Shown: in pieces, positions 1 to 64,000 of the stretch | Layout of the letters: each line of letters opens with the position of its first letter | Numbering within the stretch: position 1 is the first letter of the stretch | Source of the DNA: Cyanidioschyzon merolae | Taxonomy: Eukaryota | DNA: 64,000 bases | Assembly: GCA_000091205.1 (NCBI GenBank) | Contig: AP006494.2 | Reading direction: 5' to 3' (one strand) | The notes under the pieces: model-generated | What the model was told of the DNA's origin: nothing | The model's input: only the letters and a program-made list of their open reading frames with translations | Databases searched by the model: none | Translations under genes and position numbers: made by a program

Positions 1-790
1 GACCTGTTCTGGAACAATATCTTTCTTGCACATTTGACGTCGTGTACGTAAGCCGCTTCAGACGGAGCGTCTGTGCTCACGATGGACTTGTATCCGCGTC
101 GGGTATCCGCTGAAACCGATACGCTTTGATTTTTTCCCCAGAGAGCCATGAAGAGCTCGAATCGTATTTCATGGAATGCTGAAAATGATATGGGGCAGGA
201 CTCTTTGATCGCTCGGAATGTACGCAGACATTCCAAAGCGGACGTCCTGATGAAATCTGCGGAGACTCAAATACTGCTTTGGAATTTACAGATGCCATGT
301 TTATCTGCGAGTCCAGCGTCTCACGCAGCGATTCGTGCCCTAGTGAAACGCGACATTAGAGGCGGTTTCTCCGTAGGCCGTGTCAGCAAGTATCATGTCA
401 CTAGTACAACTCGAAGCGAGGTCGCAGAGGAAACGCGTTCATTGCAACATGTGAGCGCTTCGCAGACCTGCAGGCGAGTGTGCTCAACACGATATAGTGC
501 CCCGCCTCTCCACCTGGGCCTCTGCGAACGTAACGCGATTTCACAAGTTCCCCGAGAAGGCCAGGGGCAGTCCAGGATCGATATCCCCGACGCATGCGTT
601 CCATACGGGTTGAAGGCGCCATGTCCCAAAGTTCTTGTCCCAAATCGTGGCGCATTCTGCTAAGCTAAGGCGAAAATGCTCACGAAATCCCTGTTGGAAG
701 CTATTCCGCTTCACCACGACTCTGCCGACTGCAATGAACCGGAGAGTCGCATGCCACGAAAACGTATTCGCTCGGGGTTACGTTTGCGCA

Positions 791-1381
791 TTACACCCGC
801 GGGGCCATAAACGCATCCGGCATTCGTTCCACGGTGTACTTGTGCTGCGCGATGTACATAATAGGCACACCGGGAATTTTCCGCAACCGTCGCCGCAAAT
901 CCCGATCGCAGGTGGCGACGATGAATACACGATGGGCCATAACCCGCTCAACTATGCAATCATCTGCATAAGTCCCTTTGTGTGTGCACTTGAGGCGCTG
1001 CACCAGCGAAGCGTCTCTGACAATACGCAGTGCTACGCGGTACTTGCGTCCGAGCTTCTCGAGTTCTGCAACAACACAGTCCGTCACACAAGCTTTCGCG
1101 GGGGCAAACAGGCAATCCATTAGACCCTTTTGAAGATCGATTCGGTTCTGAATAGAAAAATTGATGAAGTTTGTGTCGATAAGCACTCGAAAGGGTGGCC
1201 CGAGCGCCGTGTTGTACTGAAAGAACAGCTCTGGAGGCACTGCGCCCAGGCGCTCCTCATCGCGAGGTCGCTGAACAAGTGGTGCCAGCTTTTCTTTAGA
1301 TTTTTCCTTCTGAATAATCCGCTCATCCTTTGGATTCAAAACTCTCGTAAAGCCGCTCTCGAGACGCCGCTTTCTGCCCAT
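791..1381 (-). CDS. FCF1: rRNA-processing PIN-domain protein FCF1/UTP24 homolog
   Basis: ORF 791..1465 (-). The Fcf1 family is matched by [58 protein letters not shown] and a C-terminal YTVERMP. An internal Met at 1381 gives about 196 aa, the normal Fcf1 length. The upstream 28 codons look like spurious read-in. Confidence 0.85.
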
Positions 1382-1630
1382 GGAAGCGAACAGCGGACAC
1401 AGGTCCAAACCAAGGTTCGCTCGCTTGGAGCGCTCACCGGCGCGCTTGCAGCCTGTGGATCGCACATCGCACGCGTGTGTCGAGGCTGTGCATCCTTGTC
1501 GACGTGCGCGAGACCGAGCGGAGCACTTGTATGTCTATCGGTGGCGATTGAGGTGACCGCGAATCGGGTATCTTATGCCCATGTCAGAAGAGAGTCGAAC
1601 GTCTCCACTAGACTATCTCCGCGCAAGCGC

Positions 1631-1733
1631 TAAAGTTTGGGTATCTTCCGATTGACATGAACCGTAGCCCTTGCAGCGCATGCGTGCAAGGGCTACGGTT
1701 CATGTCAATCGGAAGATACCCAAACTTTAGCAC
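1631..1733. repeat. perfect inverted repeat (hairpin/cruciform-capable), 47-nt arms, 9-nt spacer gcgcatgcg
   Basis: Arm 1631-1677 (gctaaagtttgggtatcttccgattgacatgaaccgtagcccttgca) is the exact reverse complement of arm 1687-1733. The spacer 1678-1686 is itself nearly palindromic. The six-frame track shows mirror-image ORFs on both strands (1608..1976 - and 1657..1953 +), as expected for a palindrome. Confidence 0.9.
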
Positions 1734-2112
1734 GTGGATGCCCGATTTCAGGGAAAGCGCTACATCTGTCTCATTCCGATATCGGCGTAGATGGCAACTG
1801 CAATCCCGCATCGAATGGAATCTAGTCATTCGCATCGATGCAGGTGCATCGAGAACGGCATACCGCCTGCGGCATGCGATACATCCGCTGAGGCCGGAAC
1901 GTTGTCCACTGCCCAGGTGGCGCCGATGCCGGCGTGCCGAGCCGTCGCCATGAACGCTCGTCGCGTGCCAACGCAATATTGCGGATTCCAGGTTTGCAGC
2001 TCAGGTGCTGTGAGCCGTGCATCGTTTGCTTGAACAAACAGGTTCGAGGAAACCTGAGCTTGAAAAGAGACTTTTTGTAGAAACTTAGCACCGAGTGATA
2101 CGCAAACTTGAC

Positions 2113-3402
2113 ATGGCTTTCGCAATTTCGATCGGCTTCTCCGGCACCAAGATGCAGCGCAGCTCGGTGGCTAATTCACGGGCGAGCTCGCTGCGAACCC
2201 GGCGCTTGCACGCGTTCGCCGGGTTTCCGCTTGTTGGAGCTCGTGCATCTGAGTTCTCGGGGGCACATCCACTTGGTCGACGGCAAGCGCTGAGGAGCAT
2301 GGGGCAGCGTCATGGAATCCAGGGCCTCCAGTGCCGGAGCGCAGCGATAATCGTGAATCCTCCGTCGGGTGGACACGCCTCCATCGGTCTCTACCTCGCG
2401 CGGCAGCTGTTATCTCTTGATTTAGAAGTGTATCTGCTTGTGGCGGGCCAAGAAGACAAATACCGCTCCAAGCAGCCGAACAGCGCCCTCTTGGGTCTTC
2501 GCGAAGCGGAACCCCACGCAGCGTCTTTCCATATCTCGTTCGGTGACGCCGACGATCCCTCGATACTCATGAATATGGTCCAGACACGCCGCCCATCGGC
2601 GGGACCAATCGCAGCCTTCATAGATAATCGATCGCAGACGTTGGATGAGGCCCTTCTGCTGCATAAATTTGCCATGGGACTCAACGCGGAACGGTATCTC
2701 TACGTGAGCTCCTGCGGCATCTACGAGCCGGGTGACTACGCGCCATTCATCGAGACAGACCAGGTGAGGCAAAGCGCGGGTCAGGCGCAGGTGGAATCAC
2801 GTTTTTTGCGGGACAGTGTGATCCCATTTGCAGCCTTTCGTCCGATGTATATCATTGGCAAACACGCGGCGAAACTTGACTATACAAATTTCTTCCTCGA
2901 CCGAATCACGAGGAAACGACCCATACCTTTACCCGGAAAAGGCAATGCATTTGTCAGTCTGACGCATGCTGAGGATGTTGCCAGCATGCTTGCTTGTGCT
3001 GTACTAGCGCGACCGGACGAGGTGTCTGGCCAAGTATTCAACGCAGTGTCGCCGCGGTATGTGACGCTCAAGGGACTCGCAGAGATGTGTCACCGCGTCG
3101 TTCACGGCGACAAGTCGAAACCGGAGATCATCTATTACGATCCGGTGAAGCTTGGCATTGACCCCAAGGAGGCAACAGGTCTACCGTTCCGGGTTTCGTA
3201 TCCATTTATCGCAGATCCTGGCAAAGCGATGCGTTTGCTCGCTTGGCAGCCGCGTCACGACCGCACGCTGCAAAATGATCTGCAGGAAATGTACGAGGAG
3301 TATCTTGAACTCGGACTGCACGAGCGTCGCGTCGATTTAACCAACGATGATCGAATCGCGCGCAGTGTGGGAGCAGCTGCGAAAGCGGCCGCAGCGAAGT
3401 AA
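2113..3402 (+). CDS. CSP41-like chloroplast stem-loop-binding protein (atypical SDR / NAD-dependent epimerase fold) with an N-terminal presequence of about 70 aa
   Basis: ORF 2095..3402 starts with GTG at 2095; the first ATG is at 2113. A degenerate Rossmann motif IIVNPPSGGHASIGLYLARQLL is present. The C-terminal half is collinear with CSP41a/b: RPMYIIGKHAAKLDYTNFF, RPIPLPGKGNAFVSLTHAEDVASM, YVTLKGLAEMC, PEIIYYDPVKLG, FPFRVSYPFIADPGKAMRLLAWQP, TNDDRI. Confidence 0.8.
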   Translation: MAFAISIGFSGTKMQRSSVANSRASSLRTRRLHAFAGFPLVGARASEFSGAHPLGRRQALRSMGQRHGIQGLQCRSAAIIVNPPSGGHASIGLYLARQLLSLDLEVYLLVAGQEDKYRSKQPNSALLGLREAEPHAASFHISFGDADDPSILMNMVQTRRPSAGPIAAFIDNRSQTLDEALLLHKFAMGLNAERYLYVSSCGIYEPGDYAPFIETDQVRQSAGQAQVESRFLRDSVIPFAAFRPMYIIGKHAAKLDYTNFFLDRITRKRPIPLPGKGNAFVSLTHAEDVASMLACAVLARPDEVSGQVFNAVSPRYVTLKGLAEMCHRVVHGDKSKPEIIYYDPVKLGIDPKEATGLPFRVSYPFIADPGKAMRLLAWQPRHDRTLQNDLQEMYEEYLELGLHERRVDLTNDDRIARSVGAAAKAAAAK

Positions 3403-3796
3403 GGGCGAAGACCCTAATGGGGTTTTAGAAAAGGAATTCTAAGCGAAGCGGCATGATTCCGGGCAGACGAGGATTTCGTGCGAGGCGGCTGCCGTATCCA
3501 AATATCTATGACATGTAATTCACCGGGGTCACCGAGCCGTATGAGATCCGCGAATCCGGCGGCACACGCGAAAGGATGCGTTGCACCGATCTATGCGAGG
3601 CTTGTAGTCGACACAGCAATCTCATGATGGAAACAACGAGCACCGCGCTTACTCATGCATCGTATGCACGCTCCCAAACCGGCAAGATTATCTTTCCAAT
3701 GAAGGACGCCGAAGACTGCGTATTCTACGGAGGCAACGTTGTTCGTGGACTCATTGCATTCTTAGCGACGACCGAGAATGCAGGTGTGATCCACAT

Positions 3797-3822
3797 CGTG
3801 TGTGTGTGTGTGTGTGTGTGTC
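3797..3822. repeat. (GT)n microsatellite, about 13 units
   Basis: Direct read: cgtgtgtgtgtgtgtgtgtgtgtgtgtc. Confidence 0.9.
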
Positions 3823-6800
3823 TCGGCAAGCCCCAAAGCCGCACGCATCAAGGGCTCCAACTGGAACTGCCAACGCTGGCTGGAGTTCGGGACCGTTCGC
3901 GCATCTGCTTTGTTCGCCATGCGTACGATTCGCTCTGTGTTCCATCGGATCCGTCGAGGTGCATGCACATTGCACAAGTTTGTGCGAACCACAAGGCATG
4001 CTGGTGCGAATGACCAGATGGCGCGAAACGCTGAAGATGAGAATTAGACACGCAAGAGGGAGATTATGGTGCTTTTAAATAAAGCGGTCTTCGGGTCTGG
4101 AAAGTACTCGATTCCGTGAGCTCTGGCTGGTACGATGCCGCCACCGAGGCGGTGTGCGCACATTTGGAAACGACGACGCGGGTGTGCTCCTGCCAGCGAC
4201 GCACGAGATCGAAACTAGTTGGTAGATAGTGTTCACAGACGTAAAGATATGCTCAGTAGTTTCGAACAATGGAATACTGTTATTGTTCATGAAATCTTCA
4301 GGAAAATCTTCTAGGCATTTGCATAGGGCGTTGCAGCCTTGCTGGATCGCTGCGCCGCAATCGTGCATAGACGCAACCAAGGATACACGACCTCTTCTCA
4401 TGGCTAGCAGTTTGTACTCATCGGAAATCCTCGGGATTTCAGCGCAGAGCCCAACTTGACTATGGAACGATTTCCTCGAAAGCTCGATCGACGGAAAGCC
4501 GCTGGATTCTCCATGTACAAAAAACATTGCCAGATGTTGATCGAAGCATTCACGCACTTTAACAGTTGTCGGCTACAACCAAACAACGCAGCTTATCGGT
4601 CATTTCCCACATATTCCAACTCACTGAGCTAGTTCGTGAATGCACGATTTTGCGTCCGTGGAATCGAAACTGTTGGCGAGTCAGGTGCGGAGTCATGCAC
4701 GCCTATCGACGATCATTCCCGTCAGCTATTTGGAGGTTCATATTCTCTCTCCGTGGGACCTCAAAAGTATCCCACGCCGCTCGATACATTGCACACAGCG
4801 TCGCAATGCATCATGATGCCGTCACTCCATTTGCCTGTGTGCCGCCTGGCGTCCATCGTACCCGATTCTCAATGATACTGAGCCTTTGAGAAACTGGGTA
4901 ACCTCATGTATTTCCCATTCAGGTCATTGACTCTGTCTTCTTGACTCGCATATGCGGGCACAGAAGTGAGATTCTTCAAACGTGGATCCACGCGCACCAC
5001 ATAGCCCTTCGCCTCACGAAACTTGAACTGTTGAAAATGGAAATCGATGCGCGACTCAGCCCTGGGTGTCAGAAAGTGCATGCATATTGATATCTCGACA
5101 CTCTTCATGGTATCTGTTCACTTCTGTTCATTGCTTCGCTTCAAATGTGGAACATTGAACGAGCTCCGCCAGTGATGCTGGCGAATTCGTACGAATGTTT
5201 CGTGGTTGCTCGCAACGACTGCCCGCAGACCACTGAGTAGGTGGTAACACAGAGTAAACAGGTAGCTACGATTACGGAATATGGCTTGACACACAGGGGT
5301 CACATCCAGTAGGAGCTTTTGGAAGCAGAGGGCGTGCTCAGATCCGAGGAGAAATTCTGCTTTGCATTGGAGAGTTCTGGTCAGGGAAACCACGTAGCGT
5401 AAACTGAAAGCGAGGAACTCATCACGTTCCGTCCATGCATTGGATGTGACGTCCATTGCTCCCAGGCCGAGAGCAACTCCATGAGCTTGGACGCTCTACA
5501 GCCCGTCTCGTTCTCGGTGCGACATCGCTTCTGGACTCGCTACCGACACAAGCGCATCCGCCTCAAGCTCTCCATTTGCCATCATGGACACACCACGAAT
5601 ATTTTAATACAGTCCCCAATTTTCGGGGCAAGCGAGGCTAGAACAGCCTCAAGGTATTTCTCGCGGAGCGCTTGATACTGACTCGCATTTGATGTTTGCG
5701 GTTGGTCTGATACCTTTCGGCACCTGCGATGAAGGTGCTCCGGTCGCCGGCGTGTCAGAGAAGTCGGGGACGCGGATGTACAAGTCCCGAATCCTGCGCT
5801 CAGGCTGTAATGCATCTGCTGGACGGAGTATCACTTGTGCTGTCGAATGAATTTTTATTCGAAAAGTATCGGGAGAATCTGGACATTGCCCGCCCTGTGT
5901 ACACAGCGCTTTCGAACAGTTGCTTTCCTGGATACGTCAGGGCGAAGGAAGCTATGTGATCCGTTATAGAATGAGAATTTACTCGATTCCGAATGGTCGC
6001 CTCCATTGTATACTGTCGAATATGCTCCCCGTTGATGAATTTTTTCAGATGACCATTAAAGTGTATTCAAACTAGTCTCTCGTGGACGAAGATTACTCTC
6101 TTCTGTCCCAGTCCGGGCTATTTGCAGGACGATGCTTCTCTCTATTTTGTGGTGATTCCTTCTCCTTCCCTTTGGTTCGCTTTCTTGTTTACCCTTGGCG
6201 TCGCATTCTTTTTGTCGCTAGGCTCTATATCAGTTTTTTCCAGGGGATGCACAGGCACTGGGTAGACGGTAAGATTAGAGGTCGCCTTTGCTGCGTATGG
6301 AACAGTCATCTATTGCGAAAGTACTTTTCGTCTCCTCCTCCGTGGCGAGCACGCCCACGGATGGAATGCGCTTTTCTGCTCGATCCTGCGCACGAGCAGA
6401 GGAGCAGCGCAACTATCATTGTCTAGTGAAGTTAGAGAACTACTTGTTGAGAACCGATCTGTCAAATAGCTTCGGCGCAAATGATTTGAACCAGCTATCT
6501 ATTGATCAGCCCGCGAAAAAGTCGCTTTTGACGACAACGAAGGCGTCTTGCGCACGACTTGACCATGCACCATAGGTTGGTTCGAAGCGCAGCTTAACAC
6601 CAATCACAGCGGCGAACCCCTTGACCGCTTATCAATGATGGGCAGTAACCTTGTGCTGCAAGAGGATAGAGAAACATGGGAAGGGGAAGTCATCAATCAT
6701 TTCCGCAAAGGATGAATCGTCGAGCGACCTCGTCCGTCTCGCGATTTTTCCGGGCCGCCGCACAGCTGAATCATTTCCTGGTCTGATCTTGTCATCCTTT

Positions 6801-7426
6801 TCGATTACTCCTACCTTCGACTTATGGTTAACCATGCATGAAAGCATACATGCAGGTTTACGATTCACCCAAAAGAAGTCTTATTGAGTGGGACGGAAAC
6901 TCATTCCTCCTACGATGCACGTTCCTGGTTCACAACAAAACTGATGGGATGTTCGTGAACATCGACGGCCTCCAAGAGAATCGTGGGTTCTTTGTCTATC
7001 CGCCGCTCCTCATTACCATTCGTATCAAAGGTGCAGAATTTTCACAACCTGTGATTTTTTGCTAGCGTTTCTAATAGAATATATGCAATGGAATTCATGG
7101 GCAAGAAGAAATTCTTGTTGATATAGATAGATACGTTCTGTTTCCGATGCAAGACGCTCAAGATGTAGTATTCGACAGGCGTGGTTCATCCACCTGCTTC
7201 CGGTAGCAGAACTGACTTGTACACTTTAGACCGTATTGTTCAAGCTCCCAGTGGCAGCTGAAAGCCTCTCCTCCACGGCTGTCCAATACAACGCACACAT
7301 TTCTGATACTGGATACCTGCGAGACAAACAAAACGAAAACAAAAAGGTCTTCCTGATACAGGTATTCCGAAATTCGCTTTCCTTTATACAGTAGACTGGA
7401 AGCGTTTCCCTGAGCATCGCCGAACG

Positions 7427-9244
7427 ATGTGGTCCATCGTGACCGGAAACCGTTTGTTTGGGGTGCTGTCTACAACGGGTACCAGGTTTCCGGCCGGGGC
7501 ATACCTCGCCAAGTCGAGCGCTGCAGCGCCGCAGATCTCTCGCGAAGGTTCACGCGGTACAATTCGTCGCTTTAGTAGTGATACTGACAAAGAAACGGGA
7601 GTCAAACAACCAAGTGACGACGAAACATCGCTAGAGTTTCCGCACGCCCTCAACGTACACTATGACGCGTTGAACGCGCCGCCGTCTCCAACGAAACAGC
7701 CGCTGTCGGTAGCGAACGACCCGCCGGCTTCGGCAGCGAAAGCAGCCGCCGCTGCTCTGGATGCACTGCTGAGCGAGACAGCGGCGGCTCCACTGCCAAA
7801 GACACCGACGCGCGAGTTGACTTTTCTGGAGTCTGTGGACTTGTTTTTCGATGAAGCCGCGAAGCTTACCACGGTATCGCCGGCCCTCTTGGGACATATC
7901 AAGGAATGCAACAACCTGCTTGAGTTCACGTTTCCTATTCTACGCACAAACGGACAGATTGAACTGATCAGAGGGTATCGAGCCCAGCACTCGCATCATC
8001 GTTTGCCTACAAAAGGCGGAATTCGGTATGACGTGCGCGTGTCGGAAGATGAGGTGAAGGCGCTGGCTGCGTTAATGACTTTCAAGTGCGCAACGGTAGA
8101 TGTTCCGTTCGGTGGCGCCAAAGGCGGCGTCGTCATCGATCGAACCAAATACGATGACATGGAACTGGAGCGCATCACGCGTCGCTTCACAGTGGAACTT
8201 ATCAAGCGCAACGCAATTGGGCCCGCGGTCGACGTTCCAGCGCCCGACTATGGAACCGGGCCGAGGGAAATGGGCTGGATGAAGGACACCTACGAGGCAT
8301 TCAATCCGAATGATATTGATCGTATTGCCTGCGTCACCGGGAAGCCAATAAACTTGGGCGGAATCCGCGGCCGCGATAACGCCACGGGCCTCGGTGTTTT
8401 CTTCGGAATCCGTGAGTTCCTCGCCCGCACAGATGTGGTCGAACGATACGGTATCCGGAAAGGACCAGGAATTGAGGGAAAAGATGTCGTGGTCCAGGGT
8501 CTGGGAAACGTCGGGTACTGGAGCTCGCGTTTCATGTGCGAGCTAGGCCGTGCCCGAATCGTGGCGATCGCAGAGCGTGACGGATTCCTCGTCTCCCGAT
8601 CGCCGAATGGCCTCGATCCGACTGACGTGAAGCGACATTTCGCGATGCACGGCCACTTGCGCGGCTACGAGGGTCCTCTGAACGTTGGCCAGGGCCAGGT
8701 GGAGTACGTTCCGGGGGATCCTTGCCAGGCGCTTGAACTCGAATGCGATATTCTCATTCCCGCGGCATTGGAAAGCGTCATCCATGGCGGAAATGCATCG
8801 CGGATCCAGGCGGCCGTCATTGCGGAAGCGGCCAACGGTCCTGTCACCTATGCAGCAGATCGCTATTTCAAAACGAGTCGCAAACTGGGTGTCGACTGCC
8901 CGCTCATCATTCCCGATTTGCTTCTGAACGCCGGAGGCGTAACAGTCTCCTACTTTGAGTGGGTGAAAAATCTTGGTCATCTTCGTTTCGGGAGAATGAC
9001 GCGCCGCGTAGAGGAAAAATCCATGCGAGCGATCGCGAACGTGTTGGAACGGCATGGCATGAAGCTGGAAGAGCGCGACCTCAAGGAGCTCGAGGCTGGT
9101 GCCGACGAGGCTACACTTGTTCGAAGTGGGCTCGAAGACACCATATGTGCTGCTGTCGAAGAGACTTGGAATACGGCAAGAGAAATGAACTGCGATCTGC
9201 GACTCGCAGCGTACTGCAATGCCATACGCAAGATCGCTTTAGAT
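7427..9244 (+). CDS. glutamate dehydrogenase (GLUD-type), main exon; the 3' end is probably spliced to a short terminal exon
   Basis: ATG verified at 7427. GDH motifs present: KGGIRYDVRVSEDEVKALAALMTFKCATVDVPFGGAKGGV, GPAVDVPAPDYGTGPREMGWMKD, GKPINLGGIRGRDNATGLGVFFG, VVQGLGNVGYWSS, ANGPVT and the C-terminal helix AAYCNAIRKIA. The conserved part ends at a consensus donor GAT|GTAAGT (9245-9250). The read-through tail of about 75 aa is not GDH-like. A phase-compatible acceptor tttcaatccag| at 9486 would add exon 9487..9567 (KTYATDEIFLKYFEEVLNKALFWIWR*). This is an unverified inference. The N-terminal ~130 aa are low-complexity and look like a presequence. Confidence 0.8.
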
Positions 9245-10784
9245 GTAAGTTGGTGGAGAACGCGGCTCCTCTGCTGTGCCCCGCAGATGTTTCAAAGCGA
9301 TCGGCAGCTTAGGAGCTGGTGGCAGTCAAGCCAAGTGCACAGAACAAAACTAACCAATGTGGGAACGGATGATTGCAACCCGGAATCAGTATGCTACCTC
9401 TGGAATTTTCCCGTAAATTTCTTAGTAATCGTAAAAACGTGGCTCAAACCGAGAATTTGTTTACGGCGAAATTAGTTTCAATCCAGAAAACGTACGCTAC
9501 GGATGAAATTTTCCTCAAATATTTCGAAGAAGTCTTAAACAAGGCTCTGTTCTGGATATGGAGATAGACGTATTTTCAGCACACGGTGCATACGCAATCT
9601 TCTCGTATGGGGGCAACACACGCTCATGTTCATCGATGTGCTGCGTGCATCCGCGAGTGGCCTGGCTAACCCGCGCGCGAGAGAGAAAGCAACGCTGCGA
9701 ATTCGAATCAGAGCACCATGCGAGCCGCATTCGCCTATTCAAGAGACAGAGCGCGTTCATTGCAAGGTTGCCTATCATGTGTGCTGCTGTGCTACGGCGC
9801 AGGGATATGGGCCTACCCTATGGACCGGCTCTCCGGTGCTCGTAACAGTTGCGACGTGTTCGGTAAAATCCCGGGAGACGAGCATTTTCAGCGCATCGCA
9901 GCCTGGATTCCGTGCGACGCTCGCGACCCGCGGTGCGCTGCAGCGCTGCCCAGCGTGTCCCGGAAGAAAGTTTCTCGCTCTCCATAAGTCGATGCTTAAA
10001 AGCGCTGTCGAAACACCGTGAAGCTTGTGCTGACCAGGCAGAACCAGCTATGCTGCGCATCTGGAGGATTCCCGGATCGATCGACCTTCTTTCCCTTTCC
10101 GAAACTCAATACCAAATGTGTGTGCTCATGACAGTATATTTAGAACAGTCGAGGTTCAACTTTGTTTGTTTGCAACATTCGCGCAGCCTGGTTGATTCTG
10201 GTTCGAATGACCAATCCTTCTCCGTGAAAACAGGTGCACGAAATTGTATCGAACATCTCGGGTAGCGCAGCGATGGTGTAGACGCAGACTGACGCCACGA
10301 TACTTACCAGCCGCTCGTGGCTGCACTATCCCTTGAACCGTCGGCATCCAAAGCGTAGCCGCGGTGCATGCATACTGTCCTCAGGTTCGGGCTGTCCTGA
10401 ACGAAATCTGTACCTTCACAAGAAGCTCGCCCATCGTGACCCTGGGAAGGCGATTCGAACCGGATGCTGCAGGATGCACGACCACCGCCCGCTGCGGCGG
10501 CGTGAACCGATACAGCGATGCTTTCTTTATTCTGTAGAGGCAGATATGCTATCCACGTATCCCCGAGAGTGTGGTTGCCATTGGCATCTGGGCAAGCAGC
10601 CAAATTTCCACATCAGGTCCCGCCTCGACGCAAGCGTGCTTCGGGTTGGAACTCCAGATACCCCGCTCATCCACGCTTTCCGCGTCACGTCGTTCAGCAC
10701 ATGCTGCGCAGCGATGGGCACCGGCGCCAACAGGTGTCGACAGCGGCCTGCGCCTCAAATCGATCATGGAGATGGAGGCGACAA

Positions 10785-12080
10785 ATGGGACAATCCGAAC
10801 CGGAAGTCGAGCGAGATGCGAGTCTGCAGCGGCATGGCGCGCGCGCGCAGATGCGATCAGGAATTCGAAAGACGATGTCTGCGGCTTTTTCTTGGCGCTT
10901 TCCGCAGCGTGATCGAGAATTGACGTCCATGAACTCACAAGTAATGCACGGTACGAAAAGAGTTGGAGCTCCTCACGAAAATGGGTTCGAAGATATTGCA
11001 TTCGGAGAAACTTTCTCTCCTGAAATCAAAGAGAAAGGCGGCACGAGCGCAGTGATCGTCGGGCTTGACGGCAGCGAGCGTGGCGACACTAGGGTGCGTT
11101 CTCACGTACCTGCTATTTTTAAAGCGGAGGAAGCTGACCGTTATACGCTCTTCCCCATCAAGCATCCGAAGATTTTCGAATTTTATAAGAGGCACGTGGC
11201 ATCGTTTTGGACAGCAGAAGAGATTGATCTAGCGGCGGATATGGATCACTGGCGGAACCGTCTCACGGAGGCTGAGCGCTATTTCGTTTCACACGTGCTG
11301 GCGTTCTTTGCAGCTTCAGATGGAATCGTCCTTGAAAACCTCGCGGAGCGTTTCATGCGCGATGTTGAAATTCCTGAAGCTCGCTGCTTTTATGGATTTC
11401 AAATCGCTATGGAAAACATCCACTCGGAGACGTATAGTCTGCTCATCGATGCCTACGTGAAGGACCCAGAGGAGCGAACGCACCTCTTTCGTGCGATGGA
11501 GACGATGCCTTGCGTACGGCGCAAAGCATACTGGGCAATTCGGTGGATCGGCAGCGATGCTAGCTTCCAGGAGCGCCTGGTCGCCTTCGCGGCGGTGGAG
11601 GGTATCTTCTTCAGCGGTTCGTTCTGCGCCATCTTTTGGTTGAAGAAACGTGGACTGATGCCGGGTCTTACTTTTAGTAACGAACTCATCAGTCGCGACG
11701 AGGGTCTGCACTGTGATTTTGCTTGCCACCTCTACAGTATGCTGCCTGCAGAAGAGCGCGTCCCAGCGGAGCGTATCCACTCTATGATTCGAGACGCGGT
11801 CGAATGCGAGAAGGAATTCGTCTGCGACGCACTGCCAGTGAGCCTAATCGGCATGAATCAGCAACTGATGAGCGCATACATTGAGTTTGTCGCAGACCGC
11901 CTGCTGGTAGAGCTCGGATACGATCGTTTGTGGAACACACCCAACCCATTCGACTGGATGGAGCTTATCTCGCTCCAGGGAAAGACCAACTTTTTCGAAA
12001 AGAGAGTCGGTGAGTACCAGAAGGCCAACGTTACCACCAGCGCAACAGACAACGTCTTCGCGCTCGACATAGAATTTTGA
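10785..12080 (+). CDS. ribonucleotide reductase small subunit (R2, di-iron/tyrosyl radical)
   Basis: Near-collinear with eukaryotic RRM2 from [30 protein letters not shown] through [83 protein letters not shown], to the C-terminal NVFALDIEF. The maximal ORF starts with ATG at 10518. The first 90 residues are Arg-rich junk-like sequence. In-frame ATGs at 10785, 10851, 10875 and 10929 are more plausible starts; 10785 is chosen arbitrarily. Confidence 0.85.
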
Positions 12081-13653
12081 GCCCCACTGGTACCACATTC
12101 TAGAGGAAGCGCCCGTGAACCGATCTATCGAGCATTGACTCACCTACGAGCCTGCGATCGAGGCTTCGAACGGTACGACACTCGAGGGCGAACCATTCGA
12201 CTTTGGTCTGGTTCTATACTCGACGTTCGTTGTTGTAGAAACGGGCGGCGAACGCTCCTTCGCACCCAGAGCCCTTCTGAATGGTGCGTATCATGTACGA
12301 GATTTCGGATTTATGCGTCCATCTGCAAACATCTGCATCTTCTGTGCTACTCAGATAGAATCGACATCCAAGCGACACGCTTGTACCCCATGATAGGTGC
12401 AGTTCTCGAGCTAGCGACTGTTTCCAAAAATGAGTTCCGCTCCTCTGCCCAGCTTCTCGAGCTGTTGCCTCGTCCGTAAAACGCAGAATGAGTCAATGTT
12501 GCGTGTCCCCGAACGCATGTCACAATCGGCGTACGTCTGCGGAAACCAAGCACCCATGCAAGTCGGCAAGTTCCAAATATCGCTGCCGCCGCTGCGCGCA
12601 CCCGTTCGGGTGAGACTCGAAAAGCACGGAAACTCGTGTGCGGCTGAGAGGTTCGTTCCCTCGGTCAGCAGCGTCGTTTCTCCGCTGTGATGAGCGACGA
12701 AGCCGTCCCCCGATGAAGCGCTCTCAGAGAACCGCATGCCGCATATAGCGCCACATAGACGCGAAACCCACGGGAACGCCCCACGCTGGGCCCTGCGCAG
12801 TCGGCACTGTCGCGTGCGCAGCGCCGTTGCAGGCGCGAACGGAAGACTCGGCACGCACCGGGTCGCGTGAACGTACCGGTCGTGTTGAAGAAAAGTTCGG
12901 TATATGGGTAATAGATTAGCGCTCTGGAACGGAGTGGTGGTCGCTTCCCTGACTGCTGATCAATATCGCACGCCCGCAAGCTCCTTACCTATACTCTTCA
13001 TGCATTCCGCTGTTGAAATAATCGGCCTGTGGGATCAGCGGTGCGTCAAGCATCCAGCGCTGTAGTGAGCACGCACTCGCTATTGCCTGTTCATTCGTGC
13101 GCAGATCGGCAGCTTCGTGTTGCACTTGAAGGCTTCGGCGACTCGATGCGCTGCAACGCTGGATCGGAGGAACGCGTGCATGAATGTCGCTGCAGGAATC
13201 ATGCATACTGGACACTCCGGACATGCGGCAGTGTGTGCACGCGATCTTCCGATGCGCCAGCCAGCTACTGATCGCGCCTATAGCACGCGGACACGTATGC
13301 GCTAGCGTTCCGTGCAGAGCCATCCGTCCAGGCGCGCACGATCGCTATGCACCAATGAATGAGCGCTTTCTAACATTTCCGCACGCTCTGAACGTTTTTG
13401 TACAAGCGTTGGCGCGGGGACGGCTTATGCACTCGTTGAAGACCGGTCGCAATAGCACTGCGTTTCAAGAGGCGTGTCCACGGCCTGCGCAGCGAGAAGC
13501 TGCAGTTTGTTTGGTCAACAACTAGCACTCGCAGCGTGAGCCATTCAACGTGTACTGGCACCGAGCGAAAACGTCCACAACGATTGCAAAAGCTGCGTTA
13601 TATTTCACCCCTTGTCGAATGAGCGCAGTGTCGCAGTTTACGCTCCGTTTTCT

Positions 13654-14946
13654 ATGAGTGACACAATCCACCGGATAAAACACTTTTCTCGTGGCAGCCG
13701 TCGATGTTGCGTCGTGCTCCAGGATAAGAACGGGCCGTGTCCGCTGGTAGCACTGACGAACACCCTCCTTTTACGGGGAAGCCTGGCCCCTTTTCCTGCG
13801 GACATGGAGTACGTTTCGAGCGACTGGCTCTGCAACGTTCTCGCTGAATACCTTTTCGAAAAGCAAATACCGGCTTTGAGCGCGAACGCTGACCGGGTCG
13901 CTGACCTTGAATATGGCGTTGCGGACGTTGTCCAGCTTCTCCCGGTGCTTCAGCACGGCATGGATGTGAATGTCGGGTTCAGGGACTGCACGGATTACGA
14001 GCTAACTGCAGAGACGACCCTTTTTGACGTTTTTGGGGTCCTTCTGCTTCACGGATGGCTCGCTGACCCCTCGGACCAAGACGCCTACGAAGCGGTGTCA
14101 AGACGGCGCTATAACGCAGCGCTGGAAGTGCTCTTGCAGCACCCGACAGACGCGTTATCGCAGATGTGCTCGGAATCGGAGCCGGGAGCATCGGCAAACC
14201 TGGATGTGCTTCGCTCGTCGCCAGAAATTGCTTCGGCGCAAGTGCGAACCGAGATCTTCGCGAAAACTGCTCGCGCCGCAATATCCACAGATCGTGCCGC
14301 GGGAACACGTTCAACGGTCGAGAGCAATCCCTCTTGCCAGACGAGGCGCACTGCCGCAACGATGTCTCCAACTAAGGAGGCTCAAGAAGCTGAAGAATCC
14401 GAACGAGGAGCGGAAGCAGCTCATATACGCCGCTTCATAGAGAACTCGCCGACGCAGCTTACGTATCGGGGGTTGATTCGCCTGCATGAAATTCTGCGCG
14501 AGGGCGAGTATGCAGTGTTCTTCCGAAACAATCACTTTTCCACCATAACGAAGCACGACGGTGTCCTCTACGTGCTCGTGACCGACGAGGGCCTGGCCAT
14601 GACTCGAGGGGTGTTTTGGGAACGATTCGATGACCTGGATGGGGATACGGTGTTTGTCGATGAGAACTGGGAGCCGGCGAATGCAGCACGATGCATGCCA
14701 GACGCTCTCGAAAGCGCCTCAGCAGCGAACCGCTCTGCAGCGCATCGGACTCAGACCGGCCCTGTCGCAGGCGAGCGGTATGCAAAAGACCCAGCGATGC
14801 GTGCTTTTTCGCCGCCACGCCAGAAACCGGACGCCTCAGCGGGAACTTGGACGCCAAAAGCGCTAAAACCAACCTCACAGAAAAAGACAGCAGCTACAAC
14901 GTGTGCGGGTCAGTCGCCAAGGCACTCTCGGTGCAGCGTGCAATGA
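13654..14946 (+). CDS. MINDY-family (FAM63/DUF544) deubiquitinase
   Basis: The ORF-track start at 13612 is TTG; the first ATG is at 13654. Catalytic-Cys context QDKNGPCPLVALTNTLLL. Also present: GMDVNVGF, LLHGWLADP, PTQLTYRGLIRLHEILREGEYAVFFRNNHFSTITKHDGVLYVLVTDEG, VFWERFDDLDGDTVFVDENW. These are collinear with human MINDY1/2. Confidence 0.8.
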   Translation: MSDTIHRIKHFSRGSRRCCVVLQDKNGPCPLVALTNTLLLRGSLAPFPADMEYVSSDWLCNVLAEYLFEKQIPALSANADRVADLEYGVADVVQLLPVLQHGMDVNVGFRDCTDYELTAETTLFDVFGVLLLHGWLADPSDQDAYEAVSRRRYNAALEVLLQHPTDALSQMCSESEPGASANLDVLRSSPEIASAQVRTEIFAKTARAAISTDRAAGTRSTVESNPSCQTRRTAATMSPTKEAQEAEESERGAEAAHIRRFIENSPTQLTYRGLIRLHEILREGEYAVFFRNNHFSTITKHDGVLYVLVTDEGLAMTRGVFWERFDDLDGDTVFVDENWEPANAARCMPDALESASAANRSAAHRTQTGPVAGERYAKDPAMRAFSPPRQKPDASAGTWTPKALKPTSQKKTAATTCAGQSPRHSRCSVQ

Positions 14947-15482
14947 TTGTGCTGCAGAAAGGAGGGCATGCATACAAGTTTATGCTTTGCGCTGAGTCGA
15001 TGCAAGGTTGCTGGTTAGGCGCGTCGTGCCAGCATCCAGATACATTTGTTATCGAGAGCAGATGCTCTGGCGCAAGCCATGCACTGAAACGAAATCGTTG
15101 CCAAACCGTGATCTCCCGTGTGCGTCACCTGTTGTGGTGACACCGTCGGAAATGAGTGCAATCGCGTGAAACTCGTTTCTCTTTCAAGAACGGAATCGCG
15201 TGCCGTTTACGCAGCGCCCACGCGCCTCGCATGCAGCAGTTTCGTCGTCTCCAAAGCGATGGTGAGTCATGCATCACGCTTCACGCGGAATGCAACACAG
15301 CCTGAGCATAACTTGTACCCCGCTGTGGTGTGTCGTGCGCGAAACTGCCTTCACTCACTGACGTCGCGACGAGCAGTCCGTGGTGTGCGTACACGGATCA
15401 TGAGCAAGCCCCAGCTCAGAGTAAAATGGAACAGGTCCACTGAGCTAACTCGTGTATAGACGCTCAAGTTTGTGTCTATTTT

Positions 15483-16112
15483 CACTGCCATGAACACCAG
15501 CATCTGGAAACTATGTCCGCGACTGCTTCCTGTTCCTGTATTGCGCATCACCGGCTTTGACGACGCCGGTCGCGCCAGTCCGCCCGCCTCTATTCTCAAC
15601 AGTCGAAGGATGCTGAAAACAGCGTCCGCGTTCCGATTTCGCCGTTCACCGCTGCTTCCGGCACATCGCATACACACACAAATACGGAGATCTACGCTAG
15701 CCGTGTCATTTCCATCTTGGTTGCATACAGCCTCGGTACGCGCTTCACAGCGCCGACACCGCGCTGTGGTTACCTGCACTCATTCGTTCTCTGCACGTCG
15801 ACCTGCGTCGAAGACCACCCTGTGGCGCGTGAACGCTCGCTTCATCGCTCGGCACACGCCGCTCACGAGTGTAGAACGCTCAGCTCGATACACACCTCGA
15901 TAGCAGCGCCCAGAGCTGCACACACTACAAGTACAGGCCTCCTCTGGGCGATCTGCTACGTGCGTACTCTATCCGCTACAGGTGCAAGCGCACGGTGTTC
16001 GATTCGATAGACAATTCGTGTACTGCGATATTGTCCATGATCAAAGAGGTGATCGGAAATCCAGTCCAGACTGGAGAACAAGTCGACACGTTTCGATCGG
16101 TCTATAGTCCTT
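15483..16112. repeat. dispersed repeat family A, copy 1 (about 630 bp)
   Basis: About 98.6% identical to 27456..28085 in the same orientation (offset 11,973 bp). Identity starts at cactgccatgaacaccagcatctgg and ends at gatcggtctatagtcctt. No TIRs or TSDs seen. No recognisable coding content. Confidence 0.85.
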
Positions 16113-16254
16113 CTGTGGATCACGGTGACGGACGTTTCACTGGAATGAGTCGCAAGGATGGCTCACGTCCGAGCCCAGGGCCCTTTTTCCGCGCAAACGC
16201 ACGCGACGGGATCCTCGAGGGGGCAGCGTATCCCCCGGGAGCTACGAAGCTGCC

Positions 16255-16275
16255 GCTGCTGCTGCTGCTGCTGCT
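16255..16275. repeat. (GCT)7 trinucleotide microsatellite
   Basis: Direct read: gctgctgctgctgctgctgct. Confidence 0.85.
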
Positions 16276-16960
16276 TCCGCTTGCCGTTTCGTTGATGGTC
16301 ACATCAATCGGAGGATATGTCATTCGAGTGGACTCGATAATTTGGCGAGACGAGCATAGAGACCGTTCAGCATGAGCTTGTGAACGAGGCGCCAACGGAC
16401 GACGTCGATTTTTTGTTTCTGTCGTCCATCCAGCGGAACGATTTGCTGCACCCACAAGTTGCCTTGAAACCGAAATATCGAGAACCTGAAAAATGCGCCA
16501 TTTCAGCATGCCACATGCCAGCAAAGGGCGAAGCGTCTGTACTGGTACGTATGCATTTGATAATGATATCGTTTAGGTTACGAAGCGCTGTTCGAGTGCG
16601 TTGCGAAATCATCTCGATTCTGATGAAGTCGGGAATTCCAGTGGCAGAGACAAAACACAGTCATTTCGACGAGACGACCGAGACTCCTTCTAACACCTAT
16701 GAATCTATACGCCCTTAGCATTGCGTGTTGAATGCCGATGCCGAATGCCTCCAAAAAAAACACAGGTTCGGAAAAAGCGAAATCCAGAAAGAGCCTAACC
16801 ATTGCACTCTCCCATATCATCTGATGCTGGTGAAGACGCACTGGTGCGACGCCCAGCGCTCCCGCTCATCTCCATGACCGGTCATCCGCTGTGAAGTCAA
16901 TCTCGAATGCGGGTCCATTGCTGTCACCATATCCATTGTTTACAAACGATTATCAGAACC

Positions 16961-19900
16961 TTAAGACGAGATCGGTTCTTTGACATCTCGACTCGCGGCC
17001 GGTGCAACGCGACGCAGTTTATTGGCAGCACGTTCCATGCCTCGACGGATTTGCTCCGAGATCTCCTTGTACTTGGGATGGTACTCTTGGAGGGATTTCA
17101 CTTCCAGCGTCTGACTCTGCATGGTGCGAATTGCCGCAGCTGCCGCTCGTGCCGCTGCGATGGTTGTGATGATGGGTACCTTGGTCATCAGCGCCGCGCG
17201 ACGAACGTTCCGAGCAGAGTCCGCAGGCACCGACGGCGTGATGATGAACAGATCGATATCGCCGTTCTTGATGGCGTCGAGAACATCGGGACGCCCTTCG
17301 CCGGCCTTGTGAATCATCTCTACTCGAGCGTCATCGATACCAGCAGCGACTAGCGCAGCGTGTGTGCCTCGGGTGGCCAGAACTCGAAAGCCCATATCCA
17401 GCAAGTCGCGAACGAGCGCCGGAGCTGCTGCTTTGTCTGCGTCCTTCAACGATAGCAGCACCGTGCCAGACTTGGGTAGCGGCGTTCCGGCAGCAGCCTG
17501 GGACTTTGCATAAGCCGCTCCAAAAGAGTAGTCGGTGCCCATGACTTCACCAGTCGAGCGCATCTCTGGACTCAGAAGGGTATCGGCGCCAGCAAATTTG
17601 TCGAATGGTAGCACGCTCTCTTTCACAGATATCGCTCGCGGGAGAATCTCCGTCGTGTACCCGAGTTCGTCGAGGTTCGCACCCGCCATCAGCATACTGG
17701 CGATCTTGGCAATCGGTACGCCGATCGCTTTGCTCACGAAGGGTACGGTGCGCGAGGCCCGGGGATTCGCCTCCAAAATATAGACGTCGCTGCCCTGGAC
17801 TGCCCACTGGATATTGATCAAACCCACGACCTGGAGGCGACGAGCGAGCGCTGCAGTCCACTGACGAATCTGCACCAGCACCTCATACGGCAGGGACACG
17901 GTGGGTATGCTGCACGCGCTGTCCCCACTGTGGATTCCCGCCTGCTCAATGTGCTCCATGATACCGCCGATAACCACGCGTCCGGTGGAGTCTGCGAGCG
18001 CATCGACATCCACCTCTGTCGCATTAAGGAGGAATTTGTCGATCAGGACAGGATGCTCGGATTCCACGACGACCTCTTCGGCCATGTACCGTTCGAGCTC
18101 ACTTGCGGAATAAACGATCTCCATTCCTCGACCGCCGAGAACATAGGAAGGCCGCACCACAACCGGGTACCCGATTTCCTCAGCAACGCGCTTGGCATCC
18201 TGGTAGCTGCGGGCAATGCCATTCTCTGGCTGGCGAATGCGCAGCTCGCGCAGTATCGCCTGGAACCGATCCCGATCCTCGGCTGCGTCGATCGAGTCCG
18301 GACTGGTGCCCAGAACCCGCGTGTACACACCTGCAGCTTTCGCTTCGTCGCTGTTCAGGTATTCTTGCAGAGGAACAGCGAGCCTCAGTGGAGTCTGCCC
18401 GCCGAACGTAAGAATGATGCCATCCGGCTTCTCCGCTTCAAGGATCGAGATAACATCCTCCAGTGTGAGCGGCTCAAAGTAGAGGCGATCGCTGGTATCG
18501 TAGTCGGTCGATACGGTCTCGGGATTCGAGTTCACCATAATGGTTTCAAAACCTGCATCGCGGAGCGCAAAGCAAGCCTGACAACACACATAATCGAACT
18601 CGATGCCTTGCCCGATGCGATTCGGACCACCTCCGAGGATTATGATTTTCGGCTTGCTCGGGTCCGAGGGTGGAACCTCGGATTCCATCCCAGCAGCGAT
18701 AAAACTTCCATGGAAGCTGGATCCATCGCCTGTGGTGCCGTCGCTGCGCAGATCGAGGACACTGCCCCCGGTGGTACTGCCATCGCCATTGCCCCCGACA
18801 GCGTCATCGTCCCAGGCGTTGCAGGACTCGTACGTTGAGTACAGGTACGGCGTGTAGGCCTCAAACTCTGCACTGCAGGTATCGACCCGTTTGTAGACAG
18901 GGCGGATACCCAGAGATTTGCGATAGCGACGGACCTCAGTCTCTGTAACGCCCAGCTTGCGAAGTGCAAAGGCTATTTGTCGATCACTGAAGCCGTTCCG
19001 CTTCAACGTGAACATGGTGAGCCGATCGATATCTTGAAGCGATTTTTTGCTGCGCAGCGATTCGCCCAAATCAAAGAGTTCCTTCATGTTCTGCAGGAAC
19101 CAGTGATCGTAGCTGGAAAGCGCGTTGATCTCGTCTACGGTCATGCCAGCCTGGAAGGCCTGCCGAACTCGAAAGATGCGATTCGGCCGCGGTATGCGCA
19201 GCGCTGCCTCGAGCTCAGTTCGAGATAGAACCTCTTCGTCTTTGGCGTCAAGGCCCCAGCCGTGTCGCCCAATCTCGAGGGAGCGAAGACCTTTCTGAAA
19301 TGACTCCTTAAAGCTACGCCCGATCGACATGGCTTCCCCAACGGATTTCATCTGCGTTGTCAGGACGTCGCTCGTTCCGGGGAACTTTTCGAACGCAAAG
19401 CGCGGAAATTTGCACACTATATAATCCAGAGCTGGTTCAAAAGCTGCAACGGTGTCTCGCGTTATGTCATTTTTGATTTCCGGTAAAGAGAGGCCAGTTG
19501 CCAACTTTGCAGCGACCTTCGCAATCGGATACCCGGTTGCTTTGGATGCTAGGGCCGAGGAGCGGCTCACTCGAGGATTCATTTCGATCACGATTACATT
19601 CGTGGTACGCGGACAGACCGCAAACTGGATGTTGCTGCCGCCGGTCTCGACACCAATCTCGCGAATGATTGCGATTGACATGTCGCGCAGGCGCTGATAC
19701 TCCTTGTCGGTGAGCGTCATCGTTGGCGCCACCGTGAAGCTATCCCCCGTGTGAATACCCATGGGATCGACGTTCTCAATGCTGCAGATTATAACGACGT
19801 TATCCATCTTATCCCGAACAACTTCAAGCTCGAATTCTTTCCAACCCAAGAGAGACTGTTCGACTAATATCTGCGAGACGGGAGAGGCCTCGAGACCGCC

Positions 19901-20911
19901 AGCGGCAATTTCCTCGAACTCCTCGCGATTGTAGGCGATGCCACCGCCAGTGCCGCCCAGTGTGTACGCTGGTCGGATGATAAGCGGGAAACGACCTATC
20001 TGTGCAGCAACAGCCCTGGCCTCCTCCATGTTGTTTGCGATGCCACTGGGGCAGCACGGTACATCGATCCGTTCCATGGCTTCACGAAATGCTAAGCGAT
20101 CTTCGCCTTTCCGGATCGCCTCCAGATTCGCACCGATTAGACGCACATTGTACTTCTCGAGGATGCCTTTTTTGGCAAGTTGCATCGCCATATTGAGGCC
20201 GGTTTGGCCACCCATGGTTGGGAGAAGCACCTGCGGGCGCTCTCGCTCGATGATCATTTCCAAAGCCTCCACCGTGATCGGCTCGATGTAAGTTCGGTCA
20301 GCGGTTTCCGGATCAGTCATAATCGACGCCGGATTGCTGTTCACGAGCACAACTTCGTATCCAAGAGAACGCAGCGCCTTGCATGCTTGCGTCCCTGAGT
20401 AATCAAACTCGCATGCTTGCCCTATACGGATCGCTCCAGAACCAATGACAAGCACTTTGTCAAAGTCCCGTTCTCTGTCTTTCGGAGGGAGGACGTCCAA
20501 CCACGGCGGTGTTGGAGGTCCGACGTTCATCCAGCGTTTGTGACCATCGACACCCTCCATGCGCAACCCGTATGAACCAGTGGGACCGGCTCGTGAGCGT
20601 TTTTTGAATTGCGGCACCGGTGCAAACGTAGAGGCTCCGAAGAACAAGTTCTCGCCGCTGAAACTTGTAGCGCCCGGTGCTGCGACATAGAGGCGCCTTC
20701 CCCTTTGACCCGTGGGCCTCGCTTTTCTGGAAGCTGACCCGCATCGCCCGTGAGCCGTTGCGGCCCTTCTGTCTATGGATACGACACCGGTTTGGTGTTG
20801 CACAAAGGCCACCGACCGTTGCGAGGGAGACGCCCGCTTTCCATCCGCTTCTCCCGGAACAACGAACAAGAAGCGGTTCTTACGGGCACTGCTGCAGTTG
20901 ATCGTTTGCAT
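16961..20911 (-). CDS. carB: carbamoyl-phosphate synthase large subunit (CarB-type, duplicated ATP-grasp + MGS-like domain) with an N-terminal extension of about 140 aa
   Basis: ATG verified at 20911. The protein is collinear with E. coli CarB over its full length: [95 protein letters not shown], the second half [38 protein letters not shown], and an MGS-like C-terminus. The extension is consistent with organelle targeting. Confidence 0.9.
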
Positions 20912-22299
20912 CAGACCACAGATCGGAAACCAAACTCCTGAAGTACCGCTTCAGTCTGTCAGCGGCGAGTCTGAACGAACTGTTCTCAACAGAAGGTTTT
21001 CCATGACCAACGGTTGGCTGCGCGATGAGGCCACTGGCGTCTACCACAGCAGCGAGTCTCATTTGTCGCAATTGCGCCGTTGTGTTGCGAATGAAGTGCC
21101 GGACGATCTAGGGCGACGGCGGCGTTTCGGCAGCGTCGATACGCCCGTGGATGCCCAGCGCGCGCTCCAATGAGCTTTCGGATCTGCATGCGCTGTTTCT
21201 CGTTTTTCAATTCCATTGCGTTCCACCCGCCGGTGTGTGTTATCAGATGCTCTTTCGCTGTTTATAGCAAACGTGTTCGATGTTCGTTCATGTGAAGACC
21301 TAAAAAATCCAAGGGAAAACGATGGACATGAAAATCGGAGATCCTGGGACCCGGTCACGCCGGCTGCAGGAAAAACACGCAAAAATTCCTACGCTCGCCG
21401 ACTATCGAGCGATGCAACGGAAGAACAAGCAGAACGGAGATATGAGAGAAAAAGAGTTTGCCCGACGAGACGATTTGGAGGCAGTAGTGACAATGTGGGC
21501 ACGAGCTCTAGGAATCCTCGCGTTGGTGAGTGCAACCAGAGGCAATAGACGCATAGAGTTGGAAAGCGAGACCACAACCCCGCCATCAACACCGGACGAC
21601 GCGTGGTGCGGAAGAAAAGACCCGAGGAGCTGACGCGATCGAACCTCGTGGACAGCCTTTCAGGATCGAAGTATATAGGCCGAAACTGAAGCTTATAGCA
21701 GGCAGCCAGTCCGAAAAGTTAGGGAGGCGTCCACGAGAGGATGTACATATTTACCCTCTACGATCGTGAAACGTGATTCGTTTTAATGATCACATCTGTT
21801 GCTTGGGGTCAAGAATCCATTTTTTAGCGAAGACTTGTATCGTGTAAGCTATGCAGGAATACGTTTTCATAGAATTGTATGGAGCACGTTGACGACAACC
21901 GTTGTGCTGACCTGAGAGGGACGGAATTCGCGGAAAATGGCTTGGATTTTTATCCAGGTGTACTTACGATCCCCCGTCTGAGCGGATGGAACGTAGTTGA
22001 ACTGCTCAGCATTTGCGGGCGTACTTGCGCCGAGGGGGAGCTCCAATCCTACGCATCAATTCCATGTTAGACGAGTTGCAATATGCCGGCGGGTGAAGTT
22101 CTGACCCAGGACCATGAAATAAGCAAAGACTTGACAACAAGTGTCCATTCAAGCGATGACCAGGGAAGAGATCCGATTTCCTCCGTGGGCGCCAGTTCGA
22201 TCGAGGTTGTCGGAAACGTGCTTACCTGAACGAGGCCATGCGTCGGCCCCGTAACCAGGGCCAAAGCACGTCGTTTCAAGGCCTGCAGTGGAGAGCGCG

Positions 22300-22575
22300 C
22301 TCCGACCCCCGGTCTTCGGGACCGTCAGTCGTCGAAGCCGCCCCCGTCTTTTTCATGCAATGCTCCTGCATGGCTTTGATAGTGATGCAAGCTTGAAGCT
22401 CAGTGCGACGTCGAATGCCCCGACACGTCTGCTTTGCGCGAACCCCCGGTCTGCGGGAGCGGCAGTCGTCGAAGCCGCCCCCGTCTTTTTCATGCAATGC
22501 TCCTGCATGGCGTTGATAGTGATGCAAGCTTGAAGCTCAGTGCGACGTCGAATGCCCCGACACATCTACTTTGCA
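22300..22575. repeat. tandem duplication, 2 x ~138 bp (~90% identical)
   Basis: cccccggtctKcggg...gtcgtcgaagccgcccccgtctttttcatgcaatgctcctgcatggcKttgatagtgatgcaagcttgaagctcagtgcgacgtcgaatgccccgacac occurs twice head-to-tail. The ORF track shows a duplicated peptide, SRRSRPRLFHAMLLHG[FV]DSDASLKLSATSNAPT. Confidence 0.8.
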
Positions 22576-23783
22576 CGATCGAAAGTGCTGCGCTTCCCCG
22601 CAGCCGCTGCGCAGCGATGCGAAGCGGCACGTTGCATGCCTGGGTGCCGCCCGCGAGCCCCTTTCGGACCCATGGATCATTGGGCAGACTTGGATGCCCC
22701 CACATGCCGGATGCTTTCCGTCAGAACCCCGTACTCATACTGCAAGCGCGCCCGTGAGCCCGAACCTCGTGCAGCAGACGCTGTCGCCCATGTGCACCTA
22801 TTGGTGATGTGTCCGCGACAACAGCTAGGCTCGATGTCACCGCGGATGCAAGCTCGATGCTCGTCCGAATGCATTTCTGTTCCTGTGCGTATAGGGCTGG
22901 ATCACGTTCCGAATACATGGACGGGTGCCACAGACTGGAAAGCGTACTCTATTCAGGGCGATCTGTGCGCTATATTTTGAGTATGACGCACATCAGTCCC
23001 GGAGTCGTATGAAAAGCTCTAATGCGTTCGAAAACAGGCGGAAAAGGCTGATGGAAATCCGCCCGCGGACGCGATGCGCTCGGGCATTCGCCACAGAACA
23101 ATGCTTTCGCAACGGCGCCAACGTTTCACTGAGCACGACTCGAACGCAGAGCGTATATCGTAAAATTTCTTTGTCGCAAGCGCTGGCTTCGAGTAACGGA
23201 CCCTTGTCGACATCGAATACTCAGCTTTACGCTTCACGCTCTGTGCGATAGCAACTGAATGAATGTCCACCATTCGAAAACAAGCATGTCCAAACAGGCG
23301 TTTCCCGCACTCGTACATGAATGTGCAGCAACACAACAATGCAATCAGGTTCATGGAAGATATTCGCATCTACGCAAAAAGAATCATGTCTCGATCTGCA
23401 CCGCTGATCAGGTGCGACGATCGATACAAAGTGCGATCCGAGTACCCGGAATGCGTTCCGCGAGCCGGCGACCTTTGCAGCAATCCGGAAAAGCAACGAT
23501 CCTTGTCGGTCTGATGCTACGATCGATACAGAACGCGATTCGTGTATCAGAATCGCCATCTATGCATATGGCCCTGCGTGCGATCGAAAAACAAAGCAAC
23601 GATCAGCTTACGAGTCGCAGCCGGTATCACCTGAAACTCTGAGGCGCCGCCAGAGCTTGGCCACAGAACGTCGATTGCCCAATGCTGGAGATGCCGTCGA
23701 TGCTCGATCCCCAGAGGGCCGCACGCAACCGCTTTCAGCCAAGTCGTTCGACGAGCTCTGCCACAAGCAATCCGCCTCATGCG

Positions 23784-26264
23784 CTAGCGCGGCGCAGAAA
23801 CCCTGTCTTGTTCGATCCCAAAGATGGCTCGAATGCCTCGCAGCGTAGCGCGTTCCATCAGATTCGTGACAATGTCCATGAGCAAGCGCTTGCCCTCTCG
23901 TTTGGATCCAATCAATTGCAGAATGGGAAGGAATTTGCGACTGTCTACTGCATAGGGCAGGAGGAGCGATTGGATGCTCGGGGTCTCTGAGACACCGCGA
24001 ATGCTGCGTGCCAGAGCCGAATTCGCAAGCGCCAGCGAAAGCGCCTTTTGAAAATATATCATCGACTTGGTCGGTACCGGTCGTTTGCCTTGCAGTAACT
24101 GCGTGTTGTAGCTGACGGTGTCTAAAATAAGCTGATCAAACTCGTTGACCAGGTCTTCGGCCAAATGTCGACGGATAATATCACCGCGCGGACTCAGGAT
24201 GAATTCGAGAAGTTGGCTTGCAACAACGCTGAAGTCGTATTCAGAGGTCAGCGATGCTGAATCCAGCAGGCTCTCGAGGCGACTCCATCGAATACGGCCG
24301 TCCTTGAAAAGAAGCACGGACAGAGCGTTCTGAAGCTCTGGTGCGGGATCCGTCAGCAATCGCGATGCAATATACGGATACGCATTGTTGATGATCTTGA
24401 AATCTCGGCGGACTTGGATAGCGAGTCCCTCCAAAACGCCGAGGCAACGAATAATTGCTGTGTAATACGGAGGAAGGCGGAATGGAAACTTGTACATCAC
24501 TGAACCAAGCTTGTTGATTACCGACTTGAAGTTCAATTCGGATACCGAGGCATCCAGTACGTCCGGTAGAGCCCGATTCAGGGCAGCTACCAGTGGTGCA
24601 AGATCAGTATCAGGTGGAATGAAGCCTAATCTCACGTACAATCGGGCGAGTGATTCGAAATCTCGATTCACCATATGCATCACGGCCTCAATGATGCCAT
24701 AGCGTTGCGCTGGTTCTACTTCACTGACCATGCCAAAGTCAAGCCAGCACAGCTTGCCATCTCTCGTGGCGAGTAAATTACCCCCGTGCGGATCGGCGTG
24801 AAAGAAACCGTTCTCAAGCATCTGGCGCAGAGAACACTGAACCATGATCTCTACGAGTTTCTGCGCTTGGGCGTCGCTCAAACAGGGCGAGTTCAGGCGA
24901 ACTCCGTCCACCCAAGACAGGGTTACGACGCGGCGACGGGTGTACTGCCAGTAGATCTTGGGCACGACAACATCCGGGAGCGAGCCGTATAATTCCCGGA
25001 AACGTTCCGCATTCCGTGCTTCGTTCAGGTAATCGATCTCTTCGAAAATCAACTTGCCCAGTTCGTCGATGATGGAGACGAGATTGATATCTCGCCGCAG
25101 GAATGTCAGCATACGACTTAGGATGCCGCTCAATTCGCGGAGAATGTAGATATCCAGCGATATGATTTTCTCACAATCCGGTCTCTGGACTTTCACCGCA
25201 ACCGGCGTATCCTTTCCATCTCGTAGATATGCCTTGTACACCTGTCCTATGGATGCCGCAGCAACCGGTTCAGGTTCGATTCGAGAAAATATCTCATGAA
25301 CAGGTGCCTGCAACTCTTCCTCTATGATTCGATATGCATCCTCATTCTTGAAAGGTGGCAGGCGATCTTGCAACTTTTGCATCTCATCGAGATATTCGGG
25401 AGGCAGGAGATCGGGGCGGGACGCCAGCGCTTGTCCGGCCTTGATGAACGCAGGTCCCAAGTTTGAAAAAATCTGCAAAAATTCCGCAGCACGAATCTTT
25501 CTTCTCTCCTGCTCTTTTCCCATCTGGATGTCTAGAACCACTCGACCTATGAACACGAAAAGTGGTGCCGCGATTCGCGCCTGCCTTGTGCGGACAAGCA
25601 ACGTCTGCCGAGCATACTTCTCGCGCAACCGCTCTGGGTCGTATCGAACCGCAGGCGCCGCTGACTTGACGATGGTCTCGTAGTTCCAGGCGCTTGCGTC
25701 GTTCCCACGAGCGTCCATATGCATGCTGGCCCGCTCTTCGACACGTTTTATGATAGACCGTTCAAAATCCGCCGTCTGAAGAGGAGCCGCAACAGACGCC
25801 CTGCCTGTCAAGGCGGTGCTCGACTGTCTCGCGGTTTCACGCACGAGCTGGAGGGCACGCTGCGCCTCCAACAGGCGCCAGGAGCCAGTAGGCACCGTGT
25901 CTGCGTTGTGCTCGGGCACGTGGTTGGAGCTCGAACTGCCTGCACCTGGGGATGTGGGCCCTGCTACGCTCGCGCGTTCCGTTGCAATCATATACAGTCG
26001 ACGCGAATTGTAGACTCTTCGGTGACAGTTGCCTAGACCTGACTGACTGTACGGTCGCTCTTGATAAAGTCGACGTCCAAGCTCGCAATGCGCCCCAGGC
26101 GACGTTCCTGTCGGCAAAAATAGCCGCTGGATGCCGCTGAACTGGACGAAAAGCAGATAAAACCGACGCGAGTGACTACTCAGTGAACGAGTTGCATGCG
26201 CCATAGCACTGTCTTCACTGTTGAAACAAGGAAGCAACCGCTCGTGAGCCGAGTCAATCAACAT
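23784..26264 (-). CDS. ABC1/ADCK (UbiB-family) atypical protein kinase
   Basis: The ORF-track start at 26282 is GTG; the first ATG is at 26264. ABC1 motifs: AGQALASRPDLLPPEYLDEMQKLQD, AAASIGQVYKA, VAVKVQRPDCEKIISLDIYILR, HADPHGGNLLATRDGKLCWLDFGM. A long C-terminal extension resembles the plant plastoglobule ABC1K type. Confidence 0.85.
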   Translation of the reverse strand: MLIDSAHERLLPCFNSEDSAMAHATRSLSSHSRRFYLLFVQFSGIQRLFLPTGTSPGAHCELGRRLYQERPYSQSGLGNCHRRVYNSRRLYMIATERASVAGPTSPGAGSSSSNHVPEHNADTVPTGSWRLLEAQRALQLVRETARQSSTALTGRASVAAPLQTADFERSIIKRVEERASMHMDARGNDASAWNYETIVKSAAPAVRYDPERLREKYARQTLLVRTRQARIAAPLFVFIGRVVLDIQMGKEQERRKIRAAEFLQIFSNLGPAFIKAGQALASRPDLLPPEYLDEMQKLQDRLPPFKNEDAYRIIEEELQAPVHEIFSRIEPEPVAAASIGQVYKAYLRDGKDTPVAVKVQRPDCEKIISLDIYILRELSGILSRMLTFLRRDINLVSIIDELGKLIFEEIDYLNEARNAERFRELYGSLPDVVVPKIYWQYTRRRVVTLSWVDGVRLNSPCLSDAQAQKLVEIMVQCSLRQMLENGFFHADPHGGNLLATRDGKLCWLDFGMVSEVEPAQRYGIIEAVMHMVNRDFESLARLYVRLGFIPPDTDLAPLVAALNRALPDVLDASVSELNFKSVINKLGSVMYKFPFRLPPYYTAIIRCLGVLEGLAIQVRRDFKIINNAYPYIASRLLTDPAPELQNALSVLLFKDGRIRWSRLESLLDSASLTSEYDFSVVASQLLEFILSPRGDIIRRHLAEDLVNEFDQLILDTVSYNTQLLQGKRPVPTKSMIYFQKALSLALANSALARSIRGVSETPSIQSLLLPYAVDSRKFLPILQLIGSKREGKRLLMDIVTNLMERATLRGIRAIFGIEQDRVSAPR

Positions 26265-27455
26265 ATTGATCGACCTAGGCACTTACAAAGAGGCACAACC
26301 TGTCCGGTTTTAGCCAGGGTCTAGACCCCCCCAGCGCGAGTTCCTATTGTGCTCGAAGTGCGCTCCACAGCAGATATGCCACAAGCAGGTACGCTTTCTG
26401 AATACGGTCGCTGCGATGCCCTGCCGCGCGCTGCCCGCATGGATCACCTTTAGGAAACATCCGGATTCGCAGGTAGAGGCCTTGGGAAGCGTACCAGAAT
26501 ATGTAGCTTACTTTCCGATCTCGCTTTCATTTCATTTTGAATGTAGAATTGCAAGTACAGATTGCGGCCTTGATCTTTCCTAGTCTGCTGACATGACGTG
26601 GCCAAGGACGCATTAGAGAGAAGCTGGCAGAGGAAAATACAGAAAAGGCCTGGCGATCCAGGCTCGTGCAATATACTGATCTCTTGGTCGCACCGTACCG
26701 ACTCCACGAGCGCCGTACTCATCGAAGAAAGCGCTGCAGTCCCCAATGGGTACATTTCGGGTTGGTACAGGCCAGATGTTTCAGTGCTTCCGCAATCTTT
26801 CCACCCGCTGCATGCAATTGATATGGCAGAGACGCAGCTTCCGCTTCGATGTCGTGCGATTCCAGCATCCCGGAATAGACCTATACGAATGCAACGTTTA
26901 CGCATCAGACAAGGTTCCGTCAATGTATATTGAATACTTGCAACGACCAGAAATGCGTTCAACCTGCCATTGCACTGAGAAAGATCTGTGGAAACACAGC
27001 ATCCCCATTTTTTGACTGGATGCGGCAGCGGTCGTGCCTACAAGTTGGCGGCAGAAATCTCCTGAAACGTCTCCATGTAGCCAATGATGCGCCCATGGCT
27101 GGTTCTCCACGAACATCCGCAGTTCCCTGCACTCTGCTCATCATAGACTGCCATTCGGCCGAGTGACCCTTACAGAACCCATCTCGAAGCACCGCAGCTG
27201 CTCATGTAAAATAGGGAGTCTCATAGGCTGCCCGCTGTTTTACTGCATTTCCAAGACGACTCCCTAAACTGTGTAGCTCGTCGCCGTATCACTCCTGGTG
27301 CAGCATTGTCGCCAACGCGTGCACATTTTCTGGCACGAACTGCGTTGGCGTCGCTCCAGCGCTTACTGGAGATTCCGTTGCACCCATGTCCGACTAGAAA
27401 GAGACCGTTCCGAGCAGTATTCTCTGATGTAGACTCTAGACTTCAATTTTCTACT

Positions 27456-28085
27456 CACTGCCATGAACACCAGCATCTGGAAACTATGTCCGCGACTGCT
27501 TCCTGTTCCTGTATTGCGCATCACCGGCTTTGACGACGCCGGTCGCGCCAGTCCGCCCGCCTCTATTCTCAACAGTCGAAGGATGCTGAAAACAGCGTCC
27601 GCGCTCCGATTTCGCCGTTCACCGCTGCTTCCGGCACATCGCATACACACACAAATACGGAGATCTACGCTAGCCGTGTCATTTCCAGCTTGGTTGCATA
27701 CAGCCTCGGTACGCGCTTCACAGCGCCGACACCGCGCTGTGGTTCCCTGCACTCATTCGTTCTCTGCACGTCGACCTGCGTCGAAGACCACCCTGTGGCG
27801 CGTGAACGCTCGCTTCGTCGCTCGGCACACGCCGTTCACGAGTGTAGAATGCTCAGCTCGATACACACCTCGATATCAGCGCCCAGAGCTGCACACACTA
27901 CAAGTACAGGCCTCCTCTGGGCGATCTGCTACGTGCGTACTCTATCCGCTACAGGTGCAAGCGCACGGTGTTCGATTCGATAGACAATTCGTGTACTGCG
28001 ATATTGTCCATGATCAAAGAGGTGATCGGAAATCCAGTCCAGACTGGAGAACAAGTCGACACGTCTTGATCGGTCTATAGTCCTT
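27456..28085. repeat. dispersed repeat family A, copy 2
   Basis: See copy 1. This copy carries an uninterrupted 205-codon ORF (27463..28080). Copy 1 has a stop in that ORF. The ORF is Arg-rich and not protein-like. Confidence 0.85.
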
Positions 28086-28472
28086 TTCTCCCCTACCTCG
28101 CCTCTGACTCTTCTTCTTCTTCATTTGCTCCTCTTCGCTCGATGCTCGACGAGAGGAGGAATCTCTCGTCTTATTCCTGCCGCCGGCGATGGAGGCCCTC
28201 CAGGATGCTTGAGTTTTAGATCCATGCCTTTCACTTGGGTTTTCCATTTCTTCAAACGAACGCACTTCGAATGCATCTGCAATGAACCGCGAAAAGCCTG
28301 TCACACCGGTGTCGGGTACGCGCGAGATTCACCGCATCGCTAACCGAATCCGGCAAGCGAGCGCATCTTCATTTCGAGCACCGCTGAGGCCAGGCCTTGT
28401 AGAGCTCGAGTTCTGGGGCTGCGAACGCGTCGCTGGTGGGAAAGTCGCCACCAAGCAGGGCTGGTTGTGGCT

Positions 28473-30677
28473 ATGACCTTCTGTAGACATTACGTCTACT
28501 TTATAGCGCCGTTTCATACGCGGCGTGAAACGCGTGCGTTCCTCAGGCCGCACCTCGTGAAAAAAGCGAGCCAGCAGCTGTGTCCGCAGCAGCAGCTACC
28601 GCAAAGTACCTACAAAAGCCGTGCGTTTCAGGCGTCGGGGACAACGCCCGGCCCACAGGTCCCGAGTTTACCGGAAAAAGGTGAAACTGGGGCAAGTTCG
28701 GATCGCTGGCAGCGACTGCGGCCGCAAATACTTGCGCTGCCTCGTTCGTGCGGTGTCTACTTTTTTCGGGACCGCAAAGGTCGTCTCCTGTACGTTGGCA
28801 AGTCGCTATGCATTCAGGAGCGTGTGGCCTCATATTTCCGAACCTCTTCCGTCGAACAACGAGGTAGACAAGTAATCGCTGCTCTAGACAGCGTTGATCG
28901 AGTGGAATACTTCGTGACTGGGAACGAAGTGGAGGCGCTCGCCGTCGAGTCCAACTTCATCCGTGAGCACCAGCCCCCCTACAATACACTACGCAAAGAT
29001 GACAAACGTTTTCCTTTTGTGCGCGTCACTTGGAGCGAAATGTATCCGCGCTTGGTGGTGACTCGCCAGAGGCCCCGCGTCAATCAGAACACTCGCGGTC
29101 GAGATCGCGTATATGGGCCTTTCGTCGATTCAAAGCTCCTCAACCATGTGCTTCGCTTTATTCAGCGCACTTTTCCGATGCGACAGCGGGCGCAGCCTCT
29201 TTTTCGGGATCGACCTTGTCTGAATTATGACATTGGTGTATGTCCGGGAGTCTGCCAGAAACAGGTAGACACAACGACATATCGAGAGGCTGTTCGCAGG
29301 GCCGAGCTCTGTTTGCAAGGCCGCGTAACACAGGTCTTGAGCGAATTACAAGCAGATATGCAGCACGCAGTTAAGAAAGAGGATTACGAACGCGCTGCAA
29401 GTCTACGCGACGCGATGCGGGCGCTGCAGCGGATAGCCGTCGAGTCAACGGTCGGCGTCGTTTCGAACCTGACACAACGGGTTCTGCTCATGAATGCCGA
29501 TTTTTCTGCCGATGTCGCCGCAGCGGCCATCACGCAAGATGGAAAGATTGTATCGATTGAACTTATCCAAATGCGGGATGGTATGGTGATGAATCGATTA
29601 CACTTCAGCCTTCGCGTTTCACCTCTGGTACGGGACACCGAAATGACCCACGCGCAGGGTTCGCGGGAGCAGTTGGATCACATCGCAGCTGCCGTATTAC
29701 AGCAAACGCTGATTGAGCATTATGCAAACCTTACGGATGCTAATGAGAATCCGGATGGGATTCTGGTTTATCCTGCTTTACAGGATCATTCGATCTTGGA
29801 AAAGTTATTTCAGGAGCGGTGGCGCTCCCGTCGAGTGCGTGTCGAAACACCTCGAACAGGATTACGGGCAGAGCTCGTACAACTGGCGAAAGAGAACGCG
29901 GAGGCGCATCTAAAGGATGCCTACAACCAGATCACGAACGCGGTGGGTCCGCTCGAAGATCTGGCCATGCGCCTTGGCCTTGCGCAACGTCCATTTCGAA
30001 TCGAATGCTTCGATATCAGTCATCTCAGTGGGACGTGCGTAGTCGCTTCGCAGTCCGTCTTTTTAGATGGTGTACCTGCACCGCATGCCTATCGTCGCTA
30101 TCGCCTGAATCAAAACGATTCTGACCCTGCGAAGGGCGCGAACGATCTCCTGAATATGCAACAGGTTCTGCGACGTCGTTTTCGACGTGCCGCAGAATCG
30201 GCGCCTGTCGACTTGCCGGATCTCGTGCTGATCGATGGTGGCATTGAGCAACTGAAAGCCGCATGCAGCGCCCTCGAAGCATGCGGACTCAGTCCACGGA
30301 CAGGAGCGCCTAATCTCATCGCCCTGGCGAAGCGAGATGAAGAGGTCTTCACCCTGCATTCAACGAGCCCTCTACAGCATTTTCGGGATGGATCCGTGGA
30401 CTCGATGGCGTTGCGCCTGCTTCGCCATATTCGTGACGAGGCGCACAACTTTGCCCTGCAATACCACCGCCAACTGCGAAACAGGGGCACTATGGCTTCC
30501 GTCCTGGAACGCATTCCTGGTTTAGGACCTGTGCGTATTCAAATCTTACTGAATCATTTTGGTTCGTTCGAGGGAATTTTCGGAGCTGGTTACCAGCAAT
30601 TGGCAGCGATTCCTCGGATCGGAGAGAAGTTGGCTCAGCGCATTCATGAGTATCTGCATGAAACGACTGGAAACTAG
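28473..30677 (+). CDS. uvrC: bacterial-type UvrC excinuclease subunit homolog (GIY-YIG, UvrBC motif, RNase H-like endonuclease, HhH2) with an N-terminal extension of about 85 aa
   Basis: The ORF-track start is GTG at 28467; ATG is at 28473. GIY-YIG region GVYFFRDRKGRLLYVGKS...YF. VYGPF...FPMRQR. UvrB-interaction-like ERAASLRDAMRAL. C-terminal HhH2 LERIPGLGPVRIQILLNHFGSFEGIFGAGYQQLAAIPRIGEKLAQRI. Confidence 0.85.
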   Translation: MTFCRHYVYFIAPFHTRRETRAFLRPHLVKKASQQLCPQQQLPQSTYKSRAFQASGTTPGPQVPSLPEKGETGASSDRWQRLRPQILALPRSCGVYFFRDRKGRLLYVGKSLCIQERVASYFRTSSVEQRGRQVIAALDSVDRVEYFVTGNEVEALAVESNFIREHQPPYNTLRKDDKRFPFVRVTWSEMYPRLVVTRQRPRVNQNTRGRDRVYGPFVDSKLLNHVLRFIQRTFPMRQRAQPLFRDRPCLNYDIGVCPGVCQKQVDTTTYREAVRRAELCLQGRVTQVLSELQADMQHAVKKEDYERAASLRDAMRALQRIAVESTVGVVSNLTQRVLLMNADFSADVAAAAITQDGKIVSIELIQMRDGMVMNRLHFSLRVSPLVRDTEMTHAQGSREQLDHIAAAVLQQTLIEHYANLTDANENPDGILVYPALQDHSILEKLFQERWRSRRVRVETPRTGLRAELVQLAKENAEAHLKDAYNQITNAVGPLEDLAMRLGLAQRPFRIECFDISHLSGTCVVASQSVFLDGVPAPHAYRRYRLNQNDSDPAKGANDLLNMQQVLRRRFRRAAESAPVDLPDLVLIDGGIEQLKAACSALEACGLSPRTGAPNLIALAKRDEEVFTLHSTSPLQHFRDGSVDSMALRLLRHIRDEAHNFALQYHRQLRNRGTMASVLERIPGLGPVRIQILLNHFGSFEGIFGAGYQQLAAIPRIGEKLAQRIHEYLHETTGN

Positions 30678-31507
30678 GAACGCATGCTGCGTGAATTCGA
30701 GCTCAAGTGTCTTAAATACTTTCTTCAGATATTTGAAGAAATGCATCGCCACGAACATTGTGTTCGCCAATCGATCTGCCACCAGCGATTTCCGAATCCC
30801 TGACCGATCCACGGCACCGCGGAGCGCTGGCACGTCCACTCGACGACAGCCACTTCGGACGGTGCGCCCTGACTCGGCCTCCACAGAGAGGCACCCCGGT
30901 GCTGCCGCATCGCCCTGCATCCACAACGGCGGCATGCAGATCGCCCCAGCCAGCGTCGCTGTGTGTGGATCGTCGCGCATGCTCGGATCGCGCGATCCGC
31001 TCGCCTTCAATGCGACAGGTGCTCCAACGCTTTGCCACGTGTCCGTTGCTGAATGCGTGCAGTCGCTATCGCCGTCACGCACGCACGCATGCACGCATGC
31101 GGACGTATGGCGGTATTGAGGCGTGTGCATTGGCGGGCGCTCTTTCTGGCACTGCAGCCGGGTCCAGCGACAGGCACGTGGCTCAGGGAGCAAGTAGTAA
31201 CGCCTCACCAGCATCGAGCTTGCGACGTGCAGGAGTGTACGCGGTGCATCGATGGAGACACGCCTACGGACACGTGTGCGACATTGGACTCTGGCAGTGG
31301 GCTGGCCTAGTCAGAATGCACTGACGGAGAGATGCAAATGCACACCTATAAAGCATGGATTTCGGCGAGCAACCAGGAGCATTTACAGTACACCACCCGA
31401 AAGATCCATGCAAGCAAACATTTCGCAGATACTCTGGGCGGCAACCAGGAAAACTGGACGTACACACATCCAGATCATACACACAGACCTGCGTCCCGCC
31501 CAAGGCC

Positions 31508-33433
31508 CTAGCTCGAGACCTCCGCCGAGTCGCCACCGCTGAGCCAGCGCGTGTGCCACCGCCGCCCCGGATCGTCCAGACGCTCGTAGCCGTGCGAGCC
31601 GAAGCAATCCCGCTGGGCCTGAACCAGCTGGCTTGAGCGCAGCACCGCCTGTCGATACGTGTCGTAGTACGAAAGGCTCGCGGTCAGCGCCGGCGCCGGC
31701 ACACCCAGCGATGCCGCCAGCCCGACAACACGCCTCCAGCTCTCGTGGCGACGTCCAATCTCCGCAGCCAGGTCAGCGTCCAGCAGCAGATTCGGCAGGC
31801 TGGGGTCTCGTCGAAAAGCGCCCTCGATCCGCTCAAGCAGCTGTGCCCGAATAATGCAGCCGCCCTTCCAGATGCGCGCAAGCTCCCCGAGATCCAGCGA
31901 CCAGCCCTGCTCGCCGCTCGCTCGCTGCAGCAGACTGAGACCCTGCGCGTAGCTACAGAGCTTGCTGCAGAAGAGTGCGTCCTCAATAGCAGCGATCAAC
32001 GCTCGCTCCGCCGATGCATCCGAACGCGACGTCGACGCCGACGCTCGTACAGAGCCAGACGCTAGGGCGGCGACACGCTCGGGAGCTGTGTCCGGTCCAG
32101 TTTCAGCTACACCGCCAGCGGCTCCGGGTGAGGCACCGGCGGCCGCCAACTCGGAGGCGTGCCCCGTACCCGAGAGCCGCTCGGGTCCGCGGAGCACCCG
32201 CGACGCACGCTCGCGCTCGTCCTTCCGCGCTGAGAGGAAGCGCCCGTCGAGCGCGGCAGCGATGGTCGGCACCGCCACGCCCCGCCGCAGTGCCTCCGTC
32301 ATCGTCCACAGGCCAGTGCCCTTGCTCTCACTCCGGTCGAGGATTTGGTCTACGAGCGCTGGCGCCGACGCTGCCGACGAAGACGTGTCAGGCACGCGTA
32401 GAATGCGCGCGGTAATCTCCACGAGGAAGCTTTGCAGGGCGCCCGCGTTCCACGAGGCAAATACTTCCGCAGCCGCCATCGCATCCAAGCCAACGGCACC
32501 CCGAAGCAGGTCGTATGCCTCGCCGATCAGCTGCATATCGCCGTACTCGATCCCGTTGTGCACCATCTTCACATAGTTCCCCGAGCCGCCCGGCCCAATG
32601 TAGGTAACGCACGGCCCAGAGCCGGGCACCTGCGCCGCAACCTGCTCCAGCAGCGGCGCAAGCTGCTGGTACGCCTCCCGTGAACCGCCCGGCATCAGGG
32701 AAGGCCCGTAGCGCGCACCCTCCTCGCCACCGCTTACGCCCATGCCTACGTACAGGAGGCCGCGTGCCGCGACAGACGCAGCACGTCGCTCCGTATTCTC
32801 GTACCACTCGTTGCCGCCGTCCACGATGATGTCGCCCGGCTCCAGAACCTCAGCCAGCGCCTCGACGGTTGCGTCGACTGCGCTCCCCGCCTTCACCAGC
32901 AGGAATACCCGCCGCGGACGCTTCAGCGAAACCACAAACGACCGCAGGTCCGCAAAGCCGGTAACGCTCCCGCTGGCTGTCGTGTCATCTGCCGCGAGCT
33001 CCCGCTGCGCCCGCTCAACAGTCTCCGCCGTCCGCGCATACGTTCGATTGTACACAGAGACTCGCCAGCCGTGCGACGCTAGGTTCAGTGCAAAGTTCTG
33101 ACCCATGACCGCAAGGCCAATGACACCCGCGTCCGATATTGCGCGACCTGCAGGATGTGACGACGCGCTTTCCCGGACAGCACTCGACGGAGACGAGCCC
33201 TCCGCCGCAGACATGACGGCAGCACCACATGCTTGTGCGCGGCGGCCTCGGAGCAGGCACCAGCGAGCGCTTCGGACCAAGCTCAGGCTCCATGTCGGGT
33301 ACGTACGCCTGGGTGTCCAGGAGTGCGCACGCGGAGGCGCCCAGCGTCCGAAGCGCACCGCAGCGACAGGTGCGGCGGCCCAGCACAGCGCACCGCCACT
33401 GGGACTCCGGCGAGTGCCCGCTGTCGTCGCCAT
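31508..33433 (-). CDS. 6-phosphogluconate dehydrogenase (decarboxylating), with an N-terminal presequence and an Ala/Ser-rich insertion
   Basis: The ORF-track start at 33487 is GTG; ATG is at 33433. Motifs: IGLAVMGQNFALNLASHG, GGNEWYENT, GMGVSGGEEGARYGPSLMPGG, GSGNYVKMVHNGIEYGDMQLIGEAY, GTGLWT, WKGGCIIRA, DCFGSHGYERLD. Confidence 0.9.
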   Translation of the reverse strand: MATTAGTRRSPSGGALCWAAAPVAAVRFGRWAPPRAHSWTPRRTYPTWSLSLVRSARWCLLRGRRAQACGAAVMSAAEGSSPSSAVRESASSHPAGRAISDAGVIGLAVMGQNFALNLASHGWRVSVYNRTYARTAETVERAQRELAADDTTASGSVTGFADLRSFVVSLKRPRRVFLLVKAGSAVDATVEALAEVLEPGDIIVDGGNEWYENTERRAASVAARGLLYVGMGVSGGEEGARYGPSLMPGGSREAYQQLAPLLEQVAAQVPGSGPCVTYIGPGGSGNYVKMVHNGIEYGDMQLIGEAYDLLRGAVGLDAMAAAEVFASWNAGALQSFLVEITARILRVPDTSSSAASAPALVDQILDRSESKGTGLWTMTEALRRGVAVPTIAAALDGRFLSARKDERERASRVLRGPERLSGTGHASELAAAGASPGAAGGVAETGPDTAPERVAALASGSVRASASTSRSDASAERALIAAIEDALFCSKLCSYAQGLSLLQRASGEQGWSLDLGELARIWKGGCIIRAQLLERIEGAFRRDPSLPNLLLDADLAAEIGRRHESWRRVVGLAASLGVPAPALTASLSYYDTYRQAVLRSSQLVQAQRDCFGSHGYERLDDPGRRWHTRWLSGGDSAEVSS

Positions 33434-33777
33434 CCTTGAGGCGATCCACAGGTGGTTTGCGTGACCGAGGGCGGCCGGCCTGTTCACCGGGTGCGCCTCC
33501 TCGGTCTGCCGCGCTCTAGACGGGACAGCGCGCAGCGACTGGCCGTCTGGTGCTGCTTCCGGGACTCCTCAGCTGCCGATCCTGTGCCCCGGCGCGAGCA
33601 CTCGGCGACTTGACGTCTGGTGCTCGCTCAAGTCTCTCACGGTCACTACGACAACACGCACGCTCAAAAGCTGAGCACAGCGGAAAACAAAACCGATCCG
33701 CGATGCACGGGGGTGCTGCAGATCGATGCAGTCCGCGTCACGAGTTCTCGCAGTAGCACGAATACCACCGACAATAA

Positions 33778-33798
33778 CAGCAGCAGCAGCAGCAGCAA
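33778..33798. repeat. (CAG)n trinucleotide microsatellite
   Basis: Direct read: cagcagcagcagcagcagcag. Confidence 0.8.
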
Positions 33799-34876
33799 GC
33801 AACGCAACGTACTCGGTCCACAAACAGCCGCAGTCAGCGACGAATGAGCGGCTCGCTCAGTAGCTCGCAACTGCAGCTCCAGCACGAGTACGGAACGGAT
33901 CGCAGACAGCCGCCACGAGGCCGCAGCGCTACGCACAGCGCGCGACGCACCGTCAAGCGCTATCCTGCGCTGACGGCCGCCGCAGCAACGCAGGCGGATC
34001 GAATGCGCACGGGTATATATATGAATATGGAACCTTAATCATCACTTGCGTTCAAACCATAGCTGGAAACACCGCGTCCCATCTCGAATCGCGAAGTTAA
34101 GCAGCATTGGGCTCTCTGAGTACTGTGATGAGGGATCGCACGGGAAACGGGAGTGACGCAAGTTCGCTTTTGCCACCACGTCGCGCTGACCTGTTCTAAA
34201 GCGCGCATCAGCAGACGCGAGCCGGGTAGTCTGGCGGGGAAGCACTGTGAGGCCGGCTTGCTCCGGAATACACTTGCAACCGGTGGTCCAGATCGACGAC
34301 GATAACGAGTGGGTAACTGCGGAGGCCTGGTTGCACAGAGCGATCTTGCAGCGCTACGAACCGCAACACCTGCCGATATTCTGGAGGAGGTGCGATCGCC
34401 CCCGCACGACGAACCCCGTAGCACCCAGAGGGAGTACGCACCCGCGCTACACCATGAATGCTAAAAAGGGCGGCAGGGCAGGGGCTGTCGCCCCGAACGC
34501 GTATTGCAGACAAACTAGCGCGTCACGTTCATGTGCGTCGCGTTCTAGTCCGTCGCACAGCAACAGGAGCACTGGAAAAGATCATAAGCCAGCATGCTAC
34601 CGTGCAGCGCACTGTACCGCCTTCGCTTTACGTCATACGGAACTAGACAGGAAAGTTGCCACCACGCCAGCCACGACTCCATCGATGCGAGCATCGCGCG
34701 TGCGCACGCGTGCCCGTCGCATCGACCCCTAAGCCGCCGTGTACCGAACACAACTGCCTCCGTTCGTCGCGAATGCGCAGCAACCTTCCCTCTGACACAG
34801 AAAAACACATCGTGTCCATCACAGACGCCGGTGACAAGGCCGCGTATAGCACCAACGAACTCGCCACGAATCCGCA

Positions 34877-37800
34877 TCAGCATTGTTTGCGAGTATCTCG
34901 CGCCACGGTCCATTCCGGGATCGAGGCATTCAACGCCGTCGCCGGGGATGCGCCCAGAGTCGCCGTGCTCGAGAGCGCCTCGCGTCGTGCAACTAAATTC
35001 AAGCGCTCTGCGAAAAGCTCCTTCCGGTAAATCTCTACCTGCTCCCGCTCCCGAAGGAACTCCTCTTCGAGCTGCTCAAGTACTTTCATCTTTTCTTCGA
35101 GTTTCCTCACCTGAGTCTCGATCGCCTGTTCAGTAGCCCGGTGCAGCTCTAGATGCTCAATGGCGGCGAGCTCCGCGGCCCGAGTGGCCGCAGCGCCAAG
35201 CGCCGTTGCCGCAACGGCCTGGATTGCATTCGCATCCGCAAGCGCTTCCGGTGGTGCGTCGCTTTTCATGATCGCTGCCAACGCGGCCCGGGCAGCAGCA
35301 GCAGCGACATCCGGCGAGACGCTGTTCGCGAGAAACGCAATATGCGCCATCAAGGGGTTTCCGGCGTCGGCGAAGAGCGGCGGCTCGTTTCGTTCGGTCT
35401 GCGCCGTCTCGCCAGCTACAGCGGGTACCGCTAAACGACTCAAATCATCCTCGAGAAACGGATCTTCAATGGGTAGACGAATGAATTTGGTGATGCACGC
35501 ATCGCGGGAACGAGTGCCAACGTGCTGAGCAACCGCATCCCAGTCATCACCGTATGCCTCGATTCCTTCGAGAAGCTGCAGCACCTCAACATCAGTCCAG
35601 TCGTCCGTGCTCGGAGCTGTGAGGGTTCCAGTGGCGCTAGCCGCCGACCCCAGCGATAGAACAGGTCTTAATTCGATGAAATCTTTTCCATTGAAGTCCT
35701 CGGGAAACTTGCCCTGATGGTAGCATTCGGGGCACAGGTCCATATCGGCCTTGAGCAAACAGTGGTACCGGCGTTGGGAGCAGTCTCTCCCGCACACGTC
35801 ACACTGGTACTCAATGGCTGCCGCTGCGGCATATAATTCACGGCGCGTTGCCATGGGCGCCAGATGCATGCGCGATTTCGGAATACGCGACCCGTCGTCA
35901 AACAAGAATATGCGAGGAAGTCCGCCCTCAAGACCAGCTGAGCTTGCTGCCAGGCTTCCCGAGCTGGTGGAGATAAGCGTCGCACCGGAACCCGAAAACC
36001 CGCCGCTAACAGTCTGTGGGCGCGTCTCGGGTGCCACTCCGTAGTTAATCAGGCCCCACTGCTCCAGAAAGGCGTGCACACGCATGACGGCACCCACATC
36101 GCCAGCGAGATGCCTCCGAACAGCTGTGCCTGTTAGGTAGCGGGTCGGATCCTGCCGCCACGTGTCAATCATAAAATTTCGGTAAAGCATGTATACTTCG
36201 GGCGTTTTCGAAGCAAATTTCCCAGAGAAAAACTCCGGCAACGCGCGTCGCTCAATGTCGTGAATCGCATCGATGCGAAACCATCGGCTGTGCGCGGGAA
36301 CACGAATCGGCGACTTTTCACCAATCGCCGTGGCAGCAGCCGCAGCCGGAAGCGTTTCCCGCTCCGCGAGGCCACCGAGTGCCTCGGCGACGCGACGCGG
36401 TGCAAGCGATTCTCGATCACGTGGCGCGTGTGCTGCCGGCCCCGGAAGCGCATCCTCTTCGGCTGCCGCAGCGTCATTCCGCTCTTTTCGTCGTTCGCGT
36501 AATGCTTCTCGCTGCTGTGCTAACCTCTTCTGTAGCTGCTCATCCCGCGAAGATGCAGTTACATTGCGCATGCGCAGTGTCGCGTCATCTGGAACTAGCG
36601 GACGCACCGCTGGGCGTGAAATGCGCGGTGCAGCGCCGGCCGCAGCGCTTGGCTGCTCCGCATCGACCGCAGCGCCAGTCTCCGTTGTGAACGTGATCGG
36701 GCCAGCAATATTCGGTGCCGGAACTTGCTCCGCGGGTGCATTGCTCGAGCTTCCCGCGTCCTGGCTCGCTATCGGCGGTGCCAAGCGAACCTTGATCTTC
36801 ATCGGCTCTGCGGATTCCTCTCGGACGGCGCGCACCGTCACCCGTTCTGGCGTGCCGTCTGGCTCCGGCTTCACGGGACTCGGTTCAGCGGATTTTCGTT
36901 TCGACGGCGTCGGTGCTGCGGTCTTCGACTCGGATCCTCGCAGGTGGCCATCGATGCGCGAGGCCGATGGCGGTTTCCACTCATCGACATTGAGCTTCTC
37001 CTCTTCGGGTATTACCTCATAGTCGTTTTCATTGCACCACTCATTGAACTTTTCGCAATCCTCGAGAAATCTTTTCTGCACATGCCATATTTTGCCCTCA
37101 ATCACTCCGGAGAGATTCTCCTCCTCTCCGTGCAGTTCGCCGTCGGGATCTTCTACCTCCTGAGCGGGAATCCATGAATCGTACGAATCGGGAAAGTACC
37201 ACCAGTGCGTCAGTACTTGATTCCCTTTCCTTTTCAGACTCACGCAGTAGTCCTCTGCCTCGGTCTCAGCCTCTGTCGTGCCGGGTGGATCGGGGTACAC
37301 AATATGTGTTGCCTCGCGAGGCGACGAAACGACGGACGCACCATGCTTCCTTGCAATGGCGCTGAGGCGGTCAATCTCCGCCGAACCCAATGCCGGTGCG
37401 AAAAACAACCGCGGCATCTGGAGCTGTTTCCGTTTTATCAGTTCCCGCTCAACTTCTTGGAGCATCTCTAAAAAAACTCCAGTCATATCGGGTTTGTGGA
37501 GATCAAAACGCCGTATTCCACGAGCAACCCTGAACCGAAAACAGCACTCGAGAATCGTACGCAATGAGCCGTGTGCCGAATAGTCGTGAAAGAGACGATT
37601 CGGCAGTTTCGTCATGAAACCCCGAATTTCTGGCGGCTCGACGGAGTTCCGTCCGAGAACCCGCTCTTGAAACTGAAGCAGGTTACCGGTCAGGAGGCTC
37701 AGCGCGCGCGGGGAGACGTCCACAGAGTCGCCGGGTCGAAACCCCAGTTGTTCCGGCGGTTCAGCGTTTAGCTGTGCCGAGATTGCCTCGAACTTCGCAA

Positions 37801-38044
37801 TTTGATGAGGATCCTCGTAGTCTTTCATGGATATATTACAGGACTTTACCCGCTTCCGCCGCGAATCCGCAGGTCTCTGACCTTCAGCTGACGGAAAAGC
37901 AGTGTCTTCCCGCGCATCCGCTGCAGCTCCTGTGCGCACTTCTTCAGACGGGGTAGACGTCGACTTGTTCCCGTCCGGGATGTGTGTTCCGTTGCCTTGC
38001 TGCTCTCGCGCGGTGCGGGAGCGTCTCTTCCGCGGGGGAACCAT
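34877..38044 (-). CDS. SWI/SNF complex subunit SWI3/SMARCC homolog
   Basis: SWIRM domain (IPAHSRWFRIDAIHDIERRALPEFF...YRNFMIDTWRQDPTRYLT...VHAFLEQWGLINY). ZZ zinc finger (YQCDVCGRDCSQRRYHCLLKADMDLCPECYHQGKFPEDF). SANT domain (DDWTDVEVLQLLEGIEAYGDDWDAVAQHVGTRSRDACITKFIRLPIED). C-terminal coiled coil / Leu zipper. The ORF-track start is GTG at 38053; ATG is at 38044. The conserved N-terminal region begins near MKDYEDP (about 37837), so the true start could be there. Confidence 0.85.
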   Translation of the reverse strand: MVPPRKRRSRTAREQQGNGTHIPDGNKSTSTPSEEVRTGAAADAREDTAFPSAEGQRPADSRRKRVKSCNISMKDYEDPHQIAKFEAISAQLNAEPPEQLGFRPGDSVDVSPRALSLLTGNLLQFQERVLGRNSVEPPEIRGFMTKLPNRLFHDYSAHGSLRTILECCFRFRVARGIRRFDLHKPDMTGVFLEMLQEVERELIKRKQLQMPRLFFAPALGSAEIDRLSAIARKHGASVVSSPREATHIVYPDPPGTTEAETEAEDYCVSLKRKGNQVLTHWWYFPDSYDSWIPAQEVEDPDGELHGEEENLSGVIEGKIWHVQKRFLEDCEKFNEWCNENDYEVIPEEEKLNVDEWKPPSASRIDGHLRGSESKTAAPTPSKRKSAEPSPVKPEPDGTPERVTVRAVREESAEPMKIKVRLAPPIASQDAGSSSNAPAEQVPAPNIAGPITFTTETGAAVDAEQPSAAAGAAPRISRPAVRPLVPDDATLRMRNVTASSRDEQLQKRLAQQREALRERRKERNDAAAAEEDALPGPAAHAPRDRESLAPRRVAEALGGLAERETLPAAAAATAIGEKSPIRVPAHSRWFRIDAIHDIERRALPEFFSGKFASKTPEVYMLYRNFMIDTWRQDPTRYLTGTAVRRHLAGDVGAVMRVHAFLEQWGLINYGVAPETRPQTVSGGFSGSGATLISTSSGSLAASSAGLEGGLPRIFLFDDGSRIPKSRMHLAPMATRRELYAAAAAIEYQCDVCGRDCSQRRYHCLLKADMDLCPECYHQGKFPEDFNGKDFIELRPVLSLGSAASATGTLTAPSTDDWTDVEVLQLLEGIEAYGDDWDAVAQHVGTRSRDACITKFIRLPIEDPFLEDDLSRLAVPAVAGETAQTERNEPPLFADAGNPLMAHIAFLANSVSPDVAAAAARAALAAIMKSDAPPEALADANAIQAVAATALGAAATRAAELAAIEHLELHRATEQAIETQVRKLEEKMKVLEQLEEEFLREREQVEIYRKELFAERLNLVARREALSSTATLGASPATALNASIPEWTVARDTRKQC

Positions 38045-38054
38045 GAAAAACACG

Positions 38055-39730
38055 TCACAGAGTTACTAGCTCCACCGAAAGACTTTCAATAGTCGATAGC
38101 TTGAATATCAGTATACAGTAGTGGCGAGCTGCGCGCCCTAGATCATACGTCTCCAACTGATGCGCAGATGCCTCCCTGTCTTTTTTGGACCGGCCATCTA
38201 CTACTGGTTTCAACTTGTTTCCGTAAAATTCCACCTGGAGAGGTTCCCCCACAAAGTTGGCTCTTGTCAACTCTGGAGGCCTTCTTTCCATCACCGCACA
38301 TCTCCTGATATTGATAGCGACATTAAAGTCTCGGTTCACAAACTCCATACGTTTCTTGCCATCATTGGTTGTACTATCCGATGTGATTAGTCCACGATCT
38401 TTCGCCATCCCTTCCGGTGACTGCTTCGTCAGCGCTCCGTACTTTGATATATCCACAGGGCTCCTCTGGCACTTTTCGATCTGCACGCTCTGGAGTGTGC
38501 AACCCAGCTCATGGTGTGTATACGATGTTCGGAACTCATCTACAGGTATCGTAACGAGACGCCTTGCGCACTCCTTGTACGCTCTTGTCGTCGGAGCTGG
38601 TGGACATCCTTTTTGGGTCATCCAGCGCCCTGTTCCGCACGCTACTACGAGCCTCTGACTTTCATCCTCTTTGAAGGCACTCAACTCATTGAAAAAATTC
38701 GCGAATGCACGCGGTTTCCCACAATACAAGTTCATACGCAAACGAGCCCACCGGGGCTTTGCATACTCATTCCACAGTGCATCCCAATGAGCAACGCGAA
38801 CTTCCATGAATTCCTGACAAGCTTGAAAGTCTGCTCCGCGGCTCGTCATCTGGTTCATAGCTTCAAGGTGCTCTTGCATTCCTGCATTTCACGTCTCATT
38901 TTTCCCTCGCATTCAGTATTCCCGACTCTCGGTGATATCCCGCTCGTGAGAGGTTTAACTGATGCATGTCTTTCTGGCATAAATTGCCTTCAATACCATC
39001 CTCCGCAAGCTTGGGTACTGCGATGGTTATGATATTCGTATTCCCAGGGTCCGCGCCATCGACAATGTCGTTCTCATGCACTTCCTGCGTCGTAGGATAC
39101 ACCTGCTTCTTTTCTTCATGCTTCGTCATGGGCGATATCGAAGACGGACCAGTACGATCTGTCTCCAAGCGCCGATTGTGTACATATATGGCTACTCCAT
39201 CGCGTTCGATCATCCCCGTGAGTACATTTCGCTTGTCCTTTTTGTGACGTTTGAAATCGAAGATATTCTTCCAAGTACGTCTCCTGCTTTGTACCGGTGA
39301 ACTCTGTCTTCCTTACATCGAACTCCGGACAGATCTCCTTCATGATGCCGTACAGGATTCTGGAGTCGATCGTCACAACGCGTGACTTGATGTTGCACAA
39401 CGGCAGGACGTTGAAGTGCTTTCCCAGAAGCGCAGCCTTCCGTTTCTCCGACTCTTCATTTTTTCCCGCGCCTACGTCCTTTCCAGTCTTGCGTTCGAGG
39501 TCTCGGTCCAAAAACACGAGATAGTGCAGGATTAGGGTATAGGATCCTTTACCATATTTTTCCATATTTGATATTTTTTCTTGTGAATTCGCCAACCCCA
39601 GTACCGCAAGGTGCTTTCGAATAGCCGCGCGGATCACAGAAGCTTCATTCCTTCTCCTGCGTGACATCTTCCCGTCGACGAGTTCGATCTCTTGTGCATT
39701 CTTACTCTCGTTCGCGACGCCATTGATCAT
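38055..39730 (-). pseudogene. TnpB/Fanzor-like (OMEGA-family) RuvC nuclease gene, broken over three reading frames (39730-39116, 39213-38896, 38879-38055)
   Basis: Fragment 2 carries a RuvC-I-like motif, DIVDGADPGNTNIITIAV (GIDPG-type). Fragment 3 carries the TnpB C-terminal module YKECARRLVTIPVDEFRTSYTHHELGC....KCQRS, which is the bridge plus a degenerate zinc finger, and RuvC-III FVNRDFNVAINIRRC (DRDxNAAxNI-type). Fragment 1 starts at a verified ATG (39730) with an in-frame stop just upstream. The frames shift at about 39120-39210 and about 38880-38896. No convincing intron signals were found, so the gene is either frameshifted (degenerate) or contains unconventional introns. Confidence 0.6.
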
Positions 39731-41710
39731 GGCTCATCTCCCTTTCCGAGCGAGACCCGGGTACAGCGCAAAGACGGCGCGTACCATGAAGCGTTTGGCG
39801 TTCATGGTCATCTGCTTCCTCAGGTTCGTGAGGTACTTCATTGCCCCGTAGGCGTAGACCTACGCGAGTCACCTCTGTATCTAGAACCGCTGCAGCGGTA
39901 TTTGGGGTAATTCTCGTTGAGGGCATGCACTCGCTCATTTTCGCCGACGTTTCCCCTCTACCAACGATCAAGTGGCAAATAAAGGTCCTGCTGAAAAAAA
40001 TCCTCCGGAACCGCGACTGTTTTGATGTCTGTCAGGTCGCGATACATCTATTTCACCAAATGCATTAGTCCTGAAAGAGCCTTTACATTACTCACGGAGT
40101 ATGACACGACACGGTTTCTGATGGCCTCTCGCATCTTTGCCTTGTACGCATTCTTGGTATGTCCAAGAGGACAGACTCTCACCACCGACTCTTCGTACTG
40201 TCGCCTTTCTTGCAGCCTTTGATGTCGGGCTTCCTTCTTTTGCTCCTTCTTCTCGTCCTGTTCTTCTTTGCTTAGCACTATTTTTCATTCTCTCCGTAAG
40301 TCGGCGACACTGTGCCTCCGGGATCCTCCACTTGCTTTTCCATACCTTTCCTTTTTAATTTTTTATGAAAAATAACGCTCGTTAAACGCGTCTGGTAGAA
40401 ACCGCGAAAAATCACTTTCGTTCACTGACATTAGGATTAGAACACAATTGAATTGAAAAACTATACGTTTCCACAACTTTAATGCAAATACAACTTGACC
40501 GGTAGAGCAACAAGACAACGAATGGTCACGAATGCATTTCCCTTCAAAGGCGACATGCGCGTCGTGTCTCGAGGCTGCCAGGTTTGGAGATGCGCGTATC
40601 GAGCGCGCTATATAGAACAAAGAACAGAGACTCACTTGTAACTAGCAACGAGATAACGAGTTCTTTCCCTGTCTACGATCAACGTCAAAAATGGGGAAAA
40701 GATTTCCATATTGTCCAAAATATTCCTCATAGGCGGACGGTCCCGCGAGCCGGACAAGTCTACCAGGCTGGTGCTTCCTGCTCCCCCAGCGGCAGGCGCT
40801 TTCGTGAACTCCGAGCAGCGCGTCCGCAACGCCATTCATTGTGGAATTACAAGTCGGCAGAATGCTTCTGGGCGTGTCGCCCTGGTCGCAGAGGGCTCCT
40901 AATACGCTGCTTCACGCTGCCGCAGGCAGAGGGTCTGTCTGCCCAGGTATCAGCCTCTCAAAATGATATTTAGCCCTGATTCCGTAGCAGATGGAGCACG
41001 CCTCGAGCCGATGCCCTCTGTGGTATAAAAAAGCCGTTCTGGCTCTAAGAACTATCTGCTCCAGCTGTTCAGGCGCAAAGGCGGATACGGAAAGGCAGGC
41101 ACTAGGCACACGATAGGACATAGGAAACGACCAGAATATCCGAGAAGAAATGTAGGTAATGTAACTTGGATGTAGGGGGTTTGATGGATACTTCACCGTG
41201 CACTGAAAAAAAAACACACGAAAAAGTAAGAAAAGAAAAATGCGCTCCATCGGGGAACGCTGGCCTGCGTTTTGTCATCGCATCGCGCCGGCCGCCAGGC
41301 AGGCTCCTGCCCAGCAATCGCGTCCCTGCGCTACTGGCCGCAGCGTTTCGATGCATCGCATCTGTTTCACCTCCGTGCACTGCTGCGGATCTGATGCGCT
41401 CCGCGAGATCGCAGCGCGCAGCCGCCACCGGCGTGCTGGAGCGCGTTATCAAAATTCAAATAGCAGCAGCGGAGGCTCTGCGTACGCTGCTGGCCGTCGT
41501 CGTGCATCAGCGCTGCGCCGTCGCAAACGCTGCCTACGAACCTTGAAGTTGGCTTGTTGTGTGCTTGGTTTCGTCGAGTGGTTTCGTAGGAGTCTCGACA
41601 TTGTTAGGCCCGATATCCGCTCAAGTTTGTACTCGCAAAACGTCAGTTTGTGAAAAAGTTCTTGCTGCATAGCTTCGTATACGAAAAGATATTTGAGAGA
41701 GTTCTGCACC

Positions 41711-42469
41711 ATGAAAACTCAGCAGCGGCCTGTGCTTGCTTATGCGCACTATATCTCGGACGACTTGAAAACCGGCAAGAAAGGGTCGGTGACGCTAGAA
41801 AAACCAGCCTCTGGGTCACCCATTCTCACGCTGGTTTATAAACTGAGCAATGATTTGAAGGTTTTCGCAACGGCGTCTGTGAAGAACTTCCAAGCGTCGA
41901 AAGTAGGTGGGGCGGTCTCGCTCCGTAACGTGAAGAAAGTGCGAAGCGGTGTGCTTGATATGGTTGTCGACGTTAAAGATGAGGACCGCCGAACAACTTA
42001 CACGTACCAGACGGTTGTTGACGACAAGAACAAGTACTCTCTGGCTGTTTCTGCAAATGGTGGCCCGCTCGGCGTCTTTAAAAAGGAAGAGGAACGCAGG
42101 GCCCATATCAAATGGGACGCAACCCTTGACGATATCGATGCGCTACAAATCAAGTACTCTTTCGCTTCGGACAACGATGTCGATGTCAAGTTGACTCATC
42201 GTGTGGATGACAAATGGAGCTGGGATGCCACGTATCACTACAAGAACGAGTCGTTCAGCGCGAATCTCATTCGCCGGATCTCGGACGACAAGAGCCTGAA
42301 AATCGGAGGCAACTTTCGGAGCAAGGCCTATCAGGTGGAATACAAAATCGGGGCGGAGGATGGCGGGCCCTATATCTTCACCCTTAAGGGAATGGTGGAT
42401 GAGAACTCAAAACTGCGTGACACGCTCAACCAGTCAGAGTTTGGTCTGAAGAAACGTTTCGATTTTTAA
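41711..42469 (+). CDS. hypothetical beta-strand-rich protein ending in Phe (possible organellar outer-membrane beta-barrel); function unknown
   Basis: ORF 41693..42469 has a TTG start; ATG is at 41711. The protein is 252 aa with alternating polar/hydrophobic beta-like segments (YSLAVSANG, VDVKLTHRVDD, YIFTLKGMVD) and a C-terminal ...KKRFDF. No family recognised. Confidence 0.45.
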   Translation: MKTQQRPVLAYAHYISDDLKTGKKGSVTLEKPASGSPILTLVYKLSNDLKVFATASVKNFQASKVGGAVSLRNVKKVRSGVLDMVVDVKDEDRRTTYTYQTVVDDKNKYSLAVSANGGPLGVFKKEEERRAHIKWDATLDDIDALQIKYSFASDNDVDVKLTHRVDDKWSWDATYHYKNESFSANLIRRISDDKSLKIGGNFRSKAYQVEYKIGAEDGGPYIFTLKGMVDENSKLRDTLNQSEFGLKKRFDF

Positions 42470-42731
42470 CGTAAGTTTTCAAATCCCTGGCCGGAGGCTG
42501 TACTGGGAGTACACGGCTAACTGAAATAAAGATACGTGAGACCGTCGAGTCGACCTCTTGACCATTCCAGCAATGCCAAATTTGTTGTACCATGCGATGC
42601 GTTGAAGCGCCACGCGGGATGTTGCATCTCCAGCGCGGACGCATCCGCTTTGCCCCAGGTGCTGCAACTTCAGAGGTTACCAGTCAAACCGAAACAACGC
42701 GACATTAAGAAATGCACTCCCGTCGTCGCTG

Positions 42732-43664
42732 TCATTCACCTGCTAAAGATGCCGCCTGCCCGCTATCATGCTCTTGCAGCGCTTCTAACAGGCGGTGCAT
42801 ACGCTCCTCGTACCTCTCGAGCGCAAGCGCGAGCGCTTCGCCCTCAGCCATCGTTAGGTCGGCTAGTTCCGCTGCGTCGCGGAATGCGGTGATCTCCTCG
42901 CTCCATAAGCGAAACTGCTGCTCTCGTCCAGAGGCATATGCACTCCAGCCAGAATCACCGCCGCTGTTGCGATGATGATCCGAAACTGTAGGCACATCTG
43001 GTGCGTCCGTAGGCCTCGAGGCAGCACCAGGCTGATACGACGGGAACGGCTCATGGCCGCTGCACGGACGCAAGGTCTCGTGCTCTGGCGTTGCTTCCGA
43101 CGGGTCCATCATTGGCCCCGCTCCTCTCAACAACAGCATCGTGTCGTCGACCCCAGCACCACTTTCCGAGTCGTCAGCCGACGGCCGCGGCGGCGGCACG
43201 TACATACTGGCAATTCGAACGGCATCCCCAAGGATGTTCGTACAGCAGTGACGCACGGCCCGTGAGCTCGCGGGCTCTCGCATGATGTTATCCGAGTCCA
43301 AAAGAACCTTAATGGCGTGTTCGAGCTGAGCCTCTGTTGGCACGTCTGGCCCATGGAGCTCGTAGTCTGTCTCATTCGCCTCGGTATCCGAAACTGTGTC
43401 GCCTGCGCGACTTTCAGTCGACGCTCTGTCGGAAGGTGTACTTGAAGATGACCCAACGCTCTCAAAGTTATCCTCAGTAAGCGAGCTCGAATCAGAGCTA
43501 CTAAACCGACACGAGAGGCGGTTGCCGTGCGCGTCGACGGTCTCCCAGGAAGGCTTCAGATACCAGCGCAAAACGCGACGCCAACGACGCTCCTCGCACG
43601 ACGTGGCGGCCTCGACTGCCCGAACCCACTCTCGATAGTCGAAGCGGTCGTCACCATATTCCAT
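42732..43664 (-). CDS. hypothetical acidic, Ser-rich low-complexity protein
   Basis: A 310-aa ORF with a verified ATG. No recognisable domain. Its position and length fit the local gene spacing. Confidence 0.4.
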   Translation of the reverse strand: MEYGDDRFDYREWVRAVEAATSCEERRWRRVLRWYLKPSWETVDAHGNRLSCRFSSSDSSSLTEDNFESVGSSSSTPSDRASTESRAGDTVSDTEANETDYELHGPDVPTEAQLEHAIKVLLDSDNIMREPASSRAVRHCCTNILGDAVRIASMYVPPPRPSADDSESGAGVDDTMLLLRGAGPMMDPSEATPEHETLRPCSGHEPFPSYQPGAASRPTDAPDVPTVSDHHRNSGGDSGWSAYASGREQQFRLWSEEITAFRDAAELADLTMAEGEALALALERYEERMHRLLEALQEHDSGQAASLAGE

Positions 43665-45194
43665 GGATTCGCTCCAACAACCATTACAGAGCAGACCGTG
43701 TGCCCTAGTGCACGCAAAGTTCCGTCACCCGAACCGCGTCTATGCCAGCGAAACGCATCTAAAGCCCTAGCCCTCAGCGACCTGACACGGCTTCCTTGCT
43801 GACTGCACCTCTACGAAGCGAGCAGTACTCAGTGGTGCGAAGCGCAGTCGACGAGTCAGAGAAGGGACAGCAATGCTGGAACTGGATCCTATTTGAAGCC
43901 ACGGTGAATACAACCGTTCTGTAAGCGTTGTTGCGCGCACGCGTTCTAGTCTTTCAACTCGGTTCTGTGACACCCCAGGGAGATGGAACCGAATGCTATT
44001 CCGCATTGTATGGCAGGAGATCGAAACCACGATGCACAATGCTGTATAGGTCGAAGACGAATTGCCTGTAGCATCTATTCGTTACTGAACAGTGCAAGGG
44101 GGACTACATTCCTTCTTCAGGTCAGTCATACAACAGCACTCAGATGGACGAGGAATACTGAAAGGGAGAAGTGCATGCGCTTCGTACCAAAACCGTTGTT
44201 CTCAAAGAGTGCTTATGGTCAGTGGTATAAAACAAACCATTGAACACCTGACGGAAAGCAAAATCAACGATAGCAGCCACCTCGGATGTCTCTGTCTCTC
44301 AACAGCTTGTTCGTGTAGTCCTGCAAACACTGGAATAACGTCGCAAAAAAAGTCCTAGTTCGATCAAGATCAACTTTCACTGAAATCGCGCCTACAGCAA
44401 CCCTGGAACGTTGTGATCGGTATGAAGCAGAGCAACGTCGGTTTATTTTAGTCGATTAGACTTTCCTCGGGTGAAATGGTTAGAGCGTATACGGGTATTC
44501 GCGAAGCAGATATCCCATTCTATATACGATTGACCTCGAAGAGAACGAGGATTTCATCTGTTCTAACTGTGGTGGATTCATTCGCCTGCCTCGATTTCGC
44601 TCGTAACGAAGGCTCATACAACAGTACCAAACACTCTGTCGAATCGTTGAAGACTTGCCCCTGTCATCTAGTGACGTCCTTCAATTAGGCAACATGGTAT
44701 ATGGCCTCTAGCCTTGGGTTCGGACTTTTGCCGTTTCTGTTGAGGCCGAGCTGCTTTCCATTCGTCCGTACGCTCCGAGGTTCAACTCCATCGAAAGAGC
44801 GTTTTCTATTGTGAAGCGTAATAATCGCTACATCCTGCGAATCGCTGAAGCGTTTCGCAAATTGTGACAACAAGGCATATGTCATCTTTCTTCCGCAAGT
44901 CCTTTTTCCTCCGGGAACCTCCGCACCTCTTGGCATAAACGAGAGCATTCATTTTCAAAAGTAAAAACTCAAGGAAAATGTATAGAAATGTAAGCCGGGG
45001 ATCCTGGCTGTCTGGGGTGCCTGACTGCTGGAAACAAAAGGAACCCATTTCCATGCTCACAGGAACAGGAGAGAACCACGAAAGCACGAGCAGGAGACCA
45101 GACCTCAAAACTTGCCCAAAAGGGGAGACTACGACGAGCCTGTAGTGAACGTCTGCCTTCCTGGTCATACAAAACATCCGTACAAACAAAGGTA

Positions 45195-46322
45195 GCCTGT
45201 TACGCGAGGAACGCTCGCTCCGCTTCCCGCGCCTTGACACATCTCGTCACGCAACGATTCGTACGAGCTGTGGACGAAGGGATGCCAGCTGCTCATGTTT
45301 CTCTTCAGCGTCTCGATCAAACCTGCACGCGACAGCACAAGTGATGCTCGTTGCAGCAGATGCGATGAGCCCTGGTCGTGGAACCTGAGGGTTGCACAGT
45401 CGCCTCCCAGCGTCTGCTGACGAGTGGACGCGTTGGCTAGTTGCTGCGTCGCATCGCTGCTTCAGGAATCCATACGTCTGCAACGCACATGCCAAAACGT
45501 ATCGAGCCTAGCCCAGCAATCGTGTGCAGATCGCTGCGGGGCGCTTCATGAGGCGCACCCTGCCGCCGATGTCCTCGTTGCACCCGGGCCTCACTGGCCC
45601 GAAACAATGCGGAAAGCTAAAAGGGACGCTACACTCTAGATCGTAAAGAAGCGTCGAAATAGCGCTCGCGGATGATCTCGTGGCAGGTGCACACGATACC
45701 GCGCTGCTGTCGCCTCTGACTTTGACTCGACGGAGGCTAGAAGCGAGCAGTCGCCAACTTGCTCGATAAGCTGGAGAAGCGAACGACCGAGGAGTCGCGT
45801 CGATTGTTGCTTGCCTACGCAAACGGACGTGCTGGTGCGTCCGCGTGTCGCACACCAGCGCCCTCGACGGGAGCGTCCAGCGAGTACACAGGGATCGCAG
45901 CTGGGCGATTTCCCTGCAAGCGTTCGCGACGATACGGAAGCATCACGAGCGGGTGTGCGCAGCGATGCTCGCCGAGAAGCCAATCGTGAAACAGAGCCAG
46001 CTGCACGAGATGGTGCACGGTACGCTGGGCGGGCGCCAGACTGCGAGGGAATCAAAGGCGGGCCTCCCTGTACAGTGCGAGTCGACGAGCAACAACGCAG
46101 ACAGGCGCTCGCTGCACCGAGACCCGAACGCCTCGATCAGCATATGGACGAGTCACGTGCTTCCTGCGCGTCCAGCGGCGTTGTGTGGAACCATTCTTTG
46201 AGGTGATCGTTCCGTACACAGTCTAGACATTGTGCTGAAACGCTCAAGTCTATCGATGAGGAGAAATCGATTGCCAACAGAGAGAGCACGGAATGACCCA
46301 TCGGGGGCAGGGCGCTGGTACG
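45195..46322. repeat. dispersed repeat family B, copy 1 (about 1.13 kb)
   Basis: About 99% identical to 55029..56157 in the same orientation (offset 9,834 bp). At least six ORF-track peptides are duplicated verbatim (for example 45247..45495 = 55082..55330). Starts at gcctgttacgcgaggaacgctcgc and ends at ggcgctggtacgg. No recognisable protein domain. Confidence 0.85.
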
Positions 46323-46694
46323 GTACGCGTCGACCATGCATCAAACCTGGACCAACATGGACATATACATACCTGGAACAATATCCTACCCTATCCGTGA
46401 ACGATCATCGTGTCCCAGTATTCGACATTCATGCATATACCGTAAAACTGCACGCTTGGATAGTGCCTTTGGCCTTCAATCCATGCAAGCATCGGAACGG
46501 CATCCAGCGAGAGCTCAAGATGGCGCCTCACGTGCAAAGCACGAAGGACTGCAATGCGGACAGCAGGCTGGGCGCTGTCCACCGCGCGTTCCTGCCAGCT
46601 GCGCAAGCGCCGCCATCGGCTCGAGCTGCAATCTCCACACACGTGCGCGTACCGTAGCGCTGGAAAATGTTCGGTCAGTGTTCTGGGCGCCGCT

Positions 46695-48341
46695 ATGTCG
46701 AGTGTCCTGGAAGACTTTGGTAACGTTCTTGATTCAAGTCGTTGTGGGTATTGTGGTGACAATGAGCAATGTACAGATAATACTGAAGGAGAGCGCTGCG
46801 GGAGTCTCGCAGCGCATACCGAGCGTCGAAGGCGGCGTCTCCGGGGAGCGCTGTGGGCGCATCGCCTTCGCCTCGAGGACTACCGCGTGCTCATGGACCA
46901 TGGTTGGCGCCGTTCTGGTTGCTTCTTGTATTATCCAGATAACGATCATGGGTGCTGTCCACAGTACGCTGTTCGAGTGCCGCTATGGGATTTTGAACTG
47001 ACTCGCTCTCAACGACGCGTGCTGCGACGCTGGCAAAACTTTGTCTCGGTGCAAGGCGACCTCGCAGAACGTTGTTTCATTTTCTACGGTTTGACCATTA
47101 GCTCCAATTTGGAGAGCGCGAAACCATTACCTAGCGCAAAGCTGAACAAGACCGAACTGCAGCCTGTGGCCCCAAAACCCGTTGATGACCGTCTGGAGCA
47201 GTTGCGAATACACCTGGAACCGTCTCTGCAGCGAGTCCCGGTGAAAAGACGGCAAGTGAGTGGAGGCGCCCATTTCACCACCGCCATCGCCTGGAAACTC
47301 GCTTACGAGCATCGAACTTTTGTGACGCAAGAAGCAGAGCAACTCGCAGCCCGTCTCTGGGATCGAGGTGCAGCTCAGTTGGGGATCACCAGGATGGAGG
47401 TCTCCAACGGACACGTGAACCTTTACGATAGTCTGACGCAGAGCGCTACAGAGACGGAATGCCGAAGCTCCAGGAATCCATGCGCTCGTGCGGAACTGCC
47501 CGATAAACCCATTCGCTCGAAACCGGTACTCCGGATGGAGTTGCTCCCAGCAGCGTATCGCGAGGATGCTTTTCATTTATATTGCAAATATCAACGGCGG
47601 GTCCACGGCGACACAGACGAAGAGCTCAAGCCAGATCGATATAGTCGTTTTCTCGTCGAGCATCCTTTTCACGACGACGGAAAAGGTCGGCGACTCGGTG
47701 TCTCCCATCTCCATTTTTACATCGATGATGTGCTTGTCATTGTGAGCGTTCTCGACATGCTACCGGGTTATTTATCGAGCAAGTACTGTTTCTACGATCC
47801 TGACCTTCCGTCTCGTTTATCGCCTGGCATATTTGCCGCGTTATGTGAAATCCAACTGGCATGGACACACCTGGGCGCCAGTCATTATTACCTTGGGTAC
47901 TACATCCATAGCTGTAGCAAAATGCGGTACAAGGTCTCCTTTCGCAAGGCGCAACTTCTTTGTGGTCACTGCTTTCGATGGCAACCGTTCGCGAATGTTG
48001 CTCGTGACGCTCTCGATCGGGACGAGCATTGCGTTGGCTTCTGCAATAGATCCAGAGCAGCTACGGCTACGGATGATGCGAACGGTGCTCCTGGTGTTGG
48101 CGTTCGTGGTGTGGAGGAGCGTCATTCACGAGCCGCCGACGCCCGACTCGAGAAAGTCTTGGTTTGGCTGCTGGACGCTTCGGGTTGCTCCGCGGCATTG
48201 GCACCACAGCCGTTGTCGAGCGTGGAAACCGTCGAGCTCAGGGAGCGAATCCGTGCGGCTCTGCAGCGCTTGGCCGCAATGGTTCCTCCCAGCTTCTTGG
48301 AACGAATCATATACCTTCCGCCAAGGCAGGTGTTTTCCTAG
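46695..48341 (+). CDS. ATE1: arginyl-tRNA-protein transferase (ATE1)
   Basis: N-terminal domain CGYCGDNEQC...HGWRRSGCFLYYPDNDHGCCPQYAVRV. C-terminal domain HYYLGYYIHSCSKMRYKVSFRKAQLLCG. The in-frame ATG at 46695 is chosen. The ORF begins at ATG 46554, but its first 47 aa are not ATE1-like. Confidence 0.85.
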   Translation: MSSVLEDFGNVLDSSRCGYCGDNEQCTDNTEGERCGSLAAHTERRRRRLRGALWAHRLRLEDYRVLMDHGWRRSGCFLYYPDNDHGCCPQYAVRVPLWDFELTRSQRRVLRRWQNFVSVQGDLAERCFIFYGLTISSNLESAKPLPSAKLNKTELQPVAPKPVDDRLEQLRIHLEPSLQRVPVKRRQVSGGAHFTTAIAWKLAYEHRTFVTQEAEQLAARLWDRGAAQLGITRMEVSNGHVNLYDSLTQSATETECRSSRNPCARAELPDKPIRSKPVLRMELLPAAYREDAFHLYCKYQRRVHGDTDEELKPDRYSRFLVEHPFHDDGKGRRLGVSHLHFYIDDVLVIVSVLDMLPGYLSSKYCFYDPDLPSRLSPGIFAALCEIQLAWTHLGASHYYLGYYIHSCSKMRYKVSFRKAQLLCGHCFRWQPFANVARDALDRDEHCVGFCNRSRAATATDDANGAPGVGVRGVEERHSRAADARLEKVLVWLLDASGCSAALAPQPLSSVETVELRERIRAALQRLAAMVPPSFLERIIYLPPRQVFS

Positions 48342-50560
48342 AGCAGCTCGCTTGCCAATTTGCTGAGCTCGCTACGTTCGCCTTTTTCTAATGTTACGTG
48401 TGCATAAAGTGATTGTCCCTTCATTCGTTCGATCAAATAAGAGAGACCATTGCTATGTCCATCAACATAGGGGTTGTCGATCTGATGAAGATCGCCGCAG
48501 AGAACCACTTTGGTCCCTTCGCCAGCTCGGGTTATGATCGTTTTGACCTCATGTGGGGTTAGGTTTTGGCTCTCGTCCACGATCAGAAACGTACGACTGA
48601 GCGATCGTCCTCGGATGTACGCCAGGGCCGCGATTTTGATCCGCTCGCTTGCCATCATATCATCGATCTCGCGGCTGCGCGCGGTGGGCACAACTTTGCC
48701 ATTATCTTTGGTGTGCAAATGCGCAGCTTTGATGACGCCGAGATTGTCGTAGAGTGGCTGCATGTAGGGCGCGAGTTTTTCGTCCAAGTCGCCTGGGAGG
48801 AAGCCGACATCGCGGTTGCCCAATGGGACAATAGGTCGCGAGACGAATATCTGCTCGTAAAAGCCGCGACTCGTCATTTCCAGAGCGGCAGCCAGACAGA
48901 GCAGGGTTTTCCCGGTGCCAGCGACGCCGCATATGGTGACCAGCGGTATCGATGGGTCTAATAGGACGCGCAGCGCGAAGGTTTGCTCCGCGTTACGCGG
49001 CATGATTCCGTATGCTGAGACTCGATCAACTCGCTGAAATGTGAAATCACCGCAATCCTTGGACATCGCGAATGTAGCAAGCACCGAGCTCGACGCATTT
49101 CGAAGGATGAAATGCTCGTTCGGAAGGGGCTTCATTGCGAACGAATCTTCAGCAGTAGCAGCAGGAGCAGCAGCACTTGCTGCTTGCGGTGCGCAAGTTC
49201 CGTCGGGTGCGACATCATTCTCTTTTGACGCTGCTGGGTTCGCGAGGCTCCGCTTGTGCATGATTTGTTGTCCGAGCCAATGTATAGCGCTCCGCGCGGT
49301 CTCTGATGGAACAAATCCGACATCGTTGGTGGATTTCTCAGCACAACATGCACTGGCGTGTGATCGCATGAGCGAAGTGAACTCCGCTGCGGTCAGTCCT
49401 TCTGCTCGCCCAACTAGCGCTTCGATCAGTTCGTTCGGTACGTTTTCGATAAGTCGCTGGCCTAAATATAGCTTGCTAATGCTCTCAACCCGATCCTGTT
49501 CGTAGTCTTCGGCATGGAGGCCCAACGCACGAGCCTTCATGCGCAGGTTCACATCCTTGGTGACTAGGACCACACGCTCGTAAAGCAACCGCTGGCCCGC
49601 ATGGTTTGTTTGCAACACCGATCCATACACGGAATCGGTGAGCTCGCCTTCCTCCGGAGGCGGCGTCCACGTTGGTGGCTCAGCCGACTCTGCAACAGCA
49701 AGCGCGTGGACAGAAGCCAGTATCCGCATGTCGGGGCTGTCGTAGAAAAAAAGGCGCTCCATGCGAGCATCTCTGCAATGGAGCGAAATACGCACCGATC
49801 CGTGCTCGGCATTCTCCTTGTTCAGCGGGACGCCCTGAACTAACCAGTCTCGAGAAGACGGTGAAGCGGCCGTAAGATTCCAGTCTCCAGTCCCGGAACC
49901 ATCTCGCGCGGAAAATTTGCTCCCCCGCAGGTGCGCGCTTGCGCAGTCTTTCGATTCTGCGGCAGGCTGGTCGTTCCGCGCAGCACGGCTGTGAAGTATA
50001 GTCATTTCGTCGAGCATCCGCAGAAACTCTCGAGCGTGAAAATGAATCTCCTCGTTCCCACGCTTAAACTTATCCAGCTCTTCTAGAACGGTGATTGGCA
50101 AACAAATATCGTGATGACCAAACCGCCACAGGCATGAAGAGTCGTGCAGAATAACGTTCGTATCCAGGACGTAGAGCCGGCGCCCGAGGAGAATCGGCGG
50201 TGTTCGATGCATCCCTTGCTCCCCGTTTGCGCTAGCGGAGGCGACATCTTCTGCTGCTTCTGGTCCGCGTTTTCGTGCCGAACGTTCACGGTACTGCTGT
50301 ACAATGCCACCGAACCCGACCCCAGAGCCAACCGGAACCACGCCGTGCAGCGCAACTGCACGACCGATGTAGCGCATATCGCGGGGACCACCGCCTCGAC
50401 CAGACGAGGCGTACACGTGTCCAGGACGCGTGAATGTGCGACAGGAGTGCCGGGTTCGGCTGCGGAGGCCCCGACCTGGAAGCGGGCTTGTACTTCGGAA
50501 CGGCACCGCTTGACCTCCGTGTACGCTCGTGCAGCTGTACGCAATCAGCGGTCGAGCCAT
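48338..50560 (-). CDS. PIN-domain + PhoH-like ATPase fusion (PhoH2/YlaK-type) with an N-terminal extension of about 115 aa
   Basis: ATG verified at 50560. PIN domain: YVLDTNVILHDSSCL...ICLPITVLEELDKFK. PhoH/P-loop: VTICGVAGTGKTLL, IVDESQNLTPHEVKTIITRAGEGTKVVLCGDLHQIDNPYVD, YAHVTLEKGERSELSKLAS. The stop codon overlaps the ATE1 stop on the opposite strand (CTAG at 48338-48341). Confidence 0.85.
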   Translation of the reverse strand: MARPLIAYSCTSVHGGQAVPFRSTSPLPGRGLRSRTRHSCRTFTRPGHVYASSGRGGGPRDMRYIGRAVALHGVVPVGSGVGFGGIVQQYRERSARKRGPEAAEDVASASANGEQGMHRTPPILLGRRLYVLDTNVILHDSSCLWRFGHHDICLPITVLEELDKFKRGNEEIHFHAREFLRMLDEMTILHSRAARNDQPAAESKDCASAHLRGSKFSARDGSGTGDWNLTAASPSSRDWLVQGVPLNKENAEHGSVRISLHCRDARMERLFFYDSPDMRILASVHALAVAESAEPPTWTPPPEEGELTDSVYGSVLQTNHAGQRLLYERVVLVTKDVNLRMKARALGLHAEDYEQDRVESISKLYLGQRLIENVPNELIEALVGRAEGLTAAEFTSLMRSHASACCAEKSTNDVGFVPSETARSAIHWLGQQIMHKRSLANPAASKENDVAPDGTCAPQAASAAAPAATAEDSFAMKPLPNEHFILRNASSSVLATFAMSKDCGDFTFQRVDRVSAYGIMPRNAEQTFALRVLLDPSIPLVTICGVAGTGKTLLCLAAALEMTSRGFYEQIFVSRPIVPLGNRDVGFLPGDLDEKLAPYMQPLYDNLGVIKAAHLHTKDNGKVVPTARSREIDDMMASERIKIAALAYIRGRSLSRTFLIVDESQNLTPHEVKTIITRAGEGTKVVLCGDLHQIDNPYVDGHSNGLSYLIERMKGQSLYAHVTLEKGERSELSKLASELL

Positions 50561-50715
50561 CGTTGTGCCTTCGCACGAGCACGCTTTTCAATTCCGCAGT
50601 TACTGAGGCTCACTGCCAAAAGACAAAGCTTCTAAAGTGCTTCTATACTGCAAGAAGAAGTCTGCGTGCCCGCAGCGGGCAGGCGTGCAACGTGCGTACC
50701 CTACTTCAAGAGGAG

Positions 50716-50730
50716 CACACACACACACAC
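50716..50730. repeat. (CA)n microsatellite
   Basis: Direct read: cacacacacacacac. Confidence 0.8.
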
Positions 50731-51399
50731 AAGCCTCGGCAACGAATCGCTGAAGCGCGCGCATGGACCACTGTCGGGTGACGAGCTTCGCATCTTCGCG
50801 CCTGGATTATGAACCTGTACATCAAGGACATTCGCATGACGTTGCGCGCTCGCCAGCCACAACACGCTGCAAGTCCGTTGCGTGCGCTCCCGGCGTTGTG
50901 CATAGCGTGATGTACGAGGGCGCTTCACCACGAGGAACGCGCGGTGAGTGAAATACGATGCCCCTAGGCAGTGCTATGTATTGGTGGTGTTTTGCGGATC
51001 TTGGGTGTCCGGTGCGGCACGATGGCTGTTTCTGGCGACGTCGATAACCAGTGCGCACCCTGTGATTGACGACTCTGCGCAAAGAAACCTCCATCGAATA
51101 CGTCATGCATCTTGTTCCTGAAGACGCGGCCCTTTCGAGTACCAAAGGCTAGGGCGGACCCCGTATCTAGCATGGTGTGTTCGGAGTCTGGCCAGCGCAC
51201 CTCATTGATTCATATGCTCGCTGAATTCCGACGTGGTGATCATTCTGGACCTCATAGAGCTCGCAGACCTTTTGAACAGAATCATATTTTAGGCCATTGA
51301 AGGCGGCTGCGAGCGTCAATACCGTGGTAACTTGCAACGTTCACCGACGCGCACCATGACGCATACCGGGGAGCGGCGCACGTTGTCGCCGCGCGCAGT

Positions 51400-52833
51400 A
51401 TGGAAAGCTGTGACCGTTTGTACCAGATATATACAGAATCGAATGACCCGTTCACTGCGCCTGCGCCTCAATCCGCATCATTGACATCACGCGCTCTTGC
51501 AGTAACGATGATGAGACTTGAGGCTCGGTCCATGAAACCCTGCACGCTAGACGGAGCGAGTGATCCAGACCTACAACGAGCCAATGAAGCTTTCGTGTGG
51601 TCGACCGCACCCGGTGGTGAACGAGCAACTGGCGCTGTCCAGCGCAGAGAGTCGTACACTAGGCAGCGCCACTGGCCGCGTCCGTGGCGTCCCGCATTGA
51701 GCGCGGACAACTGGCGCAAGTGTCGTTTCAGTGCCGCAAGGGGAAGCCCGTTTCTATCTGGGAGTGCACGTGCACTCGAGACTTCGTTGCACAGCCGCTA
51801 CCCTGCGTTGAACAGTGCTGTTCCAGGTGGCCACGTGTCTATGCAGTATGGGCAGGCTGCGACTGCACGAGACGCGAACGAGGCCCGTACCGGCGTCTAC
51901 CAACCTAGCATAGAAGCAAAGCTTAAAACACTAACTGAAAAGGTTAAACTTGCGTGTGTGCAGTGCAGAGCGCCGCTGGAACTAGATAGCGCTAATCGTT
52001 TGCGCTGCCCGAACGGTCACGGCGAGGCGAGCTGGATTCAGGTCAGCGAAAAGAGCAGAGGTGGCGGCTTTTGGGACCTGACACCGCAAAGGTTCCGCTA
52101 CAACGTAGATGAACGTCCTCGAGGACCTTCTGTGGAACTTCGTCGAGACCTCTTCCAGAGCCCTTTCGTCGCCTTTTTGTACGAGCGTGGGTGGCGAGAC
52201 CAGTTCCGATCTTCGGGATTTCCCGGCCCCGATGCTGAGTTTCGCATCGTTCAGAGCTTTTTCAAGGGCGCAAACTGCGTTATGGATCTAAGCTGTGGTT
52301 CCGGACTTTTTACTCGTCGCCTTGCGGCTAGCGGGGATTTTGACCACGTCATCGCTGTGGACTACTCAGAGGCAATGCTGCGCGAGTTGGTCGAACGAGC
52401 GGAGCGCGAGCCGCTACCTGAACGCATCGGTGGCGGCTTTGTGTCTGATCGTATCACTGGCATCATTCGCGCTGACGTGGAGCGTTTACCTTTCGCCAAT
52501 GAGTCTATCGACTGTATTCACGCTGGTGCTGCGTTGCACTGCTGGCCCTGCGTCCAGGACGGACTCCATGAAGTGTATCGGATTTTGCGGCCCAGCAAGG
52601 GGCCAGGCTCCGGTCGTTTTCTGGCAACGACATTCCTGTGGTCGACGTCGCCGTTTGGACTCGCGGTCCGTGAAGGTCGTCTGCTTAGCCCGAGCGCCGG
52701 GTATCGCTTCTTCGATGCAAAAGAACTTGAGTGGCTTGTGAAGAGCGCTGGTTTCGAGCGGGTAGAAATTGAGGTGATTCGTCAATGTGCGATCATTCGT
52801 GCCTGGAAAGAACCGAGGGCACGGCACGGATAG
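51400..52833 (+). CDS. class I SAM-dependent methyltransferase with an N-terminal zinc ribbon, RlmA (23S rRNA m1G)-like; N-terminal extension of about 190 aa
   Basis: ATG verified at 51400. Zinc ribbon CVQCRAPLELDSANRLRCPNGH. SAM motif I VMDLSCGSGLFTRRL. Post I/II AVDYSEAML...RADVERLPFANESIDCIHAGAALHCWP. The architecture (Zn ribbon followed by Methyltransf_11) matches RlmA/RrmA. Confidence 0.7.
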   Translation: MESCDRLYQIYTESNDPFTAPAPQSASLTSRALAVTMMRLEARSMKPCTLDGASDPDLQRANEAFVWSTAPGGERATGAVQRRESYTRQRHWPRPWRPALSADNWRKCRFSAARGSPFLSGSARALETSLHSRYPALNSAVPGGHVSMQYGQAATARDANEARTGVYQPSIEAKLKTLTEKVKLACVQCRAPLELDSANRLRCPNGHGEASWIQVSEKSRGGGFWDLTPQRFRYNVDERPRGPSVELRRDLFQSPFVAFLYERGWRDQFRSSGFPGPDAEFRIVQSFFKGANCVMDLSCGSGLFTRRLAASGDFDHVIAVDYSEAMLRELVERAEREPLPERIGGGFVSDRITGIIRADVERLPFANESIDCIHAGAALHCWPCVQDGLHEVYRILRPSKGPGSGRFLATTFLWSTSPFGLAVREGRLLSPSAGYRFFDAKELEWLVKSAGFERVEIEVIRQCAIIRAWKEPRARHG

Positions 52834-55028
52834 CGGTGCACCACTACAAATAGATCTGTGAGGCGTATTCATGTAGCGTTCTCGCGCTTGAAGAGCGAAG
52901 TGCCATGCGGTGCGAGACTAGGGCGAGAAACCGTTTACATGAGCGGTATTCCGGATGACACCCAGTGGGTTTTACAGTGAGTCTCCGATCAACATGATCT
53001 GAAGCACGCAATGCTGAAATAGCCAGCAATACTGCGAATTAGAGGCGGGATCCTTGAAGGATGCTCTTCCAAGCGCGACCTGTATGTGATTGGGTGCGTT
53101 CGTAGCTGCTCGTTGTATCCTCGTGTATAAATGTATATATCGGGAGTTTATCTGTGCGCACATAATGGAGCGACACAGGGCGGGCTTTAAGCCGTTCATG
53201 CCTTCGGGAGAGAACGACAGCCTGAACTGGTCGACTGCCAGCTGCGAATGGCACGGAACTTTCCGCGCTAACGACGGGGAGGGCGCAGGAACCACGTCTC
53301 CTAGGCACGCAGGCCGGGATCGAAGAGTAGGACTGGGATCGCGGATCGGTGCCCTACGGTTTCGATGACGTCCCAGATTTGGAAATCGTGAAACATGCTC
53401 TGAGAATCAACTTGGAACGCTCGTGTCGCCTTGCTTACCGCGAATTTCTCGACATGAAAGACGACGCTAGTGTCGTGGCGGGCGCATGAACCTGGGCGCC
53501 GATCATGAAGGGCGTGTAATGAGCAACCAGGCGGTATATCAGCTAGACGAGCAGGCCTCGGCAAGTCAGGGAACGCGTTCAAGACAAAGTACTCTGAACA
53601 TTTGCCGGCTATCACCGTGTAAGCGGATAGAACGCTGCTGTGCGTCGCTGGGGATTCTGACGAGTGGCAAGCTTGTGTGTGGTTTATCATCGATGCCGCA
53701 GTCGGATGTATACTCAGCCCGGCGAATTCTGGAATGCCCGCACAAATACGCATTCATCAGAATTTGTTTCTTTTCAAGCCGGTATTCGACGAACGGGATA
53801 TCCCGAGCATTGGAGGCAGATTGCAGAACGGCTTCATGCAGTCACTGCTACCTTCGGAAAACGTCCATACTTCTACAAGGGAATCATTCCACGCTCAGCA
53901 GGTGGATAACAGACCCGTCTCGTAGTCCCTATGATGAACGCCGGGCTCTAAATCCAGCAAGTATCGAACACTATGTACGCGATATTCTCCTCGTTAGTCG
54001 ACTCCATTCCGTTCTGAAGGATCTCTAGGAAACGCTATCAGCGAAGCGACAGGATGTGGACGATTCTTCCCGTTGATATGTCCGATAATGAAGCGACACG
54101 GATGGACAATGAAAAAGCCCGCTTCTATGGAAGACCATCGCGCCTTGAACGATGCACTATGGACCTTGCATTGAAGTGCGAACGCTTGTGATATGAGGGA
54201 GCTTGGTTCGTCTCACTCGAAGAGACGTCATTCGGGGCCAATGGTATACCTGCACATCGGTATTCGAAGAGCTGCATACGGTTGTTCTCGTTGAGGACAT
54301 GGGCGAGTATTTCGAAAACATGCGGCGATGCAATTGTGTGATCTCCGAAAATATCCTGTAAATCGCCAGACGTTCGGGTTTATTCAACAACTTATCCTTT
54401 GTTGAGGCATTCTTCGTGGCTACTTCTTCCCGCTTTCTTTTCTTCTGCGCTTCGCCGACAACGTCGATTTTCATCCCTTGCGAGCGGCCAAGGAGTACGC
54501 AGCTGGACCTCGTGGCAAACTGCTCTTCCTGGCAGCCGCTTCCCATCGTTCCCGCCAGTCAAAGTTGCCTACTCTGTTGCCAAACGCAGTTTCTGCTCTC
54601 ATGAACCCATGGATGAGTTGTTCGTATCCGTCACGTCTGTCTTCGACCAGTCGCTCTGTACCTCCCGTAACCCTGAAATGCTCTGTTGCTGTTCTGCTTG
54701 TGCCCGGGAGGGAATGTTCGAAAGCGCAAGCATCGCTCTTACCGCCCAGCAGATGCATCTGAATCCCTGGGGGAAAACGGAGATATAAAATAGCTACCAA
54801 TACTATTACATCGCAGCAGGAAAAAAGCGGGCAAGAATGGAACACTATACAACTGCACTGGACAAGGACGAAAAAACGCTTCCGGAAAGAGGACGCTAAA
54901 GAACAACCAGGGAAAACTGCTGGAGCGGAATGACCAGTCTGAAACTGTTGTTATTGCCGCACTACAAAACCGCATCAACGGGAGTATCCTCCAGGACACG
55001 AAATGCGGGACGTCATGACGGAACGTGC

Positions 55029-56157
55029 AGCCTGTTACGCGAGGAACGCTCGCTCCGCTTCCCGTGCCCTGACACATCTCGTCACGCAACGATTCGTACG
55101 AGCTGTGGACGCAGGGATGCCAGCTGTTCATGTTTCTCTTCAGCGTCTCGATCAAACCTGCACGCGACAGCACAAGTGATGCTCGTTGCAGCAGATGCGA
55201 TGAGCCCTGGTCGTGGAACCTGAGGGTTGCACAGTCGCCTCCCAGCGTCTGCTGACGAGTGGACGCGTTGGCTAGTTGCTGCGTCGCATCGCTGCTTCAG
55301 GAATCCATACGTCTGCAACGCACATGCCAAAACGTATCGAGCCTAGCCCAGCAATCGTGTGCAGATCGCTGCGGGGCGCTTCATGAGGCGCACCCTGCCG
55401 CCGATGTCCTCGTTGCACCCGGGCCTCACTGGCCCGAAACAATGCGGAAAGCTAAAAGGGACGCTACACTCTAGATCGTAAAGAAGCGTCGAAATAGCGC
55501 TCGCGGATGATCTCGTGGCAGGTGCACACGATACCGCGCTGCTGTCGCCTCTGACTTTGACTCGACGGAGGCTAGAAGCGAGCAGTCGCCAACTTGCTCG
55601 ATAAGCTGGAGAAGCGATTGACCGAGGAGTCGCGTCGATTGGTGCTTGCCTACGCAAACGGACGTGCTGGTGCGTCCGCGTGTCGCACACCAGCGCCCTC
55701 GACGGGAGCGTCCAGCGAGTACACAGGGATCGCAGCTGGGCGATTTCCCTGCACGCGTTCGCGACGATACGGAAGCATCACGAGCGGGTGTGCGCAGCGA
55801 TGCTCGCCGAGAAGCCAATCGTGAAACAGAGCCAGCTGCACGAGATGGTGCACGGTACGCTGGGCGGGCGCCAGACTGCGAGGGAATCAAAGGCGGGCCT
55901 CCCTGTACAGTGCGAGTCGACGAGCAACAACGCAGGCAGGCGCTCGCTGCACCGAGACCCGAACGCCTCGATCAGCATATGGACGAGTCACGTGCTTCCT
56001 GCGCGTCCAGCGGCGATGTGTGGAACCATTCTTTGAGGTGATCGTTCCGTACACAGTCTAGACATTGTGCTGAAACGCTCAAGTCTATCGATGAGGAGAA
56101 ATCGATTGCCAACAGAGAGAGCACGGAATGACCCATCGGGAGCAGGGCGCTGGTACG
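55029..56157. repeat. dispersed repeat family B, copy 2
   Basis: See copy 1. About 10 mismatches over about 1.13 kb. Confidence 0.85.
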
Positions 56158-56681
56158 GGCCGAGTCAGCAATCCACCAAGTCTAAAGCATCTTATATACA
56201 CTCCAGGACCCATTCTTTTAGGGCATTGCCGAACGATAATTATCTTGCTCGATTATGGAACCACACCGACTATACTCGAGGCACCCGCGGTGCATCATTG
56301 TGCTCTACCACTAGGTGCCGCGTTGATTGCACATGCTGCATCGCGATGCTCGTGATTCCATGAACGAGGCCCCGCTCCAAAGCGACCTTCGCAGCGTCGC
56401 CTCAGAGAGCCGCTACCGCGCGCTAAAGCATGCCGACACCTATCGTTCAACGCGGGCTCCCTGACCACCACCATGTCAACGTTCCGTCCAAGAACACTCG
56501 TACGCTGAACAAGTCTCGGGCATTGGCGCACGATCTATGTCCTTCTTGTACTGGTTTGTACAGATAGCGGACGTTGATTGCTTGCGCACTGACGCGTTTG
56601 CGTCACCGAGATTCCACTATCATCGTTTTTAGTCTACGATGCGGTGTTCTCTGGCTTCACGGGTGTTGCAGGTCTAGGGCT

Positions 56682-57902
56682 ATGCGCTCGCATGAAATAC
56701 CCGGCGCTCGTGCGCAAAAACTGAGTTCTCCTAGCGCGACACCGGATGAGTTCGCCCGAGCCGCGTTGCGTCTTTCTTGCGCCGCCATCGTGGGCGTACG
56801 TGCACGCGCGCTAACCCAGCCCCGACTGCGCCGGAAAGCGCTCTTCTATATAACCAGAGAGAGCTGCGAAGTCATCGTTGACGTCTGTGAGTCATTTATT
56901 CAACGCATCGGATATATTGCCGCAAGGCTGGCCGAGCACAGCGGACGATCGCAGGTTACTATTCTGGACGTGCTCCAAACACTGGACGACTGGATCGCAC
57001 CGTGCGGAGGTGACAGCTTTCGCGTGTCGAGCCTCGTACAGTACGCCGCAATCGAAGAACTGCTACCACCTCGTGATTTAGAACCGTTCCCGCGACGGCG
57101 TTTGCCGCGGAATGTGGAGCGCAAGACCCAGGAGCCCAGTGCTCTCGAAGCAGCATGGAGCGCGGACGCGGACGCTCGTGAAGATGAGCTCGCTACCGAC
57201 GACTGTCTTCTGGATCTCAACAGACTGATGTGGGACAAACGCCTTGCAGGTGACGGTGAAGAGAGAGGTGATTCTGAGGCGATAAAATTCAAGCCAGAGA
57301 GTGCCAACGAGCCCGGCAGCGGCGTCGTGAAGGAATCCGGAACCGTCACAGCGTCAGACGCTTCATCAGACGAGAGAAGCCGAATCGCAGATGCGACGCT
57401 ACCCTCCAAGAGTGCTGGAGATAATGCTGATGCACAACAGAACCCTGAACAGGCTCGAGTACATGGTGCATGCATCGAACGATGGATGCCGCCGTTCCCA
57501 CCGCTGCACACCTATATGGATACGCCAGTCTACGCCGCTCCGGAAAACGAATCGGAAGTGGACAAGTTGCGCAGGCTCAATGAACAGCGATTACAAGTGG
57601 AGAACGCATTAGCGCGTGCTCGGGCTACCGGGTACCGACCTATCGAGAATCCATACCTTCAGTTACCCACGGTTGGGCGCGATGTCACCAAAGCCATAGA
57701 TATGCGGCCTGAAAGCCGACAGCAAGTACATGCAGCAGTAGGATCGCGGACGTTATCAGCGCGAGAGCCACTGGAAAGCGAAATTGTCACAGCCCGTATT
57801 CGACCTTCGAATCAAGAAGTTTCCGACAAGGCTGAGCGCATTCTTGCGGAAAGCGGCGGGGTCACCGAATCCGCACTACCGTCGTCTGAGTACAGCACAT
57901 GA
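56682..57902 (+). CDS. TAF8: TFIID subunit TAF8 homolog
   Basis: The ORF-track start at 56574 is TTG; ATG is at 56682. The N-terminal histone-fold/BTP-like region (FARAALRLSCAAIVGVRARALTQ...ILDVLQTLDD) is followed by the TAF8 signature WMPPFPPLHTYMDTPVYAAPENESEVDKLRRLNEQRLQVENALARA. Compare human WLPPFPDPHTYIKTPTYREP... Confidence 0.75.
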   Translation: MRSHEIPGARAQKLSSPSATPDEFARAALRLSCAAIVGVRARALTQPRLRRKALFYITRESCEVIVDVCESFIQRIGYIAARLAEHSGRSQVTILDVLQTLDDWIAPCGGDSFRVSSLVQYAAIEELLPPRDLEPFPRRRLPRNVERKTQEPSALEAAWSADADAREDELATDDCLLDLNRLMWDKRLAGDGEERGDSEAIKFKPESANEPGSGVVKESGTVTASDASSDERSRIADATLPSKSAGDNADAQQNPEQARVHGACIERWMPPFPPLHTYMDTPVYAAPENESEVDKLRRLNEQRLQVENALARARATGYRPIENPYLQLPTVGRDVTKAIDMRPESRQQVHAAVGSRTLSAREPLESEIVTARIRPSNQEVSDKAERILAESGGVTESALPSSEYST

Positions 57903-58897
57903 AGCGGCTTGATACGGCACCGCTTGGGAGCGAATGCGTTTTGTACGTGTATTTTTTCTCAGGCGTCGTACCAGACCTCCAGAATCTACTCGTGTCCAGT
58001 ACGTGTACGTTGCGTTGAAGAGAAGGGCTCGTTCGTGCGATACTCCGGGAGCCGAGTGCCTGTAGACGCGCCCAAAGCGCAGCTGCGGACGACCGCTGAG
58101 CCAGAACGGCTTTGGCATCTCCTTGCGGGCGCCGGTGTGAAGGGCTCCTATTCAGGACCGAGGTTGCTTGTACGGTTTTGGAGCGAGCGCCCCAGTCACA
58201 GTAGCGTTCGATATGCGCGATTGCTCCTCAGATGCATTGAAAAAAAGGGGTCCAGCAATCGCAGCTATGCCCTGCGGGTGAGCGGCATAGGAAAATGCTC
58301 GGAGCAGGCTGCTCCCGAGCGCGCCCTCATCTAGTACTGAAGACGCAGCTGTGCTGGGATTTCTTACGAACGCGTCCGACAATCTGCATGATAGGTCACT
58401 TCAACGAGCTGCTCGGTGACCGAGTCTTGGTTCCGCACCAAGCGGGCGACTGGGCGATCTCCGAGAGACGGCGACTTGTAGCCCGACTTGATCTACGGCG
58501 CTACGGCGAACACATTGGCATTGCCGTGCCTTCGAGCATCGCGCCTAAACTACTCCATTCGGAGTTGTATCAGATCCGACGCATTTCGTTTATTACTAGG
58601 TCCGTGTTCCCTGGGTACGAAGGCGAATGCCCTGACGATGCCCATCATCACCAAATGTGAGTGACTATTGTGCAGCTTTATGTGCCTGGGATCCGATCCG
58701 CAGGCTGCGAGCAACGACGCATCATTGCGTCTCCAGGGGCTCGAGGAAACGAAATCTCATGCAAACCGCACCAGGACGGCTCCGTACATACAACGTGACC
58801 CAAGCAAGTCGAGCTGCAGAGTGTCCTTACGCAAAATCAGACGCGACCTGGATCCCAGCGCTTCCTTGAACCCAGCAATCGGACAGTTGACTTGTAC

Positions 58898-60694
58898 TTA
58901 GGAAACGCGGGAACGATCGTTGCGCTGTCGTGCGTACACCTTGTTCGTGAGAAATGCATCAATATCCAGATCCTGGAGCTTGCGCAGTTTGTCCTTGCTG
59001 AATCCCGTTTCGAAACGTGTTGCGGGGAGTTCCGGTCTTGTTCGCGTTTCGGACTGCTGATCGTCCGCAAGCGCCGAGCTCCCAGCGCGCTCACGAGACG
59101 TCGTGGCACCTTGCAGCACCGGAGTGACAGGTGAGGGACGCGTTCCGGACCCGTTTCTTGCGGGCGGTGTCACAATCGCTGGGGTATCGCGCCCGCGTCT
59201 GGTATTGTCGGGCGGAACTACAGAAGCTTGCAGTGTCGACGCGGTAGCACGTGCGTCTGAGCACGGACTCGCCCGCAGACGTCCGGGCGGCGGCTCGGTC
59301 GGCGTAGCTTCAGCTGAGCTTGTACTCGACATATCGCTGTGTCGCATGAAGTGTAATGTACCGGGACCCGGCCACAAACGCGTCTGTGCGACGCTTGCAT
59401 CCCCGATAGCTTTTCCAGCGTTGCTCTCGTTATCTTGTGTCGTTAGGGTTGCTGGGATGGTGCTGGTGCTGGTGGTGGTTGCATTCGGCGGCCTTCTGGC
59501 GGCTTCTGCCGCAACGGACTCGTTCTGCTGCAAGCGCACAGCAGCAACGGGATGATCGACCACAGCCGCAGCGGCAACGGTGGTGTCCGAGGTCGCCCTT
59601 GGCGATGCATGTGCTGCCCTTGTCGTCACTGCAACGCTTTCGACTGCCGCATGGTGCGCTTCATTTACCGCGCTTTGCGGCGTTTCAGACGATTGAGCCC
59701 CGTCTGCATTCGAGCAGACGCATCGGGGCGATGTTTCATGCATCCCTCCACAATCCGGTCGTTCACGAGTGAAGGATTGCCTTCGTTCAGCGAGCTGCCG
59801 CAATGATGCCGTGGCGCCCGCGGGCTCGCATGGTGCCTCACCAAGTTGACAGGTTTCGGAAACACGGAATGTCGAGCGCCTATCCTCTGAGTTGCTATGG
59901 AGATTTGAGGCTGGTACGGCCATTTGGGGCTTTCCTCGCCTCCCGTCGTTCTCCAGTCGACCGGTACAACCGCGCTGCGACGTACGCTCTTGATGCGGTT
60001 GCGCGGGGTCCGCATGCACTCTTCCTGATTCGGGTGAGGCGCAAGCGCCAGATCCGACTTCATATCGAACTTCATCAGAAGATGTAGCTTCGGCAACTTG
60101 CAAGTTTGCAGCCAACAAAGAGCCCCGTGACTCCAGTGCCGCTTCTCGTGCACTCCCAAGGGACCCAGGAGCTCTCGCTAGCGCCGCATGAACTGCACAG
60201 CAAGCTGGGCGCATGTGTTCGTCCCGGGCGTGGTCAACAGCAGCAGTGCTCGTGCTTACCTCGCTCGTAAAGAAGCGACGCCTTCGTTTGCGCACCGCGC
60301 TGGCTTCATCTAGCGCCTGTAAGAGACGCTCAGCGGAGAGCTCGAGCGCCAGCGCCTCCTCCACCCCGTAGAGAACCGCGCTCCCGACAAGAAATGGATC
60401 AAGTTCCAACGGCTCAGGACTGTTCGCAGTACCCGCTGCGAATCGCAACGTACTTCGACCAGAAACACCTTCCAAAGCGGTTCCGCCACCACCTTCATCC
60501 TGACTGGGAAGTGACCGGGAACCCGCAACTGCTGCCGCAACACCACCCGACCTGCTGCCTGTTAGCTTGTCGGTACTTGGTGCAGTTACCTGGCAAGCTT
60601 CAAATCGCAAAAGATTTGCGCTTGCAGGTAACCTTTCTCTCTGAAGGAATGAAACAATAGCATTGAATACTTGCTCTCTAAGAAGCTCCTCCAT
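58898..60694 (-). CDS. hypothetical Ser/Thr/Ala-rich nuclear-type protein with an N-terminal LisH-like motif
   Basis: ATG verified at 60694. N-terminus EELLREQVFNAIVSFLQRERLPASANLLRFE is LisH-like. The central region is a long low-complexity S/T/A-rich stretch. C-terminus FETGFSKDKLRKLQDLDIDAFL. No confident family. Confidence 0.45.
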   Translation of the reverse strand: MEELLREQVFNAIVSFLQRERLPASANLLRFEACQVTAPSTDKLTGSRSGGVAAAVAGSRSLPSQDEGGGGTALEGVSGRSTLRFAAGTANSPEPLELDPFLVGSAVLYGVEEALALELSAERLLQALDEASAVRKRRRRFFTSEVSTSTAAVDHARDEHMRPACCAVHAALARAPGSLGSAREAALESRGSLLAANLQVAEATSSDEVRYEVGSGACASPESGRVHADPAQPHQERTSQRGCTGRLENDGRRGKPQMAVPASNLHSNSEDRRSTFRVSETCQLGEAPCEPAGATASLRQLAERRQSFTRERPDCGGMHETSPRCVCSNADGAQSSETPQSAVNEAHHAAVESVAVTTRAAHASPRATSDTTVAAAAVVDHPVAAVRLQQNESVAAEAARRPPNATTTSTSTIPATLTTQDNESNAGKAIGDASVAQTRLWPGPGTLHFMRHSDMSSTSSAEATPTEPPPGRLRASPCSDARATASTLQASVVPPDNTRRGRDTPAIVTPPARNGSGTRPSPVTPVLQGATTSRERAGSSALADDQQSETRTRPELPATRFETGFSKDKLRKLQDLDIDAFLTNKVYARQRNDRSRVS

Positions 60695-63584
60695 CCTTTA
60701 TGAACGCCAAGGCAGTTTCGGCACAGCGACTTGCTTGAGGGCGCGTGCGCGCGCAGTGCACCACGGAGACGCTGCGTTGACGTTTGCGCTAGACGAATGC
60801 ATCTCTGAAGGCTCAACGGGGCTTCAATTTGTTCTGGAGCTTACGAAAGGTGGGAGATTATCGCGGATTATAACGTACGTTGACGCAGATCCAGGTGTTA
60901 GCGCTACTGGAAGCTTGTACCACGGATCAAGGGACATACAGACTGGTGTTCGAGGTGCTGTGATCGTTTCCCTATTCTTCAGTTGCTTTGCGCTATACCC
61001 GTGGAATCGCGGTTCGTTTCAGCGATCTGACGTCCGGAAAAGTCTGGTACTAGCGGTTGGGGAACAACGTCTGAGGGTCAGGAGCGTCTGGCAGCACCGG
61101 CAGAGAACCATTGAGCTCTTCCGGTGTTACGGGTTGCTTTTGCGTGTTTTGGAAGGCTGTATAGGCTTGCGGACCCTCTCACCCACACCCAGACGAGGTC
61201 AGGTTAGAGGTGCTGGGCAGCGTTGTCGTGGCGAATACCAAAGTGTATGAACAGGTTCAGTCGGCTGTGCGCCGCACGATACCGAAGCGGATCGGAACGA
61301 GCGTGTTTGCAGCTACTGGCGCCCGAGCGCTTGGAATGAAGCAGCACTTGGAGCACAGTTCGTGACCTTGAACGACGCATCTGGCACCCTTTTGAGCTGC
61401 GAAGGCCAACTGGGGCTTGCAAAGATGGATCGGGACGAGATATCATGGGTCGAGTACTTCAGCATGTCGAGCAACAAGACACCTATTGTTTCAGTATGCG
61501 ATCGGGGCACGGGTGATAGAAGCGAAGCTTTCGCGGGACAAGTGTCATTGCGGAGCAACGCTTCTTTCTGCGCATTGCGGCCATTGCCCAGGTGTGCACG
61601 GCGCCCAGGTCAGTGCTGTCCACGCGCAGCTTTTTTTGCTGGTACGTCTGCACTTCCAGTGCGCTCTTCGGGCTTTTCTCTTGTGGAATGCGGTTCCTTT
61701 CTGGTATCGTGGCTGGGCAGGCGCCCATGGAAGGCAAACAGATGCCGGTTTGCTTTATTTGCGAAACACGAGCGAAACTTTCCAGACGCATTCCAGAGCG
61801 GGGAGCGCCGAAGCCTCAACCGCCAAAAAACGCCAGCCGCTGGATTGAAAGGTGCACTGTCGGACCTGTTGCATCGGGTTCCGAACCTGCTGCCTGCCAG
61901 GGACCGGGATCTGCGGTCCGATCTGGTGTCATGTCTCCAGCGTCTAGGCCGTGTAAGTCTGCTTTCATTCTTGCTTCTCTTTATAGACGCGTATTTGTCG
62001 CTCGTCGTGTTCAGTATAGGCTTGACGAGCACTGCGCTCTTCATCGTATTCCCGGGCACGGAGGAACGGCTTCGTACTCGCACCAGAAAGGCACTTGCAC
62101 AAGTCGGCTCAAAGATATGCGCATCTGCCGGGTCGCTTGGGCGGCGGTGTCGTACTGCTCTTCTAGATCAACTGCGCAAGTTACTCTAGCGCTACCGGGC
62201 AAGCAAGTCACGGTTTATGCCAAATGGCGCCCTGCGGTGATCGCTCATGCGCAATTCAGGCGGTTCGGCAACCAGGCGTAAAATCAGCAGCGGGATTGCA
62301 TGCCTTGCCGCATATATTCATCTGGTAGCGCTTTATGTGAGCAGAGCGGCACCGGCTTCCAAGCAAGTCATCCAGACAGATGTTCTCTTATATTCAGGAT
62401 CTTTCGCGCTATCCAAGGAATCCCCGATAGCGCAACGGCCATCAACATCCGGCAGAGTGTTCATCGTTTCGCGCCATAACTTCAAGCATCCATCACCGAT
62501 ACTTCTCGTTGGAGACCGTCGTCCGTTTGTCCGACAATGCGGATGGCGCATGTCGGCCGCCAGCGCCAACTGCGGTGCCCAGAGTTCCGGAGCGGTCGGA
62601 CGGAAAACGCTTTTGAGCACGAAGCGTGCCCTGGCAATGTCGCCTGTTTCTCAACCCGCCTGCATCAGCGCTGTTCGTACCGTTCACTGAAAGCGTAGCC
62701 ATCCATTCTATGTTTACAGCGGATGGATGTACATTGCCCGCGATTTGAGAGGAAACGCAAACCCACTGAACGCGACATCTTTTGCGCGTATTTCCCCTAC
62801 CTGATTCAAAGTGCTTGCAGGACGATGCCCATATCCGAATAAAATGCAACGGATCCTCCAGCTGGGGCGCGCACGTTATAGTTTGTGACTCTTCCCATTT
62901 TCATCAGCACCAGCTTTTGCAGGCTTTTTCTACGACTGCTTCCTTATCTTCTCTGTTATCTCCGCCTGCAAATAAGCGGGTGTCTACTCAATTTCCAACT
63001 CCGTTGTCAGCAGTCGCAGGATGTTGATGTCAGCGATCATCGACAGATTACGCCGATTCGGACTGCTGTCTACGCATTTGATGCACAGAGGCTGATTTTG
63101 ATCTACGGTTCGCTTGCAATTTTCATCTTTTTCATACACAGCCGCGATCCACCATTTCCAATTGGTGAACCTCGGCTGCGCTCAGGCGTTCTCAAATGTT
63201 TACGATACGCCCGCCTCCGAGAGCCGCACAGTGACGCACAAATGCTTACTCGATCGCTCCGTTATGCCCGTGACGGGTACCGTAGGCTTCATTCGATGCC
63301 TTCTTCCACGTTCACGCCCAATGCCGTCCCCTTCGATAACGTCATTCTTCTGGGCAATGCTTCTTCGAGTATGCTGTCCGCTGCACGAGCAAGCGCACGC
63401 TGTCTCATTCGAAACTCGGTATGCGATTTGCACAACTATCGGAAACTGTACTGCAGTGTCTCCTTCAGCAAGATGTCACATGATTCTTTTGGACAAAAGG
63501 CCCTCGCTGCGCATGAAGCGCTTGCGTGCTAGCTTTTCTCTTCCGACAAGCATGCACTGATTCGAAAAATAAGATTCTTTAAAA

Positions 63585-63953
63585 TTACTGCACAATCGAC
63601 AGCTCCACGGGGCGACGTTTTACGTACGCACCCTGGCGTTCCACGATCGCTCTCCAAGCGTCGTCCTCCGAGCGGAAAACAACACACGCTAGAGGCCGAG
63701 CTTTGCGTACAGGTACGGCATCTGCAACCTCGGTTCCTTCAGCGGCCAGTTGCGCCGCGGCATCCGTCTGCTCCGCGGTGCTCCCTGAAGTGTCCTCTGT
63801 GTGCGTATCCGCATCCGCTTCGACCTCAGCTGCGCTATCATGAAGGCGCACCTCCTCAACGTCGTAAGCGTTTACAAACAAGCGCCAAACGTCAGCAGCT
63901 TCTACCCCTCTTGCGAGGTTCGAGCAAACAACTGCTCGGCCAACGTCGGACAC
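63585..63953 (-). CDS. small RRM-domain RNA-binding protein; N-terminus uncertain (GTG at 63953, may continue toward the window edge)
   Basis: RNP-like elements: VVCSNLARGVEAADVWRLF (beta1/RNP2-like) and ACVVFRSEDDAWRAIVERQGAYVKRRPVELSIVQ (RNP1-like beta3 and following). An acidic linker sits between them. Confidence 0.5.
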   Translation of the reverse strand: MSDVGRAVVCSNLARGVEAADVWRLFVNAYDVEEVRLHDSAAEVEADADTHTEDTSGSTAEQTDAAAQLAAEGTEVADAVPVRKARPLACVVFRSEDDAWRAIVERQGAYVKRRPVELSIVQ

Positions 63954-64000
63954 TCGAGACAGCGCCGGTCGGTGGAGTTCCCTCTCCAGAAAAGACTCGG

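Follow-up and report, generated by a model that had tools for sequence, protein, structure and literature searches.

The palindrome in the Fcf1/CSP41 spacer

A perfect palindrome of 103 bp lying between two divergently transcribed genes raises the question of what such a structure is: a functional element, a transposon, a trace of genome instability or an error of the reference assembly. The window (the whole stretch of DNA analysed, 64,000 nucleotides in length) comes from the nuclear genome of Cyanidioschyzon merolae 10D, and the proteins encoded on the two sides of the palindrome match BAM80672.1 and BAM80673.1 exactly. The first of these, an Fcf1/Utp24 PIN-domain protein (PF04900 and PF18477), is encoded on the minus strand at 791-1381; the palindrome is located 248 nt upstream of its ATG at 1381. 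The second, a CSP41-like epimerase-fold protein with a weak match to PF01370, is encoded on the plus strand at 2113-3402 and is annotated as 'similar to mRNA-binding protein'; the distance from its ATG at 2113 to the palindrome is 382 nt. The divergent gene context proposed in the first-pass annotation was thus borne out, both by the PF04900 match and by the protein matches.

The left arm, on the Fcf1 side (1629-1675), and the right arm, on the CSP41 side (1685-1731), are 47 nt long each and are exact reverse complements of one another. They are separated by the 9-nt spacer GCGCATGCG (1676-1684), which would constitute the loop of the hairpin. The total length, the perfect arms and the spacer were as originally described, but the coordinates had been shifted by +2; the segments 1631-1677 and 1687-1733 are complementary at only 8 of 47 positions. 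When imperfect pairing is allowed the structure reaches out to 1624-1736, with arms of 52 nt that are 96% complementary. As the chance expectation for such repeats is ~7e-23 per 64 kb, and as 100 shuffles of the sequence produced none, the statement that the palindrome is not due to chance holds. Folding, suggested earlier as a check, yielded a very stable predicted hairpin, with -62.5 kcal/mol as DNA (z = -17.2 versus shuffled controls) and -98.4 kcal/mol as RNA (z = -17.3). The octamer CGCATGCG is present inside the spacer as claimed, and is not enriched in the window (4 matches versus 3.99 expected). The palindrome is the sole long inverted repeat within the 64-kb window, and the pattern CTTGCA-N9-TGCAAG at its centre has no second occurrence there. 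A 9-mer of the left arm (GGGTATCTT, 1640-1648) recurs 74 nt away, at 1566-1574.

The longer inverted repeat of wild relatives

Approximately 20 metagenome contigs of this locus, ~99.2% identical to the window, were gathered by exact-protein look-ups and by a 22-mer scan. One of them, L007, spans both genes and the whole spacer, and carries an additional 757 bp between the same two arms. The spacer of this contig contains an inverted repeat of 860 bp, with 386-nt arms at 1894-2279 and 2368-2753 and a loop of 88 nt; the arms are complementary at 96% of positions overall and at 98.3% within their outer 361 nt, the inner 25 nt being degenerate. The same loop and inner arms were found in contigs from three other metagenomes (L018, L020 and L021), and inner-arm sequence adjoining one outer arm was found in L009-L011, L017 and L019. 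All related contigs that reach past either arm into the site carry the longer repeat.

Both arms of the 10D palindrome have their place in this long form. The left arm corresponds to the outermost part of the arm that lies nearer to Fcf1 in the 860-bp repeat, and its 47 nt are identical or nearly so in L007, L009-L011, L013 and L018; the right arm is the outer end of the distal, CSP41-side arm, identical in L017, L019, L020 and L021 and represented by a 2-nt variant in L007. In the orientation of the window, the first half of the long form reads arm, CTTGCA, CGCATGCGC, TGCAAG, inner arm and loop, and the second half reads inner arm, CTTGCA, GCGCATGCG, TGCAAG and arm. The spacer seen in 10D is therefore the copy that belongs to the CSP41-side arm of the long repeat.

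Several positions distinguish the two arms of the long form, and not the same ones in every strain, which indicates that the long repeat is real DNA and not a hairpin made by an assembler. Many of the contigs end inside an arm, as is expected of short-read assemblers at a genuine inverted repeat. A palindromic misassembly of the arms, raised as a concern in the first-pass annotation, was rejected, both arms being present in independent contigs from several metagenomes. The arms thus recur in many independent assemblies, whereas the short junction between them is found in the reference only. L008 was left out as evidence because it is a chimeric contig; in its positions 1-382 the upstream region of Fcf1 (from window position ~1475) is joined to an AT-rich polyadenylated transcript of another organism. 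L012 was considered as an 'empty site' and dismissed. It follows the window at 99% identity as far as ~1572 and then departs from it; the alternative 125 nt (L012 1-125) match nothing and never rejoin the other flank. Structural variation, a strongly diverged allele and chimerism at the contig end are all conceivable.

The centre of the long repeat is not oriented in the same way in all contigs. A central asymmetric segment of ~138 nt, made up of the 88-nt loop and ~25 degenerate nt on each side, is inverted in L007 (loop at 2280-2367) relative to L018 (232-319), L020 (246-333) and L021 (63-150), and the SNPs of the arms are also distributed differently between strains. One possible explanation for the opposite orientation is recombination between the arms, by flip-flop inversion and gene conversion; the other is an ambiguity of short-read assembly, which is possible because the loop is flanked by ~120 nt of perfectly identical inverted sequence. 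The shuffling of arm variants between strains is what arm-to-arm gene conversion would give. It seems to us a long shot that the 860-bp repeat is kept in nature as an invertible element within a bidirectional promoter. Should both isomers really occur side by side, a promoter-proximal segment between Fcf1 and CSP41 would be flipped whenever the arms recombined, and this in a eukaryote that has hardly any repeats and lacks RNAi; 10D would then be a natural 'locked' deletion mutant.

The Fcf1/CSP41 gene pair is kept in Cyanidiococcus yangmingshanensis (L022) and in a second relative (L023). The syntenic spacers of these two contain no long inverted repeat and have no detectable homology to the arms. 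As the repeat is absent from the Cyanidiococcus spacer and present in 10D and in its ~99% identical relatives, it is young and specific to the C. merolae lineage. The palindrome had initially been called young, maintained or an artefact; the first of these options is supported by the comparison with Cyanidiococcus, and the last applies, if at all, to the short form only.

Origin of the short form

In the long form of the wild relatives, 757 bp separate the two CTTGCA hexamers; in L007 this inner segment occupies 1950-2706. When a deletion of these 757 bp, from CTTGCA to CTTGCA, was simulated in L007, the product matched the window at 1560-1799 with 4 SNPs in 240 nt, and all four mismatches are SNPs private to L007. 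The junction in 10D lies at a 6-bp microhomology, a CTTGCA scar at 1670-1675. The long form was thus directly observed at the orthologous site, as were the exact junction and its microhomology. Since a 757-bp deletion between the hexamers reproduces the 10D sequence, the 10D palindrome is best read as a stub that has lost its centre. From these sequence comparisons, we consider it probable (at roughly 0.8) that the 103-bp palindrome is what a deletion of the centre has left of an inverted duplication of ~860 bp, young and single-copy, in the Fcf1/CSP41 spacer. Its relation to an 860-bp repeat is invisible from the sequence of the window alone.

A mechanism can be proposed from the anatomy of the long repeat. 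Each of its arms holds a small local quasi-palindrome, CTTGCA-N9-TGCAAG, of 21 nt. The segment is almost identical to its reverse complement, so that its counterpart in the other arm would act as a near-direct, if imperfect, repeat. Upon folding of the long repeat into a hairpin, the two copies of the quasi-palindrome would come to face each other in the stem. The 757 bp could then be removed by slipped-strand mispairing or by microhomology-mediated joining of the CTTGCA hexamers, and the remainder would consist of the outer 47 nt of each arm and a single 9-nt spacer. As most strains already have identical arms over the outer 47 nt, the palindrome formed in this way would necessarily be perfect. 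Slippage as the mechanism, and a deletion instead of an insertion as the change, are both inferred; other routes of break repair would leave the same scar, which weighs against slippage as the route.

Palindrome 'revision' by deletions of this type has been described in eukaryotic cells. In E. coli plasmids, long inverted repeats are deleted through mispairing of short direct repeats at the stem of the hairpin (Sinden et al. 1991 and Dasgupta et al. 1987, as cited in PMC7999016), and the arrangement of the two quasi-palindromes in the stem would be the classical geometry for slippage across a hairpin, in line with the same source. As in the plasmid deletions by slipped mispairing, a long inverted repeat has given way in 10D to a much shorter and more compact product, and the junction at a 6-bp microhomology, symmetric in both arms, is likewise a shared feature. 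In contrast, the 10D stub is still a perfect palindrome with 47-nt arms, while the revision products of E. coli and of eukaryotes are asymmetric and stabilised. A further difference is that the known deletions were directly observed, whereas the event at the 10D locus is deduced from a comparison of natural strains and may have taken place in the alga or in a cloning host.

As for the long form, interstitial inverted duplications can arise by fold-back priming or template switching in the course of replication or break repair, with snap-back at short inverted repeats (PMC7999016). The 860-bp repeat shares with such duplications its near-identical inverted arms around a short asymmetric centre; it also resembles them in being single-copy and in having neither a transposase nor a target-site duplication. 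The known cases of such duplications are mostly large, palindromic duplications of chromosome sequence, in yeast deficient in repair or in cancer cells. The long form differs from these in being small (860 bp) and apparently stable in wild populations.

The direction of the change had to be judged on structural grounds. The wild contigs are 99.65% identical to each other and 99.27% identical to 10D, and as they are closer to each other than to 10D, phylogeny alone gives no direction; the spacers of the sister genus hold no sequence homologous to the repeat. The opposite course of events, in which the short palindrome is ancestral and a 757-bp palindromic element of the foldback type was inserted in the centre of the wild-strain copy, is left open by the phylogeny, and the flanking hexamer (CTTGCA, or TGCAAG on the other strand) can be read as a 6-bp target-site duplication. 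Such an insert, however, must have ended in 15 nt (CTTGCAGCGCATGCG) that mirror the centre of its target, so that the inverted repeat would continue uninterrupted from the outer arms into the insert, a coincidence of which the deletion has no need. No second copy of the 757-bp segment, or of the ORF within it, turned up in the sequences searched, and C. merolae has very few transposons, its eight class II elements resembling bacterial transposases (PMC1955436), which also argues against an insertion. We therefore regard an insertion as very improbable, and the long form as presumably ancestral; this order rests on structural parsimony, the inverted repeat running unbroken across the junction, and not on an outgroup.

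A more difficult question is where the centre was lost. It may be that living 10D carries the full 860 bp and that the 757-bp centre disappeared in the making of the reference, either through loss in E. coli shotgun or BAC subclones or because a polymerase jumped over the hairpin during PCR or Sanger sequencing. We treat this possibility as a part of the deletion reading and give it a substantial, if minority, share. E. coli clones provided the 10D reference, and the remaining gaps were filled with PCR products that were amplified from BACs and then subcloned (PMC1955436). The long form is expected to be stable in the alga and unstable in clones, it is present in every independent assembly that reaches the site, and the short junction is present in none; exact-product look-ups in other assemblies, for ORFs that cross the short junction and for a 10D-specific upstream ORF, returned no match. 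Conversely, the independent contigs all come from strains other than 10D, which is ~0.7% diverged from the wild strains, leaving ample time for a natural deletion; moreover, a Sanger assembly represents many independent clones, all of which would presumably have needed the same deletion. Our estimate is that a real deletion and an artefact are about equally likely, with a slight preference for the former owing to the number of clones involved and to the 0.7% divergence from the strains with the long form. The chance that the deletion occurred in the 10D lineage is accordingly put at about one half. If the loss is an artefact, the 103-bp palindrome is absent from the living alga, and its description as the stub of a longer repeat stands all the same.

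These considerations have some practical weight. For users of the reference, the locus is structurally unlike that of all sampled wild relatives and may be wrong in an assembly described as '100% complete'; since 10D is a model organism, those who use the promoter of Fcf1 or of CSP41, or who design constructs for homologous recombination at this place, should check the locus. The palindrome is a real feature that reflects ordinary genome instability, and it adds one more case to a type of structural change that is already known. On the deletion reading, it would provide a clean natural case of a long inverted repeat that collapsed via microhomology to a shorter perfect palindrome, in a nearly repeat-free genome.

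Transposon and functional readings, and other features of the window

The first-pass annotation had proposed a foldback or MITE-like insertion made of terminal inverted repeats only. Like Stowaway MITEs and foldback elements, the palindrome is intergenic and consists of terminal inverted repeats, perfect ones in this case, with little between them, and the TA at both of its ends (gcgc-TA-AAGTTT...AAACTT-TA-gcac) could be a Stowaway-type duplication. TA, however, is itself palindromic, and the repeat runs 2 nt beyond it (GC/GC), so that it is inseparable from the arms; the extensions of the arms consist of the palindromic dinucleotides TA and GC only, and a direct-repeat target-site duplication is absent. 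A search for further copies of the arm, as members of a possible MITE family, returned this locus alone: two matches in the 64-kb window, which are the two arms themselves, and five contigs in the 22-mer scan of the metagenome contigs, all of this locus. The palindrome also differs from Stowaway MITEs and foldback elements in that no relative has an empty site and in that the orthologous site holds a longer version of the repeat. With a single locus and no demonstrable duplication, the transposon reading is largely refuted, and we grant it hardly any probability.

A functional hairpin, acting either as a precursor of small or hairpin RNA or as a cruciform cis-element common to the two divergent promoters, had also been put forward. 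The very stable fold, the position in a bidirectional promoter region and the identity of the outer arms in most strains would be in keeping with such a role. The RNAi machinery, including Argonaute and Dicer, is nevertheless absent from C. merolae (PMC11376382), which makes a small-RNA precursor unlikely, and no Rfam family was found for the short or the long form. A search of Rfam with window positions 1380-2115 gave nothing credible (two weak matches, E = 3.7 and 7.7), and one with the long form (L007 1800-2900) gave no matches at all. The miRNA/siRNA precursor proposed earlier is thus unsupported, and nothing supports a shared regulatory cruciform: inverted repeats are absent from the syntenic spacer in the sister genus, the octamer of the spacer shows no enrichment, and 88% of the element is missing from 10D, no effect of this loss being apparent. 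A dedicated role for the hairpin is therefore very improbable, and the stub that the deletion would have left probably has no function of its own. In the scanning of genomes, a striking perfect palindrome need not mean a functional element or a transposon.

The long repeat was also examined as protein-coding sequence. In L007 an ORF of 153 aa lies at 2264-2725 on the minus strand, with a convergent mirror ORF in the other arm; in both arms its ATG lies within the 47-nt arm (ATGAACCGTAGCCC), and the frame has no stop codon across the whole inner arm as far as the loop. No Pfam family matches this ORF, the only long one inside the arm, and a search for relatives yielded just two near-identical clusters (96-98%), one of which matches L020 by length. 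Its composition, rich in Cys, Trp and Arg, looks non-coding. A coding role for the long repeat was consequently rejected, and the ORF, as judged from its sequence, is probably not coding.

C. merolae is known for its disrupted tRNA genes (PMC3728597), and a segment close to the palindrome (1585-1620, minus strand) has a tRNA-like appearance. It reads GCGGAGA-TA-GTCT-AGTGG-AGAC-G-TTCGA-CT and resembles the first ~33 nt of a tRNA, with an acceptor strand, U8-A9 and a D arm with a 5-nt loop; alternatively, it can be viewed as adjacent A-box (TAGTCTAGTGG) and B-box (GTTCGACTC) motifs. The sequence is kept in all related contigs. ARAGORN found no tRNA genes in the window, and under relaxed settings only poor models with 'introns' of 83-206 nt; Rfam gave no tRNA match at E<=10 in 1380-2115. 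With nothing credible from either program and no 3' half found by eye, a tRNA or permuted tRNA was dismissed, and the segment may be a decayed tRNA fragment or a product of chance.

Elsewhere in the window, a 5S rRNA gene was found at 34044-34164 on the plus strand (94 bits), adjoining the most GC-rich part (66.8%, 32001-34000). The far end of L018, which should lie ~11 kb beyond the start of the window, matches 34314-34541 at 97%, pointing to a repeated segment near the 5S gene. Two dispersed direct repeats were also observed, one of 1151 bp (45194-46344 and 55029-56179, 98.3%) and one of 631 bp (15482-16112 and 27455-28085, 98.6%), together with a tandem duplication of a 137-bp unit at 22305-22578. 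These direct and tandem repeats are of note in a genome that has been described as almost repeat-free.

Follow-up and report, generated by a model that had tools for sequence, protein, structure and literature searches.

Near-identical direct repeats on chromosome 12 of Cyanidioschyzon merolae: an old dispersed non-coding family and a probable case of non-allelic gene conversion

Cyanidioschyzon merolae serves as the 'simplest' genome of a free-living eukaryote, is a model for gene targeting, and is usually described as almost free of repeats. Analysis of a 64 kb stretch of its DNA (hereafter the window) revealed an old repeat family, two members of which, 12 kb apart, share a near-identical tract. 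Identity within the repeat unit steps from 53% to 98.6%, and the orthologous sites of relatives do not carry the family. We conclude that the pair is probably the relic of a mobile or dispersed element of no assigned class, on which non-allelic gene conversion between the two members has been superimposed; both the copying mechanism and the origin of the family from a mobile element are what we infer from this pattern.

The window is part of chromosome 12 of C. merolae 10D (loci CML05x-06x) and is identical to the finished genome, with four annotated proteins matching exactly. BLASTN, a repeat finder and MAFFT all retrieved the same pair of tracts, A1 (15482-16112, + strand) and A2 (27455-28085, + strand), which align in direct orientation over 631 bp with nine mismatches and no gaps (98.57% identity, BLASTN E = 0) and whose starts are 11,973 bp apart. 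The genes for MINDY (13654-14946, +) and CPSase (16961-20911, -) converge on A1, the putative conversion tract, with their 3′ ends facing it; an ORF, BAM80677, is presumably also annotated between these two genes. A2 occupies part of the 2.2 kb that separate the divergent genes ABC1K (CML057C) and UvrC (CML058C) and is some 390 bp upstream of the start of UvrC, so that the CPSase large chain gene and the ABC1 kinase gene (23784-26264, -) are enclosed by the two tracts. An earlier note on this DNA had proposed a direct pair of about 630 bp bracketing the CPSase/ABC1K block, with the second copy between the divergent ABC1K and UvrC genes, and the alignment and gene coordinates bear this out. The note had also considered that one copy might be an assembly artefact. 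Short-read assemblies do break at, or mis-join through, the repeat; but the source DNA is a finished, gap-free genome (PMC1955436), the nine differences are copy-specific in 10D, and all four repeat/unique junctions are reproduced in independent metagenome assemblies from several samples (contigs L001, L004, L014, L016, L017 and L020 together). No sign of an assembly artefact was seen, the junction-spanning contigs already refute this reading, and we give it practically no credence.

The A1/A2 pair is not a fresh 630 bp duplication. To the left of the tract, 15410-15481 and 27383-27454 match in register and without gaps at 38 of 72 positions (53% identity), compared to 18 ± 3.8 for random pairs (P = 1.2e-6; 38 matches were reached by one in 20,000 random pairs). 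Further left, and immediately to the right of the tract, the identity of A1 and A2 is that of background. Within the unit the change is abrupt, from 12 of 24 matches in 15458-15481 to 622 of 631 from 15482 on. The left limit of the 72 bp stretch is also the left limit of the family, as set by a third member in the window (A3), by the arms of a palindrome at 1574-1786 and by two copies from a related lineage (e1 and e2). The old, apparently unconverted 5′ end of A1 (15402-15481, +), where matches to the family HMM begin at 15402, shows homology to the same end of A3 and of the related-lineage copies, as well as to the arms of the palindrome. That of A2 (27378-27454, +; HMM alignment beginning at 27378) is by itself only marginally similar to other members: its 72 bp gave no match at E ≤ 10 to an HMM built without A2, and a shuffle test against A3 was marginal (10/500). 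Its homology was settled by the in-register test, not by the HMM or the shuffles. The real unit is about 705-720 bp long, and since homology continues through the 72 bp on the left, a unit was already present at the target site. The gradual decay of similarity leftwards, and the suspicion in the earlier note that the true unit was slightly larger and older, are thus both confirmed.

The third member, A3 (62821-63519, +; nhmmer E = 3e-35 to A1, about 55% identity), is colinear with A1 across the whole unit and has the same left and right limits. The palindrome at 1574-1786 (core 1629-1731) is built from the initial 100 bp or so of the unit, present twice in inverted orientation: HMM positions 7-103 match 1574-1674 on the + strand (E = 7e-9) and 1786-1681 on the - strand (E = 2e-5), and BLAST gave a self-palindrome there with 98% identity over 104 bp. 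Pairwise identities among independent members are 53-58%, with about equal distances, and only A1 and A2 reach 94% over the unit. Copy 1 also has a right-hand extension (16113-16826, +), absent from A2 and A3, which makes up a long form of about 1.4 kb in total (A1-long): nhmmer homology to the related-lineage contigs L018 and L019 (E = 1.7e-46 and 8e-17), and to L022 (2120-3461), runs past 16112 to about 16826. The 1.4 kb form is found in that Cyanidioschyzon-like lineage too, at non-syntenic sites. The copies in this lineage, e1 (L018, L019, L022 and L023) and e2 (L022, 2793-3461), adjoin ANAPC2 and abhydrolase genes and a homologue of window positions 44007-44425, and are therefore syntenic with no copy in the window. 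The orthologous syntenic intergenic regions of Cyanidiococcus yangmingshanensis and of a related metagenome lineage (L002 and L003) gave no match to the family HMM, and these regions are shorter.

The family HMM matched four places in the 64 kb, only two of them similar to each other, and a metagenome scan for the core pattern gave, in 10D-like populations, no site beyond the three already known; copy number is judged from this one pattern scan, one protein search and the window. Members were placed between genes, which agrees with the proposed low-copy element family favouring intergenic regions, and neither the window nor the pattern scan gave the many copies with defined transposon termini that would mark an ordinary element. 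A literature search found no paper on this repeat family, and the locus names CML053-058 are not used in main texts. A second near-identical pair (family B, 45194-46344 and 55029-56179) had also been reported and was recovered here as 1151 bp at 98.3% identity, likewise with one decaying edge. A fragment of a further family, C (28052-28348, -; nhmmer E = 5e-21 to 21177-21477, inverted), abuts the right end of A2, and other C fragments lie at 38163-38406, 40290-40463 and 44947-45155. In L022, as at A2, an A element adjoins a C fragment, and their relative orientation is the same in the two places. The description of the region as repeat-poor does not hold for old repeats, as at least three decayed families fill the intergenic spaces of the window.

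These data suggest the following history. The Cyanidioschyzon lineage has an old dispersed family, non-coding and low in copy number, with a unit of about 0.7 kb and a long form of 1.4 kb, which is most likely the decayed remains of a mobile element. The MINDY/CPSase and ABC1K/UvrC sites would both already have carried a unit. Non-allelic gene conversion (templated repair of the homologous-recombination type) may then have transferred the 631 bp tract, from about unit position 80 to the right end, from one of the units to the other across 12 kb of the same chromosome. This could have been one recent event. Alternatively, conversion may have recurred and so maintained identity in the core, with the left edge escaping it and diverging. 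At an identity of only about 55%, recombination is normally suppressed, and a single conversion of units that had already diverged would thus require priming of the microhomology type; concerted evolution over the long term, with erosion of the edge, would need frequent conversion over a long time. C. merolae does repair and target DNA by homologous recombination, and introduced DNA has been seen to convert a chromosomal allele (PMC3764038). The 'local duplication mechanism' of the earlier note does not fit, as both sites appear to have held units of about 55% identity before 631 bp were overwritten. It is possible that A1 and A2 are instead a younger full-length duplicate, and that a third copy, at another place in the genome, later overwrote the 72 bp edge of one of them. 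Such overwriting would still be conversion, in another direction. At sites 27944 and 28030 the two copies read A/A in 10D and G/G in L004, whose copies are identical, a state that an assembler could create. The identity of the L004 copies and mosaic haplotypes were rejected as proof of concerted evolution, because an assembler may traverse one repeat node twice.

Recent insertion of a discrete 631 bp non-autonomous element of MITE-like or SINE-like kind, or a one-off ectopic duplication into a naive site, would account for the sharp tract ends, the high identity and the intergenic sites. The related copies at non-syntenic sites elsewhere, and the breaking of that lineage's contigs inside the element, as expected of a repeat, also point this way, as do possible 6 bp flanking repeats at A1 (GGATCA) and A3 (GCTTGC). 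These repeats are, however, in register at the left end only, with the right end out of register, and none was found at A2; by estimate about 0.2 per copy (~20%) are expected by chance, and they are not significant. No terminal inverted repeat is common to A1 (TGAGCAAG.../...CTTCTGT), A2 and A3 (AGGACGAT.../...GAAGC). ARAGORN found no tRNA in the window, there is no tRNA-like head, Rfam gave no match in 15300-17000 even at E ≤ 1, and the right end of the unit reads ...GGTCTATAGTCCTT, with no A-rich or simple-repeat tail. The 72 bp in-register homology left of the tract (P ~1e-6) places a unit at the target beforehand, and the pattern scan gave no more than the three sites in 10D-like populations. 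Recent insertion is accordingly unlikely. A tRNA-derived element was rejected on the ARAGORN result, and a solo LTR because the termini are not TG...CA and LTR retrotransposons were not found in C. merolae (Nozaki et al. 2007, PMC1955436). The same study described an interspersed repeat of 253 copies, with a mean of 3.2 kb, on all chromosomes and amounting to about 5% of the genome, which carries a truncated ORF weakly similar to wsv486 of WSSV (PMC1955436). The A family could be a part of this repeat, and this would be compatible with the conversion model. Such elements occur on all chromosomes (PMC1955436), several old families lie in the intergenic regions of the window, and the abutting A and C fragments at A2 and in L022 suggest a composite of at least 2 kb. 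But none of the ORFs in A, A-long or the neighbouring C fragments matched Pfam or resembled any database entry, and the four HMM places in 64 kb and three metagenome sites for the core pattern are few for such a repeat. We regard the assignment as doubtful, though less so than recent insertion; a search for literature on the wsv486 repeats found scarcely anything.

A lineage-specific protein, the repeat being a duplicated real gene, was considered for the 205-codon frame (27463-28080, +) that is open in A2 and nearly fills the tract, with its ATG 8 nt after the start and its stop 5 nt before the end. It is predicted by metagenome gene callers, and the 215-216-codon open frames of A2 and A3 are unusual when compared to dinucleotide shuffles (P = 0.005 and 0.0075). 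The frame was nevertheless judged non-coding. The 215-codon frame of A3 is in a different register, and the open frames of A2, A3 and e1/e2 all differ in register with unrelated translations, while tblastx between members gave weak matches in several frames and on both strands, as expected of DNA-level similarity. The distribution of substitutions over codon positions is flat (chi-square p = 0.6 and 0.5). Variants in the frame comprise 11 non-synonymous changes, one of them nonsense (Y138*, present in three of eight full-length sequences), versus two synonymous ones. A search of 5.8 billion proteins returned one near-identical metagenome cluster only, the protein is absent among the 10D proteins in the collection searched, and no ORF of A2, of A3 or of a related-lineage copy matched Pfam. 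The earlier note was right that the frame is lost in copy 1, where Y138* breaks it, and that this Arg-rich frame is probably not coding; a real gene is very hard to credit. A functional non-coding element under selection, either a long or structured RNA or a regulatory module, is slightly less improbable, yet still very unlikely. Short blocks, e.g. TCCGCTNCANGNGCAAGCGCACG, are common to all members and the related-lineage copies, although four-fold sites are saturated (31% identity) between 10D and a related lineage other than that of L018/L022. Against this, segregating sites are more frequent in the units (1.7-2.3%) than in other intergenic DNA (0.9%) or coding sequence (0.5%), and one difference falls within the 'core'. 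Rfam gave no match at the gathering threshold or at E ≤ 1, and folding energies are unremarkable (MFE z-scores -1.8, 0.5 and 0.0). Gene context is also inconsistent across copies (3′-3′, 5′-5′ and 3′-adjacent). The family looks non-coding and unconstrained, and nothing suggests a function for the A1/A2 pair.

Crossing-over between A1 and A2 would be expected to yield two reciprocal products, and exactly these are present in four metagenome assemblies. The deletion type, a MINDY-repeat-UvrC join without the 12 kb, is found in L014, L017 and L020; the circle type is L016, a circularly permuted 12 kb contig with one repeat, CPSase and ABC1K, and a 333 bp overlap of its ends. These could be loop artefacts of the assembler, and we think it most unlikely that A1/A2 is an active recombination substrate in nature. 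If the products were real molecules, a deletion of two housekeeping genes, or their excision as a circle, would be present in wild Cyanidioschyzon populations. As a direct repeat, the pair could in principle mediate the loss of the 12 kb CPSase/ABC1K segment by deletion or excision. Gene-targeting work may be affected, since homology arms designed in the CML053-CML058 region could be misdirected by A1/A2. The repeats also break or mis-join short-read assemblies, and they lead metagenome gene callers to predict 205-aa 'hypothetical proteins' that are spurious. No new biological mechanism is indicated; what the pair documents is a small, unannotated, old repeat family in C. merolae, and two intergenic sites, separated by 12 kb, that bear what appears to be the clear footprint of ectopic copying of sequence from one to the other.

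Among known systems, the A family resembles MITEs and SINEs in its size (0.6-0.7 kb), in being non-coding and intergenic, and in its presence or absence at different loci between related lineages, but it differs from them in having few copies and no TIRs, Pol III head, tail or convincing target-site duplication. With the wsv486-like repeat, compared here by description only, it shares the genome, the interspersed and intergenic distribution, an old and degenerate state and a position outside known transposon classes, whereas its unit is 0.7-1.4 kb, its copy number apparently low and an ORF not recognisable. Interlocus gene conversion of low-copy repeats is the third comparison. A1/A2 is unlike it in comprising only two copies, non-coding and under no detectable selection, and in a background divergence of about 45%, far above the usual limit for homologous recombination; but the likeness extends to paralogous units 12 kb apart on one chromosome, a near-identical tract that is set within far older homology and sharply bounded inside the unit, and a host with active homologous recombination.

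The two near-identical tracts of repeat family A, A1 (15482-16112) and A2 (27455-28085), are in direct orientation 11,973 bp apart, and give a gapless 631-bp alignment that contains 9 mismatches (98.57% identity, E = 0). They bracket the genes for the large chain of carbamoyl-phosphate synthase (CPSase; 16961-20911, minus strand) and ABC1 kinase (ABC1K; 23784-26264, minus strand); A1 is located between the convergent 3′ ends of the MINDY deubiquitinase and CPSase genes, and A2 in the 2.2-kb divergent ABC1K/UvrC spacer. The position, orientation, identity and housekeeping neighbours described in the earlier note were confirmed. Translations of MINDY, CPSase, ABC1K and UvrC were identical to C. 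merolae 10D proteins (BAM80676, BAM80678, BAM80680 and BAM80681, respectively), UvrC is CML058C (GO table, supplement of PMC5405695), and CYME_CML063C and CML064C are neighbouring genes. Since protein identities and locus names match, the window is chromosome 12 of 10D, whose genome is finished and gap-free (PMC1955436). Contigs L001 and L005-L013, from 99.5%-identical metagenome populations, end within the repeat and others read through; taken together, independent metagenome assemblies recovered each of the four repeat/unique junctions, with L004 running across A1 as well as A2. With these junctions and the finished 10D genome, an assembly artefact for one copy was ruled out. The CPSase-ABC1K spacer also contains a 137-bp unit duplicated in tandem at 95% identity (22305-22578), which is present in L001 and L016 too.

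A1 and A2 are identical in L004 and other contigs carry mosaic haplotypes, neither of which is trustworthy as copy-specific, because a de Bruijn assembler passes one repeat node twice. In L014, L017 and L020, MINDY, the repeat and UvrC are joined without the 12 kb between them (7867-16112 joined to 27455 onwards), and L016 is a circularly permuted 12-kb contig of the repeat and 16113-27454. These are the reciprocal products expected of crossing-over between A1 and A2, and might represent a real deletion and 12-kb circle, a reading that we do not favour. The four contigs are very probably assembler artefacts, as the same repeat-graph structure explains them and as a cell with one genome copy would probably not tolerate losing CPSase.

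Comparison with other members of the family shows that the A unit extends beyond the 631-bp tract and greatly predates it; the earlier note had suspected a slightly larger and older unit from the fading similarity at its left. A diverged member, A3 (62821-63519), is colinear with the entire unit (nhmmer E 3e-35, about 55% identity), and a palindrome at 1574-1786, with a near-perfect core of 104 bp (1629-1731), consists of two inverted copies of its first ~100 bp; the palindrome separates two divergently transcribed genes, Fcf1 (791-1465, minus strand) and one that is epimerase-like (2095-3402, plus strand). A3 and the palindrome copies set the left limit of the family at 15402-15410 in A1 and 27378-27383 in A2, which is 72-80 bp left of the near-identical tract. 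Over this 72-bp edge, A1 and A2 are identical at 38 of 72 positions, in register and without gaps, compared with 18 ± 3.8 matches for random 72-mers from the window; as many as 38 matches came up in 1 of 20,000 random draws (binomial P 1.2e-6). Leftward beyond the edge, and directly right of the tract, identity does not exceed background. Independent members are 53-58% similar pairwise in a star-like pattern, and inside one homologous unit A1/A2 identity steps from about 53% to 98.6%. Taken alone, the A2 left edge has only marginal similarity to other members; the case for copying is carried by the in-register match and by the edge coinciding with the limit of the family. At A1, homology to elements of a related lineage extends past 16112 to about 16826, giving a form of about 1.4 kb overall.

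A 205-codon open frame (ORF205, 27463-28080) fills the A2 tract, and the doubt cast by the earlier note on this Arg-rich frame as coding was justified. ORF205 and a 215-codon frame in A3 are longer than dinucleotide shuffles predict (P 0.005 and 0.0075, respectively). The two are in different registers with unrelated translations, related-lineage copies are open in still other registers, and no three-base periodicity of substitutions was found among A members. Eight full-length tract sequences from 10D and metagenomes contain 14 variable nucleotide sites, with 11 amino-acid changes versus 2 synonymous in the ORF205 frame; the changes include a nonsense allele, Y138*, in three of the eight, which agrees with the earlier observation that the frame is open in A2 and lost in the other copy. 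Among 5.8 billion proteins, the sole match was a near-identical metagenome cluster; the 10D proteins in the collection searched do not include the sequence, and the consecutive locus numbers of ABC1K and UvrC indicate that no gene is annotated at A2. Pfam and Rfam searches, permissive thresholds included, gave no match to the family, and the A units had no excess RNA folding energy. When 10D is compared with the wild populations that are 99.5% identical to it, segregating sites amount to 1.7-2.3% in A units and 0.9-1.7% in A3, versus 0.9% in other intergenic DNA and 0.5% in coding DNA. Given the differing registers, the nonsense allele and the lack of homologues and Pfam domains, ORF205 was rejected as a real gene. 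The A family is non-coding and shows no constraint, and a functional RNA or regulatory role is unlikely in view of the Rfam and folding results and of polymorphism above that of other intergenic DNA. As accession BAM80677 falls between those of MINDY and CPSase, whose spacer is 14947-16960, 10D probably has a hypothetical CDS annotated inside the region of the long A1 form; none of the ATG-started ORFs tried there matched BAM80677.

A metagenome scan for the conserved core of the A unit located elements of a related Cyanidioschyzon-like lineage in L018, L019, L022 and L023. At least two long copies are on L022 (2120-3461, minus strand; 10580 to contig end, plus strand), and two assemblies of this lineage end within an A element. 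Its copies adjoin ANAPC2, an abhydrolase gene and, in L018, the homologue of window 44007-44425, and with these different neighbours are non-syntenic with every window copy. The region 44007-44425 itself has a non-coding appearance, is 71.6% identical to L018 3-500, the level of coding DNA between these lineages, and has no Rfam match; an RNA gene that escaped annotation, or a regulatory region, may lie here. In Cyanidiococcus yangmingshanensis (L002) and another related lineage (L003), no A-family member occurs in the MINDY-CPSase or the ABC1K-UvrC spacer, both syntenic with those of 10D and both shorter. Presence and absence at differing loci in each lineage, and star-like similarity of 53-58% against saturated four-fold sites (31% identity between lineages), point to a family that was once mobile. 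No terminal inverted repeats were found at A copies, nor a tRNA-like head, nor a tail, in the elements, and candidate target-site duplications were 6-mers only, with a chance expectation that we estimate at about 1 in 5; by termini, head or tail we could not place the element in a recognised class. The family is old, decayed and non-coding, and appears to be low-copy. That it forms part of the 253-copy 'wsv486-like' repeat known from C. merolae (PMC1955436) is rather unlikely.

Fragments of a third old repeat family, C, about 70% identical, are located at 21176-21731, 28052-28348, 38163-38406, 40142-40463, 41163-41263 and 44947-45185, the first of which contains CML056C (21322-21633), annotated as a 103-aa hypothetical protein. 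At A2 and in L022 alike, an A element has a C fragment adjoining its right end, with the two oriented to each other in the same way, and this repeated adjacency hints that A and C are parts of a larger composite element. Elsewhere in the window, a stand-alone 5S rRNA gene (34044-34164, plus strand; Rfam, 94 bits) lies between the 6-phosphogluconate dehydrogenase and SWIRM genes and is 88% conserved at the syntenic position in Cyanidiococcus. The gene for 6-phosphogluconate dehydrogenase, a protein whose Pfam domains are split by an insert, lies with its 5′ part under a local G+C peak (66.8% at 32001-34000, versus about 55% elsewhere).

The identity step is best read, from these alignments, as the footprint of copying between two pre-existing paralogues; the fresh arrival of a 631-bp insert at a site without a unit does not fit, since the left 72 bp were already homologous in register. 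We propose that sequence was copied between two old A units 12 kb apart, by non-allelic gene conversion or by templated repair of a double-strand break. This could have been a single recent event, which would have to be primed by short conserved blocks because 55% identity is insufficient for ordinary homologous recombination. Alternatively, the core may have undergone long-term concerted evolution while the left edge escaped and diverged, or the edge of a younger full-length duplicate may since have been replaced from a third copy at another site. The tract has diverged by 1.4%, about as much as A3 has between strains, which would make the last homogenisation of A1 and A2 roughly as old as the sampled strains.

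The second, unrelated near-identical pair that had been noticed nearby is also real: the family B copies (45194-46344 and 55029-56179) share 1151 bp with 19 mismatches (98.3%), each followed 200-400 bp downstream by a gene on the plus strand (ATE1 at 46554 and a TAF8-like gene at 56574), and a diverged, inverted B fragment is located at 5812-5952. Their left edge is sharp and the right one decays: the final 40 bp include 8 mismatches, and the next ~100 bp have 40-50% in-register identity. One sharp and one decaying edge, as in A, suggest the same copying process for B.

In C. merolae, DNA is integrated and repaired by homologous recombination, and a chromosomal allele has been converted by introduced DNA (PMC3764038). 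We conclude that the near-identity of A1 and A2 reflects homogenisation of two units that belong to an old family, a phenomenon that is well known as such, while the A family itself is apparently undescribed.

Follow-up and report, generated by a model that had tools for sequence, protein, structure and literature searches.

The nuclear genome of the red alga Cyanidioschyzon merolae encodes a complete UvrC, CML058C, in which every module and the catalytic residues of both nucleases are in place. We consider that it is best explained as a plastid-targeted UvrC of endosymbiotic origin that acts in bacterial-type excision repair, a reading to which we give a probability of about 0.7 and in which we infer the plastid localisation of the protein, its dependence on UvrB and its incision activity. 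The gene itself is no discovery, since its annotation has stood in public databases for years, and it appears as 'excinuclease ABC subunit C' in the supplement of PMC12770821. A full-text literature search returned no paper on CML058C, its function or its localisation; the matches to uvr-type queries concerned UVR8, uvrD in Pyropia, or bacteria.

The gene lies in a window of 64,000 nucleotides from contig AP006494.2 (assembly GCA_000091205.1), and all positions given here are counted from the first letter of that window (Table 1). The open reading frame is intronless and runs on the + strand from a GTG at 28467, or from the first in-frame ATG at 28473, to 30677. It encodes 734 amino acids from this ATG, which is the only one in frame upstream of the GIY-YIG domain, and its product is an exact match to the C. 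merolae 10D protein BAM80681.1/XP_005536717.1. The original prediction took the gene for a nuclear eukaryotic one, and this holds: the exact match places it on a finished chromosome of 859,119 bp, and its neighbours in the window include SWI3, TAF8, ATE1 and MINDY. Its GC content is that of the neighbouring genes, and the gene order around it is kept in Cyanidiococcus. As also described at the outset, CML058C is divergent from an ABC1/aarF kinase gene, CML057C (23784-26282, - strand), and the promoter spacer between the two holds a repeat copy (27455-28085) that shares 98.6% identity with 15482-16112. In Cyanidiococcus the corresponding spacer is shorter, at about 950 bp. The dispersed repeats of the window match neither Rfam families nor tRNAs, and they show no convincing sign of coding.

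Table 1. Features of the CML058C locus, in window positions; residue numbers are those of the 734-aa protein.
Feature	Position	Strand	Basis or remark
Divergent CML057C/CML058C intergenic region	26283..28472	.	2.2 kb; holds one 631-bp dispersed repeat copy
CML058C CDS, 734 aa + stop, nuclear-encoded UvrC	28473..30677	+	Exact protein match; TIGR00194 457 bits
N-terminal extension, residues 1-79, putative organelle (plastid) targeting peptide	28473..28709	+	Absent from cyanobacterial homologs
GIY-YIG nuclease domain, 3'-incision site, residues 80-180	28710..29012	+	Pfam PF01541 (residues 93-171), PDB matches
Cys-rich motif C249-x7-C257-x3-C261 (RPCLNYDIGVCPGVCQ)	29217..29255	+	Three Cys invariant in 75/75 aligned sequences
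UVR (UvrB-binding) motif, residues 287-320	29331..29432	+	Pfam PF02151, E 4.9e-9
Central UvrC RNase H-like domain, residues 351-481	29523..29915	+	Pfam PF22920, E 6.4e-14; confidently folded in AlphaFold model
C-terminal RNase H-like endonuclease, 5'-incision site, residues 500-661	29970..30455	+	Pfam PF08459, E 2.8e-37
(HhH)2 DNA-binding domain, residues 678-731	30504..30665	+	Pfam HHH_5 + HHH_2; PDB 1KFT, E 4.3e-6

The claim that this is a full-length bacterial-type UvrC with all its modules intact is borne out by the Pfam domains and by the NCBIfam equivalog TIGR00194 (uvrC), which the protein matches at 456.9 bits (cut-off 285.45) over positions 6-570 of the 574 of the model. The AlphaFold model has a mean pLDDT of 82 and matches solved UvrC fragments. 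In particular, the GIY-YIG domain matches PDB entries 1YD6 (E 5.6e-18; Foldseek TM-score 0.87) and 1YCZ (E 8.7e-11), and the C-terminal endonuclease domain reaches Foldseek TM-scores of 0.80-0.83. A check of the catalytic residues had been proposed for the GIY-YIG and DDH sites, and by alignment all of them are present. Residues Y96, Y107, K110, R117, Y121, E159 and N171 align with Y19, Y29, K32, R39, Y43, E76 and N88 of T. maritima UvrC; the GIY-YIG catalytic residues are invariant in nine red-algal and cyanobacterial sequences, with Y96 only nearly invariant in an alignment of 76. The DDH triad is formed by D514, D588 and H658, placed by alignment to 2NRT, 8B0Q and 3C65 with the triad positions taken from the T. 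maritima structure 2NRT, and the three residues are invariant across the 76 sequences. The role of the UVR motif in UvrC is to bind UvrB. In CML058C this motif contains A308-A309-x-x-R312-D313, in which A308 and R312 never vary among the 76 sequences and A309 and D313 hardly do; it is present in 16/16 eukaryotic orthologs, position 309 showing two conservative substitutions, and from its sequence we would predict that it binds the C-terminal domain of UvrB.

CML058C carries a leader that its bacterial homologs lack. The presequence announced in the original prediction does exist, but the extension before the first UvrC helix measures about 77-79 residues and not about 85. Its identity to the Cyanidiococcus-type orthologs is 18-31%, versus 77-83% in the adjacent domain. 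It is basic and rich in hydroxyl residues, with 7 K/R and a single D/E among its first 40 positions, and residues 1-58 are predicted to be disordered, as they have a pLDDT of about 33 and no secondary structure in the AlphaFold model. An N-proximal Phe is the plastid-import mark of red-algal and glaucophyte transit peptides. CML058C has a Phe at position 3 and F-I-A-P at positions 10-13, two Cyanidiococcus-type sequences carry F10-L-[VA]-P, and Porphyridium has F5, so that a motif F-[IL]-[AV]-P is common to three sequences of the Cyanidioschyzon/Cyanidiococcus type. Nearly all eukaryotic orthologs carry N-terminal extensions, the comparable ones being 37-143 residues long. Fast-evolving, basic, apparently disordered and with an early Phe, the CML058C leader would thus fit what is expected of a transit peptide. 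We provisionally place the protein in the plastid rather than in the mitochondrion because its ancestry is cyanobacterial and because its leader has these features of red-algal transit peptides.

The cyanobacterial ancestry is drawn from a broad set of relatives. Eukaryotic UvrC orthologs fall into at least 16 sequence clusters, among them those of Cyanidiococcus, Cyanidium, Porphyridium and Pyropia, and all 16 retain both active sites. In the tree, the red-algal UvrCs form one clade (90/100), which falls with the cyanobacteria (99/100); once ten more eukaryote-type sequences are included, the eukaryotes, the cyanobacteria and one further sequence, P0205, form a clade with 100% bootstrap. The Cys-rich motif gives a second mark of this grouping, as the fourth Cys position, the first of the motif and upstream of the other three, is an Arg (R239 in CML058C) in all eukaryotic and cyanobacterial sequences, versus a Cys in 25 of 38 other bacteria. 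The genes are embedded in eukaryotic surroundings elsewhere too: on the Porphyridium and Pyropia contigs the neighbours of the UvrC gene are eukaryotic, in Pyropia its coding sequence is interrupted by an intron, and another ortholog (P0183) adjoins genes for a protein kinase, a DRG GTPase and Cmc1. Purifying selection on CML058C is evident from its comparison with Cyanidiococcus (pN 0.23; pS 0.75, with synonymous sites saturated), while natural C. merolae variants offer only 8 differences, 4 synonymous and 4 non-synonymous, which are too few for an informative dN/dS. The original prediction had left endosymbiotic and horizontal transfer to be separated by phylogeny, and the tree favours a single ancient cyanobacterial acquisition of the red-algal UvrC. 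The simplest route would be endosymbiotic gene transfer out of the ancestor of the plastid, with the gene kept since then in red-algal nuclear genomes.

Cyanobacterial UvrC is the closest known counterpart, a sister group in the trees. It has the same order of GIY-YIG, Cys motif, UVR, two RNase H-like domains and (HhH)2, the same catalytic residues and the same Arg at the first Cys-motif position, with 37-42% identity over the mature region. CML058C differs from it in being nuclear-encoded, in its leader of about 79 residues, in lying outside any operon or bacterial genome, and in lacking an alternative Cys at position 184 that is present in 18 of 21 cyanobacterial sequences. Cho (E. coli ydjQ) shares the GIY-YIG 3'-incision domain and lacks the C-terminal half of UvrC. 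CML058C is not a Cho, as this half is complete and its NF007833 score of 49.6 bits is below the cut-off of 367. In eukaryotes, incisions flanking bulky lesions are made by XPG/Rad2, XPF-ERCC1 and SLX1, the last of which has a GIY-YIG fold. Apart from that fold, these enzymes are unrelated to CML058C in sequence and architecture. The C. merolae gene tables list XPG/Rad2, an XPA-binding protein and Slx4; the presence of XPG/Rad2 and Slx4 makes UvrC an additional system, of bacterial type, and with nuclear excision repair genes of eukaryotic type at hand it is not needed in the nucleus. The land-plant protein AT2G03390 is also nuclear-encoded with a UVR motif and is plastid-associated, and it was taken as indirect evidence for plastid nucleotide excision repair (NER) in land plants, but it consists only of the UVR motif and a YccV-like domain, without nuclease domains, whereas CML058C is a complete UvrC (PMC4824065).

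The partners of UvrC have to be sought beyond the locus. The original prediction stressed that no uvrA or uvrB lies in the window; this is correct for its long ORFs but not remarkable, since eukaryotic genes lack operon organisation, so that the absence of the two partners is uninformative, and since a UvrB partner is, by annotation, encoded on another chromosome. This gene, CMG133C (BAM79644.1), is listed as 'excinuclease ABC subunit B' in three independent supplementary gene tables, and it is expressed. The gene tables, whose coverage is C. merolae chromosomes A to about L together with portions of two other species, list no 'excinuclease ABC subunit A' in that range, and a system without UvrA would not work canonically. 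UvrC and UvrB also differ in expression. RNA-seq gives about 220 normalised units for CML058C and about 35 for CMG133C, and the microarray signal of UvrC, which ranges from 732 to 16,257 over the day/night cycle (about 20-fold), is in the thousands where that of UvrB is about 60-116. Such an excess would not be expected of two strict 1:1 partners. The UvrC mRNA climbs toward dusk and early night, a course that the same table also shows for CDC6 and other cell-cycle genes, and the Cyanidiococcus ortholog has been detected by proteomics.

Taken together, cytosolic ribosomes would make CML058C with a leader of about 79 residues that can be cleaved off, and the protein would enter an organelle, most probably the plastid. 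There it would dock through its UVR motif on a pre-incision complex of DNA and UvrB, the latter supplied by CMG133C, and the damaged strand would be cut 3' of the lesion by the GIY-YIG site and 5' of it by the RNase H-like DDH site. The outcome would be a bacterial-type nucleotide excision repair of organellar DNA.

Of the two alternatives left by the original prediction, an organelle-targeted prokaryotic-type repair enzyme fits this evidence better than a repurposed stand-alone nuclease, which is disfavoured by the maintenance of the active sites and of the UVR motif in 16 eukaryotic orthologs. One may nonetheless imagine an organellar structure-specific endonuclease, independent of UvrA and UvrB, that serves in the replication or recombination of organelle DNA or in nucleoid segregation. 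The lack of UvrA among the annotated genes of chromosomes A to about L, the UvrC transcript far above that of UvrB and its CDC6-like rise toward dusk and early night speak for such a role, but a UvrB-binding motif kept as in bacteria, a UvrB gene that is retained and expressed, and two conserved incision sites, as dual incision requires, make it rather unlikely. We judge it unlikely as well that the same enzyme is mitochondrial, or dually targeted, and repairs mitochondrial DNA. Although a basic and acid-poor leader is also typical of mitochondrial presequences, the ancestry of CML058C is cyanobacterial and not alphaproteobacterial, its N-proximal Phe and F-[IL]-[AV]-P motif are marks of plastid import, and residues 1-58 are predicted to be unstructured instead of forming an amphipathic helix.

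The remaining explanations deny the gene its age or its function. A functionless, decaying relic has no supporting point that we could find; it is ruled out by the intact reading frame and catalytic residues, by purifying selection and conservation across 16 eukaryotic clusters, and by an abundant, regulated mRNA with an ortholog detected as protein. The chance that the gene entered by assembly contamination, or by recent horizontal transfer from hot-spring cyanobacteria into the Cyanidiales, seems close to nil, even if the best-scoring bacterial matches include the hot-spring cyanobacterium Thermostichus (about 40% identity). The orthologs of the mesophilic red algae Porphyridium and Pyropia form a single clade with those of the Cyanidiales, and this clade lies outside the sampled cyanobacteria and is not nested among them; recent transfer is ruled out by this phylogeny together with the chromosomal context and the synteny. 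Bacterial contamination, which the original prediction had named as a way in which it could fail, is likewise ruled out by the eukaryote-specific neighbours on a finished 859-kb chromosome, the matching GC content and the Cyanidiococcus synteny.

The plastid-targeted repair enzyme that we prefer touches on a wider question, since the existence of NER in organelles is still debated and the loss of uvrABC has been described as a hallmark gene loss of the endosymbiotic lifestyle (bioRxiv 2025.10.07.680570). Red algae are the clearest candidates for a bacterial-type NER that has survived in the plastid, because they have a complete, selected and expressed nuclear UvrC with a putative leader, along with an annotated UvrB. 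C. merolae is genetically tractable (PMC12770821). We tentatively raise the possibility, with somewhat less than even confidence, that red-algal plastids still run a working UvrABC-type NER whose incision subunit is gated by transcription to dusk and early night, so as to clear the plastid DNA damage of the light period around organelle and cell division. If this is true, true NER would for the first time have been shown in an organelle, the red-algal plastid.

By every criterion of sequence and fold that we tested, CML058C, the UvrC gene of the window, belongs to the UvrC family. Its reading frame has no introns and lies exactly where the original prediction had put it, and Pfam recovers all the UvrC modules claimed there (see the table). 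The NCBI equivalog model for UvrC, TIGR00194, scores the protein at 456.9 bits (cut-off 285.45), and the Cho model scores it far under Cho's own cut-off. The AlphaFold model, computed from a 76-sequence alignment, has a mean pLDDT of 82, is confident from about residue 74 on, and matches the solved GIY-YIG domain with a TM of 0.87 and the solved endonuclease domain with a TM of 0.80-0.83. Alignment to the solved UvrC fragments places the GIY-YIG residues Y19, Y29, K32, R39, Y43, E76 and N88 of T. maritima at Y96, Y107, K110, R117, Y121, E159 and N171, and, in the 5'-incision domain, the DDH triad at D514, D588 and H658. The catalytic residues of the two sites are all invariant in the red-algal and cyanobacterial alignment, and invariant or nearly so among the 76 sequences. 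Mutated active sites, which the original prediction had named as grounds against itself, are thus not what we find: both nucleases are intact.

The gene is also under constraint. All catalytic residues of both nucleases are kept in 16/16 eukaryotic sequences, as is the UVR core A-A-x-x-R-D, bar two conservative changes at position 309. Comparison with Cyanidiococcus gives a pN of 0.23 and a pS of 0.75, at which synonymous sites are saturated, and natural variants of C. merolae differ at 8 sites in CML058C, too few for an estimate of selection.

The protein is identical to BAM80681.1/XP_005536717.1, "excinuclease ABC subunit C" of C. merolae 10D, whose gene is carried by a chromosome of 859,119 bp. 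Genes of eukaryotic nuclear type (SWI3, TAF8, ATE1, MINDY, RNR small subunit, CPSase and GDH) are found elsewhere in the window, and GC content is even across CML058C and the neighbouring genes. Bacterial contamination, a concern raised at the outset, is excluded by these three observations, and the window is nuclear DNA with typical eukaryotic genes around CML058C. The gene order CPSase-ABC1-UvrC-6PGD-SWI3 is common to C. merolae and Cyanidiococcus.

Features of the window and domains of CML058C (residues counted from the ATG at 28473)
Feature	Position (nt)	Strand	Residues	Remarks
CML058C (UvrC)	28473-30677	+	734 aa	first in-frame ATG at 28473; GTG at 28467
GIY-YIG		+	93-171	Pfam
UVR		+	287-320	Pfam
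UvrC RNase H-like domain, first		+	351-481	Pfam
UvrC RNase H-like domain, second		+	500-661	Pfam
(HhH)2		+	678-731	Pfam
Cys-rich motif, first position	~29187-29189	+	R239	
CML057C, CML058C, CML059C	23784-33487			ABC1/aarF kinase, UvrC, 6-phosphogluconate dehydrogenase (6PGD)
137-bp unit, two tandem copies	22305-22578			95% identical; downstream of ABC1 kinase gene
631-bp dispersed repeat, copy 1	15482-16112			between convergent MINDY and CPSase genes
631-bp dispersed repeat, copy 2	27455-28085			~390 bp upstream of UvrC start codon
ORF spanning 631-bp copy 2	27463-28080		205 aa	mechanical ORF
5S rRNA gene	34044-34164	+		Rfam RF00001, 94 bits; between 6PGD and SWI3
1130-bp repeat, copy 1	45194-46323			ends upstream of ATE1 (46554, +)
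1130-bp repeat, copy 2	55029-56158			ends upstream of TAF8 (56574, +)
PIN_4 and PhoH-like ATPase ORF	48338-50560	-	740 aa	

Several features of the surroundings are worth recording. CML057C, CML058C and CML059C are adjacent and all belong to bacterial or plastid-type families; their order is kept in Cyanidiococcus (L007), and the UvrC-6PGD pair in Cyanidium as well, although the clustering may be a coincidence. Counted from its listed GTG start, the 6PGD frame extends about 120 residues ahead of its NAD-binding domain, and it lies where the GC content of the window is highest (0.67); the title of PMC2416651 calls gnd genes of some eukaryotes cyanobacterial. The 5S rRNA gene stands alone, unlinked to an rDNA unit. 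UvrC is divergent from the ABC1 kinase gene with a repeat in the spacer, as had been noticed from the sequence; this copy 2 of the 631-bp repeat (copies 98.6% identical) looks like an insertion, since the equivalent spacer of Cyanidiococcus is only ~950 bp. The copies of the 1130-bp repeat (99.0% identical) each end a few hundred bp ahead of a gene; they show no convincing ORF, match neither Rfam nor tRNA models, and could stem from recent duplication or be a mobile element carrying, or sitting in, promoter regions.

The closest relatives of CML058C are found in Cyanidiococcus (64% identity), Cyanidium caldarium (42%) and cyanobacteria (37-41%), and the Pyropia (34%) and Porphyridium (35%) proteins rank among the cyanobacterial matches. 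The genes of these last two lie on eukaryotic contigs, and the span of the Pyropia gene (L002 10001-12722) implies an intron. A neighbour-joining tree (116 sequences, 100 bootstraps) recovers red-algal UvrC as monophyletic (90) and groups it with a cyanobacterial clade (99). A word-indexed search with a red-algal profile returned no further eukaryotes, and an exhaustive search with such a profile returned ten additional representatives, scoring between red algae and cyanobacteria, with matches beginning 37-144 residues into the protein. They include an MMETSP marine-eukaryote transcript, a gene on a 109-kb contig next to Cmc1, a Ser/Thr kinase and a DRG GTPase, and P0177, a Pyropia/Porphyra-type protein of 957 aa with an Ala/Arg-rich leader of 143 aa. 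The deposited Pyropia vietnamensis model (P0036, 832 aa) begins right at the GIY-YIG domain and, compared with the near-identical P0177, is probably cut off at its N-terminus. All ten fall in the red-algal clade (69.5% support), and eukaryotes, cyanobacteria and P0205 together are a clade supported at 100%. This last homolog (1118 aa, L008 168-3524 on a 4.7-kb contig) branches beside the eukaryotes; its match begins ~125 residues in, and it has large insertions and an altered UVR motif (A-G-x-x-K-E).

The Cys-rich motif, which ligates a [4Fe-4S] cluster in E. coli UvrC, provides an independent shared character: its first position is Arg in 16/16 eukaryotic and 21/21 cyanobacterial sequences and Cys in 25/38 other bacteria, which supports a cyanobacterial origin. 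The position of residue 184 is Cys in 18/21 cyanobacteria and 3/16 eukaryotic sequences, and Arg in C. merolae; with R239 and mostly no Cys at 184, red-algal UvrC may or may not bind such a cluster. The phylogeny that was to bear on endosymbiotic versus horizontal transfer gives cyanobacterial affinity with 99-100% support. Its simplest reading would be a single ancient acquisition from a cyanobacterium before the red-algal radiation, with the plastid ancestor as the most economical donor, distance trees on long branches having no power to part endosymbiotic from equally old horizontal transfer.

The extension announced ahead of the GIY-YIG domain is present, although it measures ~79 aa to the first UvrC helix rather than about 85; cyanobacterial proteins have nothing equivalent to it. 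Its identity between C. merolae and Cyanidiococcus-type orthologs is 18-31%, against 77-83% in the adjoining domain. Residues 1-40 contain 7 K/R and 1 D/E, and residues 1-58 are predicted by AlphaFold to be unstructured (pLDDT about 33). Since no further ATG occurs between 28473 and the GIY-YIG domain, the intact enzyme is necessarily made with this leader, whose properties, as judged from sequence and model, are those of a cleavable organelle-targeting peptide. It starts with M-T-F and carries F-[IL]-[AV]-P at residues 10-13 in C. merolae and both Cyanidiococcus-type orthologs (3/3). Red-algal and glaucophyte transit peptides for plastid import typically carry an N-proximal Phe, and this, together with the cyanobacterial ancestry, favours the plastid as destination. 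A mitochondrial or dually targeted enzyme, to which such a leader might also belong, is the less likely alternative.

CML058C is thus an intact, selected and expressed UvrC gene with cyanobacterial affinity and a targeting-type leader, in a genome where UvrB is annotated. We infer, with a probability of about 0.7, bacterial-type nucleotide excision repair of plastid DNA: the protein would be imported into the plastid, dock via its UVR motif on a UvrB-DNA pre-incision complex, and perform dual incision, GIY-YIG cutting 3' and DDH cutting 5'. It is literally true that the window's genes include neither UvrA nor UvrB, but their absence from 64 kb of eukaryotic DNA carries no information, and it fails as a sign of an orphan: CMG133C (BAM79644.1), "excinuclease ABC subunit B", is annotated on another chromosome in three independent supplementary tables and expressed at a low level, so UvrC has a candidate partner. 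The same gene tables list XPG/Rad2 and an XPA-binding protein, components of eukaryotic NER, and the nucleus therefore has an NER system of its own.

A nuclease with a UvrAB-independent role is unlikely beside this annotated UvrB, though three observations speak for it. No "excinuclease ABC subunit A" occurs among gene-table entries spanning chromosomes A to about L. UvrC transcript is also in large excess over UvrB: in bacteria UvrC is the scarce subunit, so that the ratio in C. merolae looks inverted, with RNA-seq at ~190-240 normalised units for CML058C and ~35 for CMG133C. Finally, the timing of the UvrC mRNA is cell-cycle-like. In a culture synchronised by 12 h light/12 h dark, one microarray replicate (PMC6606799 Data Set S1) reads 2084, 732, 9605, 15406, 16257, 10752 and 7741 from h0 to h24, a swing of ~20-fold from a morning trough (h4) to a maximum around dusk and the early night (h12-16), and UvrB stays flat at 62-116, roughly 100-fold lower. 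The Cyanidiococcus ortholog of UvrC is expressed at a TPM of 76-129, and its protein is detected in the proteome.

CML058C has been annotated for a long time and is as such already known, and the original prediction correctly read an ordinary, though biologically interesting, annotated gene; our search of the open literature found no functional study of it. It differs from bacterial UvrC solely in its nuclear encoding and its leader. The land-plant "uvrB/C" gene AT2G03390, which has just a YccV-like domain besides its UVR motif, is not comparable. What gives the finding its value is the tractable test it suggests of whether a plastid has true excision repair.

Follow-up and report, generated by a model that had tools for sequence, protein, structure and literature searches.

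On the minus strand of a contig of Cyanidioschyzon merolae strain 10D (AP006494.2), a Fanzor-like open reading frame stops almost at the first codon of a gene for a SWI3 homologue. This arrangement raises the question of where the Fanzor element ends, whether its right end encodes an ωRNA whose guide would lie in the 5′ region of SWI3, and where SWI3 itself begins. We analysed a 64,000-nt stretch of the contig (hereafter, the window). The reading that we favour, with a probability of roughly 75%, is that a dead minus-strand copy of the CMe-1A Fanzor1 transposon (~41280-38073) abuts SWI3 in the order TAG stop, 65-nt tail, 28-nt host leader and ATG (Table 1), and that in live copies the tail would, by analogy with known systems, contribute to the ωRNA.

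Table 1. Features at the junction between the Fanzor element and SWI3 (window coordinates).
Feature	Coordinates	Strand	Remarks
Decayed CMe-1A Fanzor1 transposon copy, ~3.2 kb	38073..41283	-	Right end 38073 (±3), left end ~41279-41285
Fanzor1 pseudogene	38138..40278	-	Coding remnants in four different frames
Mechanical 274-aa ORF	38055..38879	-	Genuine Fanzor C-terminal sequence as far as 38187, then out of frame
A-run with one-base insertion (A6, family A5)	38181..38186	-	Alignment column 151 and sequence reading
Canonical stop TAG of the family, bypassed in the window copy	38138..38140	-	Paralogue alignment
65-nt non-coding right-end tail	38073..38137	-	Degraded remnant of a candidate ωRNA scaffold / right-end cis element
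Unique host DNA, 28 nt, GAGCTAGTAACTCTGTGACGTGTTTTTC	38045..38072	-	SWI3 5′ leader, would-be guide position
SWI3/SMARCC gene	34877..38044	-	1055 aa; true start ATG 38044-38042
SWI3 N-terminal extension, codons 1-63	37856..38044	-	Cyanidiales-specific

Identity and decay of the Fanzor element

Fanzor1 and TnpB-like nucleases are defined by the motif D-X(125,275)-[TS][TS]-...-RD (Bao & Jurka 2013, Mob DNA 4:12, PMC3627910). The full-length paralogue L021 contains this motif. Specifically, D411 lies in GADPGN, T586 and S587 in DEFRTS, and R650 and D651 in VNRDF, with 175 residues from D to TS and 65 residues from TS to RD. The window copy retains the same D, TS and RD motifs, spread over different frames. 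No C4 zinc finger is visible by inspection between the TS motif and RD; the consensus TSYTHHELGCTLQRVEMEKCQRS..., which contains two Cys and two His residues and no CxxC pairs, may be a degenerate HHCC site. Neither the window ORFs nor five homologues matched Pfam; in one paralogue, PF07282 reached E 0.22 at NRDFNAAINI, scoring 12 bits against a cut-off of 26.3. NCBIfam profile searches with the Fanzor family gave no match, and phmmer and profile searches of the PDB gave no significant one. An AlphaFold2 model built from a 36-sequence alignment had a pLDDT of 51.7 and a pTM of 0.35, and Foldseek found no match to this low-scoring model in the PDB at E <= 0.001.

The published account of CMe-1A describes an element of ~3 kb with a high copy number, ~75-80% identity, no terminal inverted repeats and a single Fanzor1 ORF, and leaves its termini and target-site duplications undefined (PMC3627910). 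The window element fits this account: it resides in the same organism, is 3.2 kb long, is related to at least 468 stretches in hot-spring metagenomes, with copies 75-81% identical, has no terminal inverted repeats and carries a single ORF with D...TS...RD. Judged by its sequence against the published description, the window element is the CMe-1A Fanzor1 transposon. No relatives were found in a scan of viral contigs. A second Fanzor remnant in the window, at 21567-21730, includes the C-terminus and is without the tail.

The window copy has decayed. In tblastn comparisons, full-length paralogue proteins matched the window in HSPs in frames -2, -1, -2 and -3, and four or more frameshifts interrupt the nuclease gene. 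The codons for the catalytic residues can still be made out (D at 39051-39049, E at 38537-38535 and D at 38330-38328). Between strains, the element has diverged by 1.1-1.2%, versus 0.37% for SWI3.

The original prediction had the Fanzor ORF stopping at 38055-38057 and regarded its last ~80 codons as unconserved and perhaps RNA-coding. A TGA does lie at these coordinates, but it is an accidental stop. Comparison with the paralogues shows that the family C-terminus reads ...GGRSKKAGRRLHVSWRRLV* and that the stop of the family is the TAG at 38140-38138. In the window copy, A6 replaces A5 just upstream; the extra A shifts the frame past the TAG, so that the ORF runs through the 65-nt tail into host DNA. 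The last 42 codons are consequently out of frame, and the final six (ELVTL*) lie in host DNA outside the element. The supposed lack of conservation does not hold for the first ~40 of the ~80 codons, where over 200 homologues share the conserved stretch AVLEKRPPELTRENFVGQPLKVELYEKKLEAVVGGRSKK. The end of the ORF is therefore neither RNA-coding nor protein-coding; it is a read-through of the tail after a +1 frameshift. A genuine C-terminal extension was also considered and rejected, as this segment is out of the family frame and ends in host DNA.

Right end of the element and the upstream region of SWI3

The right end of the element, expected by the original prediction within this interval, was defined by stacking the alignments of 46 distinct, independent insertions, which maps it to 38073 (±3). 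In the paralogue alignments, conserved sequence 3′ of the true stop halts at this end, and variable flank lies beyond. Comparison with metagenome copies revealed no paralogue homology past 38073, and homology to non-orthologous metagenome copies spans 41270-38109 and then falls to zero. The left end of the window copy is without the T-run found in other copies, and no motif indicative of a target-adjacent motif (TAM) or a target-site duplication was found at the six independent left ends examined.

The flank in which a guide would lie is indeed the SWI3 5′ region, since the DNA past the right end is the SWI3 leader (38072-38045). This 28-nt leader is identical in strains L003 and L004 and includes the TAA (38065-38063) at which the SWI3 frame ends on its upstream side. 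The in-frame GTG (38053-38051) and ATG (38044-38042) of SWI3 had been located correctly; the ATG lies 10 nt past the TGA that ends the mechanical ORF, in a different frame.

The proposal that the element had inserted upstream of SWI3 is borne out by empty sites. The syntenic loci of Cyanidiococcus, a related assembly and Cyanidium caldarium (L083-L086) lack the element and contain no Fanzor or element homology. At these empty sites, the intergenic distance upstream of SWI3 is 732-1533 nt; at the C. merolae locus, 28 nt plus ~430 nt of non-element DNA lie upstream of SWI3, and the ~1 kb found upstream of SWI3 in the sister genera has no counterpart. Because the element ends 28 nt before the SWI3 ATG, the original upstream DNA has been displaced. 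We infer that transcription of SWI3 must now begin inside the 3′ end of the element or pass through it. Literature searches for transcription start site or 5′ UTR data from C. merolae were unproductive.

One possible, if somewhat doubtful, explanation of this arrangement is that the 3′ end of CMe-1A has an outward promoter, plausibly that of the ωRNA, which now serves SWI3 and many other genes. It would suit the 28 nt between element and ATG, as against 0.7-1.5 kb of element-free upstream DNA in the sister genera. In samples that are small, and with the first ATG taken as the start of each ORF, the 46 insertions have the downstream gene on the same strand in 27 cases and on the opposite strand in 10 (binomial p 0.008), with a median of 98 nt from right end to ATG and 11 distances within 45 nt, and genes with their 5′ ends towards the left end retain 266-459 nt (n=6, Mann-Whitney p 0.008). 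Moreover, eight of ten tested ORFs adjacent to right ends are Pfam-confirmed host genes, and no element-free intergenic gap 5′ of a gene is shorter than 293 nt. However, an insertion preference for gene 5′ ends, or upstream read-through, could also produce this pattern. At the SWI3 locus itself, the proximal 3′ region of the element is not conserved between strains, and the TATA-like sequence CTATATGAG, which the family consensus places ~165 nt inward of the right end, has mutated in this copy.

Transposon ends can be promoters for adjacent host genes, as with outward promoters of bacterial insertion sequences and promoters of solo LTRs. CMe-1A resembles these in lying directly before a host gene in the sense orientation, with the native upstream DNA displaced, and differs from them in that its case is made by spacing and orientation statistics; we know of no Fanzor right end for which promoter activity has been shown. 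A broader proposal, that CMe-1A right ends carry an outward ωRNA promoter and that copies are preferentially retained or targeted just upstream of sense-orientation genes, seems unlikely to us.

The right-end tail as a candidate ωRNA

The original prediction placed an ωRNA scaffold at the right end, and this fares differently in the paralogues and in the window copy. Among 45 paralogues, nucleotide diversity is 0.21-0.44 in the tail, versus 0.69 in the flanks, although the tail (~0.33) is not below four-fold sites (~0.31) except at ACTACTGTACACCGC (0.21). The tail carries three hairpins in the better-preserved paralogues. Folding of the 105-nt tail plus flank from seven paralogues gave z-scores between -0.4 and -2.6, with six of the seven no higher than -1.6, and the terminal hairpins, which end at the element boundary, are strong in most of 34 copies. 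In contrast, the window tail fails to fold (z +1.41, with 189 of 200 shuffles folding better), and its terminal 40 nt reach -5.6 kcal/mol, versus a mean of -13.3 kcal/mol and a mean z of -2.0 for the 34 copies.

Covariation is not significant, either for the terminal structure (76.4% of cells paired, versus 75.2% in shuffles; 38 of 500 shuffles as high) or for the stop-codon hairpin (142 of 500 shuffles as high). RNAalifold applied to 280 nt from RuvC-III to the flank gave only -4.9 kcal/mol, with weak, non-covarying stems. Compensatory changes between subfamilies A and B were considered and rejected: the hairpin is re-registered between them, which the pair-count format cannot score. No Rfam family was found in 37700-41500, and literature searches found no C. 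merolae ωRNA.

The placement of the tail matches the scaffold of SpuFz1, likewise a Fanzor1, from the Spu-1 element of Spizellomyces punctatus, in which a stem-loop segment is followed by variable flank. The guide of the SpuFz1 ωRNA is 14-15 nt long, and the GtFz1 ωRNA overlaps 17 codons (Saito et al. 2023, PMC10432273). CMe-1A lacks the 30-nt inverted repeats and the left-end CA motif of Spu-1, and the SpuFz1 ωRNA is backed by RNA-seq and pull-down, whereas the CMe-1A tail is likened to it by placement and folding. In IS200/IS605 elements, including ISDra2 with its TnpB, the right end and the 3′ part of the nuclease gene together give rise to the guide RNA, the flank serves as the guide, and transposition also makes use of a subterminal hairpin at the right end. 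ISDra2 differs from CMe-1A in being bacterial, in having a scaffold that overlaps the ORF extensively, and in having TnpA (Y1 HUH) and a defined TAM, neither of which was found for CMe-1A. By analogy with these systems, the 65-nt hairpin-bearing tail is a specific candidate for the ωRNA of a Fanzor1 from a red alga.

In live copies, the tail, perhaps together with the last ORF codons, would be transcribed outward over the right end, yielding an ωRNA with 14-21 nt of flanking DNA at its 3′ end. The Fanzor-ωRNA complex would then cut element-free copies of the flank beside a TAM, favouring retention of the element, and the terminal hairpin may double as a DNA signal for transposition.

A rather improbable alternative is that the hairpin is a DNA-level transposition signal only, recognised or cleaved in an IS200/IS605- or Helitron-like manner, with no role in RNA. 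In most copies, the end of the hairpin coincides exactly with that of the element; the hairpin is retained by two subfamilies despite different sequence and register, and belongs to an element without terminal inverted repeats; the absent covariation signal fits a DNA palindrome equally well. However, a single end does both jobs in IS200/IS605, so that a role as a DNA signal does not exclude an ωRNA. Furthermore, the 3′ hairpin is the one IS200/IS605- or Helitron-type feature seen in CMe-1A, the ORF list of the 3.2-kb element shows no apparent HUH or other transposase ORF, and every characterised Fanzor has an ωRNA derived from the right end (PMC10432273).

The data speak strongly against a live ωRNA locus in the window, in which a working ωRNA with the SWI3 leader as guide would be used by a Fanzor protein from this copy or another. 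The tail is in the right position, directly followed by unique flank, and some genomic CMe-1A copies keep intact ORFs (Bao & Jurka, PMC3627910), so the protein could come in trans. Nevertheless, the window tail and terminal hairpin fold poorly, the tail has accumulated three substitutions in 68 nt between strains, which is at least the neutral rate, and the ORF of this copy is broken. Frameshifted at four or more points and carrying a tail that has lost its fold, the window copy is a fossil that is no longer able to make a working guide RNA or nuclease. The system is inert at this locus, and the CMe-1A insertion at SWI3 is a fixed, dead copy.

The SWI3 start codon and the meaning of the locus

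The SWI3 product comprises, in order, the Pfam domains SWIRM-assoc_2, SWIRM, ZZ, Myb (SANT/Myb) and SWIRM-assoc_1. Translation from the ATG gives exactly the annotated C. merolae protein BAM80683.1, and a full-length search identified orthologues in Cyanidiococcus, Cyanidium and Galdieria. Conservation had been thought to begin at about codon 70. Pfam agrees in starting SWIRM-assoc_2 at residue 70, but the 60 residues upstream are conserved in the Cyanidiales. This N-terminal extension is missing in Galdieria and in remoter homologues, and Cyanidium caldarium has one of similar length. The N-terminus itself, M[VAS]P[PS]RKRRS, is kept in Cyanidiococcus and the related assembly (M1-V-P-P-RKRRSR in C. 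merolae, MAPSRKRRSR in Cyanidiococcus and MSPPRKRRSG in the related assembly).

The suspicion that the SWI3 start is mis-assigned is not supported, as M1 and PxRKRRS are retained in both of these relatives, and conservation identifies the ATG at 38044 as the real, ancestral start codon. A start instead at M73 (MKDYEDP; codon 37828-37826), with 37830-38072 as an ordinary promoter and 5′ UTR, would agree with the Pfam domain start and with most of the distant homologues, which begin 5-20 residues ahead of that domain, but is almost certainly wrong, given the conserved M1 region and the equally long extension of C. caldarium, the alignment of residues 64-72 (RKRVKSCNI), upstream of M73, to the conserved RxKSxx[IV] motif of homologues, and the finding by sequence reading that there is no further ATG between M1 and M73.

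Fanzor ends, the location of the ωRNA and its transcription in eukaryotes are known in few species. The paper on CMe-1A, which predates ωRNA, left the termini undefined in 2013; a sharp right end is now mapped, along with the 65-nt tail and the canonical stop, and the ωRNA candidate opens tests with intact paralogues. The locus also provides a clean natural case, in which a 3.2-kb transposon lies 28 nt from the ATG of a conserved gene for SWI3, a chromatin-remodeller subunit, and the sites in the sister genera are empty; it makes testable how gene expression survives replacement of the upstream region, and whether Fanzor right ends act as promoters. If the broader proposal above were true, fossil Fanzor right ends would now drive SWI3 and dozens of other genes of the Cyanidioschyzon group, and a streamlined genome would have turned the promoter of a guide RNA into one for genes.

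Right end of the CMe-1A copy and the frame that crosses it

In the interval 37830-38260 (minus strand), a fossil CMe-1A right end meets the true start of SWI3. CMe-1A is the Fanzor1 element of C. merolae, present in ~150 copies that are ~80% identical to the consensus, and was described as ~3 kb long, without TIRs and with unresolved termini (Bao & Jurka 2013, PMC3627910). Right ends were mapped in 80 fetched metagenome loci containing 46 distinct insertion sites. BLAST homology to the window breaks off at 38109-38116, and anchored stacks and alignments show that the copies have ~60-65 nt in common past the stop codon (consensus GGCG CGGTTGCCGCC ACTACTGTACACCGCTGGCGTCGTTCGACTTTCGAACGGCGTTCGGTG), with unrelated flanks beyond and a rise in pairwise diversity from 0.44 to 0.69 at the boundary. 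Specifically, the last base of the window element is 38073 (±3), and the left end at ~41279-41285 gives an element length of 3.2 kb; 28 nt of unique DNA, with an in-frame TAA at 38065-38063, separate 38073 from the SWI3 ATG. The original prediction was correct in kind in placing a right end and guide region here. The element region has the lowest GC content of the neighbourhood (0.49-0.50).

On the minus strand, which also encodes SWI3, a 274-aa ORF closes with TGA 38057-38055; in the SWI3 frame, which is different, there are a GTG at 38053, an ATG at 38044 and residue M73 at 37828, all as originally placed. The family C-terminus is ...GGRSKKAGRRLHVSWRRLV*, and the corresponding stop in the window is TAG 38140-38138. 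In family alignment A2, A6 stands in place of A5 at 38181-38186 both in the window copy and in its orthologues from other strains, so the frame shifts and the ORF runs past the TAG to an accidental TGA; what had been taken for the Fanzor stop is frameshifted read-through, and the final six codons are outside the element. Nor do the last ~80 codons lack conservation, as had been supposed: ~40 codons past RuvC-III are conserved as protein across the family. Because at least four frame changes are required to read it, the window copy is a pseudogene. Comparison with the strain orthologues (L003 and L004, 99% identical) gives a divergence of 1.1-1.2% for the element and 3/68 for its tail versus 0.37% for SWI3, consistent with neutral decay of the element.

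The 274-aa ORF has no match in Pfam or PDB sequence searches and has 219+ metagenomic homologues, which carry the motifs GADPGNTN, DEFRTS and NRDFNAAINI. The spacing D-175-TS-65-RD, from one full-length paralogue, fits the published Fanzor motif (Bao & Jurka 2013, PMC3627910). A relationship to TnpB was not reproduced by Pfam, NCBIfam or PDB profiles or by a structure model, and no C4 zinc finger is visible in the family; support for the Fanzor label thus comes from the motif together with the 2013 paper. Just ahead of the RuvC-I motif lies a ~22-aa tandem acidic repeat (KDEEKKEADPATQEVEDNDLVV; window ~39050-39150, minus strand; columns 240-370 of family alignment A1), present in one to ~six copies among paralogues and the source of a spike in BLAST coverage.

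SWI3 start codon and syntenic loci

Translated from ATG 38044, the SWI3 product has the same sequence as C. merolae 10D BAM80683.1 / XP_005536719.1 and carries the complete SMARCC domain set (Pfam). A full-length search matched proteins of Cyanidiococcus yangmingshanensis (75% identity), a related assembly (74%), Cyanidium caldarium (56%) and Galdieria. The N-terminus M[AS]P[SP]RKRRS of Cyanidiococcus and the related assembly matches MVPPRKRRS of C. merolae, and the C. caldarium protein, which starts MPAASRRTRSS, has an N-terminal extension of comparable length; from these likenesses, ATG 38044 is ancestral and correctly assigned. Distant homologues found by exhaustive search start 5-20 residues ahead of the conserved region, and their motif RxKSxx[IV] aligns with SWI3 residues 64-72. 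The suspicion of a mis-assigned start, with M73 (MKDYEDP) as the alternative, is refuted by the conserved M-x-P-x-RKRRS start and by this match upstream of M73. The SWI3 gene model P0300 of the related assembly (L084/L085 6001-6372, 1182 aa; GCA_041825655.1 and JGI) appears ~124 residues too long, the conserved MSPPRKRRSG start being at ~6373.

The SWI3 loci of sister genera are syntenic: SWI3 is flanked by a divergent 252-aa gene and, downstream, by a 5S rRNA gene, the latter in C. merolae, Cyanidiococcus, the related assembly and C. caldarium. The proposed empty-site comparison bears out an insertion: no Fanzor or element homology was found in these loci (L083-L086). Between the 252-aa gene and the SWI3 ATG lie 732-1533 nt in sister genera versus 3666 nt in C. 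merolae, of which only 28 + ~430 nt are non-element DNA. A conserved 70-nt non-coding block precedes the 252-aa gene by 250-310 nt; it has no match in Rfam and probably serves as a promoter or regulatory element. In Cyanidiococcus ~1.2 kb separate this block from the SWI3 ATG; in C. merolae the left end of the element is ~110 nt away from it. Judging from the intergenic distances and this shifted position, ~1 kb of SWI3-proximal upstream DNA has been lost or replaced in C. merolae. A GC-rich stretch at 31000-34000 (0.62-0.68 vs ~0.55 elsewhere) adjoins the 5S gene.

Features of the window and their syntenic counterparts (L083, Cyanidiococcus; L084, related assembly; L086, C. caldarium)
Feature	Window	Strand	Counterparts	Remarks
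70-nt conserved non-coding block (ATTTGAATTTTGATAACGCGCTCC...GCTGCGATCTC)	41392-41461	-	L083 4713-4780; L084 5109-5177	~79-80% identity among C. merolae, Cyanidiococcus and related assembly
5S rRNA gene	34044-34164	+	L083 9720-9840; L084 10146-10266; L086 9342-9463	convergent to SWI3, just downstream; syntenic
Short, highly degraded Fanzor-like fragment	4779-5003	-		tblastn, 36-54% identity across the four
Same	21567-21730	+		as above
Same	45681-45884	+		as above
Same	55516-55719	+		as above

The four Fanzor-like fragments each occupy an intergenic gap that ranks among the longest in the window; those at 45.7 kb and 55.5 kb cover the same protein segment (RWARLRMN region) upstream of same-strand genes.

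The tail as a candidate ωRNA

The 65-nt tail sits at the position equivalent to the SpuFz1 ωRNA scaffold, and the GtFz1 ωRNA overlaps 17 codons (PMC10432273). In most paralogues a strong hairpin ends at the boundary (mean -13.3 kcal/mol, mean z -2.0, 34 copies). Tail-plus-flank segments of 105 nt from seven paralogues fold with z of -0.4 to -2.6 (6/7 at -1.6 or below), and stems recur among them in three places: the stop codon, GGCG...CGCC and the terminus. The terminal hairpin is retained, in a shifted register, in two subfamilies despite seven substitutions. These are GTCGTTCGA-CTT-TCGAACGGC and CGTTTTTC-TTTT-GAAAGGCG (alignments A2/A5; e.g. L033 1086-1125 vs L043 4764-4806), of similar stem strength and 3 nt apart in register; the B-type hairpin often terminates ...GTTTGTTTCCAGGGG.

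From position and foldability we infer a CMe-1A ωRNA, and only infer it, because RNAalifold over 280 nt is weak, explicit pair counts for the tail hairpins are not above column shuffles, tail diversity is about equal to that of four-fold degenerate sites, Rfam gives no match, and a literature search found no published C. merolae ωRNA. A hairpin acting at the DNA level is equally compatible with these data. The hairpin fold is gone from the tail of the window copy, whose terminal 40 nt reach -5.6 kcal/mol and whose 104-nt segment gives z +1.41.

Right ends and neighbouring genes

At 37/46 distinct insertions, an ORF of ≥250 aa is found no more than 3 kb downstream of the right end, on the same strand in 27 and on the opposite strand in 10 (binomial p 0.008). 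Same-strand genes have their first ATG at a median of 98 nt from the right end, 11 of them within 45 nt; 8/10 such ORFs tested are Pfam-confirmed host genes, the domain beginning ≤16 residues from the ATG in two. Of the convergent genes, 4/10 end ≤31 nt from the right end. Genes whose 5′ end faces the left end retain 266-459 nt (n=6; Mann-Whitney p 0.008). Because tandem or divergent gaps without an element measure at least 293 nt, versus the family median of 98 nt, the 28-nt spacing at SWI3 is typical for the CMe-1A family and atypical for the genome.

In one reading, the right end bears an outward promoter, perhaps that of the ωRNA, so that such insertions survive, and the 27:10 excess of right ends just upstream of same-strand genes favours it. 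At SWI3, however, strain comparison shows no conservation of the proximal element sequence, and the TATA-like motif of the family consensus is mutated in the window copy. Alternatively, the bias may reflect read-through, or a preference of the element for inserting at gene 5′ ends.

Pairs of same-orientation copies, spaced by ~3.9 kb and enclosing a small host ORF, occur in L046 (right ends 940, 4800) and L067 (866, 4803), and in other contigs a 5′-truncated copy begins ~20 nt past another copy's right end (clustered or nested loci: L046, L067, L043/L079, L033 1146-1252), which suggests clustered or nested insertions. New here, for an element family that had already been described, are the mapping of its right end, the tail and the gene-proximal bias.

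Follow-up and report, generated by a model that had tools for sequence, protein, structure and literature searches.

[quoted passage not shown] The consensus of this element is ~3 kb in length and its ~150 copies are ~80% identical to that consensus, with some copies being intact. No TIRs were found, the TSDs were undetermined and the classification was given as unknown (PMC3627910). [quoted passage not shown]

The catalytic site of the Fanzor nucleases is rearranged. As described in PMC10530073, the canonical RuvC-II glutamate is replaced by glycine or proline and an alternative glutamate is found ~45 residues downstream; this rearranged triad is defined both there and in PMC10711439, in the latter as a regular expression. 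The closest proteins of known structure to those considered here are the Fanzor1 proteins SpuFz1 of Spizellomyces punctatus (8gkh, 9ceu), PpFz of Parasitella parasitica (9cf0) and GtFz of Guillardia theta (9cer), with which the family shares its full-length fold, the DPG and NRD motifs and a relocated glutamate in the motif (L/I/V)DE(F/Y)(R/K)TS, despite sequence identity of only 11–16%. More distant are the bacterial TnpB proteins (IS200/IS605, IS607) and Cas12f, the latter appearing as distant fold matches. These have a single RuvC nuclease fold in common with the family, and the TnpB genes would provide a further parallel in that a structured region over the 3′ end of the gene is the expected position of the guide RNA. 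Unlike TnpB and Cas12f, however, the proteins of the family discussed here are much larger, with a long N-terminal extension and a rearranged catalytic glutamate, and are encoded by a eukaryotic nuclear multi-copy element that lacks TnpA.

Here, we describe a copy of such an element on chromosome 12 of C. merolae, within a 64-kb stretch of DNA (the window) whose numbering is used throughout. The original prediction, made from the sequence of the window, was of a Fanzor/TnpB-like RuvC nuclease gene split across three frames in a genome guessed to be red-alga-like. Both the type of nuclease and the guess as to the organism were right. The accompanying suggestion of a novel Fanzor lineage was not, as the C. 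merolae Fanzor1 family has been in print since 2013 (PMC3627910). The copy in the window matches the published account of CMe-1A in host, in length, in type of protein and in how its copies behave, and most probably belongs to it: the two share a Fanzor1 protein, a length of ~3 kb and a 5′ non-coding module of ~0.6 kb, copies are ~20–30% diverged and mostly decayed with some intact relatives, and no terminal inverted repeats were noticed in our alignments of the element ends. Compared by description, no difference between the two was found.

Coding remains and their reading path

Three ORFs lie on the minus strand at 39116-39730 (204 aa), 38896-39213 (105 aa) and 38055-38879 (274 aa). These coordinates are exactly as originally given, and each of the peptides quoted in support of the prediction (VDGADPGNTNIITIA, QRLVVACGTGRW, YKECARRLVTIPVDEFRTSYT and FVNRDFNVAINI) is found in the three ORFs. 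Other parts of the original outline have had to be redrawn. The 204-aa ORF had been taken for the N-terminal piece of the protein; it is in fact a middle piece, with homology to intact relatives running upstream to 40278, and three-frame translation of 40700-37950 reveals recognisable protein sequence up to about that point, beyond the reported start. At the other end, the tail of the 274-aa ORF past ~38180 is not protein at all but the non-coding end of the element. The extent of 38055-39730 was thus too small, both for the coding remains (38180-40278) and for the element as a whole (~38070-41266).

38180-40278, minus strand: Fanzor1 pseudogene, comprising everything still recognisable as coding sequence, in three frames (three-frame translation and tblastn)

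In tblastn searches with two intact relatives, residues 1–752 of one (P0004) and residues 23–675 of the other (P0070) are covered, with the reading path passing through frames −2, −1, −2 and −3.

Relationship to the Fanzor1 proteins

Searched singly against Pfam, NCBIfam and, by phmmer, the PDB, the ORF fragments match nothing, and nor does the frame-repaired protein match any Pfam family. The assignment to Fanzor1 therefore rests on profile and fold comparisons made via relatives. The frame-repaired translation (562 aa) identifies 147 relatives, the best with E=8e-210 and 59–67% identity and some of them intact proteins of 590–750 aa, and an alignment of 36 full-length relatives (designated A1) was used to build a profile. 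Against 177,635 distinct PDB sequences this profile finds only three matches, all of them Fanzor1 proteins: PpFz (9cf0, E=7.7e-16), SpuFz (8gkh, E=1.3e-9) and GtFz (9cer, E=0.005). The one Pfam label already attached to the relatives in precomputed annotation, PF26935 (DUF8286), says nothing of function, and one relative gives a sub-threshold match (E=0.0066) to the Cas12f1-like TNB domain (PF07282).

The fold was examined using the intact relative P0070 rather than the broken copy in the window. An AlphaFold2 model of this protein built on A1 (pLDDT 87.5, pTM 0.81) was compared with the PDB using Foldseek, and the best seven matches are all Fanzor1 structures (E=1e-17 to 5.5e-16, TM 0.54–0.71), aligned over 675–805 columns. 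This corresponds to the full length of the protein, including the REC, WED and RuvC domains. Cas12f and other Cas12 proteins are reached in the same search only at E ~1e-4 and with TM ~0.2. Profile and model together support the identification of the region as the remnant of a Fanzor1 gene in a red-algal nuclear genome. The clade to which it belongs is known here from sequence and from models and, in contrast to the Fanzor1 proteins of known structure, the copy in the window is a pseudogene. Members of the clade are seen in C. merolae, in Cyanidiococcus-like hot-spring algae and, at ~30% identity, in more distant metagenomic sequences.

Catalytic residues and the missing zinc finger

Four positions in the copy bear on its catalytic site.

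39049-39051, minus strand: codon of the RuvC-I catalytic Asp, retained (GADPGNTNI; D398-P399-G400 invariant in A1)
38622-38648, minus strand: canonical RuvC-II position, lacking Glu (VVACGTGRW; VVAYGAG in the family)
38535-38537, minus strand: codon of the alternative (rearranged) RuvC-II Glu, retained (VDEFRTS; E569 invariant in A1)
38328-38330, minus strand: codon of the RuvC-III catalytic Asp, retained (NRDFNVAINI; R635 and D636 invariant in A1)

The RuvC-I motif had been recognised in the original prediction as being of the GIDPG type and its catalytic aspartate codon is indeed kept. In A1, D398-P399-G400 aligns with the DPG or DPN of PpFz, SpuFz and GtFz, E569 with the IDEFRTS of PpFz and the LDEYKTS of SpuFz, and R635/D636 with the NRD of both PpFz and SpuFz. 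The observation that no canonical RuvC-II glutamate is obvious is borne out, and corresponds to the known Fanzor rearrangement, the alternative glutamate being present in VDEFRTS. Both the copy in the window and its family thus display, in sequence, the Fanzor-type arrangement: an aspartate in DPG, no canonical glutamate, an alternative glutamate before the TS motif and an aspartate in RD.

The 274-aa ORF had been proposed to carry both a zinc finger and RuvC-III. The second of these is present (NRDFNVAINI) but the first is not, there being no CxxC pairs in either the copy or the family consensus. The C4 zinc finger (OrfB_Zn_ribbon) would lie between the TS motif and RD, and at its four positions no cysteine is conserved in A1. 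The consensus over this region reads RTSKxxHED...RGLLWxSST, whereas CxxC pairs are found there in SpuFz and PpFz; C-P-R-C and C-T-N-P-N-C in SpuFz correspond to YTHHE and LLW.SST in the family. Because every other feature places the clade in Fanzor1, we are inclined to read it, on sequence grounds, as a sub-lineage of Fanzor1 that lacks the finger and not as a non-member, although with less certainty than the assignments above. A literature search found no publication on zinc-finger loss in Fanzor1.

Decay of the copy

Two frame breaks had been predicted. Comparison with the intact relatives reveals around five changes of frame together with three stops within the reading path (TAG at 40048-40050, TGA at 39734-39736 and TGA at 38889-38891), as follows.

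40048-40050, minus strand: in-path stop TAG (HLVK*MYRD, compared with HLEREMYRD in P0004)
39951-39983, minus strand: short stretch in another frame (FICHLIVGRGE, compared with FIRQLTLGTEE in the family; comparison with P0004 and with the A1 consensus FIRQLLLGT)
39860-39867, minus strand: frameshift between ...SRYRGD and VYAYGAMKY... (tblastn segments)
39734-39736, minus strand: stop TGA replacing a conserved Trp (KGR*AMING, compared with NGKWAIING; tblastn and lesion mapping)
39274, minus strand: one-base frameshift between ...KQETY and WKNIFDFKR... (tblastn and lesion mapping)
38889-38905, minus strand: frameshift near 38903-38905 and, after it, a TGA at 38889-38891 replacing a family-invariant Trp (KNET*NAG, compared with IETWNSG)

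The stretch at 39951-39983 would imply a pair of frameshifts and is the weakest of these lesion calls. At 39860-39867, one tblastn segment ends at 39868 (frame −2) and the next starts at 39859 (frame −1), with two query residues between them. The tryptophan lost at 38889-38891 (W451) is nearly invariant in A1. Because of these frameshifts and stops, a full-length product cannot be made from this copy, even though its three catalytic codons survive.

The original prediction had offered decay and introns as two explanations for the broken frame. Introns are present in the Fanzor genes of some eukaryotes, as described in PMC10530073, and a functional gene whose changes of frame are spliceosomal introns would also account for the continued encoding of all three catalytic residues. 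Nevertheless, consecutive tblastn segments lie only 0–8 nt apart, with no intron-sized insert or other extra sequence at the junctions, and the stops fall at aligned conserved residues, TGA taking the place of tryptophan at 39734-39736 and at 38889-38891 and TAG being found at 40048-40050. C. merolae has, moreover, very few introns. Substitution rates point in the same direction. Environmental strains represented by metagenome contigs (99.1–99.5% identical) have the same insertion, give the same gene calls of 204, 77 and 274 aa and share the stops. The element differs between 10D and one of these strains at 12.9 sites per kb, 3.7 times the 3.5 per kb of the neighbouring SWI3 coding sequence, in which third codon positions account for nine of the 11 differences. 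The two strains are also separated by a one-base indel at 40139. The pattern is that of an element drifting without constraint. Abutting segments, stops at conserved tryptophans and fast substitution effectively refute the intron reading, to which we attach very little probability, and the fragmentation shared by the strains argues against it also; of the two explanations first offered, it is decay that stands.

Frameshifts are a common artefact of draft assemblies, and it might be asked whether the real gene is intact and its breaks are errors of sequencing or assembly. Nothing specific to this locus favours such a view. In two independent metagenome contigs (L075 and L076, both at 99.1% identity) the fragments are again of 204, 77 and 274 aa and the stops are shared, and a third contig (L001) matches the 3′ end at 99.9% identity. 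Independent contigs with the same lesions exclude this explanation, which is the least probable of those considered here. The copy is, almost certainly, an old and dead Fanzor1 element of the CMe-1A type, acquired in the C. merolae lineage and lying between a gene for a 258-aa protein and SWI3/SMARCC.

Extent of the element and its modular 5′ end

The limits of the element were defined by comparing the window with related loci at the DNA level.

38070-41266, minus strand: whole element copy, CMe-1A type, ~3.2 kb (DNA homology of 71–84% to more than 70 relative-bearing loci; both ends approximate)
40612-41266, minus strand: 5′ non-coding module, common to only some copies, others carrying different 5′ modules

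When the window is compared by blastn with metagenome contigs, a core common to the loci extends from ~40612 to 38109-38116. The latter is the 3′ limit of the alignment in nearly all loci, with weak alignment continuing for ~40 bases to ~38070, a stretch where the relatives have a terminal hairpin. In loci that have the same 5′ module, the 5′ limit lies at 41177-41266. A block at 41392-41461 that is conserved with Cyanidiococcus falls outside the element. The 5′ module is ~570–650 bp long and, by its size and position, probably corresponds to the 635-bp TE-N2_CMe-like part of CMe-1A. A 631-bp repeat in the window was also compared as a possible TE-N2-like 5′ module and proved not to be one. 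By blastn, neither the element nor its 5′ module recurs elsewhere in the window; a search at the protein level identifies three further, older relics within it.

Genomic setting

Directly downstream of the element, and also on the minus strand, is the SWI3/SMARCC gene (34877-38044), encoding a 1055-aa protein with SWIRM, ZZ and SANT domains (BAM80683). Of eight proteins of the window that were compared, six are identical in sequence to proteins of C. merolae strain 10D: this one and BAM80685 (CML064C), BAM80690 (CML069C), BAM80674, BAM80678 and BAM80687. The insertion lies between SWI3/SMARCC and the conserved gene encoding the 258-aa protein. Cyanidiococcus yangmingshanensis and two related assemblies keep the local gene order (PhoH-like, ATE, CML064C-like, a 252-aa gene, SWI3), and in Cyanidiococcus the orthologous intergenic region of 1.5 kb contains no Fanzor similarity at the protein level. 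The intergenic DNA there is too diverged for the empty site to be mapped at the base level, with only a 70-bp block being alignable. The original view of the locus as a mobile-element insertion in a housekeeping region is confirmed by these comparisons: the element adjoins SWI3 and is absent at the orthologous Cyanidiococcus site. Relatives of the element are found at 71 loci in metagenome contigs, with differing flanks. Judging from these alignments, either the insertion at this site arose in the C. merolae lineage only, or the sister lineage has since lost it.

The element points in the same direction as SWI3, its end lies just ~25–65 bp upstream of the SWI3 ATG (38044), and the insertion has been kept in every C. 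merolae-like strain sampled. These observations raise the possibility, which is compatible with the copy being a dead element, that the relic has since been co-opted, either through its 3′ end acting as the promoter or 5′ UTR of SWI3 or through expression of the 274-aa ORF as a truncated protein. Divergence is, however, high and is spread along the element, the 3′ part included, and the 274-aa ORF, which lacks RuvC-I, could not by itself act as a nuclease. Co-option is, in our estimation, improbable, if somewhat less so than the intron and assembly-error explanations, and the locus is best regarded as a decayed element.

The 3′ end of the element

The 3′ end differs from the remainder of the element in that the last ~140 nt are its best-conserved DNA, as judged from alignment of the 3′ ends.

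38070-38210, minus strand: 3′ end region, degenerate in this copy, conserved and foldable in relatives (alignments, folds, pair counts and hairpin statistics)

In relatives, this end of the element is predicted to fold into a long stem-loop domain and a terminal hairpin. Predicted folding energies are −50 to −73 kcal/mol in relatives compared with −39 in the copy in the window, whose terminal hairpin is eroded. An uninterrupted stem of at least 10 bp is present at the same position in 49% of 41 non-redundant copies, compared with 2.9% of dinucleotide shuffles. The terminal hairpin is built from at least four unrelated stem sequences, with nine of ten helix pairs changed on both sides. With less certainty, the majority of metagenomic copies appear to terminate in a 3′ hairpin.

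Other measures of structure gave a more muted picture. The z-scores for the minimum free energy of 70-nt 3′ segments are modest (median −1.1), and the direct test of stem length is clearer. A structure specified by hand from one copy is paired in 74% of alignment cells, compared with 33–56% for slid controls, whilst its covariation score is weak, being reached by 37 of 500 shuffles. RNAalifold applied to alignments of the last 310 nt and 140 nt produces essentially no consensus pairs, and a scan of the whole window with Rfam identifies only a 5S rRNA, with no match in the element. By analogy with the position of the guide RNA in TnpB elements, the 3′ region is a candidate guide-RNA scaffold, followed by a terminal hairpin.

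A possible mode of action and what the copy tells us

How might an active member of this family work? By analogy with the Fanzor and TnpB systems already characterised, it would encode a Fanzor1 protein of ~600–750 aa, an RNA-guided RuvC nuclease with its catalytic aspartates in DPG and NRD and its relocated glutamate in VDEFRTS, together with a structured RNA whose sequence overlaps that of the gene at its 3′ end. This RNA would have a scaffold ending at the boundary of the element, with its 3′ extension into the flanking DNA serving as the guide, and the RNA would then direct cleavage of sites that lack the element, helping the element to persist. From the copy in the window, with its ~5 frameshifts, three stops and eroded 3′ hairpin, nothing functional is to be expected.

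For annotation, this means masking 38070-41266 as a repeat or pseudogene instead of searching it for genes. The locus also provides a dated example of lineage-specific insertion: every C. merolae-like strain sampled has it and the syntenic Cyanidiococcus site lacks it. In a genome that is very compact, the element has landed almost at the SWI3 start codon.

At the level of the family, the missing zinc finger, the 3′ hairpin, the modular 5′ ends and the intact hot-spring copies are leads only. A possible, if rather doubtful, way of drawing them together is that thermoacidophilic red algae still harbour an active Fanzor1 lineage without the zinc finger, and without TIRs, and that its 3′ hairpin, in which pairing is kept while sequence varies, serves either as the final stem of the guide RNA or as a signal in the DNA for single-strand mobilisation of the HUH/Helitron-like kind. 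As a lead for tool-building, and not yet a result, the intact copies from hot-spring metagenomes would be Fanzor1 nucleases from hot, acidic habitats that do without the usual zinc finger.

Additional Fanzor1 relics and a tandem repeat in the Fanzor1 protein

Beyond the main relic, the window contains further Fanzor1-derived sequence.

Fanzor1 relic and repeat features in the window:
4437-6048, (-) strand: second Fanzor1 relic, identified by tblastn with the intact relative P0070
45194-46344 and 55029-56179, (+) strand: two copies of an 1151-bp repeat, 98.3% identical to one another

The relic at 4437-6048 matches P0070 residues 51-193, 232-467 and 638-675 at 28-47% identity, with the reading broken by several stops and frame changes, and is older and more diverged than the main Fanzor1 copy. 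Each copy of the 1151-bp repeat encloses a decayed Fanzor1 C-terminal remnant with stops (45681-46243 and 55516-56078; tblastn). The first copy of this repeat lies in an intergenic region of 2.9 kb, the counterpart of which in the sister lineage Cyanidiococcus is only ~320 bp in length.

Directly upstream of the DPG motif (the RuvC-I catalytic Asp site), the Fanzor1 protein carries a tandem repeat of ~25 amino acids (KHEE.K....TQEV.DND..VD) that varies in number, with one unit in the window copy (39051-39127) and four in the intact relative P0004 (metagenome locus L002, 11146-11449). Many of the relatives P0001-P0120 (alignment A1) bear the precomputed Pfam label PF26935 (DUF8286), and DUF8286 therefore spans part of a Fanzor1 protein.

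The outer part of the 5' module

The outermost ~270 bp of the 5' module in the window (40990-41266) turns up again at other loci, inverted and lying upstream of the element core at a distance of 20-75 bp, and is present also downstream of some elements. This sequence may represent a small mobile unit in its own right or a promoter module common to these elements.

Metagenome loci with the outer 5'-module sequence:
L015, 1367-1628
L017, 659-831
L021, 745-1023
L024, 2323-2586
L032, 2376-2646

Other repeats

A 631-bp dispersed repeat was considered as the Fanzor element 5' module and rejected, the two being unrelated; a search for it in the fetched metagenome loci found no copy.

Other repeats in the window:
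15482-16112 and 27455-28085: 631-bp dispersed repeat, in two intergenic regions, 98.6% identity
22305-22578: 137-bp unit in tandem, two copies, 94.9% identity
62837-63129: short sequence 68-70% identical to L002 17541-17762 and L003 2954-3151

The last of these, which is found at unrelated positions in the two metagenome loci, probably belongs to a different repeat family.

The SWI3 gene and its surroundings

SWI3 is followed, just past its 3' end, by a 5S rRNA gene encoded on the other strand.

34044-34164, (+) strand: 5S rRNA gene (Rfam RF00001, 94.3 bits)

G+C content is locally high at 32001-34000 (0.67, versus 0.50-0.59 elsewhere), a stretch overlapped by a 659 amino acid ORF (31508-33487, (-) strand).

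At the other end of SWI3, only ~25-65 bp separate the start codon from the end of the main element, which lies upstream in the same orientation as the gene (38044-38115); the equivalent intergenic region on the upstream side of SWI3 in Cyanidiococcus is 1.5 kb. Given this proximity, the 3' end of the relic must coincide in part with the promoter or 5' UTR of SWI3.

Follow-up and report, generated by a model that had tools for sequence, protein, structure and literature searches.

The complementary-strand open reading frame at positions 48338 to 50560 of the 64,000-nucleotide stretch of DNA analysed here (the window) is a real nuclear gene of Cyanidioschyzon merolae and is transcribed. The explanation that best accounts for the observations, and that we hold to be rather probable as a whole, is that this gene is of bacterial derivation and encodes a catalytically competent, plastid-targeted PIN-PhoH2 protein, and that the overlap of its stop codon with that of the neighboring ATE1 gene is a by-product of compaction.

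The coding sequence, delimited by the list of open reading frames and by Pfam, is intronless, begins with ATG and specifies 740 amino acids, and its product is 100% identical to the C. merolae 10D protein BAM80687.1 / XP_005536723.1. The open reading frame list and Pfam confirm the claim of the first-pass annotation that an intact PIN-PhoH fusion is present here. The nuclear context that it proposed is also borne out, by the identity with the 10D protein, by synteny, by introns in orthologues and by a GC3 value (0.58) similar to that of the adjacent genes. In Cyanidiococcus, synteny with ATE1 and a methyltransferase gene is kept, and in Cyanidium ATE1 is likewise the convergent neighbor, giving synteny across three genera overall. 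Both the Rhodosorus and the Galdieria orthologues lie on large chromosomal contigs; the former gene has two introns, and the latter, with a span exceeding its coding sequence by 66 nt, probably contains one or more.

Two domains make up most of the protein. The PIN_4 nuclease domain, at residues 128 to 354 (49499-50179, minus strand) according to Pfam and a 60-sequence alignment, is matched by Pfam over residues 130 to 354 with 94.1 bits (cut-off 21.9), and the PhoH P-loop ATPase domain, with a RecA-like fold, at residues 519 to 727 (48380-49006, minus strand) with 165.8 bits (cut-off 27). The acidic residues of the PIN domain are D133 (in VLDTN), E160, E161 and D163 (VLEELD), D336 (TKDVN), and D352 and D356 (EDYEQD). 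D133, E160/E161, D336 and D352 occupy invariant columns in the alignment of 60 homologues, as do Walker A (GVAGTGKT, residues 545-552; 48905-48928, minus strand), the Walker B region (IVDESQN, residues 660-666; 48563-48583, minus strand) and the YIRGRS and GDxxQxD motifs. Conservation of the PIN acidic residues and of Walker A and B, which the first-pass annotation had named as a check, was thus found throughout. The AlphaFold2 model has a confident core (301 residues with pLDDT of at least 90), and the PhoH domain matches the ATPase domain of Corynebacterium glutamicum PhoH2 (PDB 3b85, in which the solved chain is this domain alone) both in sequence (E 6e-26) and in fold (TM 0.82), the next-best fold matches being Upf1, Dda and RecD. 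No structure of a full-length PIN-PhoH2 protein turned up in PDB sequence and fold searches. Judging from these motifs, the C. merolae protein would be a catalytically competent member of the YlaK/COG1875 family.

The closest known relatives are the bacterial PIN-PhoH2/YlaK proteins (COG1875), with which the algal proteins share the domain order (PIN_4, linker domain, PhoH), all catalytic motifs and the C-terminus ...LASELL. Among these, the nearest are from Planctomycetota, for example Pirellula staleyi (P0083) and the Planctomycetaceae metagenome-assembled genome protein MBH56675.1 (P0256), at 57-59% identity over aligned columns. Unlike the bacterial genes, the algal gene is nuclear and monocistronic, with introns in Rhodosorus and probably in Galdieria, and the algal protein is longer by about 120 residues at its N-terminus and contains three disordered insertions and an eight-residue loop insertion. 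Alignment places the first insertion within the PIN domain at residues 189 to 238 (49847-49996, minus strand; predicted to be disordered, pLDDT below 50 at residues 206-225); it is missing in the bacterial sequences and in Rhodosorus. The second, also within the PIN domain at residues 293 to 325 (49586-49684, minus strand; low pLDDT at residues 306-310), is specific to Cyanidiophyceae. The third, in the linker between PIN and PhoH at residues 392 to 476 (49133-49387, minus strand; pLDDT below 50 at residues 423-469), is largely predicted to be disordered and occurs only in Cyanidioschyzon, Cyanidiococcus and Cyanidium. By sequence comparison, an insertion at the position of the eight-residue loop HTKDNGKV (residues 616-623; 48692-48715, minus strand) is present in all nine red-algal sequences, while a loop of similar length was seen in only 2 of 87 others.

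The mycobacterial PhoH2 proteins (Rv1095 and PhoH2 of MSMEG) share the PIN and PhoH architecture and have been described as ATP-dependent 5'-3' RNA helicases whose unwinding is coupled to cleavage by a sequence-specific PIN RNase (PMC7390352). However, the Rhodosorus orthologue is only about 31-34% identical to actinobacterial PhoH2, and the algal gene has no phoAT-like gene upstream. Against the NCBIfam equivalog for the mycobacterial type, NF053827, the C. merolae protein scores 238 bits, below the cut-off of 680, and what the actinobacterial enzymes do biochemically may therefore not apply to it. Synechococcus WH8102 SYNW1946 is likewise a PIN-PhoH fusion, from photosynthetic relatives of the plastid ancestor, but its gene forms part of a two-gene operon within a genomic island, and its phenotype is restraint of phage (PMC5490813). 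Among eukaryotic proteins, SMG6 and Swt1 belong to the PIN_4 subfamily (PMC5499597) and the algal helicase core resembles that of Upf1; the SMG6/Swt1 nucleases and the UPF1 helicase are, in contrast to the algal fusion, separate cytosolic or nuclear proteins lacking a PhoH domain, and kinship is apparent only at the level of the domain superfamilies.

Eukaryotic homologues were found in three red-algal classes (Cyanidiophyceae, Rhodosorus and Porphyridium) and in the glaucophytes Cyanophora and Cyanoptyche, and the homology searches found none in other eukaryotes, green plants included. In neighbor-joining trees, which were built on simple distances with bacteria picked by similarity and contain no cyanobacterial PIN-PhoH, red algae and glaucophytes were monophyletic in 79-83% of bootstraps, and in 42 of 60 replicates Planctomycetota made up at least 80% of the sister group of the algal clade. 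A Planctomycetaceae cluster also stood about 100 bits above other bacteria in a profile search. The nearest bacteria thus appear to be Planctomycetota, with no cyanobacterial affinity seen in a sample devoid of cyanobacterial PIN-PhoH sequences. The trees would be consistent with acquisition of the gene by an early archaeplastid, before the split of red algae and glaucophytes, from a planctomycete-like rather than a cyanobacterial bacterium, both algal groups having retained it. Endosymbiotic gene transfer from the cyanobacterial endosymbiont is an unlikely, though credible, alternative to such a donor. The presence of the gene in both glaucophytes and red algae would place its gain at roughly the period of primary endosymbiosis, cyanobacteria do possess PIN-PhoH genes, SYNW1946 being one (PMC5490813), and the trees could not have placed a cyanobacterial sequence that their sample did not include. 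However, no cyanobacterium was among the best 120 matches of two homology searches or among the best 80 of 590 matches in species-representative genomes, and the top matches of the profile search, most of them unnamed, included none that could be identified as cyanobacterial. Moreover, the location of SYNW1946 in a genomic island (PMC5490813) suggests that cyanobacteria do not carry it as a core gene.

At its 3' end the gene meets ATE1 (arginyl-tRNA-protein transferase). The plus-strand open reading frame at 46554-48341 contains the Pfam domains ATE_N and ATE_C, and its true start is likely to be M48 at position 46695, giving a coding sequence of 46695-48341, because of the orthologue alignment and the ends of RNA-derived contigs, which terminate 16-42 nt upstream of 46695. 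As had been claimed, the two convergent stop codons share the tetranucleotide CTAG (48338-48341, both strands), which can be read directly: the ATE1 stop is TAG at 48339-48341 on the plus strand, and the PhoH2 stop, TAG on the minus strand, appears there as CTA at 48338-48340. Both stops must be real, since the PhoH2 C-terminus and that of ATE1 (...YLPPRxxxx*, conserved in three genera) are conserved up to them. At least 11 RNA-derived contigs (L088-L091 and L097-L103) run from the 5' end of PhoH2 to that of ATE1, from about 50,680-50,726 down to about 46,600-46,750, and single contigs cover 46653-50726 (both strands) unbroken; L089, L091 and L103 carry Illumina adapters at either end, and L102 carries one at a single end. 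These contigs support two convergent mRNAs joined via overlapping 3' ends, upholding the earlier proposal of 3' UTR overlap, and indicate that both genes are transcribed and that no AUG precedes M1 in the PhoH2 mRNA. The 5' UTR comprises 166 nt (50561-50726, minus strand; L088 and L090 begin at 50726), and a UTR scan found no AUG in it; in-frame stops are located 9 and 13 codons upstream of M1.

With this tail-to-tail arrangement, the 3' ends of the two mRNAs are necessarily antisense to each other, and the poly(A) sites must overlap unless the UTRs are of zero length. Of the five pairs of convergent ORFs in the window, PhoH2/ATE1 is the most tightly packed. Cyanidiococcus yangmingshanensis (L001) shows a 4-nt overlap of the same kind, reading CTAG, and so does a third Cyanidioschyzon/Cyanidiococcus lineage (L104), in which it reads CTAA. 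This overlap might be a selected regulatory device, with convergent transcription or 3' antisense pairing coupling PhoH2 and ATE1 expression: the transcripts do overlap, and the geometry has been kept in three lineages 18-28% apart in protein sequence despite intergenic expansion to a mean of 1.9 kb in C. merolae (PMC9812998). We nevertheless regard such a device as quite improbable. A 110-nt spacer separates the two genes in Cyanidium, with no stop overlap, and PhoH2 has other neighbors in Galdieria and Rhodosorus; in 25-codon windows near both 3' ends, synonymous sites are not extra conserved (0.56 and 0.16 versus means of 0.38 and 0.41) and give no signal of mutual regulation; and selection on both C-termini, due to which the junction cannot easily drift apart, suffices to freeze it. 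A regulatory role is therefore possible, with nothing in this analysis supporting it, and the overlap would most simply be a compaction by-product that became fixed.

Bacterial homologues start 7-10 residues upstream of the VLDTN strand, where the C. merolae protein has 127 residues. This corresponds to an N-terminal extension of about 120 residues; the extension previously reported is therefore real, and its length is corrected from about 115. It is absent in bacteria and found in every archaeplastid orthologue. Residues 1 to 60 (50381-50560, minus strand) resemble a transit peptide in composition (no Asp or Glu, 10 Arg, 13 Ser/Thr, 9 Gly and 6 Pro), in predicted disorder and in the Phe motif of orthologues. 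Among plastid transit peptides, this Phe is carried by 85% of those from rhodophytes and about 100% of those from glaucophytes, Tyr can partially substitute for it, and the median transit peptide is 63 residues long (PMC4510345, PMC9407449, PMC2222254). Phe occurs within the first 10 residues in 9 of 11 orthologues (e.g., MAGFILAVPA, MAFCCLHAWG, MGFVFSLSGW and MAFLTAFSCS); C. merolae, which has Tyr8 and Phe21, and Cyanidium have none there, and C. merolae Tyr8 aligns with the Phe of one orthologue (P0135). Composition, the position of M1 as the first AUG and the orthologue motif support the earlier suggestion of an organellar presequence, and the protein is probably located in the plastid. Against this, a Cyanophora cyanelle N-terminome/proteome study does not mention it in its supplementary tables. 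About 35 residues of the presequence (residues 59-93, PRDMRYIGRAVALHGVVPVGSGVGFGGIVQQYRER, including Met62; 50282-50386, minus strand) align as a block common to Cyanidioschyzon, Cyanidiococcus and Cyanidium, with a hydropathy peak of 1.58 at residues 69-87 and low pLDDT; they form a conserved block rather than freely evolving transit peptide, and together with the conserved Met62 they suggest that the extension is more than a transit peptide.

Mitochondrial or dual import, for example with a long form from M1 entering the plastid and a short form from Met62 going elsewhere, would fit the Arg-rich extension without acidic residues, the retention of Met62 in Cyanidiales, the Rhodosorus Met aligned to it, and the repeated choice of this start by gene callers (679- and 671-residue models). 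We give it little credence, since the first 60 residues include 15 that are Gly or Pro, a content unfavorable to an amphipathic presequence helix (none is predicted), the Phe motif is plastid specific (PMC2222254, PMC4510345), and every RNA contig begins upstream of M1, with an AUG-free leader. A non-organellar protein, acting as a cytosolic or nuclear SMG6/UPF1-like surveillance or stress RNase with the extension as a disordered regulatory tail, is very unlikely: SMG6 and Swt1 are PIN_4 proteins (PMC5499597), the PhoH fold is similar to the Upf1 RecA domain and the extension is partly conserved, but all archaeplastid orthologues are extended relative to bacteria, mostly with the Phe motif, and the family was found only in lineages using Phe-dependent plastid import. 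Least probable of all is a toxin-antitoxin or antiviral defence role instead of housekeeping organelle RNA metabolism, for although mycobacterial PhoH2 has been reported to be a toxin whose partner is PhoAT (PMC7390352), Synechococcus PIN-PhoH restrains cyanophage Syn9 (PMC5490813) and the conserved N-terminal block might act as a fused inhibitor, there is no small ORF upstream in the AUG-free leader, PADLOC yielded only weak helicase-motif matches (to Nhi and AbiO), AlphaFold2 leaves the block undocked from the PIN domain, and a core function agrees with the persistence of the gene in groups that separated as long ago as red algae and glaucophytes.

As a plastid enzyme, PIN-PhoH2 would be translated from the first AUG as a precursor, of which the first 60 or so residues would act as a rhodophyte-type transit peptide. 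By analogy with mycobacterial PhoH2, the mature enzyme would load onto RNA and unwind it in the 5' to 3' direction with ATP consumed by its PhoH domain, and its PIN domain would cut the single strand with a divalent metal. With helicase and RNase activities assigned by homology, it would serve plastid RNA turnover or processing, and the algal PIN-PhoH2 proteins probably represent a eukaryotic branch, not described before and probably located in the plastid, of a bacterial family that is already known.

The open reading frame at 48338-50560 on the minus strand, in the nuclear genome of the red alga Cyanidioschyzon merolae, encodes a protein of 740 aa, here called PhoH2. Public databases already carry an annotation of the gene: its product is 100% identical to that of strain 10D (BAM80687.1 / XP_005536723.1), which is described there as "similar to phosphate starvation-inducible ATPase PhoH". 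The first-pass annotation had proposed a PIN-PhoH fusion at this location, and this was borne out by Pfam, with PIN_4 (PF13638) at aa 130-354 scoring 94.1 bits against a gathering cut-off of 21.9 and PhoH (PF02562) at aa 519-727 scoring 165.8 bits against 27. It had also allowed that the PIN acidic tetrad might have been lost, leaving an inactive nuclease. This is not the case, as D133, E160, E161, D163, D336 and D352 are invariant in an alignment of 60 homologues, with D356 conserved in at least 90% of them. All key residues of the two Walker motifs are likewise kept across the 60 sequences: G545, G548, G550, K551 and T552 of Walker A (GVAGTGKT, aa 545-552) are invariant, A547 being kept in at least 90% of the sequences, while I660, D662, E663, Q665 and N666 of the Walker B region (IVDESQN, aa 660-666) are invariant. 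Other conserved PhoH motifs are R650-G651-R652 and G689-D690...Q693..D695. In the AlphaFold2 model (mean pLDDT 72; 301 residues at 90 or higher) both domains are folded confidently, and residues 1-122 plus three internal segments are disordered. The PhoH domain superposes on 3b85, the ATPase domain of Corynebacterium PhoH2, with a TM score of 0.82; the next fold matches are the RecA-like cores of Upf1, Dda and RecD.

With the C. merolae and Rhodosorus proteins as queries, word-based searches turned up eukaryotic relatives in Cyanidiococcus (72% identity) and Cyanidium (57%), and also in Galdieria and Rhodosorus marinus. When eight red-algal PhoH2 sequences were used as a profile against 1.84 billion cluster representatives, four further proteins scored above the roughly 480-500 bits at which the bacterial baseline lay: those of the glaucophytes Cyanoptyche gloeocystis (P0254, 660 bits) and Cyanophora paradoxa (P0255, 642 bits), of a Planctomycetaceae MAG cluster (P0256, 597 bits) and of Porphyridium purpureum (P0257, 573 bits). 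Other long proteins from this search were considered as eukaryotic candidates and rejected, three of them (P0272, P0335 and P0378) having large intein-like insertions and the rest basic N-terminal tails; no evident eukaryote was present among all of these. The three are prokaryote-like PIN-PhoH homologues; in two of them the insertion lies precisely within Walker B (VDEC...HNCQNLT), and in the third it follows Walker A.

Two introns interrupt the Rhodosorus gene, the gene span in Galdieria partita exceeds the CDS by 66 nt, and both genes lie on contigs of 0.2-3.5 Mb amid ordinary eukaryotic genes. The GC3 of the C. merolae gene is that of its neighbours. Because of these introns, the chromosomal setting and the native GC3, the eukaryotic PhoH2 genes are truly nuclear, in agreement with the nuclear context that had been claimed for the locus. 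Contamination or artefact is ruled out by synteny, orthologue introns, native GC3 and RNA-derived contigs.

Compared with bacterial proteins of about 445 aa, the C. merolae protein has an N-terminus of 127 residues and carries two insertions within PIN (aa 189-238 and aa 293-325), a further one of 85 residues in the linker (aa 392-476) and one of 8 residues, HTKDNGKV, in a loop of PhoH (aa 616-623). A loop insertion of the latter type is found in all nine red-algal sequences, the loop being 35 residues long in red algae versus a median of 27 in 87 other proteins, only 2 of which have a comparably long one. An N-terminal extension had been expected and is present, but its length relative to bacterial homologues is about 120 residues rather than about 115. 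The N-terminus has three parts: residues 1-60, which vary between species and lack acidic residues; residues 59-93 (PRDMRYIGRAVALHGVVPVGSGVGFGGIVQQYRER), which are conserved in Cyanidioschyzon, Cyanidiococcus and Cyanidium; and residues 94-127, which are variable again. The hydropathy peak of the conserved block, 1.58, is borderline for a membrane helix, and AlphaFold2 gave it neither structure nor contact with the PIN domain. No match to residues 1-127 alone, with which other carriers of the block were sought, was obtained among 5.8 billion proteins at E values up to 10. In nucleotide terms, Met62 and the following 35-residue block (50282-50386, minus strand) are kept across Cyanidiales contigs (L001 from Cyanidiococcus, L002, and L104 from a third lineage) within an otherwise fast-evolving extension, and Rhodosorus has a Met aligned with Met62 (CMTLGGYK). 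Candidate roles for this segment are those of an alternative start codon, a region of cleavage, a tether to a membrane or an inhibitory peptide.

Among residues 1-60 there are 10 Arg, 13 Ser/Thr, 9 Gly and 6 Pro, and neither Asp nor Glu. Plastid import in rhodophytes and glaucophytes needs a Phe close to the start of the transit peptide, a residue carried by 85% of rhodophyte and essentially all known glaucophyte transit peptides, those of Cyanophora having a median length of 63 residues (PMC4510345, PMC9407449, PMC2222254); Tyr is a partial substitute (PMC4510345). Phe occurs at positions 2-10 in 9 of 11 orthologue N-termini: Cyanophora (MAGFILAVPA, F4), Cyanoptyche (MSMTLLGFAAPVF, F8), Porphyridium (MAFCCLHAWG, F3), Rhodosorus (MGFVFSLSGW, F3 and F5), the retrieved proteins P0149 (MGFVGG, F3) and P0135 (MAFLTAFSCS, F3 and F7), Cyanidiococcus (MRAHRFCARS, F6), Galdieria yellowstonensis (MFAKKGALSF, F2 and F10) and Galdieria partita (MQGKEKALSF, F10). 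The exceptions are Cyanidium (MALRSTAAVS, with no aromatic residue in the first ten) and C. merolae itself (MARPLIAYSC), which has Tyr8, aligned with Phe7 of P0135, and also Phe21. Given the Phe in these nine N-termini, import into the plastid appears to be the most likely fate of PhoH2, a view that we hold with somewhat better than even confidence. Mitochondrial or dual targeting would rank second, and a non-organellar role third. PhoH2 goes unmentioned in the supplementary tables from the Cyanophora cyanelle study, and literature searches gave no paper about the C. merolae protein.

The origin of the algal genes was approached with a neighbour-joining tree built on 98 sequences aligned over 441 columns, in which the bacteria were picked by similarity and cyanobacterial PIN-PhoH proteins were not among them. 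Bootstrap support was 72% for the monophyly of red algae, 100% for that of glaucophytes and 79-83% for the two jointly. In this sample, which holds no cyanobacterial PIN-PhoH, Planctomycetota made up 80% or more of the algal clade's sister group in 42 of 60 replicates. An earlier tree without glaucophytes, which had put red algae outside all sampled bacteria with 58% support, is superseded by the larger one. Cyanobacteria were absent from the best hits of every search (protein, genome or profile), the depth being the best 120 matches of two protein searches and the best 80 of 590 species-representative genome matches. A cyanobacterial PIN-PhoH sequence was sought in a plasmid collection, a genome scan and three protein searches, and none was obtained; the single one studied sits in a genomic island (PMC5490813). 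The main text of a paper on horizontal gene transfer in Cyanidiales (PMC6629376) mentions neither PhoH or PIN domains nor Planctomycetes. The simplest reading would be one ancient acquisition from a planctomycete-like bacterium, predating the divergence of red algae and glaucophytes, with PhoH2 either lost from the green lineage or present there but undetected. This reading is provisional because the method is crude, the bacteria were selected by similarity and no cyanobacterial PIN-PhoH was included.

Mycobacterial PhoH2 unwinds 5'-tailed duplex RNA in an ATP-driven manner and cleaves RNA sequence-specifically via its PIN domain, and ATP-dependent 5'-3' RNA unwinding with cleavage is known only for the actinobacterial enzymes (PMC7390352). 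As all catalytic residues are conserved, the algal protein should act in the same way, and we predict a helicase/RNase that would unwind and cleave plastid transcripts. However, it belongs to the planctomycete/FCB-type YlaK branch, and it scored 237.6 bits against the mycobacterial-type PhoH2 equivalog of NCBIfam (NF053827), below the cut-off of 680. Furthermore, mycobacterial PhoH2 is described as a toxin whose partner is encoded by a short co-transcribed upstream gene, phoAT, whereas the algal gene has no PhoAT-like partner and its leader contains no AUG. Substrate preference and regulation may therefore differ. PADLOC defence models gave only weak helicase-motif matches to PhoH2.

To examine expression, contigs with exactly the PhoH2 protein or a near-identical variant were taken from many public assemblies. 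Fifteen of these were mapped to the window, and eleven are about 4.0-4.7 kb long and 99.5-99.75% identical to it. Ten of the eleven begin at 50,678-50,726 and one at 50,891, the far ends falling between about 46,366 and 46,754, and each joins the leader and CDS of PhoH2 to the reverse-complemented CDS of ATE1 and the ATE1 leader. Illumina adapter was found at both ends of two of four Logan contigs and at the sequenced ends of L103, and at one end of L102; several JGI contigs have a short unrelated sequence at one end, and of the 23 contigs carrying the variant, 19 are 2-5 kb in size. By size, adapters and end marks, the long contigs bear the marks of RNA-derived assemblies, their ends being transcript ends. 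Since they span both genes, PhoH2 and ATE1 are both transcribed. The PhoH2 mRNA is monocistronic and starts at least 166 nt upstream of the start codon M1, with a 166-nt leader that has in-frame stops and no AUG. M1 is thus the first AUG, and it follows that, under scanning, translation begins at M1 and the N-terminal extension is made. On the other side, the contigs terminate 16-42 nt upstream of M48 (46695), in agreement with orthologues on the true start of ATE1. Some ATE1 transcripts (contigs starting at 46653-46658) contain an upstream, out-of-frame AUG at 46667, opening a short uORF (46667-46723, plus strand) that, as read from the sequence, crosses the ATE1 start codon at 46695.

The convergent frame, from 46695 to 48341 on the plus strand, encodes ATE1, an arginyl-tRNA-protein transferase with ATE_N and ATE_C domains. 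As originally described, the stop codons of PhoH2 and ATE1 share one tetranucleotide, CTAG at 48338-48341, a 4-nt overlap. It had also been argued that the 3' UTRs must overlap, and termination of the transcripts short of each other was the stated alternative. The RNA data favour overlap: coverage is unbroken over CTAG, and single RNA-derived contigs from at least 11 assemblies cover both genes. As continuous coverage lets an assembler merge convergent mRNAs, the 3' ends overlap by at least one k-mer length. A scan for the poly(A) signals AATAAA, ATTAAA, TGTAA, ATAAA and TAAA came up empty over the 400 nt beyond the PhoH2 stop and found a single ATAAA downstream of ATE1.

The tetranucleotide is CTAG in both C. 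merolae and Cyanidiococcus yangmingshanensis and CTAA in L104, where the PhoH2 stop has thus changed from TAG to TAA with the geometry unchanged. Cyanidium caldarium has a 110-nt spacer at this junction, and in Galdieria and Rhodosorus PhoH2 has different neighbours. The mean spacer is 1.9 kb in C. merolae and 320 bp in Cyanidium caldarium, the most compact genome of the three (PMC9812998). The stop overlap is real, old and unusual for a genome with a 1.9-kb mean spacer. Both proteins are conserved right to the stop, and purifying selection on two C-termini at one junction is enough to explain the overlap. A regulatory role is put forward as a hypothesis; synonymous-site conservation near both 3' ends was no higher than elsewhere (third-position identity saturated at 0.38-0.42). 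As the sister genus Cyanidium has the same pair with a spacer, the overlap offers a clean natural test of convergent transcription.

A class I methyltransferase gene (51400-52833, plus strand), divergent from PhoH2 and with about 290 N-terminal residues lacking a domain match, is the neighbour of PhoH2 in both Cyanidiococcus and L104; Cyanidium lacks this adjacency. The ATE1-PhoH2-methyltransferase block is flanked by a direct repeat of 1130 bp (99.0% identical; 45194-46323 and 55029-56158), within which the DNA-type contigs L087, L095 and L096 break; the compact Cyanidiococcus locus has just a 326-nt gap in place of the left copy. Elsewhere in the window, a bacterial-type UvrC (28467-30677, plus strand; GIY-YIG, UVR, UvrC RNase H and HhH domains) has an N-terminal extension of about 90 residues, and its translation after the listed GTG start, MTFCRHYVYF, has an early Phe as well; it may be another bacterial-type enzyme targeted to an organelle. 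A 6-phosphogluconate dehydrogenase ORF with about 120 additional N-terminal residues (31508-33487, minus strand) sits where the GC content of the window is highest (0.67 at 32-34 kb). A solitary 5S rRNA gene (34044-34164, plus strand; Rfam RF00001, 94 bits, full length) between protein genes adjoins a stretch of 67% GC. Finally, a SWIRM/SWI3-like ORF (34877-38053, minus strand) is separated by one stop codon from a 274-aa ORF without a Pfam match (38055-38879, minus strand); the two may belong to a single gene that a stop, a frameshift or an intron interrupts.

Published accounts place PhoH2 enzymes in bacteria and archaea (PMC7390352) or in bacteria and phages (PMC5499597), and no paper on a eukaryotic PhoH2 was found. 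The finding is real, had been interpreted correctly at first pass, and concerns a known family, not a new kind of system; the algal proteins are an undescribed eukaryotic, and probably plastid, branch of the PIN-PhoH2 (YlaK, COG1875) family. What goes beyond the first reading is: the distribution in red algae and glaucophytes; the planctomycete-like, and not evidently cyanobacterial, affinity; the putative Phe-type transit peptides; the conserved N-terminal block; and the direct RNA evidence of antisense overlap. A joint reading, which we consider improbable as a whole, would make PhoH2 an ancestral component of plastid RNA metabolism whose source in the first archaeplastids was a planctomycete-like (PVC-group) bacterium and not the cyanobacterial endosymbiont, and which was kept under Phe-dependent import by glaucophytes and red algae and was lost in the green lineage. 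The Cyanidiales would then have gained the N-terminal module, as a membrane tether or a fused inhibitor replacing the bacterial PhoAT. The PhoH2 mRNA would be in obligatory 3' antisense pairing with ATE1 mRNA, and this pairing, if true, would link the Arg/N-degron pathway of the cytosol with an RNase of the plastid.

PhoH2 research gains a genetically tractable eukaryote, as C. merolae permits homologous recombination. The RNA-decay machinery of non-green plastids is poorly known, and PhoH2, being conserved, expressed and apparently plastid-targeted, adds to it a candidate RNA helicase/RNase for the plastids of red algae and glaucophytes, as well as a further case in the debate over non-cyanobacterial input to the plastid proteome.
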